Part shown: piece after piece, positions 1 through 64,000 of the stretch | Layout: each line of letters opens with the position of its first letter | Position numbering within the stretch: the first letter of the stretch is position 1 | Notes under the pieces: model-generated | Database searches by the model: none | Seen by the model: only the letters and a program-made list of their open reading frames with translations | What the model was told of the DNA's origin: nothing | Position numbers and translations under genes: made by a program | Assembly: GCA_021604505.1 (NCBI GenBank) | Contig: BQJC01000001.1 | Coordinates: 768,218-832,217 of the forward strand | Source of the DNA: Nitrospinaceae bacterium | GTDB lineage: Bacteria; Nitrospinota; Nitrospinia; Nitrospinales; VA-1 | Direction of reading: 5' to 3' | DNA length: 64,000 nucleotides

Positions 1-1
1 T

Positions 2-508
2 GCCATTGCGGCGATCGGGTTTGGCCTGTTTTATCGCGATCAGATGGCGAACGTGAAGGATATGGAAATTTATTCCTCAGCCACCGTTTACATCGTTTTC
101 GCCGCCGCGGTGTGGGTTCTTTACATTTCCTGCCAGAAAATCCTCAGCCGTTCCTATGGCGCTCAATTATTGAATTTGATGGTGTATGGAGTGGCGGCCA
201 TGGTTCTGGTGGCCAAAGTCGAGTGGTCGGAATTCCTGGGAATCGGCTGGGTGGATTGGCTGTTGCTGGTTGTTTTGGGAATGAACACCCTGCTGGCCTA
301 CGGGGCTTTGGCGGAAGCAGTGAAATACATTCCGCTGACAATCATCAGCCCCATCATCACGATGAATCCAATGATCACCTTGTCAGCAATGCTTATTCTG
401 CCGCAGTTCAGCGCTGGCGCCCTTGTTCCGGAAATCATCGGACTGGAAGGCTATATAGGGGCGGTGGTGGCGGTTGTCGGAGTGGTCCTGGTGATTCTCA
501 AGAAATAA
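2..508 (+). CDS. EamA/DMT-family transporter, C-terminal part (5' end lies outside the window)
   Basis: The frame is open from the window edge. The protein is a hydrophobic multi-TM sequence with an EamA-like pattern (LLAYGALAEAVKYIP). Confidence 0.6.
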   Translation, partial: AIAAIGFGLFYRDQMANVKDMEIYSSATVYIVFAAAVWVLYISCQKILSRSYGAQLLNLMVYGVAAMVLVAKVEWSEFLGIGWVDWLLLVVLGMNTLLAYGALAEAVKYIPLTIISPIITMNPMITLSAMLILPQFSAGALVPEIIGLEGYIGAVVAVVGVVLVILKK

Positions 509-537
509 CCGTTTTTTCAGGTTAGGATAAGATGGAT

Positions 538-1527
538 TTATCCCGGCTTGATACCGGTGAGGACCCCGGTTGGAACGGCCTCGACACGAAAATGCTTAAT
601 CTCTGAAAACCCGTCCTTTTCCATCCAGCGCGTTTTCTCTTTTACAGGATGGGCTTTTCCGTTTTCCGTGAGCATCCCCATATTCAGGTTGAATAAAGCG
701 TCTTCAACCGGTGCGGTTTCTTCCGCGTCGGTACAAAAACCATGGATCACCAGGCGGCCGCCGGGTACCAATGAACCATAGGCTTTGCGGATTAGATTCT
801 GCCCCACATCTTCCCCATACATATGAATGACGTTGGCCATCAGGATCAAATCGTATCCCTCTCCAAAGTCGTCTTTGTTGAAATCACCTGGCAGGGTGTT
901 GACCCGGTCCGCCAGACCATAACGCTGGATGTAATCCTGCGCGACCGTCAGCACGGGAGGAATGTCGAAGATCGTGGCGCGCAGGTGATTGTGAAGCTTC
1001 GCCCATTCCAGCGAATAAGTTCCCGGTCCGCCGCCGACATCCAGCATCTTACGGGCATCGCCGATGGGAAGCTCGCGGGCCAGCATCCAGGTGGCCTTCA
1101 ATCCCTTATCGTGCATGGCGTCGATAAAGGCGCGCATTTCCTTGGGCTGGTTGCCCAACACCTCCATGATGCTTTTCACCATTTTTCCTGACCGGATGAA
1201 TTCCGGCAGATCCAGCCAGACCGATGACAGGTCGGCGGAAAGGTTGATCCACTGCTGCATCGAGTGGCCACCGTCTTTCGTCAGGTATTTCTGCCATTCC
1301 TCGGGTAAATGGAACGATTGGTTTTCCTTGGCCACGATTCCAAGAGCGGCAAGTCCGTTGAGCAGCCGTTCCGTGCCCTTCAAAGAAAGGTTCAATTTAT
1401 TGGCCACATCTTTAGCGGCAACAGGAGATTTCAATTCATCAAACACCTGAAGCTTGTTTGCGGTCATGAGCACACAGGCTCGTTGGTACCCATGCAGTAA
1501 ACTTCCTATTTCCTTGTCAATTTCCAT
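538..1527 (-). CDS. Class I SAM-dependent O-methyltransferase (family 2, with N-terminal dimerisation/winged-helix domain)
   Basis: Contains the SAM-binding motif LDVGGGPGTY, and the overall layout is typical of CrtF/plant-type O-methyltransferases. Confidence 0.8.
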   Translation of the reverse strand: MEIDKEIGSLLHGYQRACVLMTANKLQVFDELKSPVAAKDVANKLNLSLKGTERLLNGLAALGIVAKENQSFHLPEEWQKYLTKDGGHSMQQWINLSADLSSVWLDLPEFIRSGKMVKSIMEVLGNQPKEMRAFIDAMHDKGLKATWMLARELPIGDARKMLDVGGGPGTYSLEWAKLHNHLRATIFDIPPVLTVAQDYIQRYGLADRVNTLPGDFNKDDFGEGYDLILMANVIHMYGEDVGQNLIRKAYGSLVPGGRLVIHGFCTDAEETAPVEDALFNLNMGMLTENGKAHPVKEKTRWMEKDGFSEIKHFRVEAVPTGVLTGIKPG

Positions 1528-1536
1528 GGTTTTTCC

Positions 1537-1995
1537 TCATTGATTCCGGGATTTCATGGCTTTGTCGATTTCCCGTTCGGCCTCGCGTTTTTTGATCGTT
1601 GCGCGTTTGTCGTGCATTTTTTTGGCTTTGGCGAGGGACAGTTCCACCTTGGCCCGGCCGCCTTTGAAATAAATTTTAAGAGGGATGAGGTTGTATCCTT
1701 TTTCCTGAGTTTTGCCGATCAGCTTGGCGATTTCCTGCTTGTTGAGAAGCAGTTTTCTTTTGCGCATGGGATGGTGGCTGAACTGGCTGGCGGGGGCGTA
1801 GGGATTGATGTGGCAATTGTTGAGCCAGACTTCTCCGCGTTCGACGGTGGCATAGCTGTCCACCAGGTTGGCTTTACCGTCGCGCAGGGATTTGACTTCG
1901 GTTCCGCGCAGAACGATGCCGGCCTCGACCGATTCCTCGATGAAGTAGTTGTGCCGCGCCTTTTTGTTCTGGCAGATGACCTTGATGCCGTCCAT
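1537..1995 (-). CDS. smpB: SsrA-binding protein SmpB
   Basis: N-terminus reads KKARHNYFIEE..GIVLRGTEVKSLR, and the 152-aa length is typical of SmpB. Confidence 0.95.
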   Translation of the reverse strand: MDGIKVICQNKKARHNYFIEESVEAGIVLRGTEVKSLRDGKANLVDSYATVERGEVWLNNCHINPYAPASQFSHHPMRKRKLLLNKQEIAKLIGKTQEKGYNLIPLKIYFKGGRAKVELSLAKAKKMHDKRATIKKREAEREIDKAMKSRNQ

Positions 1996-2082
1996 GATTT
2001 ATCTTGGGATAATTTGACAGGGTTTGCAGGTAAAACCGTAACTTATCAGTTTAGGGGCGTAAGGTGAATTTGTCCAGTCTGC

Positions 2083-2868
2083 CTAATCTTTTTTGATCGT
2101 CAGCCGGGTTCCGAGACGGCATTTCAGTTTTTTAGCGGCGTTTCCCTCGCGGCAAAAGATTTCCACCTTATTCCAACTGTTGACCAGACAACCGATGTCC
2201 CCTTTAGCGCATTGCGAGTAATGCGAGGAAAAATCATGGATGCGGGTTTTAGAGATTTTAAGCGTTAAAGCCTCGTTGAGGTTAAAGGTAGAGTTTAATA
2301 GTTCAGAAGTGATGTTGGAGATACAATTTCCGAAGTGGTCGATATCAATGATTTCTCCGGTGATCGCATTTTTCTTGATCCCCGGTTGCGGGAGTTGAAG
2401 AATCTGAGGATCGGTGATTTTGCGGCCCATTTTGGACAAAGGCGTTCCTCTGGCGATCCATGCCGCGGCGGGAGCGAAAACATCACGTCCGTGAAAGGTG
2501 GATGAAATTCCCGGCAGAAAATATTTTTCGTTGTTTAACTCGTAGATTCGGGAAGAAGAATTGATCACAGGCGTCAGGACGCCGTTGTCGGGACCCACGA
2601 ACGTGGCGGATTTGTTTTTTACGGCGATGGGCCGTCGATCACTGCCCACCCCAGGGTCGACTACGACCAGGTGCACCGTATTTTTGGGAAAGTAAGAATG
2701 TGCGGCTTCCATTGTCAGCGCCGCCTGCACAATGTTTTGCGGTTCGATTTGGTGGGTGATGTCTATCACTTGGGCGGTGGGAGCGATGTTCAGAATCACC
2801 CCTTTCATGATCCCGATAAAGGCGTCTTTAAGACCAAAATCGCTGGTCAGGGTTAGGATGGCAGACAT
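2083..2868 (-). CDS. SAM hydroxide adenosyltransferase family protein (DUF62, chlorinase/fluorinase-like)
   Basis: Carries the LTSDFG..D.Y.G and VVVDPGVGS motifs. It overlaps mtaB by 16 nt. Confidence 0.85.
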   Translation of the reverse strand: MSAILTLTSDFGLKDAFIGIMKGVILNIAPTAQVIDITHQIEPQNIVQAALTMEAAHSYFPKNTVHLVVVDPGVGSDRRPIAVKNKSATFVGPDNGVLTPVINSSSRIYELNNEKYFLPGISSTFHGRDVFAPAAAWIARGTPLSKMGRKITDPQILQLPQPGIKKNAITGEIIDIDHFGNCISNITSELLNSTFNLNEALTLKISKTRIHDFSSHYSQCAKGDIGCLVNSWNKVEIFCREGNAAKKLKCRLGTRLTIKKD

Positions 2869-4178
2869 CCTAAAACCTGCTGTTCCGAAACGTCTTCAAT
2901 TTTTACCGGAACCAGTTGGTTCATCAGGCGGTCGCCTCCGGGAACCGAGACCGGGATGTAGTGTTCCGTGTGGCCTTTCAGATTCCCCGTCGCGGAGTCT
3001 CGCTGGTTCTCGAACAGCACGGTGACGGTCTCGCCTTTGAGCTGGCGGCGAAAGCGGATGGATTTTTCATGCGCCATGTCGGTCAGGATTTTATTGCGTT
3101 CTTTTTTCACGGTTTTAGGGAGGTTGCTTTTAAAGCCGTAGGCCTCGGTACCCTTGCGCGGCGAATAGGCGAACGCGTGCAGGTAGGTGAACGGCAGACT
3201 TTCGATGAGTTTTCGAGTGTTTTCAAAACGTTCGTCCGTTTCGCCGGGGAATCCAATAATGATATCCGCTCCCAGGCCCAACCGCGGAATTTTCTCCAGC
3301 GCCCGATGCACGGTGTCTAGATATTGCCCAGAAGTGTAGTTTCGCCGCATTTTGGCGAGAATATCATCGTCACCGCTTTGCAGGGGGATGTGCAGGTGCG
3401 GGCAGATTTTCTCTTCATCGGCGATCAGTTGTATCAGGTCGTCGTCGATTTCCATGGGGTTGATGGAACTCAAACGGATGCGAAAGTCACCGGGCAGGCG
3501 GACGATCTCGCGCACCAGTGAGGAAAACGTTTCCGGGTTTTCCTTTTCCATGCCGTAGGTGCCGAGGTTGATGCCGGTGAGGGTGATTTCCTTGAAGCCG
3601 GAATCGATGGCTTCTTTAACGTTGTTGAGGATGTTTTCCCGCTCATCGCTGATCGACTTGCCCCGCGCCCGGACAACGGTGCAGAAGGCGCATTTTTCGT
3701 CGCACCCGGTCTGCACCTTGATGAAGGCTTTGGTTTTTCCCTGAAACTTTGACACCGGGATGGTGCGGAACACTCTTTTTTTGTGAATGTCCGACATGAA
3801 GATTTCCGCTTTATCTTCTTTATTCCAGGGCGTCTCTGGGTTGAGCTTTTCCTTGATGACCCTGGCGATGTCCAGCTTGTTAGCATTGCCCAGCACGATA
3901 TCCAGACCCTGAATCTCAGCCGCTTCGTCGGGGGCCAGTTGCGCGTAACAACCCGTGAAAACCACCAGCGCCTGATCGTTGATGGCCAGCGATTTTTTCA
4001 CCGCCAGGCGCGAGCTGTAATCGCTGCGTTGCGTCACCGAACAGGTGTTGATCACGTAAACATCCGCCAGCTCTCTGGAGTCGACGATGGAAAACCCTTC
4101 CTGTTCCATCAGGGTTTGCATCTCCGCTGTGTCGTGTTGGTTGGTCCGGCAACCCAGAGTGGCGAAAGCGACTTTCAT
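2853..4178 (-). CDS. mtaB: MiaB-family radical-SAM methylthiotransferase, MtaB-like
   Basis: Has the N-terminal UPF0004 domain (TLGCRTNQ.D), the radical-SAM motif CDEKCAFC and a C-terminal TRAM-like region. Confidence 0.75.
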   Translation of the reverse strand: MKVAFATLGCRTNQHDTAEMQTLMEQEGFSIVDSRELADVYVINTCSVTQRSDYSSRLAVKKSLAINDQALVVFTGCYAQLAPDEAAEIQGLDIVLGNANKLDIARVIKEKLNPETPWNKEDKAEIFMSDIHKKRVFRTIPVSKFQGKTKAFIKVQTGCDEKCAFCTVVRARGKSISDERENILNNVKEAIDSGFKEITLTGINLGTYGMEKENPETFSSLVREIVRLPGDFRIRLSSINPMEIDDDLIQLIADEEKICPHLHIPLQSGDDDILAKMRRNYTSGQYLDTVHRALEKIPRLGLGADIIIGFPGETDERFENTRKLIESLPFTYLHAFAYSPRKGTEAYGFKSNLPKTVKKERNKILTDMAHEKSIRFRRQLKGETVTVLFENQRDSATGNLKGHTEHYIPVSVPGGDRLMNQLVPVKIEDVSEQQVLGCLPS

Positions 4179-4328
4179 AGCACTGTTATTTGAAGGTTTA
4201 TGATGGAAAACATTTTAGAACAAACAAATTATCATCTTAGAACAAGCATTTCTACAGAATCAACTCGAATTTCCCGCACGATGAAAATAAAACACCTTCC
4301 CTGCATTATTTCACAACAAAGCAAACGC

Positions 4329-4357
4329 TTGACCCTCCCTCTGGGGTTTGATAATAT
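4329..4357 (+). promoter_or_regulatory. Candidate sigma70-type promoter for the fis-like/glmU-like operon
   Basis: TTGACC (4329-4334), a 17-nt spacer, then TAATAT (4352-4357), about 90 nt upstream of the 4446 start. Confidence 0.35.
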
Positions 4358-4445
4358 CGGCCCACAAGAAATTTTTCGTGGTTAGAAGCTCCTGTTCGAT
4401 CCTTCCCAGGGTCGAATATTCTCCCGTTCCCGGACCTTCCGTACA

Positions 4446-4712
4446 ATGCAAAGCGTTAGCCGAAAAACAAGATCTTTCCTGGAGAAGTGGCTGGACATGA
4501 CGGTCAAGGACTATGTCAAGCACATGCGTAAAGATCAGGACGGTGATTTGTACGATCTCATCGTCGGTGGAGTCGAAAAACCCCTGATTGATATTGTGCT
4601 TAAGGAAACCAATGGCAATCAGACACACGCCGCCAATATTTTAGGAATCAACCGCAACACCTTACGCAAGAAAATCACCGATTTTAAAATCAAATGCCCC
4701 AAAAAAGTCTAG
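4446..4712 (+). CDS. Fis-family DNA-binding protein (HTH_8)
   Basis: The C-terminal sequence GNQTHAANILGINRNTLRKKI matches the Fis HTH, and the protein is small (88 aa). Confidence 0.75.
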   Translation: MQSVSRKTRSFLEKWLDMTVKDYVKHMRKDQDGDLYDLIVGGVEKPLIDIVLKETNGNQTHAANILGINRNTLRKKITDFKIKCPKKV

Positions 4713-5452
4713 CCGTCATCATTCTGGCCGCCGGGAAGGGGACCCGGATGAAATCCCCGCTTGCCAAAGTCCTGCAACCGTTGTCCGGGCGTCCACTCTT
4801 ATATTATGTCCTGGAGATCGTCAAACAGCTGAGTGCTGACCGGGTGAGCGTGGTGGTCGGGTTTCAATCCAAGGAGGTGAAAACTGCCTTTTCCGATCCC
4901 GGAATCGAGTTTGTTGAGCAAAAAGAACAACTTGGGACCGGCCATGCGGCCCAGCAAACCGAATCCTGTCTCGCTGATTTTTCCGGCGATATCCTTGTTT
5001 TGTGCGGCGACATGCCCTTGATCAAAGCCTCCACCTTAAAGAATCTGCTCAAAAAACACCGGGAGAGCGGGGCCTCCTGTACCCTGTTGACTCTGAAAGA
5101 TAACCAGGGAAAAATCAAGGATTTTGGCCGAATCATTCGGGATAAAGACCAATCGATCGTCCGGATTGTCGAAAACAAGGACGCCACACCCGCTGAGAAA
5201 AAGGTTGACGAATACAATTCCGGCGTTTATTGTTTTGATAAGAGCTTATTTTATAAAGCTTTACTTGCGGTCGACAACCGCAACTCGCAAAAAGAGTATT
5301 ACCTGACGGATACCATCCGTTTTTTTGTCGAAAACCAATACTCCGTCCAGTCGGTTCAAACTGAAGATTCCGACGAGATTTTCGGGATCAATTCTCCAGA
5401 AGACTTGCAGAAAGCGGAACAGTTATTAAGGGAAGGGGATGCTTCCCTTTAA
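4694..5452 (+). CDS. GlmU N-terminal-type sugar-1-phosphate uridylyltransferase, with no acetyltransferase domain
   Basis: Contains LAAGKGTRM, LGTGHA, CGDMPLI and EYYLTD motifs. The ORF ends at 252 aa, before any hexapeptide repeats. Confidence 0.75.
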   Translation: MPQKSLAVIILAAGKGTRMKSPLAKVLQPLSGRPLLYYVLEIVKQLSADRVSVVVGFQSKEVKTAFSDPGIEFVEQKEQLGTGHAAQQTESCLADFSGDILVLCGDMPLIKASTLKNLLKKHRESGASCTLLTLKDNQGKIKDFGRIIRDKDQSIVRIVENKDATPAEKKVDEYNSGVYCFDKSLFYKALLAVDNRNSQKEYYLTDTIRFFVENQYSVQSVQTEDSDEIFGINSPEDLQKAEQLLREGDASL

Positions 5453-5485
5453 TTTTTTGATCGACCCAATTCAGGATAAATATCT

Positions 5486-6694
5486 ATGAAAGCGGTTATT
5501 CTTGCTGGCGGACGAGCTTCCAAACTGGTTCCCTTTGCGCCAACCCGGCCCATCCCCATGTTGCGGCTTGCCGGCAGGACTCTGTTCGACAACTCTCTCG
5601 ATCTTTTACAAAAATCCGGCATCAGCGATATTTTTGTTGTGGTTGAACATCAGAAGGAAAAAATGATCGAGAGAATCGGTGAGCACCTCAACAATGGGTT
5701 GAACCTGCATTACATTGAACAGGGGGCCAGCAAAGGGATCGGCAACGCCATCTTAAAAGTGAAAAATAAAATCTCTCCGGGCGAGTACTTTCTCCTGATT
5801 TATGGGGACACGGTCACCTCGGCTAATATTTTCAGCAAGATTCAGCAATCGTTTCATTCCTTCAAATGCCCGGTGGCGTCGATTTGTCTACCGCCTTCAA
5901 ACCAGATGTTTGGTAACGTGTTTTTGAACGCGCACATGAAAATCACCAAGATCATCGAAAAACCCAAGGGAAACGATCTCGGCAATTACGTTCTTTCAGG
6001 CGCCTATATTCTACCGGAGTCTATCTTCAAGACCCTGGAATCCACCAAAGGTTCCATGGAAAAAGCCTTAAAGAAAATGGTGGAAGGCGAGGGCCTGATG
6101 GCATCGATGTGGGAAGATGAGTGGCTGGACATTGTTTATCCGTGGGAGATTTTGACGGCCAATAAAATCCTCATGGATTCCTGGGAAACTTCTTCCATTG
6201 CCAAATCCGCGGTGCTGGAATCAAATGTGACCATTCAGGGGACCGTGAGCATCGAAGACGATGTGGTCGTCAAGGCAGGGGCGATTCTGGAAGGGCCGTG
6301 CTCGATCGGCAAGGGAAGTTATATCGGCAACAATTCCCTGATAAGAAGTTACACCTCTCTTGGGCAGAATTGTTCCGTCGGTTATGGCGTGGAGCTTAAA
6401 AATTGCGTCGTTCTCGATAACACACATATCGGACGGTTATCTTTTATTGGCGACAGCGTGCTGGGTGAAAATGTGGATGTGGGCGCCGGGGTCATGACCG
6501 TAAACCGCTCCATCGATTGGAAACCCATTTCGGTCAAAAGCGGCCAGAAAAATATAGACACCGGGAGAGCTAAACTGGGAGCTTTCGTTGGCGACAACGT
6601 GGTGATTGGGGCGGGCAATTCCATTCAGCCGGGAACGGTGATTGCCCATGACAAAGTCCTGCCGGCCTGCTATTCGGTTAAAAGTGATAAATAA
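5486..6694 (+). CDS. Bifunctional-type sugar-phosphate nucleotidyltransferase with C-terminal left-handed beta-helix acyltransferase domain (archaeal GlmU-like)
   Basis: The N-terminus AVILAGGRASKL is nucleotidyltransferase-like, and the C-terminal third holds many hexapeptide repeats (e.g. GKGSYIGNNSLI, GDNVVIGAGNSI). Confidence 0.75.
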   Translation: MKAVILAGGRASKLVPFAPTRPIPMLRLAGRTLFDNSLDLLQKSGISDIFVVVEHQKEKMIERIGEHLNNGLNLHYIEQGASKGIGNAILKVKNKISPGEYFLLIYGDTVTSANIFSKIQQSFHSFKCPVASICLPPSNQMFGNVFLNAHMKITKIIEKPKGNDLGNYVLSGAYILPESIFKTLESTKGSMEKALKKMVEGEGLMASMWEDEWLDIVYPWEILTANKILMDSWETSSIAKSAVLESNVTIQGTVSIEDDVVVKAGAILEGPCSIGKGSYIGNNSLIRSYTSLGQNCSVGYGVELKNCVVLDNTHIGRLSFIGDSVLGENVDVGAGVMTVNRSIDWKPISVKSGQKNIDTGRAKLGAFVGDNVVIGAGNSIQPGTVIAHDKVLPACYSVKSDK

Positions 6695-6713
6695 TAAGAT
6701 TGGGTATCGATAG

Positions 6714-8534
6714 ATGTGTGGAATCAGCGGCGTAGTCGGTTTAAACAATATTTCTGATGAGTTGTACCAGGGAATCCGCAATCTGGAATACCGCGGCTAT
6801 GATTCCTGTGGTGTGGCCTTGATGAACAAGACTTCCTTGATCATCAAGAAAAACATCGGCGGCGTGGAAGAGTTTTTCCGCAAGGAAAATGTTTTATCCA
6901 TATCCAGTAAAATCGGCATTGCACACACCCGCTGGGCGACCCATGGCACCGTCACCAAAAACAACACCCATCCCTTCACTTCCTGCGACGGCAGCTTTGC
7001 TGTAGTGCACAACGGCATCATATCCAATTTCCGCCCATTAAAGGACAAGTTGATCCGCGAGGGCCACGAATTTGAATCCGATACCGATTCGGAAGTGATT
7101 CCGCATTTATTGGAAAAATATTACAAGCAAACCAAGAACCTGGAGAAAACCCTTCTCAAGGTTCTCAATGTTTTAGAAGGGACCTTTGCTCTGGCCTTCA
7201 TTTCTTCCAAGGCTCCCGGTCAGATATATTGCGCCAAACGTGAATCGCCCCTCATGCTCGGAATCGGGGACGAAACCAAGTACGTCGGCTCCGATTTCAA
7301 TGCCTTCATCGACCAAACCAAAAACGCCATCATCATAGATGACGGAGAATACGCAATCATCTCCCGGGACAGCTATGTGATCAAGGACTCGGTGACCGGG
7401 CAGGAGATCCAGAAAAACATCACTAAAATCGACTGGGACAGCGAAACTTCCAAAAAAGGCGGGTATCCCCACTACATGCTCAAGGAGATTTACGAACAGC
7501 CGCAGGTAGTGACCAATGCCTTGGAACAGGACACCGATTCGTTAGATGAACTGGCGGAGATGGTTTTTCAAAGTGAGAAGACCCAGCTGGTCGGGGTTGG
7601 GACCACCTTTTATGTCGCTTCCTATGGAAATTATATTTTTTCATCATTGGCGGGGGAGTTTTGTCCGCCCATCAGTTCGGACGAGTTCCCATCCCTTGCG
7701 AACGTGGATAAAAAAAGTCTGGTGATTGCCTTGTCCCAATCGGGAGAAACGTACGACACCCTGCATGCCCTCAAGTTTGCCAGGTCCAAGGGGGCCAAAA
7801 CAGCCGCCATCGTCAATGTGATGGGGTCTTCCATTTCCAGGTTCGTCGACAAAGCCATTCTTCAAGGCTCGGGTCCGGAAATTTGTGTGATCAGTACCAA
7901 AGCGGCGTTGTCGCAGATGCTGATTTTGACGTTGGTCGCCTTGCGGGTGGGGGTGAAAAAAAAGGTCCTGACCAAAAAGGAATTTACAAAATCCATGGCC
8001 GCTTTGGGCGAACTTCCCGGAATCATTCAGAGCATACTCAACGAACGCTCCGGGTTCATTCACCGCATCGCTCACAAATATTGTAAAACCAGACACTGGC
8101 TTTATCTCGGGCGCGGCATCTATTACCCGATCGCTTTGGAGTCCGCTTTAAAGATGAAGGAAGTGGCTTATGTTCACGCCGAGGGAATGCCGGGCGGATT
8201 TCTCAAACATGGAACCCTGGCGATGATCGATAAGGATATTTTTTCGATCGTCTTCATCCCTCCCAGGGAAGACAAGAAGCTCTATGAAGCCACCATTCAC
8301 AGTGTCGATGAGATACGCGCCCGTTCGGGATTTGTTCTGGGGATTCATTTCGACGAACGCGGAAAGAACAAGGATCTCTTCAGTGAGGAACTGATTCTAC
8401 CCAGTGTCCCGCCGTTGATTGCGCCGCTCATCCAAATGGTGATCGGGCAATTATTTTCTTATTTTACCGCCACCAGCCTCAAACGCAATGTGGACAAGCC
8501 CCGGTCCCTGGCAAAGTCGGTGACGGTCGGCTGA
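6714..8534 (+). CDS. glmS: Glutamine--fructose-6-phosphate aminotransferase
   Basis: Starts with the MCGI catalytic Cys N-terminus, has tandem SIS domains, and is 606 aa long. Confidence 0.95.
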   Translation: MCGISGVVGLNNISDELYQGIRNLEYRGYDSCGVALMNKTSLIIKKNIGGVEEFFRKENVLSISSKIGIAHTRWATHGTVTKNNTHPFTSCDGSFAVVHNGIISNFRPLKDKLIREGHEFESDTDSEVIPHLLEKYYKQTKNLEKTLLKVLNVLEGTFALAFISSKAPGQIYCAKRESPLMLGIGDETKYVGSDFNAFIDQTKNAIIIDDGEYAIISRDSYVIKDSVTGQEIQKNITKIDWDSETSKKGGYPHYMLKEIYEQPQVVTNALEQDTDSLDELAEMVFQSEKTQLVGVGTTFYVASYGNYIFSSLAGEFCPPISSDEFPSLANVDKKSLVIALSQSGETYDTLHALKFARSKGAKTAAIVNVMGSSISRFVDKAILQGSGPEICVISTKAALSQMLILTLVALRVGVKKKVLTKKEFTKSMAALGELPGIIQSILNERSGFIHRIAHKYCKTRHWLYLGRGIYYPIALESALKMKEVAYVHAEGMPGGFLKHGTLAMIDKDIFSIVFIPPREDKKLYEATIHSVDEIRARSGFVLGIHFDERGKNKDLFSEELILPSVPPLIAPLIQMVIGQLFSYFTATSLKRNVDKPRSLAKSVTVG

Positions 8535-8659
8535 TCGTTTACAGGTTTTTCCCTTCAACGCCCTATCCCCTGAAGCCAACCAATAAAGGGTTGCGAACGA
8601 TAATCCCCGTCTGTTAGAGTTCTCCTTTCCTGTCATCTTCATAAAAAGAAAATAAAACC

Positions 8660-10006
8660 ATGAATACAGTTCCAACTGCTTTAACCATTGCCGGGTCGGA
8701 CCCAAGCGGCGGGGCCGGAATACAGGCTGATCTTAAGACCTTTGCCGCGTTTAAAACTTTTGGCCAATCGGTCATCAGCTCTCTCACGATTCAAAATACA
8801 TTGGGTGTGCAAGGCACGTTCGATATTCCTGCCGACACGGTAGCGCAGCAGTTGAAAGCTTTGCTGGACGATAAAAAACCGCTTGCCGTGAAGACCGGCA
8901 TGTTGGGAAACGAAGCCGTGGTCGAATGTGTTGCCCGCCAAATCAAACGGGCACGAATCAAAAAACTGGTGGTCGATCCGGTGATTCGCTCATCCAGCGG
9001 AAAAACGCTTCTATCCAAACGCGGCGTTCAGGCGCTTAAGGATAACCTTTTACCCCTGGCTTTGGTGGTCACCCCAAATATAAAGGAAGCGGAAATCCTT
9101 TCCGGTGTACGAATAGCTCAGCCTTCCGACCGGTTGAAAGCCGCCCGCGCCATTTTAAAAACCGGAGTCAAAAGTGTTTTGATCACCGGCGGGCACCTGA
9201 AGGGAAACCCGGAAGACTTTTTTTATGACGGCGGGCGTCCCGTGAAACTTGTTGCCGAACGTTTGACCCGTGAAGATTTGCACGGCACCGGCTGTGTTTT
9301 TTCTGCGGCGGTCACAGCCGGGCTGGCACTGGGGAAGCCTTTGGCTCTCGTACTGTCGGAGGCCAAAGAGTTCATGAGGCAGGCGATTTTAGGCGGCGTT
9401 CGATCTGGGGAAGGGCAGGGCAGTGTGGAGCCACTCCATCCTCTATATCAAAATGAAGAGCGGTGGGATATTTTTCAACGCGTGTCACGCGCCGCGGAAG
9501 TTTTAAAAGAAGAAAAAATCGGCCACCTCGTTCCGGAAGTGCAGTCCAATCTGGGGATGGGGCTGACAGGAGCTAAAGAACATCAGGACGTGATCGGCTT
9601 TCCTGGACGAATCGTGAAATACGGACAAGATATCGTGACCCTTTCACCGCCGCAGTTTGGAGGTTCCAGGCATGTCGCCAATATTGTTTTGACTGCCATG
9701 CGCTACGATCCCGCCAAGCGCGCCGTGATGAATATCAAGTACACCCCCGAACTCATGAAAATATGCAAGCGGCTTAAGTTCAAGACGGCCACTTTCAACC
9801 GTGCGGATGAGCCAAAGCAGGTGAGGCACAAAGAAGGGTCATCGCTTGAATGGGGAACCGACACGGCGATCCGCAAAACCGGATTTGTTCCCGACATCAT
9901 TTATGACATCGGCGGGATGGGAAAGGAAGAGATGATCCGCGTGATCAGCGAAGACGTGGAATCTCTGGTCGACAAGGTTTTAAAAATTCACTGGCTGAGT
10001 AAATAA
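8660..10006 (+). CDS. thiD: Hydroxymethylpyrimidine/phosphomethylpyrimidine kinase fused to a ThiN-type thiamine-phosphate synthase domain (ThiDN)
   Basis: The N-terminal [18 protein letters not shown] motif is ThiD. The C-terminal ~180 aa, with VPEVQSNLG...GFPGRIV, resembles ThiN. Confidence 0.85.
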
Positions 10007-10027
10007 AGTTTATCGAAAAAACCTGCT

Positions 10028-11959
10028 TTACAGCAGAGTTTGATCGATCAACACATTGGATTTTTCCCTCAGGTTTTTGATCCAGTCATTGAAAGCCGTC
10101 GTAGATTTTTGCCTTTTCAGGCGGGCGGTGATGGTTTTGATCTGTTCCTCGGTGGGTTCGCCTGCAAGCTTACGGTCCTGAACCCGGAACAGGTAGTGTT
10201 TTCTGAAAGCCGAGGCGGAGGCCGCCTGTCCTTTTTCCAGAGAAAACGCCTTGTCCTTGATATTTTGAAAATCTCCAATGCCGGGAATGGAATCCACACG
10301 GCTGAAAAACGGAGTGTGCCTGATTATCATGTCCATTTCCTTGGCGATTTTATCGAGGTCGCTCCCACTGATGAGTTTTGCGGACAGAGCTTTAAATTTT
10401 TTCTCAGTGAACTCCTGATCGGCTTTCTTTTGGGCCGCTGCTTTGACTTCTTCCCGAATCGCGTCGAGTTCAGGGATGAAGGCCGGTTTTCTTTCTTTTA
10501 TCCTAAGAATAAAAGAAGCTTCAAACGTATTGATCGGTTCGCTGACCTGCCCGTCCGCCAGGGCGAAGGCGGTGTTGAAAAACTCGGGAACCATGCCGAT
10601 ATCTGAAATGTCGTGTTTCTTTCGACTGAAAAAGTCCGATGTTTTCACTTCGACTTTTTGATCGGCCGCGGCCTGGGAAAAATCGCTTCCCTTTTCGTTA
10701 GCTTTGTAAATCCGTTTGACGATGCGGCGCGCCTTTTGCCGCGATTTAGTTTCCTTGATTCCCTTAATCACTTCTTCTTTCACCTCGGAAAGCGGTTTGG
10801 TTCTGGCTTCCTGTTTTTCATCGAGGCGGATAATATGGTAGCCAAAGGGGGATTTGACCGGTTCGCTGATTTCTCCTATCTTCAGTTTTTCCAAGGCATC
10901 ATCAAACTCAGGAACCATGGTGCCGCGGTCAAATTCTCCGAGACTCCCTCCGTTGCTGGCCGAAGAAGGGTCGTCGGATAAATCTTTGGCGGTTTTTGCG
11001 AAGTCCGCGCCTTCGCGGATTTTTTTCAATGCCTGCTCGGCTTCGGTTTTGGCCGCTTCCTCGGATGCTTTTTGCCTGTCTTCTTCGCTGGCGGCTTCGT
11101 CAACTTGGGAAGGTTCCAATTGGAAAAGAATGTGGCTGGCCTTGTACTTTTTTTTCACTCGAAAATCGCCGAGTTTTGTTTCATAATATTCCTGCAGATC
11201 TTCTTCGGTGGGTTCTATTGCGTTCTCAAAGTTTTTTGGGCTCACCTTGACGTATTCAACCCGGACCTGGTCGGGAACCTCAAATTGCGTTTTGTTCTTT
11301 TCGAAAAATTTCTTCAGGTCTTCCTCATTGACAGGTTGAGTGTCCTTAAACTGGTCTTCTGAAAAAGCAAGGTAGTCCAGTTTGACCGCTTCGTTTTCAC
11401 TATGGAATGCTTCGGTGACCTCGCTGTTTGAAACCAGCGTGTTGGAAGTGATCATTTTCTCAAGCTTCTGAATCGTCAGCGCTTCCCGTTGGCTTTCTTC
11501 AAAATCCAGGTGAGACAATCGATTGAATTTGAGATAGTTATCGTAAAAGCTTTTGTTGAACACCTTGTCTTTCTGAAAGGCTGGAAAGCTTTGAATATGG
11601 TCGACCAGTTCCTCATCGCTTACCCGGATGTTGAGGTTGTCAGCTTCAAGGAGCAGGAGTTTTCGTTGAATGAGCGCATCGAGCGCCTGGGTTTTCAGAT
11701 CCAGCCGTTGAACCAGATCTTCCGAAAACTGGCTTTTGAACTGCTCGCGGTAAAAATTGACTAAATTGTTGAAGGTTTTATCGTATTCACTGTGCTGGAT
11801 GTCGATGCCTTCCACCGTGGCAACCACTCCTCCACGCGAGCCGGTGGAGCCGCCCATTCCCCATGAGTAAAAAATGGTGCCGACAAAGGCAAAGATTATC
11901 AGCCATAAAATGGTCTTGATCATCCAGGAATTGGCGTGTTGCCGGATAAGATTGAGCAT
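10028..11959 (-). CDS. ppiD: Periplasmic chaperone / peptidyl-prolyl isomerase, PpiD-like
   Basis: Has an N-terminal TM anchor, a SurA_N-like region and a parvulin domain (HILF...GGSLGEF..G.MV.EFD...G.HII). Confidence 0.8.
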   Translation of the reverse strand: MLNLIRQHANSWMIKTILWLIIFAFVGTIFYSWGMGGSTGSRGGVVATVEGIDIQHSEYDKTFNNLVNFYREQFKSQFSEDLVQRLDLKTQALDALIQRKLLLLEADNLNIRVSDEELVDHIQSFPAFQKDKVFNKSFYDNYLKFNRLSHLDFEESQREALTIQKLEKMITSNTLVSNSEVTEAFHSENEAVKLDYLAFSEDQFKDTQPVNEEDLKKFFEKNKTQFEVPDQVRVEYVKVSPKNFENAIEPTEEDLQEYYETKLGDFRVKKKYKASHILFQLEPSQVDEAASEEDRQKASEEAAKTEAEQALKKIREGADFAKTAKDLSDDPSSASNGGSLGEFDRGTMVPEFDDALEKLKIGEISEPVKSPFGYHIIRLDEKQEARTKPLSEVKEEVIKGIKETKSRQKARRIVKRIYKANEKGSDFSQAAADQKVEVKTSDFFSRKKHDISDIGMVPEFFNTAFALADGQVSEPINTFEASFILRIKERKPAFIPELDAIREEVKAAAQKKADQEFTEKKFKALSAKLISGSDLDKIAKEMDMIIRHTPFFSRVDSIPGIGDFQNIKDKAFSLEKGQAASASAFRKHYLFRVQDRKLAGEPTEEQIKTITARLKRQKSTTAFNDWIKNLREKSNVLIDQTLL

Positions 11960-12210
11960 TCAAGGAACTCCCTTAATTATAGAAATTGTTTTATAAAGCC
12001 ACTTACTATAATAAAACCATTGGATGAATCGCAACCGTTTATATTTCAAAAAAAATAAGAAGATTTTGATTCGATCCAAAAATGGCTGATTCGCCATCCA
12101 CCGTGTAAGCATTTAGCGGGATTTTGTGATGGAAATGGCAGGTTATTTGACTTGCAATTTATTCGCCATACTGATATAACGAAAAGCTTATCAAAAACAA
12201 TAGGTTATGA

Positions 12211-13263
<1,053 letters not shown>

Positions 13264-13265
13264 CT

Positions 13266-14081
13266 GTGCCCAGAAATGGAATCAAAGGCAAACGGTTAAT
13301 CACGCTTCTCTCCTTGCTCCTCCTGGTTTCGCTGGCATTAATGACCCTCAACATCAAGCGTGAAAAAGGCCCGTTCTTTTTCGAATCCCTGGTTGTCTGG
13401 GTGATTTCTCCTTTTCAGACGTTTTTTACCCAGACCGTATCTTCCATTTCAAATGTATTCGATCATTATTTTTTTGTGGTGAACACCTCCCAGGAAAATG
13501 AGATGCTTCGCGAGCAGATCGATCGACTCTCTCACGAAAAAAACAGCTTGATCGAGAAGATCAAGGAGCAGGAACGGGTCGCCAGTTTAATCCAGAATGA
13601 AGAACCCGAGGAAAGAAGGCTGGTGATCGCCAAGGTCATTGGTAAGGATGCGACCCAATGGTCTAATGTGGTTTTTATCAATAAAGGGACGGATGACGGC
13701 ATCCAGGAAAATCTCGCCGTGGTGACCAACGCCGGAGTCATCGGACACATCATTCAATCTTCGGGAGGCACATCCAAAGTGTTGCTGATCACCGACAGCC
13801 GCAGTGCGGTGGACTCTTTGTTTCAAGATTCCCGGTTTACCGGGGTCATCGTGGGAACCGGAGAAAACGTTGCGCAGATGAAGTATGTTCCAATGAATGC
13901 CGAAGTCCAGGTTGGCGACTCCGTGCTTTCCTCCGGGCTGGGGGGAACGTTTCCCAAAGGACTGAAAATTGGGATTGTGAGTCAGGTCGTCAAAAAAAAG
14001 CAAGGGTTGTTCCAGGATATCAAGGTCACGCCAAGCGCCGACTTTTCCCGCATGGAAGAAGTGATGGTTCTATTGCCTTAA
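13266..14081 (+). CDS. mreC: Rod-shape protein MreC
   Basis: Lies immediately after mreB. Has an N-terminal TM segment, a coiled coil, and beta-barrel domain motifs (G.V....GG.S.V.L..D). Confidence 0.85.
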   Translation: MPRNGIKGKRLITLLSLLLLVSLALMTLNIKREKGPFFFESLVVWVISPFQTFFTQTVSSISNVFDHYFFVVNTSQENEMLREQIDRLSHEKNSLIEKIKEQERVASLIQNEEPEERRLVIAKVIGKDATQWSNVVFINKGTDDGIQENLAVVTNAGVIGHIIQSSGGTSKVLLITDSRSAVDSLFQDSRFTGVIVGTGENVAQMKYVPMNAEVQVGDSVLSSGLGGTFPKGLKIGIVSQVVKKKQGLFQDIKVTPSADFSRMEEVMVLLP

Positions 14082-14181
14082 AAGCCCCTGGAAACAATTC
14101 AATTGGGACCACGAGCCAGCCCCCTGGAATGAGAGGCTGGCAGTTGTAACCTTAAAGGGTGTCTTTAAATCACGTTCCCCA

Positions 14182-14697
14182 ATGCCTTTTCTAATTCAGT
14201 TCATCATTTTATTGGTTCTTTTTTCTGCCCAGACCACAATTCTTGAAAATATTTCGATTGCCGGCGTCACCCCCGATCTGATTTTGATCTTCGTGGTTTT
14301 TTGCGGAATCAATATGCACGGAGGCCGGGGCGTGGGAATGGGGTTTGCCGTCGGATTCATCCAGGATTGCCTGTCCGGCGGGCTTCTCGGAGTCAACACG
14401 CTTTCCAAAAGCCTGATTGCCTTTATCTTTTCGGCCCTGAAGGATAAAATACTGGTCGAGGGACTGCTTTCCATCTTTTTGTTCATCATATTCGCTTCCA
14501 TGCTGGACGGAATGATCTTTTATCTCGTCATGGTCACCTTATTCAAGGGCGAAATTTCGGGAAGCTTTCTATTTTCATCGGTGCCGGTTTATGCCATATA
14601 CAATGGTTGTGTCGGCCCCATTCTGTTTTACATCCTGGATCTCAACAGGAGATGGATTCACCGTAGATTTTCCAACCCCTATTTACGGCAGTCATGA
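14182..14697 (+). CDS. mreD: Rod-shape protein MreD
   Basis: A small polytopic membrane protein located between mreC and mrdA. It overlaps the mrdA start by 4 nt. Confidence 0.75.
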   Translation: MPFLIQFIILLVLFSAQTTILENISIAGVTPDLILIFVVFCGINMHGGRGVGMGFAVGFIQDCLSGGLLGVNTLSKSLIAFIFSALKDKILVEGLLSIFLFIIFASMLDGMIFYLVMVTLFKGEISGSFLFSSVPVYAIYNGCVGPILFYILDLNRRWIHRRFSNPYLRQS

Positions 14698-16610
14698 GTG
14701 TATTTCGCTATAGCGCGGATGTTTCGGAAACCGTCCGGGGAAAAATCAAGATATTTGTGGTGCTGGTCATCATTGCCTTTTTATGTCTGTGGATGCGGAT
14801 TTGGTACCTGCAGATATTAAAGGGGGCGTACTTTCAGGCCAAATCCGAAAACAACCGCGTCCGGTTGACTGCCCTTCCTGCTTACCGGGGAACCATCAAG
14901 GACCGCAACGAAGAAACCCTCGTCAGCATCCGCCCGTCCTTCAATCTTTACGTCACACCGGAAGACGCGCAAAATCTACCCGAAACGCTGAAATGGTTGC
15001 AGGAAATCATTGAATTCGACAAAGATCAGGTGTTCCAACGGATCAAGGAAACGCCGCCTTTCAAACAGGTATTGATCAAAAGAGACATCGACCGCAAGCA
15101 GGTTGCCATTGTGGAAGAGAGCAAGATGCGGCTCCCAGGCATCGACATCAAAGTCGAGCCTCTTAGAAGCTACGTTTATGGCGACATGGCGACCCACGTT
15201 CTGGGGTATTTGGGAGAGATATCCAAGACCAAACTCGAAAGCCTGAACGACCCCAGCTTTGAGCAGGGAGACTTCATAGGCAAGAACGGATTGGAAATTA
15301 TTTATGAAACCATGTTGCGCGGCAAGAAGGGGTACAAGGAAGTAGAAGTCGATGTTTCCGGCCGCGAACTGCAAACCCTGAGAAAGCTTCCGCCCAAAAG
15401 CGGCAACACCCTGGTTCTGACGCTGGACCTTCGCGTGCAGAAAGTTTTGGAAGAAGTCATGACCGGAACGCCGGAGGATCCCATTTCCGGGTCCGTCGTG
15501 GCGATGAAAGTCCACACCGGCGAGATCATCGCCATCGCCAGCAAACCCTCCTTTGACTCCAACCTGTTCGCCGCGGGAATTTCCAGGGACAACTGGAAGA
15601 CGCTTGTGGAAGATGAACTCCATCCCCTGCAACACCGGACCATCAGCGGTCAATATCCCCCAGGCTCGACCTACAAAATCGTCACCGCCCTCGCGGGACT
15701 GGAAGAAAACATCGTCACACCCGAAACGACCTTTTACTGCCCAGGCCATTTTCGATTGGGACGGGGGAAGTACCGTTGCTGGAAACGCGGCGGGCACGGC
15801 ACCGTGGATCTTCATAAAGCCCTCGTGCAATCCTGCGACGTGTATTTTTATACCGTCGGCAACCGGCTGGGCATCGACAAACTGCACGAATACGCCAGAA
15901 TGCTCGGCCTGGGCGAATACACCGGAATCCAGTTGATGGGAGAAAAACGCGGGATCAACCCCAGCACAAAATGGAAACTCGCCAGCCGCAACGAACCCTG
16001 GTTGTTGGGCGAGACCATTTCCGCCTCCATCGGTCAGGGCTACAACCTGGTGACCCCCCTTCAGCAGGCGAAAATGATGGCCACCGTCGCCAATGGAGGC
16101 GTGGCGCTGAAACCCTATCTGGTGAAAAAAATCATCGACCCCGATGGCAAAACCATCAAGGAATTTCATGCCAAAGTAGAAAACAAAATCAAAGTGCATC
16201 CCGAATACCTGGAGCTCGTGAAAAAAGCTCTGTTGGGCGTGGTGAATGAGCCCAGGGGAACGGGCCGCCGGTCGCGCCTCAAAGACATCCAAGTGTCGGG
16301 AAAAACCGGAACCGCCCAGGTGGTCAAACTAAAAGTCACCGAAGACATCGAAGATGAAGATAAAATTCCCTACCACTTTCGCGACCACGCCTGGTTCGTG
16401 GCGTTCGCCCCCTATGAAAAACCGGAAATCGCGGTAGCGGTTTTAGTCGAACACGGAGGTCATGGCGGGGCCAGCGCGGCGCCCGTGGCAAAAAAAGTGA
16501 TGGAGGCCTACTTCAAACATTACCCGCCGTATGAATTGCTGGAAAAAGCCGAATCCATTGCAAATGGAGTGCAAGAGGTGGAAAAGGAAGAAAAGCCGTC
16601 CAACCCTTAA
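14694..16610 (+). CDS. mrdA: Penicillin-binding protein 2 (elongasome transpeptidase)
   Basis: Contains a PBP dimerisation domain and the transpeptidase motifs STYK, SCD and KTGTA. Confidence 0.92.
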   Translation: MSVFRYSADVSETVRGKIKIFVVLVIIAFLCLWMRIWYLQILKGAYFQAKSENNRVRLTALPAYRGTIKDRNEETLVSIRPSFNLYVTPEDAQNLPETLKWLQEIIEFDKDQVFQRIKETPPFKQVLIKRDIDRKQVAIVEESKMRLPGIDIKVEPLRSYVYGDMATHVLGYLGEISKTKLESLNDPSFEQGDFIGKNGLEIIYETMLRGKKGYKEVEVDVSGRELQTLRKLPPKSGNTLVLTLDLRVQKVLEEVMTGTPEDPISGSVVAMKVHTGEIIAIASKPSFDSNLFAAGISRDNWKTLVEDELHPLQHRTISGQYPPGSTYKIVTALAGLEENIVTPETTFYCPGHFRLGRGKYRCWKRGGHGTVDLHKALVQSCDVYFYTVGNRLGIDKLHEYARMLGLGEYTGIQLMGEKRGINPSTKWKLASRNEPWLLGETISASIGQGYNLVTPLQQAKMMATVANGGVALKPYLVKKIIDPDGKTIKEFHAKVENKIKVHPEYLELVKKALLGVVNEPRGTGRRSRLKDIQVSGKTGTAQVVKLKVTEDIEDEDKIPYHFRDHAWFVAFAPYEKPEIAVAVLVEHGGHGGASAAPVAKKVMEAYFKHYPPYELLEKAESIANGVQEVEKEEKPSNP

Positions 16611-17176
16611 CGGACGAAAATGTCCACGCTCGCCGCATTTTCGTGGCCGGATTCCAGAAGACGGTAGAGCAATCGGTAAGAGCCGCTTCTGACAAAACCC
16701 AACCGGATACTTTTATTATGCGGGAGTTTTTTCAACGAGAAAACTTCCTCGTTGCTGTCCACATGGCATAACGAAATATCCTGCAGAGAATCCTCGTGGT
16801 CATTTTTTAGAATGACGCCGGATTTGGGGGACACGAAAACAGGAGCCGGATGTTGACTAGCGTGTTTCATGTAAATGGTGGTGGACTTGAACCCGGTACC
16901 CCGGTTCAGATTGAACTTCCCCGTCCAGGGATGTTCCCAATAACTGAATTCAATAAACCGTTCATTGATGAACTGAGCAAAAACCCGGTTTTCGATCTGC
17001 CGTTCGGGGTCTTTCAAAAGTCGATTCACGTTAACACGCATTGAGGTTAATGAGGCACGTTCAATGTAAAACGAAGCGCTGGCGGCGGCAATCAGCATAA
17101 TTCCTAAAAAAAGTGTAGGAAAATTCCTAATAGGCCGGAAAAAAGTTGTGCGGGGCGGAGGGCTAACCCCCCTCAA
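16607..17176 (-). CDS. Hypothetical membrane-anchored protein (189 aa), no recognisable family
   Basis: A single N-terminal TM segment (FPTLFLGIMLIAAASASFYI) and a probable TTG start. Its stop codon overlaps the mrdA stop within the sequence TTAA. Confidence 0.5.
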   Translation of the reverse strand: MRGVSPPPRTTFFRPIRNFPTLFLGIMLIAAASASFYIERASLTSMRVNVNRLLKDPERQIENRVFAQFINERFIEFSYWEHPWTGKFNLNRGTGFKSTTIYMKHASQHPAPVFVSPKSGVILKNDHEDSLQDISLCHVDSNEEVFSLKKLPHNKSIRLGFVRSGSYRLLYRLLESGHENAASVDIFVR

Positions 17177-17178
17177 TT

Positions 17179-17292
17179 GCAGAAAAAGGGATGGAAGCGT
17201 ATTTTAACCATTGCCCGCCGTTTGAATCGGTGGAAACAGCCGAGACAAAAAACGCGCCCGTTCCTGCCGATGAGGGAAGTGAACCGCAGTAG
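17179..17292 (+). pseudogene. Displaced, diverged copy of the mrdA 3' end (encodes AEKGMEAYFNHCPPFESVETAET... followed by a stop)
   Basis: By manual alignment, 54 of 69 nt match mrdA 16488-16556. The frame is kept through to a stop at a similar distance. Confidence 0.6.
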
Positions 17293-17368
17293 TTTTCCTG
17301 TGCTTAGGCCCGAGAATGGAAAGGGTGGCGGCAAGATTTCCACGCGTTAAATAAAAGTAAATTTGTTT

Positions 17369-18460
17369 TCAGACCAATTTTAACTTTAGAAAGTCCTTAT
17401 CTTTCTTTTTAGATTCTTCTAATTGTTTAGGCAAACCAACTAAGCCAAATACAAGATTTTCAATTTCATAAACTGGAATATTTAATTGAGAAGCAATATC
17501 TTTTTTTGTGATTCGATCATTCCATAAATCTGTAAAAACCTTTTTCCATACGGTAGAAATTTCTCGCTCTATTTCATTGGGTTCTTTTGTTCGATATCCA
17601 TAACTACTTAGTTGAATACACAAGGTACGATAATTTCTTTCAGAAATGATTCCAAGTTTTTTCAACCTATATGTAAGGGCCATAACTGATACCCGCCATC
17701 TTTTCTTTGCATAAATCAATTGATCAATCGAAGTAATACAGGGAATTTTTGCAAGAATATCTGCTTCAGGCATGAGGAATGATGAAGCAAAATCATTTGC
17801 TTCAATTTCGACCTGCCTTCCTTGTTTAGGCCCCCCGTGCTTATGTAAAACTAAATGCCCTAACTCATGCGCGGCGTCAAAACGACTATGCTCCGCAGTT
17901 TTAAAAGTATTTAAAAAAACAAATGGAACATTTTTTTCCCAACAAGAAAACGCATCTACATTTTTTGTGTTTTCTGACAAGGAGAATACCCGCAGTCCTT
18001 TGGATTCTAAAAGCTGAACCATATTTCCAATTGGTTGCTCACCCAAGCACCAATGTTGTCGTAAAATTCTGGCAGCTACAGCTGGTTCACTTTCTTGCCC
18101 TAAATCCAATAGGTCAGGCTTCGGTAGCTCAAAACGTTCAGACACCCAATCCGAAAGTAAATATGCTAGTGACCCAGCTGCTAAAGCCGCATCTCTCTCT
18201 TTAGCGGTCATTGCAACCATACTTCTAAAACTGGCTGAGTCCTTATCTAACTCATCTAAATCATTTCCAAAAAAAAAGTCCTTAGGATATCTGAGGGCAG
18301 TAGCAATTTTTTCTATTGTTTCCTTTTTGGGAATATTATCTCCTCTTTCGATTCTGGTTATTTGAACCGGAGTTACTCCCACTAACTCTGCAAGAGCTTT
18401 ACTCGTTAGCCTACATCTCTTCCTTATCAGGCTGAATCTTTTATGGTTAAACATAGACAT
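17369..18460 (-). CDS. Fused XRE-family HTH / ImmA-IrrE (M78, COG2856) metallopeptidase
   Basis: The N-terminal HTH reads LTSKALAELVGVTPVQITRIERG, and the zinc motif is HELGH followed by E..NDFASSFLMP. I chose the ATG at 18460, which lies 1 nt after the upstream gene's stop. Confidence 0.85.
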   Translation of the reverse strand: MSMFNHKRFSLIRKRCRLTSKALAELVGVTPVQITRIERGDNIPKKETIEKIATALRYPKDFFFGNDLDELDKDSASFRSMVAMTAKERDAALAAGSLAYLLSDWVSERFELPKPDLLDLGQESEPAVAARILRQHWCLGEQPIGNMVQLLESKGLRVFSLSENTKNVDAFSCWEKNVPFVFLNTFKTAEHSRFDAAHELGHLVLHKHGGPKQGRQVEIEANDFASSFLMPEADILAKIPCITSIDQLIYAKKRWRVSVMALTYRLKKLGIISERNYRTLCIQLSSYGYRTKEPNEIEREISTVWKKVFTDLWNDRITKKDIASQLNIPVYEIENLVFGLVGLPKQLEESKKKDKDFLKLKLV

Positions 18461-18461
18461 C

Positions 18462-19106
18462 CTATTTTCGTGCAATATTAACTTCAAATTCCTTAAAATC
18501 ACCATCATCACCATCATCAAAATTTGACAATGAAAATTCAGGAAGATCTCCATCTCCATCTTGTAGGAGAAAAATTCTTTCTAAAAATCCAGAGAACTGA
18601 CCACAATCAACTGATTTCGGCAGGGACAACTCTGCTGAAATAATACCTTGATTTTCAGATACGCACAGATACCAAGCTGAAGTTTTATTTGCAGGCATTG
18701 CTCGATTTATTTCCTCCTCAGAAAATAAAATCCCTTGATTGTTAGAGACAGTCCGCTCAGACCCTGGACCTTTTTTTGACCTGGCTCTTGGTTCCCAATT
18801 CTTTTCGGATGCACGATCAACATTCTGAAAAATAATTTTTATTGTTGCTATAGAATTTACTATTCCCTCTACAGAATCTTTTCTATTGATTTGCCACCCT
18901 TGGGAACGAAGGATTTCCCTCAGAGACCTTGTTCCCGCAAAATATGCTAACGACCCTGGGGCATTTGCTGCATCATTATCGGTACAACTATTTCGAGCTA
19001 ATACAGCATCGTGGATTACCTTAATAAGATCGGAACGAACTAAACCCATTTTCTTCAATTTTTTACCAACTTCATCACTATCTTCTAATATCCTTGCCAG
19101 TTCCAT
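18462..19106 (-). CDS. Hypothetical protein (214 aa) with an acidic D/G-rich C-terminal tail; no family recognised
   Basis: An intact ORF with RBS GAGGTG upstream, tightly coupled to the ImmA-like gene. The sequence is AT-rich. Confidence 0.65.
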   Translation of the reverse strand: MELARILEDSDEVGKKLKKMGLVRSDLIKVIHDAVLARNSCTDNDAANAPGSLAYFAGTRSLREILRSQGWQINRKDSVEGIVNSIATIKIIFQNVDRASEKNWEPRARSKKGPGSERTVSNNQGILFSEEEINRAMPANKTSAWYLCVSENQGIISAELSLPKSVDCGQFSGFLERIFLLQDGDGDLPEFSLSNFDDGDDGDFKEFEVNIARK

Positions 19107-19135
19107 AAGACACCTCGTACGTTAATATTCGTGTG

Positions 19136-19164
19136 AATTTTTACATAAAAAATTAACATGGTCA
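19136..19164 (-). promoter_or_regulatory. Candidate promoter of the two-gene cassette
   Basis: On the minus strand: TTGACC (19164-19159), a 17-nt spacer ending in TGT, then AAAAAT (19141-19136). Confidence 0.3.
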
Positions 19165-19225
19165 AGAGATTCATGGTAATTTTTTCGTCATATCGAAACA
19201 GGTGGGAGGGATATAGGTTCTTCCA

Positions 19226-19348
19226 TCAAGCAGAAATCATCAGATCTTTATCGTGTAAACGCTTGATGCGGTCGCGGAGTTCGGCGGCTTTTTCAAACTC
19301 CAGATTTTTGGCCGCCGCGAACATTTGTTTCTCCAGCCGCGCAATCAA
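19226..19348 (-). pseudogene. Displaced duplicate of the uvrB 3' end (last 40 codons plus stop)
   Basis: Encodes [40 protein letters not shown] followed by a stop. It differs from uvrB 20203-20325 at 14 of 123 nt, mostly at synonymous sites. Confidence 0.85.
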
Positions 19349-19424
19349 AGAAAATCATCCACAAATAATCCAATGTGAGGATTGATGATTTTCGTTTTCG
19401 TCTTTTCTTTGAAATTGGCGGGTC

Positions 19425-19754
19425 TCAAGCCAATACAACGTCTTGGGGAGATTCCCCTTTTCTTCGACGGGTGACCTGAACCCTTACCTTTCGATCCAGC
19501 TTATTCAAAAATGCAAACAACCGTTCCTGGGAGAACAGTGTGTAGCGACCGTTCATCAGGTTCGATACTTCCGGTTGCTTGATCTCCAGGAGTTTGCCGA
19601 TCTCTCGTTGCTTGAGTTTTTTCTTTTCAAGGATCATCCGCACGGAATGACCGAGTTTGGCCCGTATTAAAAGTTCTTCGGAATCATCCAGTCCCAAATC
19701 TTCAAACACATTTCCAGAACTTTCTTCAAAGGCTATTTTTTCATTTTTCTTCAT
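19425..19754 (-). CDS. higA: XRE-family HTH antitoxin (HigA-like)
   Basis: Contains the HTH LKQREIGKLLEIKQPEVSNLMNG. It overlaps the upstream toxin gene by 4 nt. Confidence 0.85.
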   Translation of the reverse strand: MKKNEKIAFEESSGNVFEDLGLDDSEELLIRAKLGHSVRMILEKKKLKQREIGKLLEIKQPEVSNLMNGRYTLFSQERLFAFLNKLDRKVRVQVTRRRKGESPQDVVLA

Positions 19755-20113
19755 GATTGTTTTTCCTTTTCTATTGCCACGGCTTCCTTATAACGCCGAG
19801 CGATCATTTCGATATCCAGCTTGGCTGTTTTTCGGCCCTTGGGAGCTTTCTTCTGAAATGCATGCAGAACGTAAACCCGTTTGCCAATCTGCACCGCGTA
19901 AACTGTGCGGTAGGTGTTGGTTTCGAAGCGGGTGACGATTTCCAGGACTCCGCTGGCCACGCCCTTAAACGGCTTGGCTTGCGGAGGTTTTGTCCCTTTT
20001 TGAACGTCAAAAAGCGCGGCTCCAATGTCCTGCCGCGCTTCCCGTGGAAACGATTGAACCTGTTTTCGCGCATCTCCCACCCATACCACGGGTTTCAGAT
20101 TGTCTTCATCCAT
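19751..20113 (-). CDS. higB: RelE/ParE-superfamily toxin, Gp49/HigB-like (DUF891)
   Basis: Matches the pattern KPVVWVG...FP...R..IG..L..VQ.G..P...KP...V..GV.EI......YR.VY......VYVLHAFQKK. Confidence 0.8.
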   Translation of the reverse strand: MDEDNLKPVVWVGDARKQVQSFPREARQDIGAALFDVQKGTKPPQAKPFKGVASGVLEIVTRFETNTYRTVYAVQIGKRVYVLHAFQKKAPKGRKTAKLDIEMIARRYKEAVAIEKEKQS

Positions 20114-20123
20114 ACTGCCTTTT

Positions 20124-20152
20124 ATGATATAAGTATTTACTTATATTTTCAA
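20124..20152 (-). promoter_or_regulatory. higBA promoter with an embedded perfect palindromic operator
   Basis: On the minus strand: TTGAAA (20152-20147), a 17-nt spacer, then TATCAT (20129-20124). The region 20127-20146 is ATATAAGTA-aa-TACTTATAT. Confidence 0.5.
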
Positions 20153-20202
20153 GAAATATATTTTAACTTTCCTGGCGGCTTTGCATGAGGAAAGGTTTTA
20201 AC

Positions 20203-22194
20203 TCAAGCCGAGATCATCAGATCTTTGTCACGCAGGCGTTTGATCCGGTCGCGGAGTTCGGCGGCTTTTTCAAACTCCAGGTTCTTGGCCGCCGCGAACA
20301 TTTGTTTTTCCAGCCGCGAAATCAATTGATGGACGTTGCCGGTGTTGTTGTATTCCTCTTCCTCTTCGGCCACCAGCGGCACGACGGCAAATTTCTCTGC
20401 CTGGCTCAGGGATTCGCCCACGGATTTTACGATCGACGCGGGGGTGATGTTGTGTTTCTCGTTGTATTCCAGTTGAATCGTTCGCCGTCGGTTCATCTCG
20501 GTGATCGCCGCCTGCATGGAGCGGGTCACCGTGTCGGCGTACATGATGACTTTGCCCTCGACATGACGGGCCGCGCGGCCCGACGTTTGAATCAGCGAGG
20601 TCGTGGAACGCAAAAATCCCTCCTTGTCCGCATCGAGAATGGCGACGAGGGTCACTTCCGGAATGTCCAACCCTTCGCGCAACAGGTTGATGCCGATCAA
20701 GGCGTCGAATTCCCCGAGACGCAGTTCGCGGATGATCTGGCTCCGCTCCAGGGTCACGATGTCGGAATGCAGGTATTTCACCTTCAGCCCCAGTTCGGAA
20801 TAATGTTCCGTCAAGTCCTCCGAAAACCGTTTGGTGAGCGTGGTGATCAGAATGCGTTCCTCTTTTTCTGCCCGTTTTAATATCTCATGGTGCAGGTCGT
20901 CCACCTGGCCTTTGACCGGTTTTATCTCGACTTCGGGATCGACCAGCCCGGTCGGGCGCACGATCAATTCCACCACCTTGCCGTCTGACTTTTCGATTTC
21001 ATAAGGCCCCGGCGTCGCGGACACATAGATCACCTGGTTGACGTGCTCCTGGAATTCATGAAATTGCAGGGGCCGGTTGTCGAACGCCGAAGGCAGGCGG
21101 AATCCGTAGCGCACGAGGGTTTCCTTGCGCGAGCGGTCGCCCTTGTACATGCCCTGCAATTGCGGCAGGGTGACGTGGCTCTCGTCGATGACGAACAGCG
21201 AGTCGTCGGGAAAATAGTCCAGAAGCGTGGGCGGCGGTTCGCCTGCCGGGCGGTCCATCAGGTGGCGCGAGTAATTCTCGATGCCCTGGCAATAGCCCAC
21301 CTCCTTGATCATTTCCAGATCGAACATCGTCCGCTGATCGATGCGTTGCGCCTCGACCAGCAGGTTCTGGCTTTCAAAATAGTGCACGCGCTCTATGAGT
21401 TCCTCGCGGATGGCGGCAATGGCCTTGTTCAGCAGTTCCTTGGGGGTCGCGTAATGACTGGCCGGGTAAATGGCGATGCGGTCCAGATCGCGGATGCCTT
21501 TGCCCGTTAATGGGTCGAAAGCCTGAATGCGGTCGATCTGGTCGCCAAAAAACTCGATGCGCACGGCTTCGTTGCGTTCGTAGACCGGCAGCACTTCCAC
21601 CACATCGCCGCGCACCCGGAACGTGCCGCGCTGGAAGTCGATATCGTTGCGCTTGTACTGGATGTCCACCAGCTTTTTCAACACCTGTTCCCGGTCGATG
21701 GTCATGCCCCGTTCGGCAAACACCAGCATGCCGTGATAGGCTTCCGGCGATCCCAGTCCGTAGATGCAGGAGACGCTGGCGACGATCACCACATCCCGCC
21801 GTTCAAACAGCGAATGCGTGGCGGCGTGGCGCATTTTGTCGATTTCATCGTTGATGGAGGCGTCTTTTTCGATGTACGTGTCGGTATTGGCGAGATACGC
21901 TTCCGGTTGATAGTAATCGTAATAACTGACAAAATAGCCCACCGCGTTTTCCGGGAAAAAGGCTTTGAATTCGCTGTACAATTGCGCCGCCAGGGTTTTG
22001 TTATGCGCCAGGACCAGCGTCGGTTTTTGAATCTCCTGAATGACGTTGGCGATGGTGTAGGTTTTCCCGGACCCGGTCACCCCCAGAAGCGTTTGCCGGG
22101 GGGTCGCGGAATCGCAGTTTTTCACCAGTTGTTCGATGGCTTTGGGTTGATCGCCGGCAGGCTGGAACTCGGCGTGCAATTTGAACGGGGTCAT
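20203..22194 (-). CDS. uvrB: Excinuclease ABC subunit B
   Basis: Contains GVTGSGKT, helicase motifs, and a C-terminal UVR domain ([13 protein letters not shown]). Length 663 aa. Confidence 0.97.
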
Positions 22195-22593
22195 GGCAAA
22201 TTTCGGGTTGTTAAATGAAGGTTTTAAAATAACATAATTTATGTGGTAAATTAAGAAAACTGGAGCTTTGCGAATCAGCAGAATCCGCTGTTTCTCTCCT
22301 CAACTCCTTCGCGGAAGGCGAGCTTGCTCACGACGCGAAACGTTTTTCGAGGCCAGCGCACCGCTGGACGAAATAATCATATTCAATGGGTTTTGTTAAG
22401 AATAGAATTCTTCCCTGACCCCTGTGATTTAACATTAGCTCTCATGCCCGGAACGGGTACTTTAAAAAGGGGGAATCGAATGCTCCCCCCTTCAAGAAGG
22501 GAGCCGGGGGGATTTGTACCCTCCCAGCACCATCGGGGATGACCGTCTTGATGCAAAGGTCGCCTCGGGGTCAAAGAGAAAGAAAGGCAATTT

Positions 22594-23784
22594 GTGGATT
22601 CCAACGAGGAAATAATCAAGACCTTCCAGGCCGGTGATTCCACCATCACGCTGGTGGGCACCGCACACGTATCGCAAAAGAGCGTCGAACTGGTGGAAAG
22701 CGAGATCCAGAGCGGAAAATACGATTGCGTGGCGGTGGAGCTTTGTCAGCCCCGGTTTGAGAACCTGATCAACCGGTCGGGATGGAAAAATCAGGACATC
22801 TACCAGATTTTCCGGCAAAAGCGGGCGACTTTACTGCTCATCAACCTGGCGTTGTCCGCCTATCAAAAACGGTTGGCCGAAAAGGTCGGGGTGGAAGCCG
22901 GTCAGGAAATGGTGCGCGCGATTGAATTGTCCAAAGAGAAAGACCTCCGCCTGGAGGTCATCGACCGCAACATCACCACCACGCTTCAACGCCTGGTGAC
23001 CGGCGTTTCCTTCTGGCAGAAATTGAAGATCTTTTCAGGATTGGTGGCCGGTATATTCGTGGGCGAGGAAGTGAGCGAAAAGCAGATTGAAGAACTTAAA
23101 AAAGGCGACATGCTGCAAACCGTGGTCGAGGAATTTGGCGAGACCCTGCCGCAATTCAAGCAAGTCCTCATTGATGAACGCGACGAATACATGACGGGCA
23201 ATTTGCTTCGGCTCACGCAATCGCCGGACGCGCCAAAAAACATCCTTGCCGTTGTGGGGGCCGGGCACCTGATCGGCATGATGCCGGCGTTCTCCAACCC
23301 GCCCGATGAAAAGCGCTTGCAGGAGCTGGATGAAAAACCGCCTCCCAGCCGGGTCGGTTACTATATAGGCTGGACCATTTGCATCCTGATCCTCAGCATG
23401 TTTTACGTCGGTTACAGCCGTTCGCCGGAATTGGGCCTGCAACTGGTGATCACCTGGGTGGCGTTGAACGGCGGGTTGAGCGCTCTCGGAGCGGCGATTG
23501 GACTGGCGCATCCCCTGTCGATATTGACGGCTTTTGTGGCCGCGCCGCTCACCTCGCTGAACCCGACCATCGGCGCCGGAATGGTAGTCGGTCTGGTGGA
23601 GTCTTATCTGCGTAAACCCAAAGTCAGCGATTTCGAGGCCCTGCGTGAGGACATCGGCACCATGAAGATGTGGTGGAAGAACCGGGTGGTGCGGGTTCTG
23701 ATGATCTTTTTCTTTGCCAATATAGGCTCGGCAGTGGGGACTTACGTTGCCGGAGCCTCGATCGTCACACAGATTTTCGGGTGA
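22594..23784 (+). CDS. TraB/GumN-family protein
   Basis: The N-terminus reads ITLVGTAHVSQKSV, and there is a C-terminal polytopic membrane region. The start codon is GTG. Confidence 0.85.
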   Translation: MDSNEEIIKTFQAGDSTITLVGTAHVSQKSVELVESEIQSGKYDCVAVELCQPRFENLINRSGWKNQDIYQIFRQKRATLLLINLALSAYQKRLAEKVGVEAGQEMVRAIELSKEKDLRLEVIDRNITTTLQRLVTGVSFWQKLKIFSGLVAGIFVGEEVSEKQIEELKKGDMLQTVVEEFGETLPQFKQVLIDERDEYMTGNLLRLTQSPDAPKNILAVVGAGHLIGMMPAFSNPPDEKRLQELDEKPPPSRVGYYIGWTICILILSMFYVGYSRSPELGLQLVITWVALNGGLSALGAAIGLAHPLSILTAFVAAPLTSLNPTIGAGMVVGLVESYLRKPKVSDFEALREDIGTMKMWWKNRVVRVLMIFFFANIGSAVGTYVAGASIVTQIFG

Positions 23785-23790
23785 CGGGCC

Positions 23791-24732
23791 ATGGCCGATT
23801 CCCGTCCGCGGATCGCCGTCACCCCGCCGGCGTTTTGTAAATCGGCAACCCTTCGCGACGCACTCTGCAAATCGTTTCCGCAATCCATATTTAATGAAAA
23901 AAACCGCTACCTGACAGAACCCGAGCTGATCACTTTTTTACAGGATGCCGAGGGCGCCATCATCGGCCGCGACCCCGTCCATGAAAAGATGATAAAGGCT
24001 TTGCCCCGCCTGAAAATCATCGCCAAATACGGCGTCGGTCTCGACAACATCGACCAGGAGGCCCTGTGTCGTCACAATGTGAAATTCGGTTGGACTGGCG
24101 GGACCAACAGCCTTTCGGTGGCGGAGTTGACCTTAGGGTTCATGATCGGATTGTGTCACAACACGTTTTCCAGAGGATTCGCCTTAAAACAGAACGATTG
24201 GCAAAAAGACGGTGGCACTCAATTGACCGGGAAGACGGTGGGCATCATCGGCTGCGGCCACGCGGGGTCGGAAGTCGTCCGCCTGTTGGCCCCGTTCCAA
24301 TGCCGGATTCTAGTGCGCGACATCGTCGATAAAACCGGGTTTTGCCGGAACCATGCGGCTCAGGTGGCGAGTCTCGATGAAGTCATCGAACAGTCGGACA
24401 TTCTCACCCTGCACGTGCCGTTAACGGATGCGACCCGCAACCTGGTCGCCGAAAAAACCCTGGCACAAATGAAATCAACAGCTTTCTTAATCAATACCAG
24501 CCGCGGAGAGGTTGTCGATCAAAATGCGTTAAAGGCAAGCTTAAAAAATGGCGGTATTGCCGGCGCGGCGTTGGACGTGTTTTCTAAGGAACCTCCAGAA
24601 GATGCCGAATTTCTGGCCCTTCCCAACCTGATAGCAACCCCGCATATCGGTGGAAACACCGTTGAAGCGGTTGAGGCGATGGGGCGGGCCGCAATCGCCC
24701 ACCTCGAAGATTTCTTTAGAATGGAGAAATAA
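23791..24732 (+). CDS. D-isomer-specific 2-hydroxyacid dehydrogenase (phosphoglycerate dehydrogenase-like)
   Basis: Carries the NAD motif GIIGCGHAGSEV and the catalytic pattern R...E...H (TPHIGG). Confidence 0.85.
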   Translation: MADSRPRIAVTPPAFCKSATLRDALCKSFPQSIFNEKNRYLTEPELITFLQDAEGAIIGRDPVHEKMIKALPRLKIIAKYGVGLDNIDQEALCRHNVKFGWTGGTNSLSVAELTLGFMIGLCHNTFSRGFALKQNDWQKDGGTQLTGKTVGIIGCGHAGSEVVRLLAPFQCRILVRDIVDKTGFCRNHAAQVASLDEVIEQSDILTLHVPLTDATRNLVAEKTLAQMKSTAFLINTSRGEVVDQNALKASLKNGGIAGAALDVFSKEPPEDAEFLALPNLIATPHIGGNTVEAVEAMGRAAIAHLEDFFRMEK

Positions 24733-25005
24733 CTGATCCGCAAAACCCCTGAATACGCTCTTTTTCCCTTCAAAATCCCGCCTGCCGCTTGCCTCGCCCA
24801 TTTCTGAAATGGCTTGCAAATAAAACCTTTATTGATGGTAGTCCGAATATTTCTTTGGGCTAACTAATTAATTTTGTTTACTTTATGCATGTTTCCATGT
24901 AATTCTATATAAATTATTATATTGCTTCACCAGGATTAGTATTTAGCAATCCCTTGAGCGATATTTGATTAAAGTCACACCTTCTTCTTCAAGGAGACCC
25001 AATAA

Positions 25006-27120
25006 ATGGAACATGTGATGGGGAAAAGCGGATCTCAAACCCCTTTTATTTTTCGGATTTTTAAGAATGGGGGCAACGGTAAAACCAATCCCAGGGAACT
25101 TCAGAGCAAGATAGATGCGATCGATAAATCCCAGGCCGTGATCGAGTTTAATATGGACGGCACGATCATCACCGCCAACGAAAATTTTTTAAACGTGGTG
25201 GGTTATTCTCTGGAAGAGATCAAGGGCCAGCATCACCGCATGTTCTGTGAACCCTCCTACGCGAACAGCCCAGCCTACAGGGCGTTCTGGGAAAAGCTGA
25301 ACCGCGGAGAATACGATACCGGAGAATACAGGAGGTTGGGCAAAGGCGGTGTGGAAGCCTGGATTCAAGCATCTTATAATCCCATCATGGACTCTAAAGG
25401 CAGACCCTATAAGGTGGTGAAGTTCGCCAGCAATGTGACCCAGCAAAAACTGATGAACGCCGAGTATCAGGGAAAGGTGGACGCCATTGGGAAAGCCCAG
25501 GCCGTGATCGAGTTTAATATGGACGGCACGATCATCACCGCCAACGAAAACTTTTTAAACGTGGTGGGTTATTCTCTGGAAGAGATCAAGGGCCAGCATC
25601 ACCGCATGTTCTGTGAACCCTCCTACGCCAACAGCCAGGAATACAAGGCGTTCTGGGAGAAACTGAACCGTGGAGAATACGATACGGGGGAATACAGGAG
25701 GTTGGGCAAGGGCGGTGCGGAAGCCTGGATTCAGGCGACTTACAATCCGATTATGGACATGAACGGCAAACCCTTTAAGGTGGTGAAATTTGCCAGCAAT
25801 GTGACCCAGCAAAAACTGATGAACGCCGAGTATCAGGGAAAGGTGGACGCCATTGGGAAAGCCCAGGCCGTGATCGAGTTTAATATGGACGGCACGATCA
25901 TCACCGCCAACGAGAATTTTTTAAATGTGGTGGGTTATTCTCTGGAAGAGATCAAGGGCCAGCATCACCGCATGTTTTGTGAGCCGGACTACGCCAACAG
26001 CCAGGAATACAAGGCGTTCTGGGAGAAACTGAACCGTGGAGAATACGATACGGGGGAATACAGGAGGTTGGGCAAGGGCGGTGCGGAAGCCTGGATTCAG
26101 GCGTCCTATAACCCGATTATAGACATGAACGGCAAACCCTTTAAAGTGGTCAAATTTGCGACGAACATCAGTGAAAAAGTCCAAAAAGTGGCTCAAATCC
26201 TGGAAGTTGTCAATGCCGCCAGCGAAGGGGATTTGACCCGGGAGTTAAAAGTAGCCGGCACCGATGATGCGGGTCAGATTGGAGAAGGGTTGTCTAAACT
26301 CCTCGCCAATTTGAAAAAAATGATTGTCAGCTTTGCAACTCAATCCGATTCTCTGGCATCCTCTTCGGAAGAGTTGACAGCGGTCAGTCAGCAAATGGCG
26401 GGGAACGCGGAGGAGACAGCGGCGCAATCGGGTGTGGTGTCCGCCGCTTCCGAGCAGGTCAGTAAGAACGTGCAGACCGTGGCCACCGGCGCCGAGGAAA
26501 TGAGTGCCAGCATTAAGGAGATTGCGCAGAATGCCAGTGAAGCGTCGCGCGTAGCCAGTGAAGCGGTAAAAGTGGCGGAAACAACGAATGCAACCATCAG
26601 CAAACTGGGCGAGAGTTCGGCGGAGATCGGGCAGGTGGTCAAGGTCATCACATCCATCGCGGAGCAGACCAATCTTCTGGCGTTGAACGCCACGATTGAA
26701 GCGGCGAGAGCGGGCGAAGCCGGTAAAGGATTTGCGGTGGTGGCCAACGAGGTGAAGGACCTGGCCAATCAGACGGCCAAGGCGACGGAGGAGATCAGCG
26801 GCAAGATCAGCGCCATTCAGTCCGACACGCAGAACTCGGTCACCGCGATTGCAGAGATATCCGAGGTGATCAACAAGATCAACGATATTTCCAACACCAT
26901 AGCCAGCGCCGTTGAAGAGCAGACAGCGACCACAGCTGAAATCGGCCGCAATGTGTCTGAGGCCGCAAGAGGCACATCGGAAATCGCGCAAAATATCACG
27001 GGGGTGGCGCAAGCGGCGGAAAGCACGACCCAGGGCGCAACCGATACGCAATCAGCTTCCCGCGAGCTTTCGAAAATGGCATCGGAACTGCAAAATTTGA
27101 TCAGTCAGTTTAAAGTTTAA
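25006..27120 (+). CDS. Soluble methyl-accepting chemotaxis protein with three tandem PAS domains
   Basis: No TM segment is present. There are three PAS modules, then a HAMP-like linker, then the MCP signalling domain ([28 protein letters not shown]). Confidence 0.9.
25111..26170 (+). repeat. Intragenic tandem repeat, about 2.9 copies of 366 bp (one PAS module per copy)
   Basis: The string GCCGTGATCGAGTTTAATATGGACGGC recurs at 25134, 25500 and 25866. Units 2 and 3 are about 94% identical by manual count. Confidence 0.9.
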
Positions 27121-27461
27121 AGAGGCCAAAGGGACAGAAAAACCCTTTTACTTCTCACAACCCTGATTGTAGGAAGCACAGTGAAATCTTCCCTGATTGT
27201 AGATGAGGGAAATCGAATTGTGATCAAGAAGCTGGAAGTGGGACAATAAAAAATCAAAAGACGTTAAATGGAATGATAGAAATTAAGAAAAAATCAAAGG
27301 CTTCGAAAAAATCAGCTCAAAAAATGGCCCAGACGGGTTGATCTATAAAGGACCATGGATTCAATCGATACGAAAGTGCCGGTCGGTTGGAAAAAGGTTT
27401 TACGGTAAACCAGAGCAAATGGTTTGATTGAGAGACTTGGGAAAATATTTCTTGAGAAAAA

Positions 27462-27492
27462 GGGGCAATGGTTTCATTGCCCCTTTTTTTTT
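27462..27492 (+). terminator. Rho-independent terminator
   Basis: The stem GGGGCAATG/CATTGCCCC has a 4-nt loop and is followed by a run of T residues. Confidence 0.6.
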
Positions 27493-27625
27493 GCGCGAAA
27501 CCTCGAGTCTTTATCAGGGTTTATTATTAAAATAGACCTATGTACAATTATTGCAGTTGAGTAAACTCTCAAAGGGTTTTATGCGGTTTTCGAACCCATC
27601 TGTAATCTTGATGAAATGGTTGGCT

Positions 27626-28240
27626 ATGGATAACTCGCAAAATTTAGAAGATGGGTACAGCAGAGAAGACTGGCAGAAACATTACGCAGAGGATGACCTG
27701 CGTTGGGATTTAGGCCAGGTGGCTCCGCCATTTGTCCGCTTGTGGGAAGAGAAAAAACTCGGGCAGGGAAGGGCGATCATCCCCGGTTGTGGCCAAGGTC
27801 ATGAAGTCCTGTTTCTGGCGGCGAAGGGATTTCAGGTCACCGGGTTGGATTATGCTCCCGGTGCGGTGGATCTGCTTTCCCGGTCGCTGAAAGAAAAAGG
27901 GCTGAGCGCCGAGATCCTCCAGCAGGATTTTTTTGAGTTGGATGAAAAACATCACTCGCAATATGATCTCATGCTGGAGCAGGCGTTTTTTTGCGCCATT
28001 GTTCCCTCACAACGCTCTACGTATGTTGAAACCGCGACCAGGATTTTGAAAAAAGGTGGGTTGCTTGCTGCTTTGTTTTACGAAACCAACGAGGAAGGCG
28101 GTCCGCCTTTCAATACCACTCCGGCGGATATCCTCGAACACTTTTCCGATGAGTTTCATATTGAGGCTCTGGAAAAAACTCCCGATTCCGTAGAAAAAAG
28201 AAAAGATAAAGAATGGCTGGGCTTACTCAGGAAAAAGTGA
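27626..28240 (+). CDS. Thiopurine S-methyltransferase (TPMT)-family SAM methyltransferase
   Basis: Contains W..HY......WD, the SAM motif IPGCGQGHEV, and a C-terminal GPPF motif. The start is uncertain; ATG 27626 is preferred over TTG 27551. Confidence 0.78.
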   Translation: MDNSQNLEDGYSREDWQKHYAEDDLRWDLGQVAPPFVRLWEEKKLGQGRAIIPGCGQGHEVLFLAAKGFQVTGLDYAPGAVDLLSRSLKEKGLSAEILQQDFFELDEKHHSQYDLMLEQAFFCAIVPSQRSTYVETATRILKKGGLLAALFYETNEEGGPPFNTTPADILEHFSDEFHIEALEKTPDSVEKRKDKEWLGLLRKK

Positions 28241-28918
28241 TGTCTGCGTTTTTGGTGGAACCGTTCGTTGCAGGCATTCCATCCTGTCATTTTTAGGCGA
28301 GTTGATTTCCGGCGAAACCGCAACCCTCTTCATGAGATCAGCAGGGAAGGGCGCCAGCAGGGATTGCAGGGTCTTCAAATCCGAAGCGGGCGCGAGCCAG
28401 ACTTTATAATCACCGGGTGCCAGGATGACCGGCATGCGATGGTGAATGGGTTGCACCAGTGAATTGCAGTCGGTAGTGATGATTGAAAACGTTCGAAGAG
28501 AACCGCCGTCCTTTTTCCATTCCGACCAGATTCCCGCAAACGCGAATAGAGCCTCATCACGCAGAGTAAAATAGTGGGGTTGTTTTCCGGATTCGTTTTT
28601 TTTCCATTCGATGAACCCATCGGCGGGAACGAGGCATCTTTTGGTTTTGAAAGATTCTTTGAAACTGGGTTTTTCATGAACAGTTTCCGCCCGGGCGTTG
28701 ATCAGTCGCGATGCCATTTTGTCATCTTTGGCCCACGATGGGATCAACCCCCAGTGCATGGCTGCAAGCTCCCGATTTTCTTCCTGGACCGTGACAACCG
28801 GGCATTTCTGAGTGGGGGCGATGTTGTAGCGCGCCTTGTGGTCGAATTTTATTTCCATTTGACCAAAGTGGGATTTTATTGCTTTGGCAGTTTTCGTTAA
28901 AGTGTAGCGTCCGCACAT
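28223..28918 (-). CDS. SOS-response-associated peptidase (SRAP/YedK family)
   Basis: Starts with the N-terminal MCGRY catalytic Cys, and contains NARAET and HHRMP motifs. Confidence 0.9.
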   Translation of the reverse strand: MCGRYTLTKTAKAIKSHFGQMEIKFDHKARYNIAPTQKCPVVTVQEENRELAAMHWGLIPSWAKDDKMASRLINARAETVHEKPSFKESFKTKRCLVPADGFIEWKKNESGKQPHYFTLRDEALFAFAGIWSEWKKDGGSLRTFSIITTDCNSLVQPIHHRMPVILAPGDYKVWLAPASDLKTLQSLLAPFPADLMKRVAVSPEINSPKNDRMECLQRTVPPKTQTSLFPE

Positions 28919-29023
28919 AATCCAATAAAAAGGTTGATGTATTGGAAAAACCGCTTAAACCCGGTACTATGGATATAATAATAGCTTATTTTTTAAAAAC
29001 GTTATCATTGATTAAGTATAAAT

Positions 29024-30427
29024 ATGAAAGTCGATAAGAAAACCTATACAGGAATTTTCAGAGATGGCGGAGCAGGGAAGCTTGCCAAACGCCGCTTCCG
29101 CGACCGGCGCAAAAAATTGATGAACCGGGAGCGCAAATTGATGGTGATCACCGGGGTTCCCTATGGACCGGAAGGTGAGACGGTGTGGTCCTATGCCTAT
29201 TGCCCGACCTATCAGGAACCCGCCATGATGTATTTGACCGGGATCAACCAGCCCAACGTGGTTTTGGTCCTCGACCCGGATTCCAAAGAATCGGATGAGA
29301 TTCTTTTTGTGGCCGAAAAAGACCCGACCCATGAGTTTTGGAACGGCATTCGCTTTGGAGTGGGCGATATAAAAAGTGTGAGAGAAGTCCAAAGCGTCAC
29401 AGGCATAAAAGATGTCCGTGACATTCGCGAATTAAAGAATGTTCTTAAAGAACGGTTCCTGAAGCAGAAAAACAAACAATTGGGGACCCTGTGGATGGAA
29501 GGCGTCAAAAACGGTAAAAAGACGGAGGTGAAGACAGATCACAACTGGGACTTCAAGACCCAGGTGTCCCGTTGGGTCGGTTCGTGGAACGCCTCCGGCA
29601 ATGGATTGGTCAACATCATGAAAAGCCACTTTGACCTGAGACTGCCCCTCGACTCTTACGATGTGGACAACACGCAAAAAGCCAGCGATATTACCGGAAC
29701 CGCTTTCAAGACCACACTGAAAAACTTTAAAAAGTTCAGGAACGAATATCAGGTTCAGGGTTTTCTGGAAGGGCAGATGCTGATGAACTCCCCCTACGGC
29801 CTGAGTTTCCCATCCATCGTGGCGTCCGGGCGCAATGCCACGGTTCTGCATTACATGAAAAACGACGATGAATTTTCCCGTGATGAACTTGTGTTAATCG
29901 ACTTTGGAGTTCGTTGGATGACGATGCATGCCGATATTTCCCGGACGGTCCCCGCCTCCGGAAAGTTCAACCCCCTGCAGAAAATGCTCTATGAGATCGT
30001 TTTGAAGGCGCAAAAGACCGTGCAAAAAACGGCAAAAATGGGCGTGACCATCGATACCTTGAACGATTGTTGCTGGGGGTCGGTCAATGGCGATCTGGAA
30101 AACGTGTTTCGCAAAGCCGGAGGAAAATTCAAACTCAAATATTACGACCGGCCCCACGGCGTCAGCCACCTGATGGGGGAGCAGGAACACGATGGCGATC
30201 CCTTTCGCAACTATTTGTCGGAGCCGATGAAAGCCGGCTGGCTGATCAGCAACGAACCGGGGCTATATGGAGAGTTCAAGATCAAGCTGAATGGCAGGAC
30301 ATACGATGAAGAAATCGGCATCCGCATTGAGGACAACCTGTTGATCACCGAAACGGGTTGCAGAAACATGTCGCGGAAAATTCCCAAGTCCGTCGCAGAA
30401 ATCGAACGATTGATGACGGGAAAGTAG
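29024..30427 (+). CDS. Xaa-Pro aminopeptidase (M24B family)
   Basis: Has a creatinase-like N-terminal domain and the M24 metal ligands (D..G.....D....H...E...E pattern; HGVSHLMG, EPG, IRIED). Confidence 0.85.
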   Translation: MKVDKKTYTGIFRDGGAGKLAKRRFRDRRKKLMNRERKLMVITGVPYGPEGETVWSYAYCPTYQEPAMMYLTGINQPNVVLVLDPDSKESDEILFVAEKDPTHEFWNGIRFGVGDIKSVREVQSVTGIKDVRDIRELKNVLKERFLKQKNKQLGTLWMEGVKNGKKTEVKTDHNWDFKTQVSRWVGSWNASGNGLVNIMKSHFDLRLPLDSYDVDNTQKASDITGTAFKTTLKNFKKFRNEYQVQGFLEGQMLMNSPYGLSFPSIVASGRNATVLHYMKNDDEFSRDELVLIDFGVRWMTMHADISRTVPASGKFNPLQKMLYEIVLKAQKTVQKTAKMGVTIDTLNDCCWGSVNGDLENVFRKAGGKFKLKYYDRPHGVSHLMGEQEHDGDPFRNYLSEPMKAGWLISNEPGLYGEFKIKLNGRTYDEEIGIRIEDNLLITETGCRNMSRKIPKSVAEIERLMTGK

Positions 30428-30469
30428 AGGATGTAATGTCAGTATATTCGAAATTCCTTCCGAAGTTTC

Positions 30470-31816
30470 CTAATCGTCATGATTTATTGAAGGATCGATA
30501 ATCAGGCGTTGCGCGTACCTGAAGCGGATGCCCCCTTCCGGGCGGTTGGATAGCGTGATGGTTCCTCCGAGCCGTTGCGCGATTTCCTGACTGATGGCCA
30601 GTCCAAGTCCATTGCCAGGCCGTGGATTTCCCCGGGTGCGGTAAAAGGGTTCCATCACCTGTTGCAACTCATTTTCGGGTATCCCGCTACCGGTGTCGTC
30701 GACACAAAATATTGCTTTTCCTTGCTCGGCAAACAGACTGATATCGACCTTGCCGCCTTCAGGAGTGTAGCGGATCGCATTGTCAATGGCATTGCGGACC
30801 AATTGACCGAGCCGTCCTTCCTGATCCAGCAGATCAATGGAGTCCTGTCTCGTCACCCCCAGATCAACTTTTGCGGATTCTGCCATCGGGTAAAGATCTG
30901 CGATGGCATCTTGCACCACCTTGTTAAGTGACACAACTTCCGTCGGACCCTCATGATCGCTTTGTAAGCGAGCGAGATCAAGCAACTGACTGACCAACCC
31001 ACTGACACGGTCCAAACCCTGTCGCAAAAGTTTCTGTCGTTCCATGCGATCCGTCTCGGAATTGGCTTTCTCGGTATTTTCCACAAGCAGGGATAACGCC
31101 GTTACCGGGGTCCGCAATTCGTGAGCCGCATCGGCAATGAATCGATACTGTTTTTGCATCGCTTGCTGGATTCTTTCCAGCAATACATTGATTGACGAAA
31201 CGAACGGGAAAATTTCTACAGGGATAGCCGTTTCTGGCAATGGCTTAAGCCCGGTGACATCCTGCTGATCCAGGCTTGCTGCTAGTGACTTTAAGGGATT
31301 GAGTCTGTTTCGAATGATTAAATGGATTATGACAAGCATCACAATTACCAATAACACAATTGGCAAAAAGACATTGAGACTGCTGATTAAGGCAATATCA
31401 TCGCGTAACTCGGTTTTCTGCGCAATGGCATAACGCTGGCCGCTGGATGTCAGCTTGAAGGTAAAAACCCGGTACTGCTCGTCATCCAGAGTGATTGTTT
31501 GCAGCCCGTTCCTGAGATTTGCCGGTAATTGTGGCAATGCTTGTGGGGAATTCACATCCAGCCTGCGAATAAGAACCGCTTCATCCTCTACATCTTCTGC
31601 ATCAGGAGGTGACGGTGTGTTTTCATTAAGTTGGCCGGTTTTAACCAGAATCGCTATTTCCCGGAGGGTACCGTCCTGATGTTCGCGGGCTTCATGAAAT
31701 GTGATACCACTGGCGACCAGGCCGGCGACAAGTGCAAAAGCCAAAGCCGTCCAAATAATCCAGCCACTGAGGTCGCGTTGCAAAGATTGGCGGGTTTTCA
31801 CTTGCTCACCATCCAT
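30470..31816 (-). CDS. Sensor histidine kinase (QseC/PmrB-like)
   Basis: Two TM segments flank a periplasmic loop. Contains the H-box AAHELRTP plus N and G boxes (GLGLAI). Confidence 0.85.
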   Translation of the reverse strand: MDGEQVKTRQSLQRDLSGWIIWTALAFALVAGLVASGITFHEAREHQDGTLREIAILVKTGQLNENTPSPPDAEDVEDEAVLIRRLDVNSPQALPQLPANLRNGLQTITLDDEQYRVFTFKLTSSGQRYAIAQKTELRDDIALISSLNVFLPIVLLVIVMLVIIHLIIRNRLNPLKSLAASLDQQDVTGLKPLPETAIPVEIFPFVSSINVLLERIQQAMQKQYRFIADAAHELRTPVTALSLLVENTEKANSETDRMERQKLLRQGLDRVSGLVSQLLDLARLQSDHEGPTEVVSLNKVVQDAIADLYPMAESAKVDLGVTRQDSIDLLDQEGRLGQLVRNAIDNAIRYTPEGGKVDISLFAEQGKAIFCVDDTGSGIPENELQQVMEPFYRTRGNPRPGNGLGLAISQEIAQRLGGTITLSNRPEGGIRFRYAQRLIIDPSINHDD

Positions 31817-32454
31817 CCCAACCCGCGGACATTCTTAATGACGTCTTTTCCAAGTTTTTTTCGTAAGCCATGAATAATGAACTCTACGGCATTGCTGGCC
31901 ACTTCTTCATTCCATCCATAGATACGTTCCTCCAGAACGTCCCTGGCCAGAATAGCTCCAGGTCGAAGCAGTAATGCGTCCAACAGGGCATACTCTCTTG
32001 CGGATAATACGTGCGACTGTTTATCTCGAGTGGCCTCCCGCGTAGCGGGATTGAGAGAGATATCGCCATTGGATAGCAGTGGGTCCGCCAGCCCATGGTT
32101 GCGGCGCACAACGGCCCGCATGCGCGCCAGTAATTCTTCGATGGAGAAAGGCTTGACCAGGTAATCATCCGCACCGTAATCCAGCCCCATGATTCTGTCT
32201 TTTACAGAATCGCGTGCGGTTATGATGATGGTGGGAACAGCATTTTTCTTTTGACGCAATTCACGTAAAACGTCCATTCCGTCTTTACGTGGCAGGCCAA
32301 GATCCAGCAATACCAGGCCATAATTCTGGGTCTGGGTTGAAGACAATGCGGTAGCACCGTCCTGCACCCAGTCGACGGCAAAAGCGGCGTCCTTCAGTGC
32401 CTGCTTCACAGCATTGCCAATTAGCGGGTCATCCTCAACGAGAAGAATGCGCAT
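31798..32454 (-). CDS. OmpR-family response regulator
   Basis: Has a canonical receiver (DLVLLDLGLP, KPF) and a winged-helix output domain (VRGLGW). Confidence 0.9.
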   Translation of the reverse strand: MRILLVEDDPLIGNAVKQALKDAAFAVDWVQDGATALSSTQTQNYGLVLLDLGLPRKDGMDVLRELRQKKNAVPTIIITARDSVKDRIMGLDYGADDYLVKPFSIEELLARMRAVVRRNHGLADPLLSNGDISLNPATREATRDKQSHVLSAREYALLDALLLRPGAILARDVLEERIYGWNEEVASNAVEFIIHGLRKKLGKDVIKNVRGLGWMVSK

Positions 32455-32711
32455 GGCCTATTCATCAATTAAAGTATTTTCAACATAAATACTCTGGCGC
32501 ATAATGGGCCCATAGAGTCGTACGGTCTGGGGGACGGTTGCTGAATGAAACCTGTACCAAGGATATTATCACAAATAGCAAATGGATAAAAAACCCTGGG
32601 CGATAGCGTTAAAGCTCCAGCCATCTCCTCAAAACTCGCGTCGATGAAGCTTAGGCGCTCCGCATTGCTGGGGTCATCTGAAAAGACATGAAACGGATTA
32701 CCCGGTCACTT

Positions 32712-33422
32712 TTACCTTTTCGGCCTCCATTCTCGCGCCAGCCTCTGAGCTTCTGCAGTTTCCAAAGGCGTCATGCGCTTCTCAACAGAGACCCTGTTTC
32801 GAACAGCATTCCTATTTCCCGTCACTCCGGAAAGATTGAACCACATATAGGCTTGAACGTAGTCTTGCGGAGTTCCCAGTCCATTGAGATGCATCAGTCC
32901 CAGATTCCATTGAGCTTCGGTTTGTCCTTGATCCGCTGCTAATTTGTACCACCTGAGTGCTTCCTTGTAATCCTTTTGAACCCCCAGTCCATTGCGGTAC
33001 ATCCAGCCAAGGTTGGATTGGGCCTCTGCCTGCCCCTGGTCTGCCGCCAGTCGATACCACTTAAGAGCTTCCTTGTAATCCGGACGGATTCCATGTCCAT
33101 GGGAATATATCAACCCCAGGTTAAATTGGGCTAAAGCTTCTTCCTGTTCAGCGGCAATCTTAAATTTTTGGACGGCAGTTTTAATATCTCCCTTGATATA
33201 GGCTTCAACACCAGCTTGAAAGTCTGTATCAGGTTCGGTGTATGCCATTGACGGAACAAGGAGGGATAGAAAAACAAGTGTTATACAGAAATTATTTATT
33301 TTCCTGGAATGAAATGGAGAAATTTGAACGGCTTTAAAGGTGATATCAATCGTGTTTATAACGCTGTGGAGCGCCGCACGGCTATGGTTTAGTTTAATAG
33401 GCTTTATCATAATTTTTCTCAA
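32712..33422 (-). CDS. Sel1-repeat (SLR) protein, secreted
   Basis: Four or five Sel1 repeats (A.FNLG.MY..G.GV..DY.EA..WY..AA.QG) and an internal signal-like segment. The true start is uncertain. Confidence 0.78.
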   Translation of the reverse strand: MRKIMIKPIKLNHSRAALHSVINTIDITFKAVQISPFHSRKINNFCITLVFLSLLVPSMAYTEPDTDFQAGVEAYIKGDIKTAVQKFKIAAEQEEALAQFNLGLIYSHGHGIRPDYKEALKWYRLAADQGQAEAQSNLGWMYRNGLGVQKDYKEALRWYKLAADQGQTEAQWNLGLMHLNGLGTPQDYVQAYMWFNLSGVTGNRNAVRNRVSVEKRMTPLETAEAQRLAREWRPKR

Positions 33423-33514
33423 GGGCAGGCCATCTGGTATTTCCGGATGGCCAAGATGAAAAATAAAGGTATCCGATGCATCGGAGCAACCTGGTTCCGA
33501 TCATCATCTTTTTC

Positions 33515-33853
33515 CTATTTGTCGTCATCCTCATCGTCATCATTATCTTCTTTTTCGTGCTTCAGAATTTCTCCAGAGTTTGCATCAATCTTAAGCTCAT
33601 TCACCTCGCTGTTTTTGGCCAGAACTTCCACTTCCCACACCGTTTGTCCATCGTCATTCTCAAATTCAACACTCACAACATTGCCAGGAATCTGCTGCAA
33701 GGCTATTTCAATGGCCTTGTTCAATGAAACTTTAGCCTGAGTAACCGCCTCAACATTTTCAGACTCGGAATTTTTTGCCTGAACGATATAAGCAGTTCCT
33801 GCAAAGGAGCTGACAATTAATATTGCAATAGTGATTGTTTTCAAGTGCTTCAT
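33515..33853 (-). CDS. PepSY-domain protein with a poly-acidic C-terminal tail
   Basis: Has a signal peptide and a PepSY pattern (A...AL...PG.V..VE.E..DG..VWEVE). The tail is EDNDDDEDDDK. Confidence 0.72.
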   Translation of the reverse strand: MKHLKTITIAILIVSSFAGTAYIVQAKNSESENVEAVTQAKVSLNKAIEIALQQIPGNVVSVEFENDDGQTVWEVEVLAKNSEVNELKIDANSGEILKHEKEDNDDDEDDDK

Positions 33854-34173
33854 AATGTGCCTCCAGGAAGATCGTTAACTAGGTAAGCATTTAAGTTTGC
33901 TTATAATGGAGATTAAACTAACCAACTTAGCTAAAACTTAGTATGTGTTCTACGTGTGCAAATAGTGGGTTTATTAAGGCGAAAAGTTTAAGGATAGTTT
34001 GACAGAACTTTCCTTAAAGAAGTTCAGCGCCTGGAAAATTTCGAAATACATATCAAACTTGTATCCGTAAATGACCGTTATTGTTCGATGACGGTCTTTC
34101 AGTGCTTTAGAACGTTTTTAGATTGGATGGGGACGAATACAGAAGGGCAACTGCTACAGGGGCAAGCTTGTGA

Positions 34174-34632
34174 TCAAATTTCCTTGAGGGTTTCCAGAAC
34201 TTCTTCGACGTGGCCTTTCACTTTCACTTTTGGGTAAATCTTTCGGATCACGCCTTGTTTGTCTATAACGAAGGTACTGCGGACGATCCCCATAAATTTT
34301 TTCCCATACATGCTTTTTTCCTGCCAGACGCCATACTTATTAACCACTTTTTGGTCCACGTCTGAAATCAGGTCGAAAGGTAGATCGTGCTTGGCAATGA
34401 ATTTTTGATGTCTTTCAGGCGAGTCGATACTGACTCCCAGAACAACCGTGTTTTTAAATTTTTTGAGATTGTCTTTAAAATCACAGGCTTCGGTGGTGCA
34501 TCCTGGTGTCATGTCTTTCGGATAAAAATACAAGACCACATTTTTTTTACCCTTAAAAGAACTTAATTTTACCTTCTTTTCGTTTTGGTCTATGGCGGTG
34601 AAGTCCGGTGCCTTGTTGCCCTCTTTAAGCAT
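34174..34632 (-). CDS. bcp: Thioredoxin-dependent peroxiredoxin Bcp
   Basis: Contains the [15 protein letters not shown] active site. Confidence 0.9.
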
Positions 34633-34655
34633 GAATGTATTTTACGCTCCTTGGA

Positions 34656-35117
34656 TTATTCGCCGAGTTTAGCTAGCAGGGCGGTGGCTTTCTCGTTCAC
34701 CGCGGTGACTCGTTCCAGTATTTTTTTGGGGGGGCTCCGGTCGGGGTTCATGTTGAACACCATTCGTCCCTGGCCGATCAATTCCTGGATTTCATCGAAA
34801 AAGGCAGGGGTGGGAGTTTTGCCATCCTCGCACATTTCCTCAAAGATACTGATGGCCCGCCTTATTTTACCATCGGTTTGCAACCCGAGAACAGACTTTT
34901 CTTTCAGTCCAGAGGTTTGCTCCATGAATCCCCACAATCCACCTTTTCCCTGAATAACATTATAACTTCCTATTAAACTTTTTTTTCCTTCTTTGCATAT
35001 GTCAGCCGCGAAAGCGGTTGCGAACCCATAGATCGAGAAAACACAGAGCATCAAAACTATAAACCGTGGCTTTTTGGGCAAAAATCTAGGTCGGGGGAAT
35101 ATGTTGTGAGAAAACAT
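34656..35117 (-). CDS. Hypothetical secreted protein
   Basis: Has a signal peptide (VLMLCVFSIYGFATAFA). I recognise no family. Confidence 0.5.
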   Translation of the reverse strand: MFSHNIFPRPRFLPKKPRFIVLMLCVFSIYGFATAFAADICKEGKKSLIGSYNVIQGKGGLWGFMEQTSGLKEKSVLGLQTDGKIRRAISIFEEMCEDGKTPTPAFFDEIQELIGQGRMVFNMNPDRSPPKKILERVTAVNEKATALLAKLGE

Positions 35118-35323
35118 ATGTTGCGCTCCTTGGCTGAATTTCCCCCTATCTGACAGGGAATTTTGGGTCGTGGGAAGTCAATATGTGTTCAAGACTAACA
35201 GGAAAGGAAAAATAAAGTCAAACTTAAATAAGGAGTGGGGACGGAGGACGCGGAGGGGGTAAAATCCAGCGTATGGGGCTTTACTAAAATTCGGCCATTC
35301 GATATGGGTTTTTCAAAGGATTT

Positions 35324-36940
35324 CTACGGCACCAACTCCTGAAAATCCTTGTTTTCTCGAAGGATTTCAAAAACCGGGTGGGCTTTGATCTGAGTTTTCA
35401 TCTCCGGGTTCCGCCGGACGATCCATTCGATGTTTTTTAAGCCGCCGCGCAAATCGCCTTTTTTGACATAAGCCTGCGCGAGGAGAAAACGATGCGCGAC
35501 AATGTGGTTGTGAGCCGGATGGGTGACCAGCAACCGCTCCAAAATGGATATGGCGCGTTCGTTATTTCCCGATTGGTAATAAGCCGTCGCTGAATTCAGG
35601 ATGCTGTCGAGATACTGAGGGTCCATTCGGGTCACCATGGAATAGATGGCGATCGCGCGGTCGTACATTTTGTAATGGGCAAAAATCTCCCCCTTGCGGT
35701 TGAGGGCATGTGTGGGTTTGATGAAGAGTTCATTCGGGTTCTGCAGGGAAGGGTCGCCAGCCGCGGCATCGGGAAATTGCGCCAGGGTGATTTTTGAAAT
35801 ATCTCCTGGATCGCCTAAAGATTGAGCCTTTTCGTAGAAATCACGCGCTTCCTGCAGTTTCCCCTGAATGACGCGGATGTCTCCCAGTTCCTGAAAAGCT
35901 TTTCCCTTTAAATCATCCTTGTCTTTAACCAGTTCAATGAAGTTGTGGATAACTTTTTCACCGAGATCGAGGCGAAACAGGACACTGCACATGCCGATCA
36001 GGATTTCCTGAACTTTCAAGTCGTCCGGTTTGAGACGGGCGGCGGTTTGCACTTCAATCAGGGACAACCCGTATTCCCCCGATTGATAAAAGGATTGCGA
36101 CCTGCTCAGGTGGTACAAGTGCGGCGTGATTTTAGGGTTGAGTTTGTCCTCGGCGTTTTTATTGACGTAGTCCAGAAGGAGGTTTGCTGAAGCCACCTTG
36201 GGGTGCTCCCGCCGGGTTTCCAGGATTTGAAAAATGTATTTTTTAGCCAGCTCCGGTTTTCTCTGTGTCGCATATAAATAGGCTATTTCATAAGCCGCAT
36301 CCAGATTCTCCGGATCAAGGGACAAGGCTTGCAGGAAGTATTTTTCAGCCTCGGCGTTTTGATCCAGGTATAAAGAAATCATCCCCATCTCAAGAGGGTA
36401 TTGCGGGTTGTTCGGTTCGAGCTTTGCGGTGGTTTGCAATTCTTTGAGGGCCATTGGCATTTTTCCCTGAATCGCAAGAGTCTGGGCGTATTCGTAATGG
36501 GCTTCTGGAGTCTGGTGATGCTGGTTGACGGAAATGAGGCAAGCCCGTTCAGACAACTCGATATTTCCCAGACTTCGGTAGATTTGGCAAAAGCCAAAAT
36601 GCACCGCCGGATGTTTCTGCTGTTGCCGGCTTCCTTCCATGACCAGATTGAGAGCTTTGACGTAGTCCCCCATTTCGTTGTGCAGTAAGCCTTTTAATAT
36701 GACGGCTGTTGTTTCCCTGGGAGAGTTTTTGATTTTTTCATCGAGAATAGCCATCGCCTCCTTGAGTTTTTTCTCACGCACCAGTTCGCGTACTTTTTCA
36801 TAATCGGGATCTTCGTGGTCTTTGGTCCCTTCCAGGTACCAATGCGAAATGGCTTTTCCGGGAAACGTAGCTTCTGCCACTGGCAAAAAATAAACAAAGG
36901 CGATCAAGCCAAAAATTGTCATCAAACAGTTGCGTTTCAT
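35324..36940 (-). CDS. TPR-repeat protein, secreted
   Basis: Has a signal peptide and many TPR-like A..Y...G helical pairs. Confidence 0.75.
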   Translation of the reverse strand: MKRNCLMTIFGLIAFVYFLPVAEATFPGKAISHWYLEGTKDHEDPDYEKVRELVREKKLKEAMAILDEKIKNSPRETTAVILKGLLHNEMGDYVKALNLVMEGSRQQQKHPAVHFGFCQIYRSLGNIELSERACLISVNQHHQTPEAHYEYAQTLAIQGKMPMALKELQTTAKLEPNNPQYPLEMGMISLYLDQNAEAEKYFLQALSLDPENLDAAYEIAYLYATQRKPELAKKYIFQILETRREHPKVASANLLLDYVNKNAEDKLNPKITPHLYHLSRSQSFYQSGEYGLSLIEVQTAARLKPDDLKVQEILIGMCSVLFRLDLGEKVIHNFIELVKDKDDLKGKAFQELGDIRVIQGKLQEARDFYEKAQSLGDPGDISKITLAQFPDAAAGDPSLQNPNELFIKPTHALNRKGEIFAHYKMYDRAIAIYSMVTRMDPQYLDSILNSATAYYQSGNNERAISILERLLVTHPAHNHIVAHRFLLAQAYVKKGDLRGGLKNIEWIVRRNPEMKTQIKAHPVFEILRENKDFQELVP

Positions 36941-36973
36941 AGGGTATAGGGCTTTCTCAATATACAGGTTTTT

Positions 36974-37537
36974 CTATGGGTTTAAGTTTCGGACGGCTCG
37001 CACCGCACGACGGGCTTTTTTTCTTTTAGAGCTGTTGAACTTCTGCCCGGTATTGAAAACCACGCCGAAGGCATTATAATTGCCGTTGTTTTCGCCTGTC
37101 CAAAGCGTGCCGCTTCCTTCCTTGGCAAAAATAGGGTCCATCCGCAGATTCATTTCACGGCCCACTTGCTTGCCGTTAAACTTTTCCGGTTCAAACAAGG
37201 TGGTCAGCTCTGCAATCGTTGGCAGTCGCCAGTCCAGATAATCGGCGAACCGTTCCTGATTCAGCTCTTCGATATAGTCAAACGCCTGGAACCAGTTCAA
37301 CCAGTGGCCTTTATACTGGTAAGAGTCTTCTTTCATCCATTGAAGCCCGGTCTTCGTATCGGTGATGGTCTTGTCGCCGTTATCGATGAATCGCTTATCC
37401 TTGGAATATTTCAAAGGGGCCGCTGAAACCAGTCCGGCAGAAACCGTTCCCAAAATTATCAGACTCAATAGATAAATTAAGGGAAATCGCAGATCAGGAA
37501 TTTTGGATAATATCCATCTGTATTTATCTGTGTTCAT
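36974..37537 (-). CDS. DUF1566 (Lcl C-terminal-like) domain protein, membrane-anchored
   Basis: Contains ITDTKTGLQWMKEDS...DWRLPTI.EL, characteristic of DUF1566. Confidence 0.7.
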   Translation of the reverse strand: MNTDKYRWILSKIPDLRFPLIYLLSLIILGTVSAGLVSAAPLKYSKDKRFIDNGDKTITDTKTGLQWMKEDSYQYKGHWLNWFQAFDYIEELNQERFADYLDWRLPTIAELTTLFEPEKFNGKQVGREMNLRMDPIFAKEGSGTLWTGENNGNYNAFGVVFNTGQKFNSSKRKKARRAVRAVRNLNP

Positions 37538-37578
37538 CGGCAGCTCTTAAGAATCTAATTCATCCATATGGAAGCGGG

Positions 37579-39021
37579 TTATCTGGGAGCGAGTTTGTCT
37601 TTTAGCAACTGGTTGACCAGAGCCGGGTTCGCCTGACCCTTGCTGGCTTTCATGACCTGGCCGACGAAATATCCAAACAGTTTGTCTTTGCCGTTCCGGT
37701 AACCTTCCAGTTGTTCCGGGTTTGCGGCCAGAATTTCATCGATCATTTTGCCGATCGCTGAACTGTCTGAAATTTGCGTCAAGCCCTTTTGTTTGACGAT
37801 GGCTTCCGCAGGTTTTCCGGACTGGTACATCTCCTCAAAAACCGTTTTTGCCATTTTGCCGCTGATGGTGCCCTTGTCGATCAATTTTAAAAGATCGGTC
37901 AAAGCTTTGGGAGCCACCGGGCAATTTTCGATGTCCCGGTCGTCATTTTTTAACTCCCTGAGCAGATCTCCCATGATCCAGTTACTGATGGCCTTGGGTT
38001 GGGCAAATAGAGAGATGCATTCTTCATAGTAATTTGCAAGAGCGAGTGAAGATGTCAGCACACCCGCGTCGTATTCCGGGATTTCATATTCTTGAACAAA
38101 CCGTTGCCTTTTTTGTTCCGGGAGTTCGGGGATGGTTTGCCGGATCCGGTCGACCCACTCAGGGTCCATCGCCAGCCGCACCAGATCCGGCTCCGGAAAA
38201 TACCGGTAGTCGTGCGCCTCTTCCTTACTGCGCATCGAGCGTGTCACTCCCTTATCGGAATCGTAAAGCCGGGTTTCCTGGATCACCTTGTCTCCCTGGT
38301 CCAGAACCTGGGTCTGGCGGTCGACTTCATATTCGATGGCTTTTTGCACGAATCGGAACGAGTTCAGGTTTTTAAGTTCCGTCCGGGTACCAAATTCTTT
38401 TTGTCCTGCGGGACGAAGCGAGATATTGGCGTCGCACCGTAAACTGCCTTCCTCCATATTGCAATCGCTCACGTCGGTGTATTCGAGGATGGCCTTCAAC
38501 TGCGTCAGATACTCCCTGGCCTCTTCCGGAGACCGGAGTTCTGGTTCGCTGACGATTTCTATGAGAGGCGTTCCGGTGCGGTTTAAATCCACATAGCTTT
38601 TTCCCGGCGAGTCCATGTTTTCCCCGTGAATCAATTTTCCTGCGTCCTCTTCCATATGGATACGGGTCAGGCCGATGCGCTTTTTATTCCCGTCCACTTC
38701 AATGTTGATGTGGCCGTCCACTCCGATGGGAAGGTTGAACTGGGAAATTTGATAGCCCTTGGGCAGATCCGGATAGAAATAATTTTTCCGGTCAAAAAAG
38801 TTTTGCGGGTTGATTTGGCAATGCGTCGCCAGGCAGGCTTTCATGGCGTATTCGACCGCCTGCTTGTTCAGCACCGGCAGAACCCCTGGCATCCCCAGGC
38901 AAATCGGGCAGGTGTTTTCGTTGGCCGGGCGGCCAAACTCCGTAGAACAGGAGCAAAAAATTTTCGTTTGCGTCTTCAATTGGGCGTGCACTTCCAACCC
39001 AATCACGGTTTCATACTTCAT
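37579..39021 (-). CDS. gatB: Asp/Glu-tRNA amidotransferase subunit B
   Basis: The N-terminus [18 protein letters not shown] and the C-terminal YqeY-like domain are both present. Confidence 0.95.
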
Positions 39022-39166
39022 GGATGCGAATTTTTGAAATTTTTACAGCCACCGGCGGTTTGCGCGGCCGGAAAGTGCGGAAATTTATAATTTTAAAGTG
39101 GTTAATGTGCGTCCAGCTATTGTAAATGCCCCCAAAGGAGCAGTCAACCCCGATAAAAACCCGCGG

Positions 39167-39907
39167 TCACATGGCTGTATAACCGCCATCGACGGGAAGA
39201 ACGGTCCCGGTAATGAACGTCGATTCATCGCTCGCCAAAAAGAGACAGGCCTGGGCCACGTCCTCCGGCTGGCCGAATCGGCCAATCGGATAATTTTTGC
39301 TCCACTCTTTCATCAATGCCTCGTCGTGCATGAGATCTTCGGTCATTTCCGTGGCGATCAAACCGGGGCAAATGGCATTGGAGCGGATTTGGGACGGGCC
39401 ATACTCGACCGCGAGCGAACGGCTGAACTGGTTCAACGCTCCTTTCGACGTATTGTATGCCGCCACATTTGGAGTGCCGACGAGACCCAGGATCGAGCTG
39501 ATGTGAATGAGACTTCCGGATTTCTGCCGGATCATGTGGGGAAGCACTTCCCGGGTCAGTTTAAACACACAAGTCAAGTTCACCTTGAGGACGCTGTCCC
39601 AGTCCCCGTCTTTAGTTTCGTGCACCGGGGACCCGGTGAACACTCCGGCGTTGTTGACTAGAATATCGATCTTCCCATAGGCGTCGACAGCGGTCTTGAC
39701 CAGCCGTTGGATATCTTCATCGCAGGTGATATCCCCTGAAACCGCCAGAGCCCGGTCGCCTATTTCTTGGACGGCTTCGTCCAACCGGGCTTTTCTTCGG
39801 CCAAAAATCACCGACCGCGCGCCTTCACGGCAAAAAAGCCGGGCACAGCTCAATCCGATTCCACTGCCGCCCCCGGTGATGACTGCCGTTTTATTTTCCA
39901 GCCGCAT
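39167..39907 (-). CDS. Short-chain dehydrogenase/reductase (FabG-like)
   Basis: Contains TGGGSGIG, NNAG and the catalytic YNTSK. The ATG at 39907 has RBS AGGAAG; the longer annotated ORF is an upstream extension. Confidence 0.88.
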   Translation of the reverse strand: MRLENKTAVITGGGSGIGLSCARLFCREGARSVIFGRRKARLDEAVQEIGDRALAVSGDITCDEDIQRLVKTAVDAYGKIDILVNNAGVFTGSPVHETKDGDWDSVLKVNLTCVFKLTREVLPHMIRQKSGSLIHISSILGLVGTPNVAAYNTSKGALNQFSRSLAVEYGPSQIRSNAICPGLIATEMTEDLMHDEALMKEWSKNYPIGRFGQPEDVAQACLFLASDESTFITGTVLPVDGGYTAM

Positions 39908-40069
39908 AGGGTCTTCCTTAGTTTTTGATCTCTGTTGCAACGTATGTATAATGTTTACATGGATCGATTGAAAATTCCCCGGACCCAGGAGGCAGAATAT
40001 AACATGATAATCCACCCGCCCGAAAAAAAACCCGATGGATTTTCTTTCATCTAATCAAAGGGTTGGATT

Positions 40070-40324
40070 ATGGATACGATGAAGATTATTTATTATATTT
40101 TTGGAGCTTTTATTGGATTTGTTTGCGGTAGCATCATTAATCTGATTTTTTACTGGCTGGACCAATCCGGGGTCAAATTTGCGGAAAATCTGATACAAAA
40201 TTACGGGGCCTTTGGCCGGTTTCTTTTGGAAATGCTCAATGCCTTGCCCTTCTTCGGATTGGCATTGGGAATCATCATGGTCAAGCTTTTATTCGGAAAT
40301 GAACTGGATCAAAGACGCGACTGA
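40070..40324 (+). CDS. Small hypothetical membrane protein (2 TM)
   Basis: Hydrophobic ORF of 84 aa. No family recognised. Confidence 0.45.
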   Translation: MDTMKIIYYIFGAFIGFVCGSIINLIFYWLDQSGVKFAENLIQNYGAFGRFLLEMLNALPFFGLALGIIMVKLLFGNELDQRRD

Positions 40325-40403
40325 ATCCCGTTTTTCCGCGGCTCGATTTTAAATGGTAAAATAATCAACGGGCTTTGTCTGGACAATAATATGGAAAGTA
40401 AGA

Positions 40404-40610
40404 ATGCCGAAAAAGTTTAACGAAAATTTAGTCAAGGCGATGGAGGCCACTCAGGAAGCCGTCAAGATCTGTAAACAGGCGATGGTCGATGCCAATGACG
40501 ATAGTTGCCGGGCCATGTACCAGGCCATATTGAAGGACTGTGAAAAGCACGTCGCGATGCTTAAAGACGAAATGGATCTGCACAAGGTGCAAAAAAAGTG
40601 GGATTCATAA
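40404..40610 (+). CDS. Small helical Cys-containing protein (68 aa), first gene of the metal-sensor operon
   Basis: Its TAA stop abuts the ATG of the downstream response regulator. It has three Cys residues and no signal peptide. Confidence 0.55.
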   Translation: MPKKFNENLVKAMEATQEAVKICKQAMVDANDDSCRAMYQAILKDCEKHVAMLKDEMDLHKVQKKWDS

Positions 40611-41279
40611 ATGCGTATTTTGATCGTTGAAGACGAGAAAAAAGTAGCCGCTTTTATAAAAAAAGGGCTGGAAGAAGAGACTTACGCCGTCGATGTGGCT
40701 TATGACGGAGAAGAAGGCCTGTTTTTAGGTCTGGAGAACAAATACGACCTGATCATATTGGACTTGATGCTTCCCGCCATCGATGGGATGGAGGTGCTCT
40801 CCAGGCTTCGGGAAAAAAAGGTGGACACACCGATTCTTTTGCTCACCGCGAAGGATTCAGTTGAAGACAAGGTGACCGGATTGAACACCGGCGCCGATGA
40901 TTATCTGACCAAGCCGTTTGCATTTTCCGAACTTCTGGCTCGTATCCGGGTGTTATTGCGCCGTGGTAAAGCCGAAACCAAGACGGTCCTGCAGATCGAC
41001 GGGCTGACTCTGGATCTGGTGAGTCACAAAGTGAACCGCGATGGAGAAGAAATTGAGCTGACCGGAAAAGAATACAGCCTGTTGGAATACTTCATGCGCA
41101 ATCAGGGAAAGGTGTTGACTCGAACCATGATCGCCGAGCACGTCTGGGATTATAATTTCGATACGTTCACCAATGTGATCGATGTTTATGTGAATCACTT
41201 GCGGAAAAAGATCGATAAAAATTACCCGGACAAGCTTCTGCATACCCTTCGGGGCGTCGGATACATCATGAAAGAATAG
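40611..41279 (+). CDS. Heavy-metal response regulator (CusR/CopR-like, OmpR family)
   Basis: Contains MRILIVEDE.K......GL, DLIILDLMLP and a winged-helix output domain (LHTLRGVGY). Confidence 0.88.
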   Translation: MRILIVEDEKKVAAFIKKGLEEETYAVDVAYDGEEGLFLGLENKYDLIILDLMLPAIDGMEVLSRLREKKVDTPILLLTAKDSVEDKVTGLNTGADDYLTKPFAFSELLARIRVLLRRGKAETKTVLQIDGLTLDLVSHKVNRDGEEIELTGKEYSLLEYFMRNQGKVLTRTMIAEHVWDYNFDTFTNVIDVYVNHLRKKIDKNYPDKLLHTLRGVGYIMKE

Positions 41280-41281
41280 TT

Positions 41282-42712
41282 ATGGCCTTAAACTCCATCC
41301 AGACCCGGTTGACGGCATGGTATGTGGTTTTGCTGGGGATCGTTCTGATCCTGTTCAGCTTCTTTCTATATTATTTTCTCTCACAACGCCTTTACGAAAG
41401 CGTCGACAATTCCCTCAAAGTATCTGCAACCGTTGTGGCCCGCTCGGCGACAATGAAATTCACCCAACCGCCCTTGCCGGGTCTCGAGCAGTTCTTTGAG
41501 CAGTTTCTGGGTTATGGCAATCTGAACAAGTTTTACCGGATCTACGACGGTTCCGGCAACGTCGGTTCCCGTTCCAAAAATGTCGATGCTTCGAAATTTC
41601 CCCTCACCCAACTCGCCTATTCAGATGCCTTAAAAGGCCAGACCACCTACGAGACCTTCAATATCGACGGGATTCATCCGATCCGGGTGATCACCCAACC
41701 TGTTTTGCGGGGCAAGGACCTGGTGAATCTGGTGCAGGTCGGTACATCTCTCGAATCAGTGCGCGAAACCTTGAAAAATCTGAAAATTTTCCTGCTCACC
41801 GCCGTTCCCCTGGTGCTTTTGGCGGCCACCTTATTTGGACGGTTCATAGCGCGGCGCGCGTTGAAACCGGTTTCAAGAATCATTCAGACCGCCCGGGATG
41901 TTGGCGGCGGCGCCGATCTCAGCAAACGCATTCCCGTCCCCGAATTGCAGGACGAAATCGGACAACTGGCCAGAACGTTCAACGACATGATGGACCGTCT
42001 GGAAAGTTCCTTTTCCCAGATCCGGCAGTTCAGCAGTGACGCTTCTCATGAGCTCAGAACGCCACTCACCGTGCTTCAGGGGCAGAATGAACTGATTCTC
42101 AACAAAGAACGGCAAGCCAAGGAGTATCAGGAGGTCATATCCAGCAATCTTGAGGAAATCAATTACATGTCGAAAGTTCTGGAAGACCTGTTTGTGTTGT
42201 CGCGGTCCGATGAAAATCAGGTTCAGCTGGAATGCAAACCCATAAACTTAAGAGAGGTGATCGACGAGGTCTTCAACCACGCACAAGCCCTGGCGAACGA
42301 CAAAAATATTACCATCACCGTCGCTTTCCTGGAGCCGGTCGAAATCAACGGCGACCCGGTGCGGCTCAGGCAGATGGTCTGGAATATTTTGCACAATGCG
42401 ATCAAATACACGCAACCGGGCGGCCAGATAAAGATTTCCCTGGAAGACCAGGAGGACTCCGCTTTTTTGACCATTCAGGATACCGGCCTTGGCATTCCCG
42501 AGGAAGACCTTCCCCATATCTTCAATCGGTTTTTCCGGGTCGATAAAGCCCGGTCACGTCAGGAGGGGGGGAGCGGACTGGGATTGAGTATCTGCAAACA
42601 CATCGTCGAAGCCCATAAAGGCCACATTGAGGTCGAAAGTAAAGTCGGCGCCGGCACCAAATTCAAAATCCGCCTCCCCAAGATTTCCACTCTGAAATCT
42701 TCAAAAGCCTGA
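41282..42712 (+). CDS. Heavy-metal sensor histidine kinase (CusS/CopS-like)
   Basis: The N-terminus SIQTRLTAWY is typical of the family. Also has HAMP, the H-box DASHELRTPL, and G boxes. Confidence 0.85.
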   Translation: MALNSIQTRLTAWYVVLLGIVLILFSFFLYYFLSQRLYESVDNSLKVSATVVARSATMKFTQPPLPGLEQFFEQFLGYGNLNKFYRIYDGSGNVGSRSKNVDASKFPLTQLAYSDALKGQTTYETFNIDGIHPIRVITQPVLRGKDLVNLVQVGTSLESVRETLKNLKIFLLTAVPLVLLAATLFGRFIARRALKPVSRIIQTARDVGGGADLSKRIPVPELQDEIGQLARTFNDMMDRLESSFSQIRQFSSDASHELRTPLTVLQGQNELILNKERQAKEYQEVISSNLEEINYMSKVLEDLFVLSRSDENQVQLECKPINLREVIDEVFNHAQALANDKNITITVAFLEPVEINGDPVRLRQMVWNILHNAIKYTQPGGQIKISLEDQEDSAFLTIQDTGLGIPEEDLPHIFNRFFRVDKARSRQEGGSGLGLSICKHIVEAHKGHIEVESKVGAGTKFKIRLPKISTLKSSKA

Positions 42713-42746
42713 CTTTTCATTCAAAGGCCGGAGGTGCGAATTCACT

Positions 42747-44258
42747 TCAATGAATCTGCACAATCACGTTTTTGACCTGGGTGTAAGATTCCAGGGCGTG
42801 CACTCCCATTTCCCGTCCGTATCCGCTTTGCTTGTACCCGCCAAACGGGGCGGCGGCGTCGAAAATGTTGTGGCAGTTGACCCACACGGTTCCGGCTTTG
42901 AGTCCCTGCGCCACTTTATGGACTTTGTTGATGTCCTGCGTCCACACGCTTGCGGCCAGCCCATAGATGGTGTCGTTGCCGCGGGCGATGACCTCCTCAA
43001 TATCGTCAAAGGGAGAGGCGACGACCACCGGACCGAATATTTCCTCCTGAACGATTTTCATGCTGGTTTCTATATCCGAGAAAACGGTAGGCTCCACATA
43101 ACAGCCACTCTCCATATCTCCACCCGGAGCCTTGCCGCCGGCCATGGCTTTGGCTCCCTGGGACTCTCCGGAACGAATGTAATTTAACACCCGGTCCTGT
43201 TGTTCTCGGGATACCAAAGGACCCATGTCGACATCGGGATGCATTCCAGGCCCGAGTTTGATGTTCTTTGCATGGTCCGAAACGCGCTCCACCAGTTCCT
43301 GGTAGACTTTTTGATGCACCATAAGCCGCGATCCCGCTGCGCAGCATTGGCCGTGGTTGAAGAAAATCGCGCCGGAAACGCCGAGGGCCGCCGTTTCCAG
43401 ATCGGCGTCTGGAAAAACGATGCTCGGAGACTTTCCACCCAACTCCAAAGAGACGCGCTTCAAATTTCCCACAGAGGCCTTGACGATTTCGTGGCCGACT
43501 TCCGTACTTCCAGTAAAAGCCACCTTGTCGACCTGTAGATGTTGCGCGAGGTGTGCCCCGGCGTCGCCAAATCCCGTCACCACGTTGACCACGCCATCCG
43601 GAAACCCGGCTTCTGAAAACAGGCCCGCCAGCATCAATGCGGAAAGAGGCGTTTGCTCCGCCGGTTTCAGGACCACGCAGTTTCCCGCCGCCAGGGCGAC
43701 GCCCAGTTTCCATGCGGCCATGAGCAGGGGAAAATTCCACGGGATGATTTGCCCGACCACACCCATCGGCTCCCTCAACGTGAAATCAAAGAAATGGCCG
43801 CCGGGAGCGTAGGGAACCGAAAGGTCGATGGTCTCGCCGTGTATTTTTGTGGCCAGCCCGGCATAATAACGGAAATGATCGATGGTGAGCGGCACGTCCG
43901 CAACAGTGGCTATTTTCAGAGGTTTGCCGTTGTCCAGAGTTTCCAGCTGGGCAAACTCCTCGGTTCTCTCTTCGATGAGGTCCGCCAGTTTCCAAAGCAG
44001 TTTTCCGCGTTCCGAGGCGGTGATTTTTCTCCAGGGCCCGGAGTCAAAAGCCTTGCGGGCGGCGCTCACGGCACGATCGATATCTTCCTTCCCGCCTTTC
44101 GGTACCCGGCATAACACCGCATTGTTTGAGGGGTCGACAGTTTCAAAGGTTTCACCGCTGGCCGCATCGACGCGTTTTCCGTCGATCAACAACTTTTGCG
44201 GAGTGCCTAAAAATGTTTGAGTGGCGCTGGACGGTTCCTGCATGGTGGCGCTGGTCAT
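42747..44258 (-). CDS. NAD(P)-dependent aldehyde dehydrogenase
   Basis: Contains FTGST.VG, ELGGKSP, and the catalytic Cys in GQCCAAGSR. The ATG at 44258 has RBS AGGGAG. Confidence 0.9.
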   Translation of the reverse strand: MTSATMQEPSSATQTFLGTPQKLLIDGKRVDAASGETFETVDPSNNAVLCRVPKGGKEDIDRAVSAARKAFDSGPWRKITASERGKLLWKLADLIEERTEEFAQLETLDNGKPLKIATVADVPLTIDHFRYYAGLATKIHGETIDLSVPYAPGGHFFDFTLREPMGVVGQIIPWNFPLLMAAWKLGVALAAGNCVVLKPAEQTPLSALMLAGLFSEAGFPDGVVNVVTGFGDAGAHLAQHLQVDKVAFTGSTEVGHEIVKASVGNLKRVSLELGGKSPSIVFPDADLETAALGVSGAIFFNHGQCCAAGSRLMVHQKVYQELVERVSDHAKNIKLGPGMHPDVDMGPLVSREQQDRVLNYIRSGESQGAKAMAGGKAPGGDMESGCYVEPTVFSDIETSMKIVQEEIFGPVVVASPFDDIEEVIARGNDTIYGLAASVWTQDINKVHKVAQGLKAGTVWVNCHNIFDAAAPFGGYKQSGYGREMGVHALESYTQVKNVIVQIH

Positions 44259-44476
44259 GATGGATCTCCCTTTGTTAGCCAAAAAAGGACAAATGCTTCC
44301 AGAGAATCATTCATGAAATGATCCCCAAAGTCATGGATTTAAAAAAACGAAAACAGGTACCCATATTATAGGCAAAACCCGAAATTCAGGCCAGATCAAA
44401 TTCGCCAGAATGAAAAGGGTGATTGTGTCTGGAGTTTTTGAAAATGCAGGCCATCCAAGGGGAATGGTTGACCGGG

Positions 44477-45247
44477 CTATTTGGGAAGGGTGGGTTCGGC
44501 GCAGGTCACATAAACTTTCAAATCGATGGGTTTGGAGCTCTTGTTGTTGACCAGGGAGGTTTCCCATGAATTGATGTTCGATGGATAATTGCTCTCAACG
44601 GAACATCCTGAACATCCTGTGGATTTGTACCCTCCGCCCAGCAAAATTTTTCCGGGCGAACAGCTCATCAACACGGATCTCTTTTGCCCAGGGGCGATTT
44701 TGAAACTTTTACTCTCCAGCATTTCCCAGCCCGACACTCCATTGAGAGCGGACGATTTGCCGGCGATCTGCTTTCCGGGAGGGCCCTTGAGGCCGATCGG
44801 CCCTTGCAATCCCCGCGGGCCCATGGGTCCGGGAATTCCTGGTTCGCCTGGGTCGCCTTTATCGCCCTTGGGGCCAGGCAATCCTTTGATTTGCCCCTTG
44901 GAAATCATTTCCGTTAGAGCGGCATTTACGGTTTTCGCATCGATTTTTGGATTTTTGTTGGCGGTTTGTTGTTTTTTTGATATGGATTGGATTTCACTTT
45001 GGAGCGCTTTTTCAACTTTATGATTCAAGAAATCTGAGTACGTTAAATATCCCAAAGTAAGGGCGGCTCCAAAAACGAAACACAGGGTGACTATGAATAA
45101 GTCCAAAAAGGCAAAACTAAACCCTTCCTTTTCAGGCGGTGGCGGTAGATATTGCTTCTTTTCCATCGGGTCGCCCATTTTTTTCATGGCGGGTTCTGCC
45201 TCATAATTTTTTGAAGGGACCCATTTTTTCTTTGCGTATTTGTTCAT
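44477..45247 (-). CDS. Membrane-anchored protein with a collagen-like Gly-X-Y repeat and a Cys-containing C-terminal globular domain
   Basis: Has a TM segment ([24 protein letters not shown]) and 12 uninterrupted GXY triplets encoded at 44774-44884. Confidence 0.7.
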
Positions 45248-45294
45248 TGTTTATCGTTTCAAAATAGCAAACCAGATCAAGCTCCTTTCCGGTG

Positions 45295-46419
45295 TTAATT
45301 TTTATTCAACGGAAAGGAGACGATCATGCCTCCCATTAAATCATCCAGTTGAAAATCCCGTTTAGGGCTTTTGGGATGGGCGTTGTGGCAGTCCACACAC
45401 GCCTTACTCACAGCAAAATCCGGATAAACCGCCTGAAAATAGGTCGATCTTCCGCGCTTCAATTTGCCCATATAAGGCCGCAGTGGGTCGATGTTTACAG
45501 CCACCAGGGCGTTGCGTTCAAACTCATTTGCGGCGCTGTTATTGAAACTGATCGGCCAGAGGCTGATCAGTCTCAAATTCAATCCCGCCTTATTTTTTCT
45601 CGCCAAAAGGCCCGTATTCAATAAATATTGCGCCGGTAAAGGAAGCGCGTTTTCGTCCGCCCAGGCTTCCTTGGTTTCAACCTTATTAAGAGTCTTCATG
45701 CGTTTTACGATGAATTTGGTGTAAACGAAACGGTCGGATTCTAAAACCGCATGCAGGTAGTCAGACACGATCGGCGAAGGAACCGCAAATACATCGTTTT
45801 CCGTTGAGATTCCCTGCTCATTCAGTGGCACGTGGCTGAGCGGAATATTGATTAAAATTCCTCCCAGCACGCTTCCCATTTTGAAATCTTTTTTGGGCGA
45901 CTTTGGATGGGCGTTGTGACATTGAAAGCAGGATTCCGCAGTGGCTGTGTCCGGGTAAAGCGCCTTAAAATTCCATCTCCCGCGCTTTTTTTCCACCCAC
46001 GTGAACGGTTTTTTCGTGTCATTGGTGAGGCTGCGAAGCCCCAGTGTCTCCAGGTCCGATCGCGGTAAATTCCGGGTGTTGATCGGCGTCAAGCTCACCA
46101 GCCGGATTTTTAATCCTATCCCCAGATCGTTGGAGTGCTGGGCGGAAAGCTTTAGAAATTGCGCCGGGAGCGGAAGAGCGTTCTCCTTTTCCCAGTTTTC
46201 TGAGGTTTTTAATGAAATCGCTTTATTCAGACGTCCGACAATTTGTTTGGAATAAAACTCGCGGCTGGCAACGATCACCGAGTGGATATAATCCGTTGCC
46301 ACCTTGGCGGGAATGTCGTCTGCGCTCTGGCCTTCAGCGGTTGGAACCAAAACAGGATGGCCACAAACAAATAACGTAAAAACAAAAATGGATAAAGCTT
46401 GAAGCGTCGGTCGTTTCAT
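45295..46419 (-). CDS. Secreted di-haem c-type protein made of two tandem Tll0287-like (DUF3365) modules
   Basis: Has a signal peptide and two CxxCH motifs (CFQCHNAHPKSPKKDF and CVDCHNAHPKSPKRDF), one closing each half of an internally duplicated sequence. Confidence 0.75.
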   Translation of the reverse strand: MKRPTLQALSIFVFTLFVCGHPVLVPTAEGQSADDIPAKVATDYIHSVIVASREFYSKQIVGRLNKAISLKTSENWEKENALPLPAQFLKLSAQHSNDLGIGLKIRLVSLTPINTRNLPRSDLETLGLRSLTNDTKKPFTWVEKKRGRWNFKALYPDTATAESCFQCHNAHPKSPKKDFKMGSVLGGILINIPLSHVPLNEQGISTENDVFAVPSPIVSDYLHAVLESDRFVYTKFIVKRMKTLNKVETKEAWADENALPLPAQYLLNTGLLARKNKAGLNLRLISLWPISFNNSAANEFERNALVAVNIDPLRPYMGKLKRGRSTYFQAVYPDFAVSKACVDCHNAHPKSPKRDFQLDDLMGGMIVSFPLNKN

Positions 46420-46794
46420 AACAACCCCCGGGTTTGGGACATTTTAGGACGGTGTTGATTGCTTTAAACTTTACGCCCAGATGAACCAAAAATAAAATTA
46501 ATATCCTGTGATTTTGGTCACAAAAAATGAACTTTAATCATTAAATAAATGCAAAATTTGCACCAATTCAGTGCCCCGGGAATTCAAAGGTTTTACTTTT
46601 CAGGAATGGCAGATTTTGTTTCGAGTTGCGAAAAATCAGACAGGCTAATATAAAGTGAGACAAAAAGAGTCGCTGATTGGATTGCCCGCTGATCCGGGTG
46701 AAGAGGACGGGGTTTGAATGATTGGAAGTTTATAAAGAAGGCAAGGATGTTGGCGCGAAAGCGGGGTTGGCGGGTTTTGCTCTCTCGCGGGAAA

Positions 46795-47250
46795 TTATTG
46801 AATCCATACCAGAGGAAGGTGAACCCAGCCGCGGTCGCCGGCGCTATCCTCTATTTGGACCCATTTCCCTTTAGTTTGCAGGACCTTCATGGAAAAGTAT
46901 TTGTCCACGGGACTCCACGAGAGTTGCTCGTGTTTGGTTCCGGGGCCTTTTCGCAAATTGGTTTTGTTATCCTTGATGACCGCGCATTTGAATTTTTTGG
47001 TGGTCAGTTTTTTATGCACCCAGTAAATATCCCCATCGACATCCTGAACCCGGTACCAGTCTCCCTTTTTCTTGAGTTCCTTGAAGGGCATGTATTTAAA
47101 AACCTGCCACAGTTTTTCATAATGGGTGCCGGGTCCTTGCCTGAGGTTGGCGGTGTTGTTGTTAATGCATAGAGCTTCCGCCTTGGATTGTGGAAAAAGA
47201 AAAAGGCCCGAAAATAGAATGAAAAAAATAATGGGGAACGATTTGGTCAT
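46795..47250 (-). CDS. Secreted protein with two bacterial SH3 domains
   Basis: Has a signal peptide and two copies of the N.R.GPGT.....W........K.G.W..V pattern. The start is uncertain (ATG 47250 or TTG 47286). Confidence 0.7.
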   Translation of the reverse strand: MTKSFPIIFFILFSGLFLFPQSKAEALCINNNTANLRQGPGTHYEKLWQVFKYMPFKELKKKGDWYRVQDVDGDIYWVHKKLTTKKFKCAVIKDNKTNLRKGPGTKHEQLSWSPVDKYFSMKVLQTKGKWVQIEDSAGDRGWVHLPLVWIQ

Positions 47251-47577
47251 TTTTTTGGAATTTAAGAGAAAAGGTTGCCGATGCAAAACGATGGATTAAA
47301 AAACTTCTGAAAAAAGCCCGGAGAACAACAGGAGTATCTAATAATGCTTGAAGTCAGAATCGAGGAAAGTGACGGGCTTTATTTCAGGATTTTAAGTTTG
47401 AAAAACCAGAAGAAAAACTTTAAATTATTTAACTTAGTCAATTATATCAAATATTTCCAGGGAAATCCCGTTTTCTTTTTGAGCCGCTTTTCCTAAATTA
47501 TATCACGGGTGTTACTTATGTCATACCAGCATGGAATCCTTCCGCCAATACAAAAAAAGGAATGAAAAGGTGGCATT

Positions 47578-48711
47578 TTGATTTTCCTGATCACGGGGCT
47601 TCAGTTAATTTTGGTTTCCGGCGTGGTCCTATATTTGACCCTTAATCTCATTCATCTGGTTCGAGTGGAATCGGTGCGCGGACCGTTGCGTTCATCCCCC
47701 TTTCTTTCAGTATGTGTCCCGGCCCGCGACGAAGCGCGTGACATCAAAGCCTGCCTCACCTCTCTGCTGAACCAGGAGTACCCCCATTTTGAAGTGATTG
47801 TCGTAGACGACCATTCGACCGACGGTACGGGAGACATCATTGAGTCTCTCGCCACTGAGTTTCCCAATCTAATTCACCTTGAAGGTCAGGCATTGCCCTC
47901 CGGTTGGCTGGGAAAGCCCTTCGCCCTGCATCAGGCGGTTCGGAAAGCCAAGGGAGAGGTTTTGATTTTCACCGACGCCGATCCTGTTTTTCAGCCTCAT
48001 GCCCTGACCAGCGCGGTTCATGCCATGACCACGAAAGATCTCGATATGATGACGCTGATGCCGGGAACGGAGTTCGTGTCGTTCTGGGAGCGGGCGGTTC
48101 AGCCGGTGGTATTCGCTTTCATCGCCGCGCTCAGCCGCTTTAAAAAGATCAACAGCCCGAATTCCACCAGCGCCATGGGCTTTGGTGCGTTCATCATGGT
48201 CAACAAGAAAGTTTACGAACGCATCGGCGGTCATGAGAGCGTTAAGGGAGAGGTGTTGGAAGATGTCATGCTGGCCAAAACCGCAAAAAGGGCAGGGTGC
48301 AAACTGCTGGCGGCAGATGCCAAATCGATTTTTTCGATCCGCATGTATCATAGTTTGCGGGAAATCTGGACCGGGTGGCGAAAAAATATTTTCATCGCCA
48401 TGAAAAAGTCAGTTTTACGCACCCTGTACTATATTTGCATGATCCTCGGGTTCTTGGTGACCCCGAATCTGGTTTTACTATGGAATATTTTTGAGGCAAC
48501 GGGGATCATAGCTTCCGGAATGGCCCTGATTTCCTTCCTGATGATGGCGGGAACTTCCATCCACTTGTGCGATGAAATCCGGCTTGAGCGTTGGAACGCG
48601 TTTCTTTTCCCCCTGGGCGCTTTTATAATGACAGCGATCATGCTGAACTCCATGTTTCAAGTTCTTTTTAACAAGCAAACCGAATGGCGGGGGAGAAATT
48701 ACCCCGCCTGA
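47578..48711 (+). CDS. Family-2 glycosyltransferase, membrane-integrated (CrtQ / ceramide-glucosyltransferase-like architecture)
   Basis: Has an N-terminal TM segment, VCVPARDE...VIVVDD.STDGT, the DAD motif in FTDADP, C-terminal TM segments, and ends in EWRGRNY. Confidence 0.8.
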   Translation: MIFLITGLQLILVSGVVLYLTLNLIHLVRVESVRGPLRSSPFLSVCVPARDEARDIKACLTSLLNQEYPHFEVIVVDDHSTDGTGDIIESLATEFPNLIHLEGQALPSGWLGKPFALHQAVRKAKGEVLIFTDADPVFQPHALTSAVHAMTTKDLDMMTLMPGTEFVSFWERAVQPVVFAFIAALSRFKKINSPNSTSAMGFGAFIMVNKKVYERIGGHESVKGEVLEDVMLAKTAKRAGCKLLAADAKSIFSIRMYHSLREIWTGWRKNIFIAMKKSVLRTLYYICMILGFLVTPNLVLLWNIFEATGIIASGMALISFLMMAGTSIHLCDEIRLERWNAFLFPLGAFIMTAIMLNSMFQVLFNKQTEWRGRNYPA

Positions 48712-49644
48712 ATGGTCCTTATGGAAAATTACCCGCGTTTATTCATTAAAGCCGGACTGATCTACGCTCTGATCGGTGCGGTTCTGGGGATGGCGATGGC
48801 CATCGAACCTTCTCTTTCGGGCCGAATCCGCTTCGTCCACATCCACCTGAATCTCCTGGGGTTCATGACCATGTTTGTGGCCGGTGTCGCGTTTCATGTT
48901 CTGCCCCGTTTCAACGCCCGTCCCGTTCCCTGGCCGGAAGGCGTCAAATACCAGTTCTACCTGCAAAACATCGGGCTGATCGGGATGATGGCAATGCATG
49001 TCTCAGGCGTGGCGTGGAAAGGCGGCGGGTTCCGTGCGCTTTTTATCCTGTTCGCGGTTTCCGCGGGAATCGCCATCTTTTTCATGTTCTACAACCTTTA
49101 TTTTGTTCTTTCACCCGCCAAATCTTCGGAGCCGCCTGGCGAAATCACCAAAGACATGAAAGTGGCGGCGGTACTCGATCAATTCCCGCAGACCATGCCC
49201 GTGTTCATGCAAAACGGGTTCACGTCGCTCGCCAACCCCGCCGCAAGAAGGACGTTCGCCAAAGTCGTCAGCATCGAAAAAGCCTGCGAGAAACACGATG
49301 TCGATTGCGCCGAGTTTTTAACTAAGATAAACGCGGTCCTCTCCGGCAAGCCGCAATCGCCGTCTCCCGCCACCCCCGCCCCTGCGCAGAGGGATAAACC
49401 CGCCGGTAAAGAGATTCAGAAAGGCGAAACCTGCCAGGCGGACACGAGGGTAGGAAGCTTGATCAAAGCCTATCCCGAAACCAAGCCCGTTTTTGAAAAA
49501 CATTACGGCGAAGGCTGTTTCTCCTGCCCCGGTCAGGTGTTTGAGACCGTCCAGGAAACCGCCCACATGCACAACATCGATCCCGGTCTCATTCTCAACG
49601 AGATCAACCAGGTGATTGCAGAGAAAACCAGAAAACAAATCTGA
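48712..49644 (+). CDS. Fusion protein: 4-TM His-containing membrane domain plus two DUF1858 (hybrid-cluster-protein-associated redox disulfide-type) domains
   Basis: The ATG directly abuts the GT2 gene's TGA stop. The domain motifs are VLDQFPQTMPVFMQNGF and IKAYPETKPVFEKHYGEGCFSCPG. Confidence 0.7.
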   Translation: MVLMENYPRLFIKAGLIYALIGAVLGMAMAIEPSLSGRIRFVHIHLNLLGFMTMFVAGVAFHVLPRFNARPVPWPEGVKYQFYLQNIGLIGMMAMHVSGVAWKGGGFRALFILFAVSAGIAIFFMFYNLYFVLSPAKSSEPPGEITKDMKVAAVLDQFPQTMPVFMQNGFTSLANPAARRTFAKVVSIEKACEKHDVDCAEFLTKINAVLSGKPQSPSPATPAPAQRDKPAGKEIQKGETCQADTRVGSLIKAYPETKPVFEKHYGEGCFSCPGQVFETVQETAHMHNIDPGLILNEINQVIAEKTRKQI

Positions 49645-49681
49645 CAGGATTAACAGGGCGAAAAATCCCCCCTCACCTTAA

Positions 49682-49703
49682 TCCTCTCCCCCAAGGGGGA
49701 GAG
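49682..49703 (+). terminator. GC-rich hairpin downstream of the 48712-49644 gene (no clear T-tract)
   Basis: The sequence CCTCTCCCCC-AA-GGGGGAGAGG is a perfect palindrome. Confidence 0.35.
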
Positions 49704-49715
49704 GGGGCATATGTT

Positions 49716-49777
49716 TGTCATTGCGAGCTTAATCCAGAAACCACTGGATCGCCGCGCCGCTTTGCGGCTCGCGATGA
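49716..49777. repeat. Nested palindromic intergenic element (REP/MITE-like)
   Basis: Outer arms GTCATTGCGAGC and GCTCGCGATGAC (one mismatch) enclose the inner hairpin ATCCAG-aaacca-CTGGAT. Confidence 0.4.
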
Positions 49778-49846
49778 CGATCAGGGTAGCATTTTCACTC
49801 ATCTGTTTTATTTGTGATTCCTTTCCGGTAGAAAAGCCTTTCAGAA

Positions 49847-50182
49847 TTGCAAAAGGGTAGAGCGGTGGAAAAAGAATCTTTCAAGGAATTCGTTCTCGAT
49901 CAATTGCATCTGTTGGAGCGGGTCGACTGCAAGGCCATGTTCGGCGGCTACGGTCTTTATCAAGCCGGTGCATTCTTCGCGATCATCGCCGATGGCCGGC
50001 TTTATTTTAAGACGGGTGAAGCCACCGTTTCCGACTACCTCGACCGGGACATGAAACCCTTTCAACCCAATTCCAAGCAGACCCTGAAGAATTATTACGA
50101 AGTGCCCGCGGAGATTCTGGAGGATGACGAGCAACTCGCAATGTGGGCTCGGAAAGCGGTTGCTGTAACAAGACAGTTGTAA
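49847..50182 (+). CDS. TfoX N-terminal-domain protein
   Basis: Contains KAMFGGYGLY..G.FFAII.DG.LYFK. The start may be TTG 49847 or GTG 49865. Confidence 0.72.
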   Translation: MQKGRAVEKESFKEFVLDQLHLLERVDCKAMFGGYGLYQAGAFFAIIADGRLYFKTGEATVSDYLDRDMKPFQPNSKQTLKNYYEVPAEILEDDEQLAMWARKAVAVTRQL

Positions 50183-50415
50183 TAATTCGGACTTTATCTG
50201 ATTAAAGTGTTGCGTTGACCGGTTGAAGTCACAACCCAAAGCGGACGTTGGTTGGTTACGAGGAATAGAATCATAGTTTATACCAATGGCATCTATAGAA
50301 TGTTGTCTACGAATAACCACTCATTAGGGTATCACCCATGCCTAAACTATTAGGCTTTTAAATTGTGAAAAATCTGATTTTAATAATTTAAATGAAAATA
50401 TTTGAGGTTTTTATA

Positions 50416-51033
50416 ATGAATATTCTCTCACCACTTTTAATCGCACTTCTTCTTTCTGGATGCTTCGCTCAAACACTTAATAAAAGCCACGCCAATAGAT
50501 ATTATTCTTATGCGGTCCAGAGTGAAAAAGAGGGAAATTGGTTTGAAGCCCGAAAGGGATTCGCGCGCGCTTGGACAAATGTTACCCTGGCACATGGTGG
50601 AGATGAAGCGATTGCAGCGGTTGCCTACGAATATGGTCGTACATCAGGCGTGATTTGTGATTGGGAAGAAGCAGAAAGAGGCCTCCTGGAGTCCTATAAA
50701 TTCCACAAAAATACTCATAGTCCTACTTTGGTAGAGTTGGCAAGAATGTATCATGCCCATGGAGACCTAAATAAGTCTGAGGAATTTTTTCATTTAGCTA
50801 AAGAAGCGTTAGAAAAAAATCCCGCCACACTTAATATGTTTCCTATTGATTTCGCCAATTTTCTTGCAGAATTTGCGGCAGTTCTAAGCTCATTAGGCAA
50901 ACTTAAAGAAGCGGAGCAAATAGTAAAAAGTGAAAAAGAAGTCCGAAATAAATACAAGGGAAATTCCACCTTTCAAAATCCCACTCCATATGGAAGGTTT
51001 TGCCACCAAAACCCTCGCCATAAGCCAACATAA
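50416..51033 (+). CDS. Hypothetical lipoprotein with TPR-like helical repeats
   Basis: Has the lipobox LLLSGC after a short signal peptide and RBS GAGG upstream. The region is AT-rich. Confidence 0.55.
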   Translation: MNILSPLLIALLLSGCFAQTLNKSHANRYYSYAVQSEKEGNWFEARKGFARAWTNVTLAHGGDEAIAAVAYEYGRTSGVICDWEEAERGLLESYKFHKNTHSPTLVELARMYHAHGDLNKSEEFFHLAKEALEKNPATLNMFPIDFANFLAEFAAVLSSLGKLKEAEQIVKSEKEVRNKYKGNSTFQNPTPYGRFCHQNPRHKPT

Positions 51034-51144
51034 ATCGCCCAAATACCAAGTGTATCAAACAAATTCTCCTAATTTTAGCATTGCTGTGATTTAAAGTAGA
51101 ATCACATACAAATATTGATAGCTCTTTCAGAAGAGGAACTAAAA

Positions 51145-51699
51145 ATGGTGAAGAGTAAATTTTTTATTTTAACAATTTTTTTATTATTTATTTCCAATTG
51201 TGCAACTTCCTATGGGCCTGGAAGAATTGATATTAAGGATACATTCAGTATTGACTTTGAAAATACTTGGAAATCTCCACACGACCCCAAGAGTGATTAT
51301 CTTTTGCTGACAAGTGCCGATGGAAAATCAGAGTTTAAGATGGAATTTTTTTCTGGGCTAGAGGACGGTAAACCATTGTATTATTGGACTAAAGGAAATA
51401 ATTTTAGAAAAAATATGACCAACAAACAGATAGCCTTATTGTATTCAGATGCAATGGCAATTACTGGTTTTGAAAATGAAGTTTCCAAAATTGAACCGAG
51501 TAAGATAGGGCCTTTTGATGGGTTTATGTTTGAAGTTAAAATGAATAAAAAAGGGAAGAATGTTAGGAGTTTGGTCGCAGGAATGGTAATTGATGAAAAA
51601 CTTTTTTTGATTCAATTTGAGGTTGAGGAAGAAAAATTATTCCTTAAACACATTGGGTTTTTCAAGGCAATGCTTGCATCGATTAAAAGTATTGAATAA
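51145..51699 (+). CDS. Hypothetical lipoprotein
   Basis: Has a signal peptide with lipobox FISNC and RBS AGAGGA upstream. The region is AT-rich and no family is recognised. Confidence 0.55.
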   Translation: MVKSKFFILTIFLLFISNCATSYGPGRIDIKDTFSIDFENTWKSPHDPKSDYLLLTSADGKSEFKMEFFSGLEDGKPLYYWTKGNNFRKNMTNKQIALLYSDAMAITGFENEVSKIEPSKIGPFDGFMFEVKMNKKGKNVRSLVAGMVIDEKLFLIQFEVEEEKLFLKHIGFFKAMLASIKSIE

Positions 51700-51845
51700 T
51701 TTCAAGGTGTAGCATTTAAAGTAAAAAGCTAAGAGATTCTTTCTGCAGCCGAATGTCCGCTATTGGCTGCGGTCTTTCAGGACCCGAGAACGTCTGACAC
51801 TGTCTTTTATATTGGAGTCAACTACTACCACTTAGTGTACTTTTC

Positions 51846-52655
51846 TTATTTCTTCTTAGCATCCTGCCAATATTTCTCCATTTCATCGAGTGGCGTGTCC
51901 TTTAACACTTTGCCCTTTTTGGCCACTTCCCGTTCGATATGTTGAAACCGCTGGATGAATTTATTGTTGGTTTTTCTCAGGGCTTCCTCGGCGTCGATTT
52001 TTTTGTGGCGGGCGATGTTGACCAGGACGAACAGGATGTCGCCCAGTTCACTGGCGATGTCGTCATCTTTGCCTGACAACACGGCTTCCTTGAACTCGGC
52101 GATTTCTTCATCGAGTTTGTCGAACACCGCCGTGATCTGATCCCAGTCGAATCCGTTCTTCGCGGCTTTTTTCTGCAGTTTCTGCGCGCGCAATAATCCG
52201 GGAAGGTGTTTGGGAATGCCGTCGAGCACCGATTCACGTTTGGAATGATTGTCTTCGGTCTTTTTGATTTCCTCCCATTGGTCGACCACCTCATCGGGGG
52301 TGTCCAGTTTTCCATCCTTGAAAACGTGCGGGTGCCGGCGCACCATTTTTTCGCTGATCGAGTCGATGACATCGGAGATATCGAATTCTTTATTTTGCGC
52401 TGAAATTTTGGCGTGGAATAAAATCTGATACAACAGGTCGCCCAGCTCATCTTTGATGTCCTGTGGATTGCCTGCATCGAGGGCTTCGAGGGTTTCGTAA
52501 ACCTCTTCCACCAGATAGGGTTTGAGCGTGTCGTGGGTCTGCACCTTATCCCACGGACAGCCGTTTTCGCTCATCAGCGTGTCGACGATTGCGGTCAGTT
52601 TTTTAAAAGCGGTACCAGGGTCGTTCATTCGTTCTCCTATGGGGTCCAGCGTCAC
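51846..52655 (-). CDS. mazG: Nucleoside triphosphate pyrophosphohydrolase MazG
   Basis: Contains CPWD..QTH.SL..YL.EE.YE and tandem MazG domains with EL.GD.LF. Confidence 0.9.
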   Translation of the reverse strand: MTLDPIGERMNDPGTAFKKLTAIVDTLMSENGCPWDKVQTHDTLKPYLVEEVYETLEALDAGNPQDIKDELGDLLYQILFHAKISAQNKEFDISDVIDSISEKMVRRHPHVFKDGKLDTPDEVVDQWEEIKKTEDNHSKRESVLDGIPKHLPGLLRAQKLQKKAAKNGFDWDQITAVFDKLDEEIAEFKEAVLSGKDDDIASELGDILFVLVNIARHKKIDAEEALRKTNNKFIQRFQHIEREVAKKGKVLKDTPLDEMEKYWQDAKKK

Positions 52656-52660
52656 GCTGG

Positions 52661-53797
52661 TTAATTCATAAATTCGAGAATCACAGAATCCGCCAGGAAC
52701 AACCCCTTGGGTGACAACGCGATCCGGTTTTTATCCAGGGTGATGAGGTTTTTTTCCAGAAGCGGGGGCAGTACATCATCGAACACATTTTCGAACGAGG
52801 TTTGAAACCGCTCTTCAAACGGTTGGATGGCCATGCCCTGAAGCAGTCGCAAACCGAGCATGAGGGTTTCGCCCATCGCCCGGCGCGGCTCGAGCTGTTC
52901 CGAAAACTCGACGGCGTTTCCTTTATTTTCAATTTCCCGGATGTAGCGGGAAGGCAGATTGCAGTTTTTGAATCTTGCGCCGTTCATGTAAGAGGATGCG
53001 CCGGCGCCCAGCCCCAGGCTGTCTCCGTTGTTCCAGTAGATCAGATTGTGCCGGCATTCCTTTCCCGGTTTGCAGAAATTGGATATCTCGTAGTGCCGGT
53101 AACCGGCGTCCGTCAAGGTTTGAATGGTTTTCTTGTAAAACTCCAGTTGAAAATCGTCCGGCGGCATGACCAGTTTTCCGCGGGCGTGTAATTTGTGAAA
53201 GGCGGTTTCCGGTTCGATGGTCAAATTGTAAGTGGACAGGTGCTGAGGATGTTTGCCGAGAGCCTGAGCCAGATTGTCTTCCCAGAGTTCCATCGTTTGG
53301 CCGGGCAGGGCGAACATCAAATCCAGCGACAGATTGTCGAATCCCGCTTCTCGGGCCCGTTCGACGGTCAGGTGGATCTCATCGATGCTGTGTATCCGGT
53401 CGAGCAATTTCAGCTCGTCCTCATGAAACGATTGCACCCCGATACTGATTCGGTTATAACCGGCGGACCGCATGCGCTGAAGCGGCTCGAGGGCGACTGT
53501 GGCCGGGTTGGCCTCAAAAGTGATCTCGCAATCGCCGGAGACATTAAATAGGGTTCGGAGTTTTGCCAATAAATCTTCCAGCAGATGAACCGGCAGGGTG
53601 GTGGGGGTGCCGCCGCCAAAAAAAAGGGTGGTGACTTCCTTCTCAGCCGCTGGACCCTGGGCGTAATGCCGCATTTCCCGGATCAGGGCGTTTGCGTACG
53701 ACTCCATTTCTTCCGTATTGATATTGTGGGAGTTAAAATCGCAATAGCCGCATTTGTGCAGGCAATAAGGAATATGAATGTATAAACCGAAGTTCAT
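52661..53797 (-). CDS. hemW: Radical-SAM haem chaperone HemW (HemN-like, oxygen-independent coproporphyrinogen oxidase family)
   Basis: The sequence GLYIHIPYCLHKCGYCDF begins right after the ATG at 53797. The longer 491-aa ORF is an artefactual upstream extension. Confidence 0.88.
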   Translation of the reverse strand: MNFGLYIHIPYCLHKCGYCDFNSHNINTEEMESYANALIREMRHYAQGPAAEKEVTTLFFGGGTPTTLPVHLLEDLLAKLRTLFNVSGDCEITFEANPATVALEPLQRMRSAGYNRISIGVQSFHEDELKLLDRIHSIDEIHLTVERAREAGFDNLSLDLMFALPGQTMELWEDNLAQALGKHPQHLSTYNLTIEPETAFHKLHARGKLVMPPDDFQLEFYKKTIQTLTDAGYRHYEISNFCKPGKECRHNLIYWNNGDSLGLGAGASSYMNGARFKNCNLPSRYIREIENKGNAVEFSEQLEPRRAMGETLMLGLRLLQGMAIQPFEERFQTSFENVFDDVLPPLLEKNLITLDKNRIALSPKGLFLADSVILEFMN

Positions 53798-53912
53798 GAT
53801 AAAATGGGGTGTTGGTATGAAACGGACTAAAAAATCCCTGCTCCGCCAGCGATCACCCATTATACGGGAAAATCTATCCGCGGAACCACCCCGACACCTA
53901 TGGATTACTTGA

Positions 53913-54815
53913 TTGAAAGTTAAAACGCCATTCAAATCCGGATACGCGAGCCTCATCGGCAGGCCCAATGTCGGAAAATCCACCCTTTTGAACCGCTTGG
54001 TTGCCCAAAAGATCGCGGCGATGTCTGCCAAGCCGCAGACCACCCGCAACAAAATCACCGGTGTCGTGCATCTTCCCGGCGGCCAGATCATTCTCGTGGA
54101 CACGCCGGGAATCCACCAGTCCACCACCAAACTCAATCAGGCCATGGTGAAGGCCAGTTTGAGCACCTATGGGGATGTCGATTTGATCCTGCTGCTGGTC
54201 GACGCCAGCAAGGGTTTCAGCCCGGAGGACGAATATGTCCTGGAATCCATGCGCGGGGTGGAAACGCCGAAAATTCTGATTATCAACAAAATCGATCTGG
54301 TCGCAAAACCTGAGCTTCTGGGATTGATCCAGCGGATGCATGAAACGGCGGCATTTATGGAAATCATTCCCATTTCCGCCCTCAAAAGAGACGGGCTGGA
54401 GCTTCTCATCACGTTGATTCTCAAGTATTTGCCCGACGGCCCGCAATATTTCCCGGAAAGCATGATCACCGATTCTCCCGAGGAATTTTTGATCGCGGAA
54501 ATCATCAGGGAAAAAATTATCAACCAGACGCATTTTGAGGTTCCTTATTCCGTTGCCGTGGTTGTGGAACAAGTTGAAGAAACGGAAAAGGGCGGATTGG
54601 TCATTGATGCTACCGTCTATGCCGAGAAAGCTTCGCAAAAAAAGATATTGATCGGAGAGAAAGGGTCCATGCTGAAAAAAGTGGGAAGTCTGGCCCGTAA
54701 AGAAATCGAGAAACGTTTTGCCGTCAAAGTGTATCTAAATCTATTCGTAAAAGTAAAAACCCATTGGCGCGAAGATGAGCGGTATATAAAGGAATTTGGT
54801 TACTTGCATGATTAA
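53913..54815 (+). CDS. era: GTPase Era
   Basis: Contains KSGYASLIGRPNVGKSTLLN, DTPG and NKID motifs, plus a C-terminal KH domain. The start codon is TTG. Confidence 0.93.
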   Translation: MKVKTPFKSGYASLIGRPNVGKSTLLNRLVAQKIAAMSAKPQTTRNKITGVVHLPGGQIILVDTPGIHQSTTKLNQAMVKASLSTYGDVDLILLLVDASKGFSPEDEYVLESMRGVETPKILIINKIDLVAKPELLGLIQRMHETAAFMEIIPISALKRDGLELLITLILKYLPDGPQYFPESMITDSPEEFLIAEIIREKIINQTHFEVPYSVAVVVEQVEETEKGGLVIDATVYAEKASQKKILIGEKGSMLKKVGSLARKEIEKRFAVKVYLNLFVKVKTHWREDERYIKEFGYLHD

Positions 54816-55572
54816 TCTGAAAACCCAGGAAGAAGTTGACGTCATGCGGGAATCCTGCCAGCTGGCGGCGGAGGTTCTCGTGATGATCGAGCCTTACGTC
54901 AAGCCGGGAGTGACAACTGATCGCTTGAACGATATCTGCCATGACTACATCGTTAGCCACGGTGCGATTCCCTCTCCGCTGAATTACAGAGGATTTCCGA
55001 AGAGTATCTGCTCGTCGGTCAATGAGGAAATCTGCCACGGCATTCCCTCCAGCCGCAAGCTTAGAAACGGGGACATCGTGAATCTGGATATCACCACCTA
55101 CTTTAAGGAGTTTCACGGCGACACCAGCCGGACCTTTTTTGTCGGCTCTCCAAGGAAACGAACCAGCAAATTAGTGGAAACCTGCCGGGAAGCTTTGCAA
55201 AGGGGGATTCAGGCGGTGCGGCTTGGCGGAAGAACAGGAGATATCGGCCACGCGATCCAGGAATTTGTCGAACCCCTTGGATATTCGGTGGTGCGTGAGT
55301 TTTGCGGTCACGGCATCGGCAAAAATTTCCATGAAGAACCGCAGATCCTCCACTTTGGCAACCCCGGAGATGGCGTGGAAATAAAAAAGGGCATGGTGTT
55401 CACCATCGAACCCATGATCAACCAGGGGGGCGCCGACTTAAGAATTCTCTCCGACAAATGGACGGCAGTCACCCAGGACGGTTCCCTGTCCGCGCAGTTT
55501 GAACACACCCTGCACGTCGGGGAAAACGGCGTTGAAGTGCTCACCCGCCTTGATGGGAAAACGGTCTTTTAA
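54808..55572 (+). CDS. map: Type I methionine aminopeptidase
   Basis: Contains HGIP, D.V..D, FHGD, GHGIG, FTIEP and EHT motifs. It overlaps the end of era by 8 nt. Confidence 0.93.
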   Translation: MINLKTQEEVDVMRESCQLAAEVLVMIEPYVKPGVTTDRLNDICHDYIVSHGAIPSPLNYRGFPKSICSSVNEEICHGIPSSRKLRNGDIVNLDITTYFKEFHGDTSRTFFVGSPRKRTSKLVETCREALQRGIQAVRLGGRTGDIGHAIQEFVEPLGYSVVREFCGHGIGKNFHEEPQILHFGNPGDGVEIKKGMVFTIEPMINQGGADLRILSDKWTAVTQDGSLSAQFEHTLHVGENGVEVLTRLDGKTVF

Positions 55573-55860
55573 AAAATCTTTAAAAAAAAATTCTTCTTAC
55601 TATTGATACGGGTTTTCGATACCCGTTCGGCCTCCGTTTCCAAACCCGAATTCCCCTTGGATTTAAGCCTGTTGCAAGACGGCGGCTTTTTTTTCAAACA
55701 AACCGGTGGAATGCAATTGATATCAGTTTTCATTCTTGGGGTTGGTCGTAACCTTTGAAAAAATAATGTCTTGCAAGATTTTTTCCGGTTGCTAAAATGA
55801 TCTCTGGTTGACTGTGTTGTCACAAAAATTCGATGATGAATTTATAAAAAAGGGGGCATT

Positions 55861-56331
55861 ATGCAAGGCGACAAAAGCGTCATCGATGCGCTGAACGATG
55901 TTTTGATGGCGGAACTCACCGCCATCAATATGTATTATATTCATTACAAAATGCAGGAAAACTGGGGCTATAACAAACTGGCGCACCATGCGAAAGAAGA
56001 AACCATGGGAGAGATGAAACACGCCGACAAAATGATCGAACGCATTTTGTATCTGGACGGAACGCCCGATATGGCGAAATACGATACCATCCTGGTGGGC
56101 GGCACCTGCGAAGAGCAATTAAAAAACCAGTACACCCTGGAAACAAAGCATGTGGCCCGCTTACAAAAACACATAGCCCTTTGTATTCAGAAGAGCGACT
56201 TTGGAAGTAAGGAAATTCTGGACGGCATTCTGGAAGATACTGAAGAAAGCTGCGATTGGCTGGAAACCCAGTTTCAACGCATCAAGGACATCGGTATTGA
56301 AAATTATCTCACCGAACACATGCATGAGTGA
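55861..56331 (+). CDS. bfr: Bacterioferritin
   Basis: Contains MQGDKSVIDALNDVL..ELTAIN.Y..H, the haem-ligand Met context (EMKHADK), and ferroxidase residues. Confidence 0.92.
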   Translation: MQGDKSVIDALNDVLMAELTAINMYYIHYKMQENWGYNKLAHHAKEETMGEMKHADKMIERILYLDGTPDMAKYDTILVGGTCEEQLKNQYTLETKHVARLQKHIALCIQKSDFGSKEILDGILEDTEESCDWLETQFQRIKDIGIENYLTEHMHE

Positions 56332-56390
56332 GGTGAACGTCCGCTTTTTTTAAATTGGAAAAATCAGCGCTACGGGAAAAGGAGGGGAGG

Positions 56391-56840
56391 TCATAGAGAA
56401 CCTTCCCTCCTTTTTTTTTGGCATTTGGAACAAGTCCCGTAAATTTCCATCCGATGTTGATTCAGGGTGAATCCGTAAGACTGACAAATTTCGAGCTGAT
56501 ATTTTTCAATCAGCGGATGTTCGAACTCAACGATTTCCCGGCACTGCAGGCAAATGAGATGATCGTGGTGGCCCTGACGATATAACTGCTCAAAAGTTTT
56601 TTGCCCCGCCCCAAGAATATTTTCCCTGGCCAATCCGCATTCCACAAATAGATTCATGGTTCGATACACCGTAGCGATGCCTATGGATGCGTCTTTTTTC
56701 TGCACTTCCAGAAACAAGCTCTCCACCTCAACATGCCCTTCGCTCTCCAAAAAGACCTCTAAAATCGTCTGGCGTTGCGGAGTGAAGCGAAGGTTGCTCT
56801 CGCGCAAATAGCTTTTTAGAATTTCATACTCATTAAACAT
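56391..56840 (-). CDS. fur: Fur-family transcriptional regulator
   Basis: Contains TPQR..IL, ATVYR.L, HHDH and C..C...C..C motifs. Confidence 0.9.
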   Translation of the reverse strand: MFNEYEILKSYLRESNLRFTPQRQTILEVFLESEGHVEVESLFLEVQKKDASIGIATVYRTMNLFVECGLARENILGAGQKTFEQLYRQGHHDHLICLQCREIVEFEHPLIEKYQLEICQSYGFTLNQHRMEIYGTCSKCQKKRREGSL

Positions 56841-56874
56841 AGAATCCGTTGCGGTAAATTTAGTGGTAAATTAA

Positions 56875-56890
56875 AATGATAATCATTCTT
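56875..56890. promoter_or_regulatory. Fur box in the fur / ferredoxin divergent region
   Basis: AATGATAATCATTCTT matches 14 of 16 positions of AATGATAATCATTATC. It lies 35-50 nt upstream of the fur start. Confidence 0.6.
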
Positions 56891-57021
56891 GTTATTTTAT
56901 TGAAAAAATCAAATAAAAAATGTCTTGCGACGGGAGCAGGGGAGGTTAATGAGGCTGGGAAATCAGTAAATTATTGTTAATAAAGCATTTAAAAAATTAT
57001 TGAAAGATCGAAAAAAACTGT

Positions 57022-57069
57022 TTGACAAGAAAGGCTTTGTTGCTTTATATTATATTGAAAATCGTTATC
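57022..57069 (+). promoter_or_regulatory. Promoter of the ferredoxin-like gene with an overlapping Fur box
   Basis: TTGACA (57022-57027), an 18-nt spacer, then TATATT (57046-57051). GAAAATCGTTATC (57057-57069) matches 11 of 13 positions of GATAATCATTATC. Confidence 0.5.
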
Positions 57070-57090
57070 AACTTTATGGGTGGCGACGAG

Positions 57091-57360
57091 ATGAAAAAGC
57101 AATCGATTTCCAGGGATATAAAAGTTTGCTCGGGAGCCGGGTGCAAAGCCTGGTCCTCTGAGAGGATAGCCAGGGAGTTGGAGGGTTTGGAAATGGAAGG
57201 GTACAGGGTTTGCCGGGTGGCCTGCATGAAAAAGTGTGGAGGCGGAGCAACGGTGCAGGCATTAAGTTCCGGGGAGTTGCTCAAAATGCGTGATCCGGAT
57301 GAAGCGATTGACGTCTTGATTAGAGAGATCCCGTCTTTACTGCCCCCAGTCTTTTCTTAA
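57091..57360 (+). CDS. Small thioredoxin-like [2Fe-2S] ferredoxin-type protein (NuoE-like Cys pattern)
   Basis: The Cys spacing is C-x4-C ... C-x3-C-x3-C (VCSGAGC ... VCRVACMKKCGGG). The ATG at 57091 is preferred over TTG 57022, which sits inside the -35 box. Confidence 0.55.
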   Translation: MKKQSISRDIKVCSGAGCKAWSSERIARELEGLEMEGYRVCRVACMKKCGGGATVQALSSGELLKMRDPDEAIDVLIREIPSLLPPVFS

Positions 57361-57395
57361 AAACCAGCCACTTTATATTTTTTTCTTTCACTATT

Positions 57396-57411
57396 GATAA
57401 TGAATTTCATT
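57396..57411. promoter_or_regulatory. Fur-box-like site upstream of the DUF2325 gene
   Basis: GATAATGAATTTCATT matches 13 of 16 positions of GATAATGATAATCATT. Confidence 0.45.
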
Positions 57412-57494
57412 TTAAAAAAATTAACGGAAGGTATCGGTAACCAACAGGCGGGTCAGCTGGCGCAGAGCTTACCCCTGATTAACAGGAGGGTTTC

Positions 57495-57785
57495 ATGAGC
57501 ATTGCAATTCTGGGTGGGTTGGACCGGCTGAAAAAATCCTATGAACAGAAGGGGAGAGATCTCGGCTACAGCGTCAAGGTGTTCAGCCAAAGGGTCCCCA
57601 ATATGGCGCAGCGCTTGACCGGGGTGCATGGGATCGTGATTTTTACCGGAACGGTTGCCCACCACATGGTCGAGGACGCCCGGCGGGTGGCTCGCAAGCA
57701 CAATATTCCCATAGGCCGGACCCAGTCCAGCAGTGTATCGGCTTTCAAAAGGTGTCTTTCCGATATCTCTCTTGCCAGGAGTTGA
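57495..57785 (+). CDS. DUF2325-domain protein
   Basis: Matches the pattern ILGG......Y...G...G.....F...........L.G...VIFTG.V.H......R..A.K..IP, with RBS AGGAGG upstream. Confidence 0.7.
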   Translation: MSIAILGGLDRLKKSYEQKGRDLGYSVKVFSQRVPNMAQRLTGVHGIVIFTGTVAHHMVEDARRVARKHNIPIGRTQSSSVSAFKRCLSDISLARS

Positions 57786-57788
57786 AAA

Positions 57789-58196
57789 ATGGACGCCAAT
57801 CAAAAAAACATATTGTTAATTGATGGAAATAAGAAGGAGCGTTTACCGATCGCTGTCATGTTGACTCGATTTGGCTATAAGGTGCGGATGGTTACCTATG
57901 GAAAAGAAGCGTGGGATTGTCTGCAGTCGGAGGTTTTTGACTTAACCATTGTGAACCATGTCCTGGGAGACATGTCGGGGATGAAATTTTTAGGTCAAAG
58001 TAAAAAAGATAATAATGCCAAAGTTATCTATCTCTCCGATAAAGGGAGTATTGAAGAGTTCATTCAGGTCGTCAATCTGGGGGCCTTTGAATACGTTCGA
58101 AAACCCATCAGTCCTGTCCAGTTTGCTGTTATCGTTTGCGACTTCTTTATCGAAAATCTTGCGGAGTATCAAATTAACTCCAGCGCGTGCTCTTGA
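57789..58196 (+). CDS. Stand-alone receiver-domain protein lacking the phospho-acceptor Asp (Asp-less receiver)
   Basis: The fold is CheY-like (ILLIDG..., VIYLSD, RKP). The D57-equivalent residue is Asn (DLTIVNHVLGDMSG) and the D13-equivalent is Gly. Confidence 0.72.
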   Translation: MDANQKNILLIDGNKKERLPIAVMLTRFGYKVRMVTYGKEAWDCLQSEVFDLTIVNHVLGDMSGMKFLGQSKKDNNAKVIYLSDKGSIEEFIQVVNLGAFEYVRKPISPVQFAVIVCDFFIENLAEYQINSSACS

Positions 58197-58306
58197 ATGG
58201 CGGAATACTTTCGAGGTCTTGAAGATTCTCATTACCTTTTTTGGGAAAAAATAACAATGAGGCAGAGAAAAACCGGGGGTTGGTAATTTGACTCCTGGGT
58301 CTGGAG

Positions 58307-58339
58307 GACAGAGGGGAGTTGCGCCCCCTCTGTCTTTTC
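58307..58339 (+). terminator. Rho-independent terminator after the receiver gene
   Basis: A 10-bp stem GACAGAGGGG/CCCCTCTGTC is followed by TTTTC. Confidence 0.6.
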
Positions 58340-58623
58340 AAGGTCATTTTTTCCGCCAGGCCATTCGCATTGAGCATAAAAAAGAGGAAAGAATATGAAA
58401 ATGATAATTGTCCTCAAATTTATCGCTCCTGTTTCTTAAAAGTTGAAAATTTTCACGTATGCGCAGAGTTTCAATAAGTTATTGAAATGCTTATTTAAAT
58501 TTTACCTTTCAATGAGTTTTCAGCGTTTTTTGGTTGCTATATTCTTTAAATACAGCGATAAAACAAAATTTTTAGTTGACAGAAGTCGTTCTTTTATATA
58601 GATTGTCTTTCTTTTTTAATATA

Positions 58624-58639
58624 AATGATAACCATTTTC
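58624..58639. promoter_or_regulatory. Fur box upstream of the porin gene
   Basis: AATGATAACCATTTTC matches 14 of 16 positions of AATGATAATCATTATC. It lies downstream of a TTGACA at 58576-58581. Confidence 0.55.
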
Positions 58640-58707
58640 AATAAGATTGTTCTAATTTCAAGTTCGTGGATTTGCTTTAAACCTTTAAAGAAGAGGAGAA
58701 AGAATAA

Positions 58708-60006
58708 ATGCGGAAAAAACTTTTAATAACCGCCGTGATGGCTCTTTCGGCCATGATCTGGTGCGCACCGGCATTCGCGGTGGATTTGGATTCGCTTCAG
58801 CGTCAAATCAACGTTCTTACCGATGAACTTGACCGAATGAAACTTGGCGGAGGCGGAGCGGGAACCGAACATGACCGCGTAAAGGTTCACGGTTATGGCG
58901 AATTGCATTTCAACCATCGCCCCGAGGCGGATGCCGGGCGGACGGAAATCGACCAGCATCGCTTTGTCATCGGAGTGCATGCTCTGTTGACGGATTGGAT
59001 TCATCTGAATGCCGAAATCGATTTTGAGCATGCGGCTCAGGAGTTGGAATTTGAATTCGCCTACCTGGATTTTCTTCTCGATCCCAAAATCAATGCCCGG
59101 GCAGGTGTGATGCTGATTCCGGTTGGTTTTTTAAACGAATTTCACGAGCCCAATCTGTTCTGGAGCGTCGAACGTCCGGAATTGCAGAATAAAATCATTC
59201 CGACCACCTGGTCCGGAGCGGGAGCGGGGATTTTCGGGACGCCCATCGAAGGCGTGAATTACCGTCTTTATGCGGTCAATTCCGTGCAGTCCGTTCGTCA
59301 GGCAGGGTTTTCGACCGGATCGGGTTCCGGGGGCAGTGGCGGTCAAGCCGGACGGTTCCGGTCTTCAAGCGGTATCAGAAGCGGACGTCAGCAGATCAAT
59401 TCCCTCATTGCCGAAGACTTTGCGGCGACAGGACGGCTGGAATTGACCAAGTTGTTCCCCGGTCTGCAACTCGGGTTTTCTTTTTATGCAGGCAACACCA
59501 CGCATGACCTGCTCCCCAACGATGAAGGCGGGTTTACTTTCCTGGTAGAAGGCGATGTTAAATACCGATGGCAGTGGTTCGATATGAACGCCACCATTGT
59601 CAATATCGATGTCGATGACGCCAACGCTTTGAATGCTTTTTGTACGAGTCAAAATGCCATCACTGCAGGCACATGTACGGCTGACATTGGAGACAATATA
59701 TTCGGCTGGAACGTTCAGGCGGGTGTCCACCTTCCTCAGTTGTTGGGAATGAACACCTCGCATGACCTGGTTCCCTGGTTCATGTTCGAGCATATCCGAC
59801 CGCAGGACACCGTTCCGACATCGACCGCTCAAACACCGGGCGTCAACTTTGATGTTTATACGTTCGGATTGGCTTATTTGCCCGCTCCTTCGGTTGCGAT
59901 CAAAGCCGATTTTCAGCTTTTCGATTTTGAAAACGCCAATTTTTCTCCAGGCAGTGTAGGTCAATACAAAAGCCAGTTTAATTTGGGAATCGCTTACATG
60001 TATTGA
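58708..60006 (+). CDS. Outer-membrane beta-barrel porin (OprO/P-like or related) with an N-terminal coiled-coil segment
   Basis: Has a signal peptide ending in AFA, alternating beta-strand patterning, and a C-terminal aromatic end (GIAYMY). Confidence 0.72.
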   Translation: MRKKLLITAVMALSAMIWCAPAFAVDLDSLQRQINVLTDELDRMKLGGGGAGTEHDRVKVHGYGELHFNHRPEADAGRTEIDQHRFVIGVHALLTDWIHLNAEIDFEHAAQELEFEFAYLDFLLDPKINARAGVMLIPVGFLNEFHEPNLFWSVERPELQNKIIPTTWSGAGAGIFGTPIEGVNYRLYAVNSVQSVRQAGFSTGSGSGGSGGQAGRFRSSSGIRSGRQQINSLIAEDFAATGRLELTKLFPGLQLGFSFYAGNTTHDLLPNDEGGFTFLVEGDVKYRWQWFDMNATIVNIDVDDANALNAFCTSQNAITAGTCTADIGDNIFGWNVQAGVHLPQLLGMNTSHDLVPWFMFEHIRPQDTVPTSTAQTPGVNFDVYTFGLAYLPAPSVAIKADFQLFDFENANFSPGSVGQYKSQFNLGIAYMY

Positions 60007-60030
60007 TCTTTTATTTGAATCTCGCCCACA

Positions 60031-60092
60031 ATTCCTGGCGCTCTGAACATCTGTCTCTCCTCCAAAGGGTTCAAAGCGTCAGGAATTTTTTT
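60031..60092 (+). terminator. Long-stem rho-independent terminator after the porin gene
   Basis: A 17-nt stem ATTCCTGGCGCTCTGAA / TTCAAAGCGTCAGGAAT (two G-U type mismatches) is followed by T7. Confidence 0.65.
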
Positions 60093-60217
60093 CCTTCCTC
60101 AATGAAATGGTTTTATAATACTCTTTCAGCCTTATTGAAACTGAGTTAATCCAATAGAAATAGATAATTATGGCAAATCACCTGGCAAGCTCCTTTAAGA
60201 CGAGGGGCGGGTTTTTC

Positions 60218-60778
60218 ATGTCCTCCCTGGTTTTGATCGGGCTTTTGGGAGCAGGTCTCATTTTTCCTGCATCCTCTTCCCTGGCTGTGGAAAAGGAGTT
60301 TGACCCGCAGGTGTATCTCACCAAAAAGCAGGCATTGGAAATTGCCTTTCCGGGAGCGGATAAAATCGATAAAGAACGCCAATGGCTGACCGAAGAGCAA
60401 AAGCAGGCCATCGGAAAAATTGCCCTCATGAAGATCAGGGAAAACCGGTTCACCTATTATGTGGGGAAAAAGGCAGGAAAGCCAATGGGCTATATGGTGA
60501 TCGACCACATCATTGGAAAATCGTTTCCCATCACCTTCATGACCGTTCTCAACGTCGACGGGACGGTCCGCGATGTGGAAGTCATGGTTTACCGGGAGCC
60601 ACGCGGGTGGGAGGTGAGGTATCCTACGTTCATGAGCCAGTTTTTTGGCAGAAATGCACAATCCGATTTCAGGGAAATCAATTCCATCACCGGAGCGACC
60701 CTTTCCGTCAGGGCGATCACCACGGGGGTAAAAAAAGCGGTGGCGGCTTACCAGGTGCTTTATCTGGATGCAAAATAA
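60218..60778 (+). CDS. Periplasmic FMN-binding-domain protein (FMN_bind, RnfG/NqrC/NosR-type flavinylation motif)
   Basis: Has a signal peptide (LVLIGLLGAGLIFPASSSLA) and the motif INSITGATLSVRAIT. Confidence 0.75.
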   Translation: MSSLVLIGLLGAGLIFPASSSLAVEKEFDPQVYLTKKQALEIAFPGADKIDKERQWLTEEQKQAIGKIALMKIRENRFTYYVGKKAGKPMGYMVIDHIIGKSFPITFMTVLNVDGTVRDVEVMVYREPRGWEVRYPTFMSQFFGRNAQSDFREINSITGATLSVRAITTGVKKAVAAYQVLYLDAK

Positions 60779-60948
60779 TGACTGCGGATCACGACCTGCG
60801 GGGCAAAGGCATGGATGAGGAAGGCAAGAGCGAATCCGAAAAACAAACCAAACGAAAAGTACTTAATATTTATCTGCTGATCTTCGGTGTCCTTTTGGCG
60901 GGTGTGTCCTTTGCATGGCACATTTTATCCCTGCTATTTAAGGAATGA
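60778..60948 (+). CDS. Possible small single-TM protein (56 aa)
   Basis: Its ATG overlaps the FMN-binding gene stop (TAATG). It has a charged N-terminus followed by one hydrophobic helix. It is not listed separately in the ORF track because it sits inside a longer spurious frame. Confidence 0.4.
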   Translation: MTADHDLRGKGMDEEGKSESEKQTKRKVLNIYLLIFGVLLAGVSFAWHILSLLFKE

Positions 60949-60958
60949 CCTCACCTTC

Positions 60959-61804
60959 ATGACTCCCTCCCGGCATCAGAAGAAAAAACCTTTCCTCATA
61001 AAAAAAGCCTCCGGTGAAATAGAACCCTTTTCCAGGGAAAAACTGGAACGATCCCTCTCCATGACCGGTGCCTCCCGAGTACTCGTCGAACGAGTGATCG
61101 ATCGCGTGGCAAAGAAAGTCAGTTCCGGCATATCGACGCAAAAGCTTTTCCGAATGGCGTTTCAGCTGTTACAAAAAGAAGCACGCTATCTGGCGGCCCG
61201 CTACAGTTTGAAACGCGCGGTCATGAGCCTGGGGCCCAGCGGCTATCCCTTTGAAAAGTTTGTCGGCGCATTGATGCAAAAGCAGGGCTACGAAACCCAG
61301 GTCGGTGTCATTCTTGAAGGTGCCTGCACAACTCATGAGGTGGATGTCGTTGCCATAAAAAAAAATCACCGGCGTCTGGTGGAGTGCAAATACCATAATC
61401 ACGAAGGGATAAAATGCGACGTTAAAGTGCCGCTTTATGTCTACGCCCGGTCGCTGGACCTTAAAAACAACTCCCCCAGTGAACTGGTCAACGAGTTCTG
61501 GCTGGTCACCAATACCAAATTCACCGCCGATGCCGTCAGGTACGGCAGTTGCGTCGGTCTCAATTTATTGAGCTGGGATTATCCCGAGGGCCGGAGCTTG
61601 AAACTGATGATCGAAAAAGAGGAAGTCCACCCCATCACCTGCCTGACAACGCTCAAGAGAAATCAGAAGAACAAGCTTTTAAAAAATAATGTCGTGCTTT
61701 GCCATGAGATCTTGGACAACCCGAACCTGCTGAGGGAAATTTCCTTGAAAGAGGCGCAAATCAAGCGGGTCGTCAAAGAAGTGACCGATTTGATCGAATT
61801 ATGA
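60959..61804 (+). CDS. ATP-cone domain fused to an Mrr-like (PD-(D/E)xK) restriction-endonuclease-fold domain
   Basis: The N-terminus IKKASGEIEPFSREKLERSL is ATP-cone-like. The core EVDVVA...LVECKY is an Mrr_cat-like nuclease motif. Confidence 0.72.
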   Translation: MTPSRHQKKKPFLIKKASGEIEPFSREKLERSLSMTGASRVLVERVIDRVAKKVSSGISTQKLFRMAFQLLQKEARYLAARYSLKRAVMSLGPSGYPFEKFVGALMQKQGYETQVGVILEGACTTHEVDVVAIKKNHRRLVECKYHNHEGIKCDVKVPLYVYARSLDLKNNSPSELVNEFWLVTNTKFTADAVRYGSCVGLNLLSWDYPEGRSLKLMIEKEEVHPITCLTTLKRNQKNKLLKNNVVLCHEILDNPNLLREISLKEAQIKRVVKEVTDLIEL

Positions 61805-61818
61805 TATTAAGTTTGCTG

Positions 61819-62805
61819 TCAGAGCATAGATTCGATGGCATCGGCCACCCGATAGATTCCCTGGCCATCGACCAGCTCTTTTCCCCTACGGCTCATGCTT
61901 TCCAGTTGAGTTCTCGAGACCTCCAGCGTTTCTAAAATTATATTCGGGTCAAAATCCTCCGGCAGCCCCAAATCCACAGCCGCTCCCAGGCGGTCGAGTG
62001 GCAGGGATTTCTCCCGCTGATGCGAGACCTGGTTGATAACAAACGCCGGTGTGCCGACGGCCAGCGATTCGTGCAGAGTGACGCCGCCGCTGCAAAAAAC
62101 CGCATCGTGGTTGAAGAGCAGTTCCGCCATATTGCCGGCATTGCGCAAAATTTTAACCGATGGCATCGAAGCCGTGAGGGCCTGCAGCGTTTCAATTTCT
62201 TTGAATCCCGGACCGACGACGAAGGTGATGGATAGTTCATTGGGCCATTGCCGGAGAACTTCAGCGAGTTTCAGGGATAAATGATTAGGGTCGGTTCCAC
62301 CCATTGTGACCAAAAGGGATTCCAGAGCCGGAGAGAAGGTTTTCTCCCGTTCGTGATATTCCCCGAACTCCTCAGCCAGAACGGAATAAGCCAGACCGAA
62401 AAGCGATTGCACTCCCGGCTTCACTTGCCTGCTCTCTTTAGGCTCAAGATTGCAATCGATCAACAGGTCGACACCATCTCTGCCTTTCCCCAGGTTTTCA
62501 AAACTCACAATTTTTTTGACTTGATGCCGCAAAGAGGCAATGAATTCTTTTGTCGTGTCCTGAAGATCCAGAATGATCAAATCGAAATCGGTGCCACTTC
62601 CCTCCGGCAGACCTTCTTTTTGATCCACGTTATGTGGGGAAAAACCTTCCGATTTTAAAAGATCGATTGAAGGGGCATGATCCGAAATGAAAAACCGGAT
62701 TTTCATCCCTCGGTTGCGCAGAACTTTCGCCAGGTGAAGTTGCCGATAGACATGCCCCATTCCGCTTGTGAAGGATGCCTTACAGCGTATCGCGATTTCA
62801 GTCAT
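61819..62805 (-). CDS. PseG/SpsG-like glycosyltransferase-28-fold protein
   Basis: The N-terminus reads GMGHV.R...LA..L, and the C-terminus reads GGVTLHESLAVGTP. Confidence 0.68.
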   Translation of the reverse strand: MTEIAIRCKASFTSGMGHVYRQLHLAKVLRNRGMKIRFFISDHAPSIDLLKSEGFSPHNVDQKEGLPEGSGTDFDLIILDLQDTTKEFIASLRHQVKKIVSFENLGKGRDGVDLLIDCNLEPKESRQVKPGVQSLFGLAYSVLAEEFGEYHEREKTFSPALESLLVTMGGTDPNHLSLKLAEVLRQWPNELSITFVVGPGFKEIETLQALTASMPSVKILRNAGNMAELLFNHDAVFCSGGVTLHESLAVGTPAFVINQVSHQREKSLPLDRLGAAVDLGLPEDFDPNIILETLEVSRTQLESMSRRGKELVDGQGIYRVADAIESML

Positions 62806-62811
62806 TGAAGA

Positions 62812-63753
62812 TCAAAAGACGCGGTGGACATTGATTCGCTTTAGAATTTCACGGTCCGAAAACCGGACGGCGGACTTTTCCATTTTTCTTCCCGCCAGCG
62901 CCGCCGGCAGACGTTTCAAAGCCATGAAAAACGCCACCCAGAATCGTGATTTGAGACGAAACAGATCGCGAAGCAGAAACAGGGGAATGAAAACCATAAA
63001 CTCGAAGGTCATCTTGCCGTCCAGAATATTCTTCCACACGAACAGATAGTTGTTACGCGCCGAGATCAAACCGATCTGACGGCGTTTTTCCTGGCGCTTG
63101 ATGGTGGATTGGACTTTGTGATAGGCGATTGAGGCCGGTTCATAAGCCACCTTCCAGCCGCGTTTCAAGGCCCGGTAAGACAGGTCGATCTCTTCGTAAT
63201 ACAAAGGGTGGTACAAAAGATCGAACCCGCCCAGTTCCAGATAACGTTTGCGGTCCACCATGAAGGCGCCGCCGCAGGCGAACAGCGTCTGGCTGGTGTC
63301 GTCAGGACTTTTTTCATAAAGATAAAAATGCCCGTTTTTGAAATAGCCTCCCCGGTTGCCGTAAAGGAAGGTGGTCTGATCAAAAGCAAAGATTTTTCCG
63401 CTCACCGCAAACACATCGCTGGCGTCAAAATGCCGCGCAAGATGAAACAGAGCTTTTTCGTCCAGTTTGATGTCGTTGTTCATCGGCATCACGATGGAGG
63501 ACCCGGCGAGTTCCACCGCGTAATTGTTGGCTCCTTGAAAGCCGAGATTGTGCGGCGTTTTTTCCCGCCGGACGCTGGGAAATTCCTTCGCGAGAATTTC
63601 CAGGCTGTCGTCGGCACTGCAATCGTCGATGACCAGCACCTCATACGAATGAGCCGTGTCATACTCCACCGCGGCAAGAACCGAAGGCAGACATTCTCTC
63701 AACAGCTCCCGGCCATTCCAGTTAGTGATGATGAGGGTGACATCCGGTTTCAT
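62812..63753 (-). CDS. Family-2 glycosyltransferase
   Basis: Contains VTLIITNWNG...VLVIDDCSADDS and a DxD-type region. Confidence 0.85.
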   Translation of the reverse strand: MKPDVTLIITNWNGRELLRECLPSVLAAVEYDTAHSYEVLVIDDCSADDSLEILAKEFPSVRREKTPHNLGFQGANNYAVELAGSSIVMPMNNDIKLDEKALFHLARHFDASDVFAVSGKIFAFDQTTFLYGNRGGYFKNGHFYLYEKSPDDTSQTLFACGGAFMVDRKRYLELGGFDLLYHPLYYEEIDLSYRALKRGWKVAYEPASIAYHKVQSTIKRQEKRRQIGLISARNNYLFVWKNILDGKMTFEFMVFIPLFLLRDLFRLKSRFWVAFFMALKRLPAALAGRKMEKSAVRFSDREILKRINVHRVF

Positions 63754-63759
63754 AAAATC

Positions 63760-64000
63760 CTATGTTTGTAAAAAGCGATCAATGATTTTTATGATTTCAT
63801 CTTCACCCTTTAAAGGCACTTTCCCTTCAACGGATAACGTCAGCGCTTTCTGGATACCTTCCGCCCAGTCGCAGGAAAAGAATTTTTGAGAATCCATGAT
63901 CCATCCCACCTGCTTCTTTGTCATATAATCCCGCATTGCCTCAAATTCGTGAAAGCTCTCCCGGGAACAGGAGAGCACCGGTTTCCCGTGGGCAAATGCC
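63760..64000 (-). CDS. C-terminal part of a probable group-1 glycosyltransferase (the gene continues beyond the window)
   Basis: The frame is open to the window edge. The sequence HGKPVLSCSRESFHEF resembles the GT1 C-terminal region. Confidence 0.5.
   Translation of the reverse strand, partial: AFAHGKPVLSCSRESFHEFEAMRDYMTKKQVGWIMDSQKFFSCDWAEGIQKALTLSVEGKVPLKGEDEIIKIIDRFLQT

Follow-up and report, generated by a model that had tools for sequence, protein, structure and literature searches.

Gene Content Downstream of uvrB

The window, which is the whole 64,000-nt stretch of DNA that was analyzed, comes from a Nitrospinaceae MAG, and the UvrB that it encodes is 100% identical to a protein of an NCBI Nitrospinaceae MAG. 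The features between mrdA and uvrB are given below, with the evidence for each in parentheses.

14694–16610, plus strand: mrdA, the other border of the variable spot downstream of uvrB (ORF)
16607–17176, minus strand: conserved hypothetical gene, convergent with mrdA (ORF)
17179–17292, plus strand: mrdA′ fragment, a diverged second mrdA 3′ end that reads in frame to a stop of its own (similarity search)
17369–19106, minus strand: AT-rich RosmerTA-type two-gene module (GC about 0.37), directly downstream of copy B (composition, Pfam, PADLOC)
17369 to about 18460, minus strand: rmrA, HTH and M78 peptidase (Pfam Peptidase_M78 and HTH_3; PADLOC RmrA, 5.2e-157)
18462–19106, minus strand: rmrT (PADLOC RmrT, 2.4e-45)
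19226–19348, minus strand: copy B (uvrB′), displaced uvrB 3′ fragment, in frame with a stop and with no upstream uvrB body (repeat search, codon alignment)
19349–19424, minus strand: 76-nt spacer after higA, ending at the sole novel joint, TTTTCT/TTGATT (alignment)
19425–19754, minus strand: higA antitoxin, 109 aa, HTH_37/XRE (Pfam PF13744, 3.7e-21)
19751–20113, minus strand: higB toxin, 120 aa, Gp49/HigB of the RelE/ParE superfamily (Pfam PF05973, 2.4e-20, over the curated cutoff)
20114–20202, minus strand: spacer from the uvrB stop to higB, with predicted higBA promoter and candidate operator (promoter scan, palindrome search)
20203–20325, minus strand: copy A, the in-gene uvrB 3′ end, 40 codons plus TGA (repeat search, codon alignment)
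20203–22194, minus strand: uvrB, intact, 663 aa (ORF; Pfam UvrB_inter, UvrB, Helicase_C, UVR)

The 854-nt insert between the two uvrB-end copies holds higB and higA as its only genes and contains no mobility gene. The higA gene lies directly downstream of higB in the same operon, with a 4-nt overlap. HigB has 901 homologues, the closest of which are mostly found on contigs of 0.7–1.5 kb. Upstream of higB, a sigma-70-like promoter is predicted on the minus strand at 20152–20124 (−35 at 20152–20147, −10 at 20129–20124, 10 of 12 matches), and an 18-nt palindrome at 20128–20145 that overlaps this promoter is a candidate operator. Both predicted elements are conserved in cassette copies at other loci. 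The earlier note on this DNA had placed only higB and higA, with their own promoter and operator, between the copies, and the ORFs, the Pfam matches, and the promoter and palindrome scan bear this out. The toxin-first operon, the Gp49/HigB toxin, the HTH antitoxin, the overlapping genes, and the promoter palindrome are all shared with higBA type II modules, and judged on these features the module fits a type II toxin-antitoxin system of the higBA type. There is no difference from such systems in the module itself; the flanks are the unusual part. The weak AT-rich hairpin of the 76-nt spacer after higA folds no better than shuffled sequences (z = −0.74), and Rfam returned nothing credible in 17000–20500 or in the insert of the L086 locus described below.

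The gene order TraB-uvrB-[variable]-hypothetical-mrdA-mreDCB is found in relatives (L084–L087), three of which (L085–L087) carry an island (AIPR and MJ0711_N) with no uvrB-end repeat. Toward the other border of the spot in the window, mrdA′ is a second gene-end scar, which pairs with 16488–16552 in a local search as a weaker, 65-nt match of 81.5% nucleotide similarity.

Two Copies of the uvrB 3′ End

Copies A and B form a direct repeat of 123 nt with a start-to-start distance of 977 and an identity of 89% in the repeat search (88.6% by codon alignment). The pair has a BLAST E-value of 3e-39 within the whole window and is the sole such bracketing pair in the 64 kb at E ≤ 1e-4. Each copy is in frame and ends in TGA. 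The similarity has sharp limits, the TGA at one edge and TTGATT at the opposite edge, and a 35-nt run in the middle of the repeat is identical in both copies. In the codon alignment of the 123 nt, 14 nt differences are spread over 12 codons, of which 10 are synonymous; counted singly, 12 differences are synonymous and two are replacements, S to A at codon 3 and R to H at codon 32. The codon alignment thus reproduces every count in the earlier note, which had described the uvrB 3′ end as recurring in frame 977 bp away and the divergence as almost entirely synonymous. A Nei–Gojobori comparison now puts a figure on that divergence (Sd = 12, Nd = 2, dS = 0.67, dN = 0.022, dN/dS = 0.033), which is the signature of a duplication under purifying selection. 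The peptides of both copies match the C-termini of related UvrB proteins, and the R to H change of copy B is absent from all 24 related UvrB proteins retrieved.

We then simulated the divergence of such a repeat. With one copy constrained and the other neutral, an outcome of at most two amino acid differences, no stop, and an intact frame at 14 nt differences has a P of about 5e-4; under fully neutral decay, 0 of 100,000 runs reproduce the pattern (P < 1e-5). Because in-place duplication followed by decay is rejected in this way (P about 5e-4), copies A and B look like functional uvrB termini, or alleles, of different Nitrospinaceae lineages. The earlier note had argued both points, that local duplication and decay does not fit and that both copies evolved as functional termini, and the simulation and the peptide matches agree with it.

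The Same Layout at uvrB in Other Lineages

In another lineage, L093, homology to the window continues without a break from the uvrB gene across the spacer and into higBA, at identities of 76–80% in the uvrB body, 83% in the uvrB-higB spacer, 94.8% in higB, and 93.6% in higA. Because dS is 0.18 for higB and 0.31 for higA, as against 1.05 for uvrB, the cassette must have been exchanged between the lineages of L093 and the window, at this one site, later than their split. One of the two origins that the earlier note had offered for a copy arriving with the toxin-antitoxin cargo, recombination with DNA from a relative, is favored by these values; the other, an integrative element, is not.

A close relative of L093, L119, has higBA 96.9% identical; behind it lies a uvrB′ fragment of 93 nt, which matches the in-gene uvrB end of L093 at 93.5%; by manual count from the alignment, five of the six differences are synonymous. 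The joint position and the downstream gene of L119 differ from those of the window. The post-higA spacer has its first 24 nt in common with L119, after which an 82-nt indel extends across the joint. By manual reading, the right part of copy A is L093-like at nearly all variable sites and the left part of copy B at three of four, with only four informative sites left of the core. A placement of the crossover within the uvrB repeat from L093 and L119 was dropped for this reason, the informative sites left of the core being too few.

Repeat-Flanked Relatives at Other Loci

In seven of the nine evaluable contexts of the higBA family, the local sequence itself recurs as direct repeats on the two flanks, 26–175 nt long and 84–95% identical, and these repeats fall at five different kinds of site, which include a sulfatase intergenic region and the region downstream of a degP-like gene. 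At the 5′ end of DJ-1/PfpI genes, higBA is bracketed by repeats of 76 nt (94.7%, L090) and 83 nt (90.4%, L096); further bracketing repeats measure 175 nt (85.7%, L095), 70 nt (84%, L097), and 26 nt (92% by BLAST, L116). Each of these five relatives shows natural continuity on one side and a single novel joint on the other. None of the bracketed copies of the family has identical repeats. In a background control, 1.43 Mb of unrelated loci contained four comparable repeat pairs.

A neighboring unit gives the only clean empty/occupied pair. The strains L085 and L086 are 99.8% identical in the flanks and differ by the presence or absence of a 626-bp unit, at whose borders lie repeats 224 nt long and 90.6% identical. 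In the allele with a single copy, the left part resembles copy 1 and the right part copy 2, the signature of a reciprocal exchange within the repeat. The exchange point has homology to either side of it, which was not required to restore either gene. We dropped this pair as proof of insertion, since excision fits equally; such units appear to be gained or lost precisely through their repeats, in either direction.

Searches for Mobility Features, Carriers, and Empty Sites

ORF and Pfam analysis found no recombinase or integrase in or beside the window unit or any related higBA locus, in keeping with the earlier note, which had seen no integrase here. Neither attC core motif (RYYYAAC or GTTRRRY) occurs in 19200–20350, and an integron gene cassette was ruled out, there being no attC cores and no integrase. 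Inverted matches between the ends of the insert reach at most 6 nt, and no inverted pair lies at the borders; with terminal inverted repeats absent, a transposon, insertion sequence, or MITE was likewise rejected. The junction sequence is inconsistent with an origin of the joint by self-ligation of a restriction fragment, for which a CAATTG site next to copy A was considered. A search of viral contigs and plasmids found no carrier of the cassette or its relatives.

Seven related loci without higBA, from three UvrB clusters, each have a single uvrB end; these loci are only about 83% identical in nucleotides and are not conspecific. The search yielded no conspecific empty site; among the matches listed, the closest uvrB genes are 83–84% identical in nucleotides. 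A scan of genome contigs with UvrB gave, among the matches listed, distant genomes only (≤67% identity). Second UVR-motif matches downstream of uvrB in five distant loci all proved to be uvrC and not duplications.

Proposed Acquisition by Homologous Recombination

The explanation that we favor, and hold to be somewhat more probable than all others together, is the homology-mediated acquisition of higBA from a diverged relative, by either a Campbell-type or a looped double-crossover event. Such an acquisition would be a form of the insertion with long target duplication that is known from restriction-modification systems. The cassette of ∼0.85 kb (promoter, operator, toxin, and antitoxin) would have entered the uvrB 3′ end by homologous recombination, the donor being a diverged Nitrospinaceae lineage in which higBA already lay immediately downstream of uvrB. 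What was inserted would be a circular permutation, made up of the right part of the uvrB end, higBA, and the left part of the uvrB end. In one route, a single reciprocal crossover of the Campbell type would join a circle to the resident uvrB end. In a second route, which would give an equivalent product, a linear uvrB-end/higBA/uvrB-end donor would pair with the single resident end while the 977-nt unit is looped out. By either route uvrB would stay intact and a 3′ fragment would be displaced, and the copies would differ almost only at synonymous sites because they are the alleles of donor and recipient. We infer that RecA-type homologous recombination, and not an enzyme acting in trans, makes the joint, and that the crossover fell within the 35-nt identical core. 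The addiction exerted by the toxin-antitoxin pair would keep the unstable repeat-flanked unit from looping out. The donor and resident halves of copies A and B are not directly readable because the nearest uvrB is only 83–84% identical.

A Campbell-type single crossover yields cargo flanked by two hybrid copies of the homologous piece, as in insertion-duplication by circular DNA and the integration of F-prime and specialized transducing phage through cloned homology. The proposed event resembles this process in that a circle with a chromosomal piece would place its cargo between two hybrid copies, from which a reverse crossover loops the unit out; the mosaic of L085 and L086 matches the expectation for the reverse crossover. 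It differs in two respects. Campbell-type integration is known as a laboratory event or one borne by plasmids or phages, whereas no replicon or vector is visible here, and the homology here is only 26–224 nt long and 5–16% diverged.

Further points weigh against the homology model. Recombination over tracts of 26–175 nt at 84–95% identity is inefficient, and the L116 repeat is short for RecA. The model does not account for the first circle or the first duplication at each new locus.

Alternative Explanations

An unlikely alternative, to which we nevertheless give some weight, is that a true insertion produced a long target duplication and that uvrB, together with copy A, was afterward replaced by another allele. 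An unnamed mechanism would insert higBA and duplicate 123 nt of the resident uvrB end, and the functional uvrB would later be overwritten by allelic recombination with a diverged relative, so that copy B would preserve the older allele as a fossil. For restriction-modification complexes, Nobusato et al. reportedly described insertion with long target duplication in 2000 (Gene 259:99). RelE/ParE-like HigB toxins cleave mRNA, not DNA, and the double-strand-break property proposed for restriction-modification therefore cannot be invoked for a HigB-type cargo. Restriction-modification gene complexes insert in this mode with local direct repeats and no transposase or integrase, and duplications of 46–423 bp without mobility genes are documented; related genomes are single-copy, repeat lengths vary, and the repeats often overlap gene 3′ ends (PMC2853133). 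The window shares with them a small addiction module, the lack of a mobility gene, and direct repeats of about 50–400 bp. Set against the criteria of Furuta et al. 2010, both module genes lie inside an insert of less than 20 kb with no other mobility gene, and the flanking direct repeat (123 nt) exceeds 30 bp. However, the copies are not near-identical (88.6% identity, dS 0.67, dN/dS 0.03), and all bracketed copies in the family are diverged (84–95%), which is unexpected for fresh target copies; the published restriction-modification repeat pairs are mostly 93–100% identical (PMC2853133). The cargo also differs, being a type II toxin-antitoxin pair, and the uvrB repeats appear to have come from different lineages as alleles, not from fresh copying of the target. 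Inter-lineage recombination is all that the later replacement needs; synonymous-only differences are predicted here too, and the two replacement changes of copy B could represent slight neutral decay. Yet two events are required where one suffices, and the cassette and the uvrB-higB spacer have themselves been exchanged between lineages. A 2013 review lists the long-target-duplication mode for restriction-modification systems only (PMC3874152), and our literature search found no description of it for type II toxin-antitoxin loci.

A second alternative, more doubtful than the first, is that the unit is a remnant or nonautonomous derivative of an integrative element of the kind that enters icd, with an attP carrying a substitute uvrB 3′ end and an integrase that was lost or acts in trans. 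Hill, Gray and Brody reportedly described the integration of e14 and phage 21 into the icd 3′ end in 1989. In E. coli, e14 and phage 21 integrate into the icd 3′ end and leave icdC as a pseudo 3′ end, and the insert is removed by recombination between the two ends (PMC13626634). The layout in the window is that of icd and icdC around e14: the frame of the core gene is kept by an incoming substitute 3′ end, a displaced in-frame 3′ end lies at the far border, and the differences between the two ends are conservative (PMC13626634). The sharp left edge at TTGATT and the 35-nt identical core would also suit an attachment site. On the other hand, e14 resembles a prophage, spans 15 kb, brings its own site-specific recombination system, and uses a fixed att in icd, whereas the insert here measures 0.85 kb, no recombinase is encoded in or near the unit or at related loci, and its relatives lie at unrelated sites, bracketed by repeats of the sequence found there. 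These repeats are locus-specific, flanking DJ-1/PfpI, sulfatase-intergenic, degP-downstream, and other copies; they involve intergenic DNA as well as the 5′ end of a gene, which leaves no conserved att. In the neighboring L086 case, homology spans both sides of the exchange point, and neither gene depends on it for restoration. Among the 87 other uvrB loci listed, none has a uvrB-end duplication or an integrase-bearing island at the spot. The earlier note had read the locus as the scar of a 3′-end-targeting element whose attachment region mimics the uvrB end; with family repeats that follow the local sequence, there is no fixed uvrB-like att, and with no recombinase near any copy, no attC, and no terminal inverted repeats, that reading is not supported.

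It is very improbable that the joint is an assembly artifact, whether two strain variants were fused into a chimera or the assembler collapsed a free circle of 977 bp into a uvrB end present only once. In favor of an artifact, the sequence derives from a MAG, and short k-mers cannot phase the 35-nt identical core of the copies. Run DRR328264, probably from the same project as the MAG, nonetheless yields a Logan unitig (k = 31) that contains the novel joint between the higA-downstream spacer and the left edge of copy B. The terminal overlap of this unitig, 25 nt, equals 2(k − 1) − 35, as expected if it is bounded by the 35-nt shared core; the unitig is compatible with a circle as well as with the integrated form. 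A joint of the spacer to a 5′-truncated uvrB end, present in read-derived k-mers, cannot arise from joining two ordinary strain variants, and the layout was assembled independently in other projects and lineages (L093 with L119, L090 with L096, L095, L097, and L116). A free circle would still mean the same biology. Finally, a local tandem duplication of the uvrB end that diverged in place, with higBA inserted independently between the copies, would be the simplest origin for a direct repeat and is almost certainly wrong, given the simulated P of about 5e-4 with one copy neutral and below 1e-5 with both.

Implications for the Spread of Addiction Modules

Toxin-antitoxin loci are highly mobile horizontally yet mostly lack a mobility gene, and the movement of chromosomal copies is poorly explained. 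Insertion with long target duplication was recognized in restriction-modification systems as early as 2000 and still lacks a mechanism. Because the uvrB copies appear to be alleles of different lineages and the layout is repeated in a second lineage and at several loci, the evidence points to host homologous recombination acting on borrowed gene-end homology, and not to a cutting activity of the cargo.

Repeat-flanked units of this kind also have practical consequences. They break short-read assemblies, and most close HigB homologues lie on contigs of 0.7–1.5 kb; they create spurious 40-aa ORFs, and they leave datable fossils of donor and recipient alleles.

We suggest, tentatively, a wider possibility: addiction modules (toxin-antitoxin and, by extension, restriction-modification) may spread between diverged lineages without a mobility enzyme by carrying on their far side a core-gene end that is regenerated at each transfer, with host homologous recombination inserting the module and postsegregational killing preventing its loop-out. 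If this is true, the module would be flanked on both sides by core-gene homology even amid hypervariable neighboring DNA, and bacteria and archaea would have a general way of moving genes that needs no integrase.

Two uvrB Ends Bracket a higBA Cassette

A repeat search of this Nitrospinaceae MAG DNA returns a single 123-nt direct pair, 19226-19348 and 20203-20325, with a spacing of 977 nt. The features concerned are as follows.

20203-22194, minus strand: uvrB, intact with all domains; its 3' end (20203-20325) is copy A
19226-19348: copy B (uvrB'), a displaced uvrB end
between the copies: higB (PF05973)
between the copies: higA (HTH_37)
20152-20124: promoter-like site of higBA, overlapping the palindrome
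20128-20145: 18-nt palindrome

Read in the uvrB orientation, copies A and B differ at 14 nt over 12 codons. Ten of these codons are synonymous, the other two being S to A and R to H, and both copies keep the reading frame and the TGA stop. The similarity has two sharp edges, the stop codon and TTGATT, and includes a 35-nt identical run mid-repeat. The repeat search and codon alignment reproduce what the earlier note had described, and ORF, domain, and motif evidence bears out its statement that higB and higA, with their promoter-like site and palindrome, are the only genes between the copies.

Nei-Gojobori counts for the two copies (Sd = 12, Nd = 2) give dS = 0.67 and dN = 0.022, a dN/dS of 0.033. 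Two null models were simulated, both at 14 nt differences. With one copy selected and the other drifting, two or fewer amino acid differences and no stop codon are obtained with P of about 5e-4; when both evolve neutrally, this outcome occurs in 0 of 100,000 trials. The argument that duplication followed by decay would not keep the frame with mostly silent changes is thereby upheld. Related UvrB C-termini accommodate both 40-residue peptides. From the simulated probabilities and this peptide fit, we therefore conclude, as the earlier note had, that copies A and B each terminated a functional uvrB gene until recently, in different lineages.

The Same Layout in a Second Lineage

The locus L093, from another Nitrospinaceae lineage, aligns continuously with the window from uvrB through the spacer into higBA.

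Nucleotide identity and dS, window versus L093
uvrB body: 76-80%, dS 1.05
uvrB-higB spacer: 83%, dS not applicable
higB: 94.8%, dS 0.18
higA: 93.6%, dS 0.31

The dS of 0.18-0.31 for higBA against 1.05 for uvrB supports recombination with DNA from a relative, one of the two origins first proposed for the repeat. L119 and L093 are near relatives, with 96.9% identical higBA. In L119, higA is followed on the 3' side by the same first 24 nt of spacer and then by a 93-nt uvrB' fragment, which is 93.5% identical to the in-gene uvrB end of L093; 5 of the 6 differences are synonymous (manual count from the alignment). The gene downstream is unrelated to rmrT of the RosmerTA pair that follows copy B in the window. 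Each pseudo-copy is nearest to the uvrB end of its own lineage. The L093 and L119 data thus establish a uvrB-higBA-uvrB' layout in two lineages whose uvrB genes are saturated at synonymous sites. In at least one of them the cassette is recent, and it is horizontally mobile at the same uvrB site.

Repeats of Local Sequence around the Cassette Family

Direct repeats flanking higBA-family cassettes at other loci
L090: 5' end of DJ-1/PfpI gene, 76 nt, 94.7%
L096: 5' end of DJ-1/PfpI gene, 83 nt, 90.4%
L095: intergenic, between sulfatase genes, 175 nt, 85.7%
L097: local repeat, 70 nt, 84%
L116: downstream of degP-like gene, 26 nt, 92%

Flanking repeats are absent at L098 and L092/L094; with the two uvrB cases included, 7 of 9 evaluable contexts are bracketed. 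A control covering 1.43 Mb of unrelated loci holds only four comparable repeat pairs. At loci with readable flanks, the family is bracketed by direct repeats of whatever sequence is local, with no fixed attachment site. The units at uvrB and DJ-1/PfpI run on naturally from the neighbor gene on one side and are closed by a single novel joint on the other. No recombinase lies near any locus of the family examined, the window unit contains no attC cores or terminal inverted repeats, and a search for a viral or plasmid carrier found none. The locus-specific repeats and missing recombinase contradict the other proposed origin, an integrative element targeting the uvrB 3' end.

The Nitrospinota contig L090 also carries a 95-aa GIY-YIG ORF between 115-nt direct repeats (80% identity, 4100-4214 and 4499-4604). 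A third, incomplete copy occurs at 7523-7563, which points to a dispersed intergenic repeat and not to a target duplication.

The uvrB-mrdA Gap

Relatives share the gene order TraB-uvrB-[variable]-small hypothetical gene-mrdA-mreDCB. The gap from uvrB to the hypothetical gene is only about 550 nt in L084, while L085-L087 carry an AIPR and MJ0711_N island at the uvrB-mrdA gap. Comparison of the region downstream of uvrB finds a single uvrB end in 7 of 7 related loci examined. Among 80 unrelated uvrB loci (matches listed), none has a duplicated end; five second UVR-type matches considered as duplications are all uvrC. In the window, the variable spot starts with higBA, followed by the uvrB' fragment, then an AT-rich RosmerTA pair and finally an mrdA 3' fragment.

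17369-19106, minus strand: RosmerTA module, two genes (PADLOC RmrT 2.4e-45, RmrA 5e-157)
17179-17292, plus strand: mrdA 3' fragment, a second scar, pairing with 16488-16552

The RosmerTA module (GC about 0.37) lies directly after copy B, and RmrA comprises an HTH and an M78 peptidase. The mrdA fragment, which lies beyond the convergent hypothetical gene, is diverged and in frame through its own stop (AEKGMEAYFNHCPPFESVETAETKNAPVPADEGSEPQ*). Given its 81.5% nucleotide identity to 16488-16552 over 65 nt and its 8 replacement and 4 synonymous codon differences from mrdA, this scar is either older than the uvrB scar or from a more distant allele. The gap is a small hotspot for defense and toxin-antitoxin genes, and each of the two core genes that border it has left a gene-end scar there.

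Elsewhere in the window, 25101-26159 consists of three tandem 366-nt units (86-92% identical) inside a 704-aa ORF (25006-27120), a repeat-domain protein unrelated to the uvrB/higBA finding.

Proposed Acquisition through Homology and Its Alternatives

We lean toward homology-mediated acquisition of higBA at the uvrB end. The inserted DNA would be a donor chromosome segment in circularly permuted form, in the order uvrB-end right part, spacer, higBA, spacer, uvrB-end left part. Either a circle would recombine with the resident uvrB end by a Campbell-type single crossover, or a linear donor already bracketed would pair with the single resident end, the unit being looped out. Both routes would yield an intact uvrB and a displaced fragment, the copies being donor and recipient alleles. 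Toxin-antitoxin modules are known for post-segregational killing, and because of this the pair may then select against loop-out. Among the weak points of this model, the homology is short and diverged, the comparison with relatives turned up no conspecific empty site, and informative sites are too few to place the crossover.

The closest known process is insertion with long target duplication (PMC2853133). Its reported examples are restriction-modification modules that lack mobility genes and sit between repeats of 46-423 bp. It has no settled mechanism; the authors of that study tentatively suggested a link with DNA breaks made by the cargo. A 2013 review names it for restriction-modification systems only (PMC3874152), and our literature search turned up no account of it at type II toxin-antitoxin loci. 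Unlike those cases, higBA is not a DNA-cutting system, and the repeats at uvrB are diverged alleles rather than fresh target copies. A doubtful, though not negligible, alternative is that a true long target duplication arose first and the functional uvrB end was later replaced by another allele.

The layout also resembles icd/icdC around e14 (PMC13626634). An e14-like site-specific element, its integrase lost or acting in trans, is quite unlikely; the locus-specific repeats contradict it and no recombinase is found anywhere near. A second pair of loci bears on this point. L085 and L086, with flanks 99.8% identical, differ by a 626-bp unit (L086 16420-17269 versus L085 16420-16643) where the 3' ends of the hypothetical gene and mrdA converge. 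It is flanked by 224-nt direct repeats (90.6% identity) spanning both 3' ends, and its 402-nt cargo holds one 50-aa ORF and has no match in Pfam or Rfam. The single-copy allele (L085) is a mosaic, its left matching copy 1 and its right copy 2, the mark of exchange by one reciprocal event inside the repeat, be it insertion or excision. Because there is homology to the left and right of the exchange point, and neither gene needs that homology for repair, the pair fits recombination through homology, not an e14-like att site.

An assembly artifact or free circle is very improbable. The Logan k=31 contig L001 (run DRR328264, probably of the same DDBJ project as the MAG) equals window 19274-20275 at 100%, with both termini inside the 35-nt shared core. 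Its 25-nt terminal overlap is 2(k-1)-35, from which we infer a unitig bounded by the 35-nt repeat. L001 is compatible alike with an integrated unit and with a free circle plus single-copy chromosome. L001 includes the sole novel joint, where the spacer downstream of higA meets copy B at its TTGATT edge, so two ordinary strain variants are unlikely to have been merged into a chimera. Close HigB homologues are found mainly on short contigs, about 0.7-1.5 kb long, an expected symptom of repeat-flanked units. We note that Logan contigs L001 and L091 each have the same 23-25 nt at start and end, which is what a 35-37-nt identical core in the flanking repeats should produce at unitig ends, and that L117 and L118, from sister samples, show one cassette in two different upstream contexts. 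The substitution pattern rejects duplication with decay in place, which can practically be discounted.

Bracketed Units beyond Nitrospinota

In L079 (Acutalibacteraceae MAG), a 249-nt direct repeat (97.6% identity, 8575-8823 and 10028-10276), its second copy within the uvrB 5' end, flanks a 173-aa ORF that matches nothing in Pfam. One of the four control repeat pairs, in L050 (Candidatus Methanoperedens MAG, an archaeon), has the same architecture as the uvrB case.

L050 3290-3494 and 4687-4891: last 205 nt of the glutamyl-tRNA synthetase gene, 95% identical

These repeats bracket a VapBC pair (PIN domain, 2.3e-15), homology stops just past the stop codon, and the copies differ by 5 synonymous and 4 conservative codon changes. 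This VapBC case suggests that the bracketing process may be widespread and under-described. The substitution pattern at uvrB turns long target duplication, an old observation without a mechanism, into a testable model.
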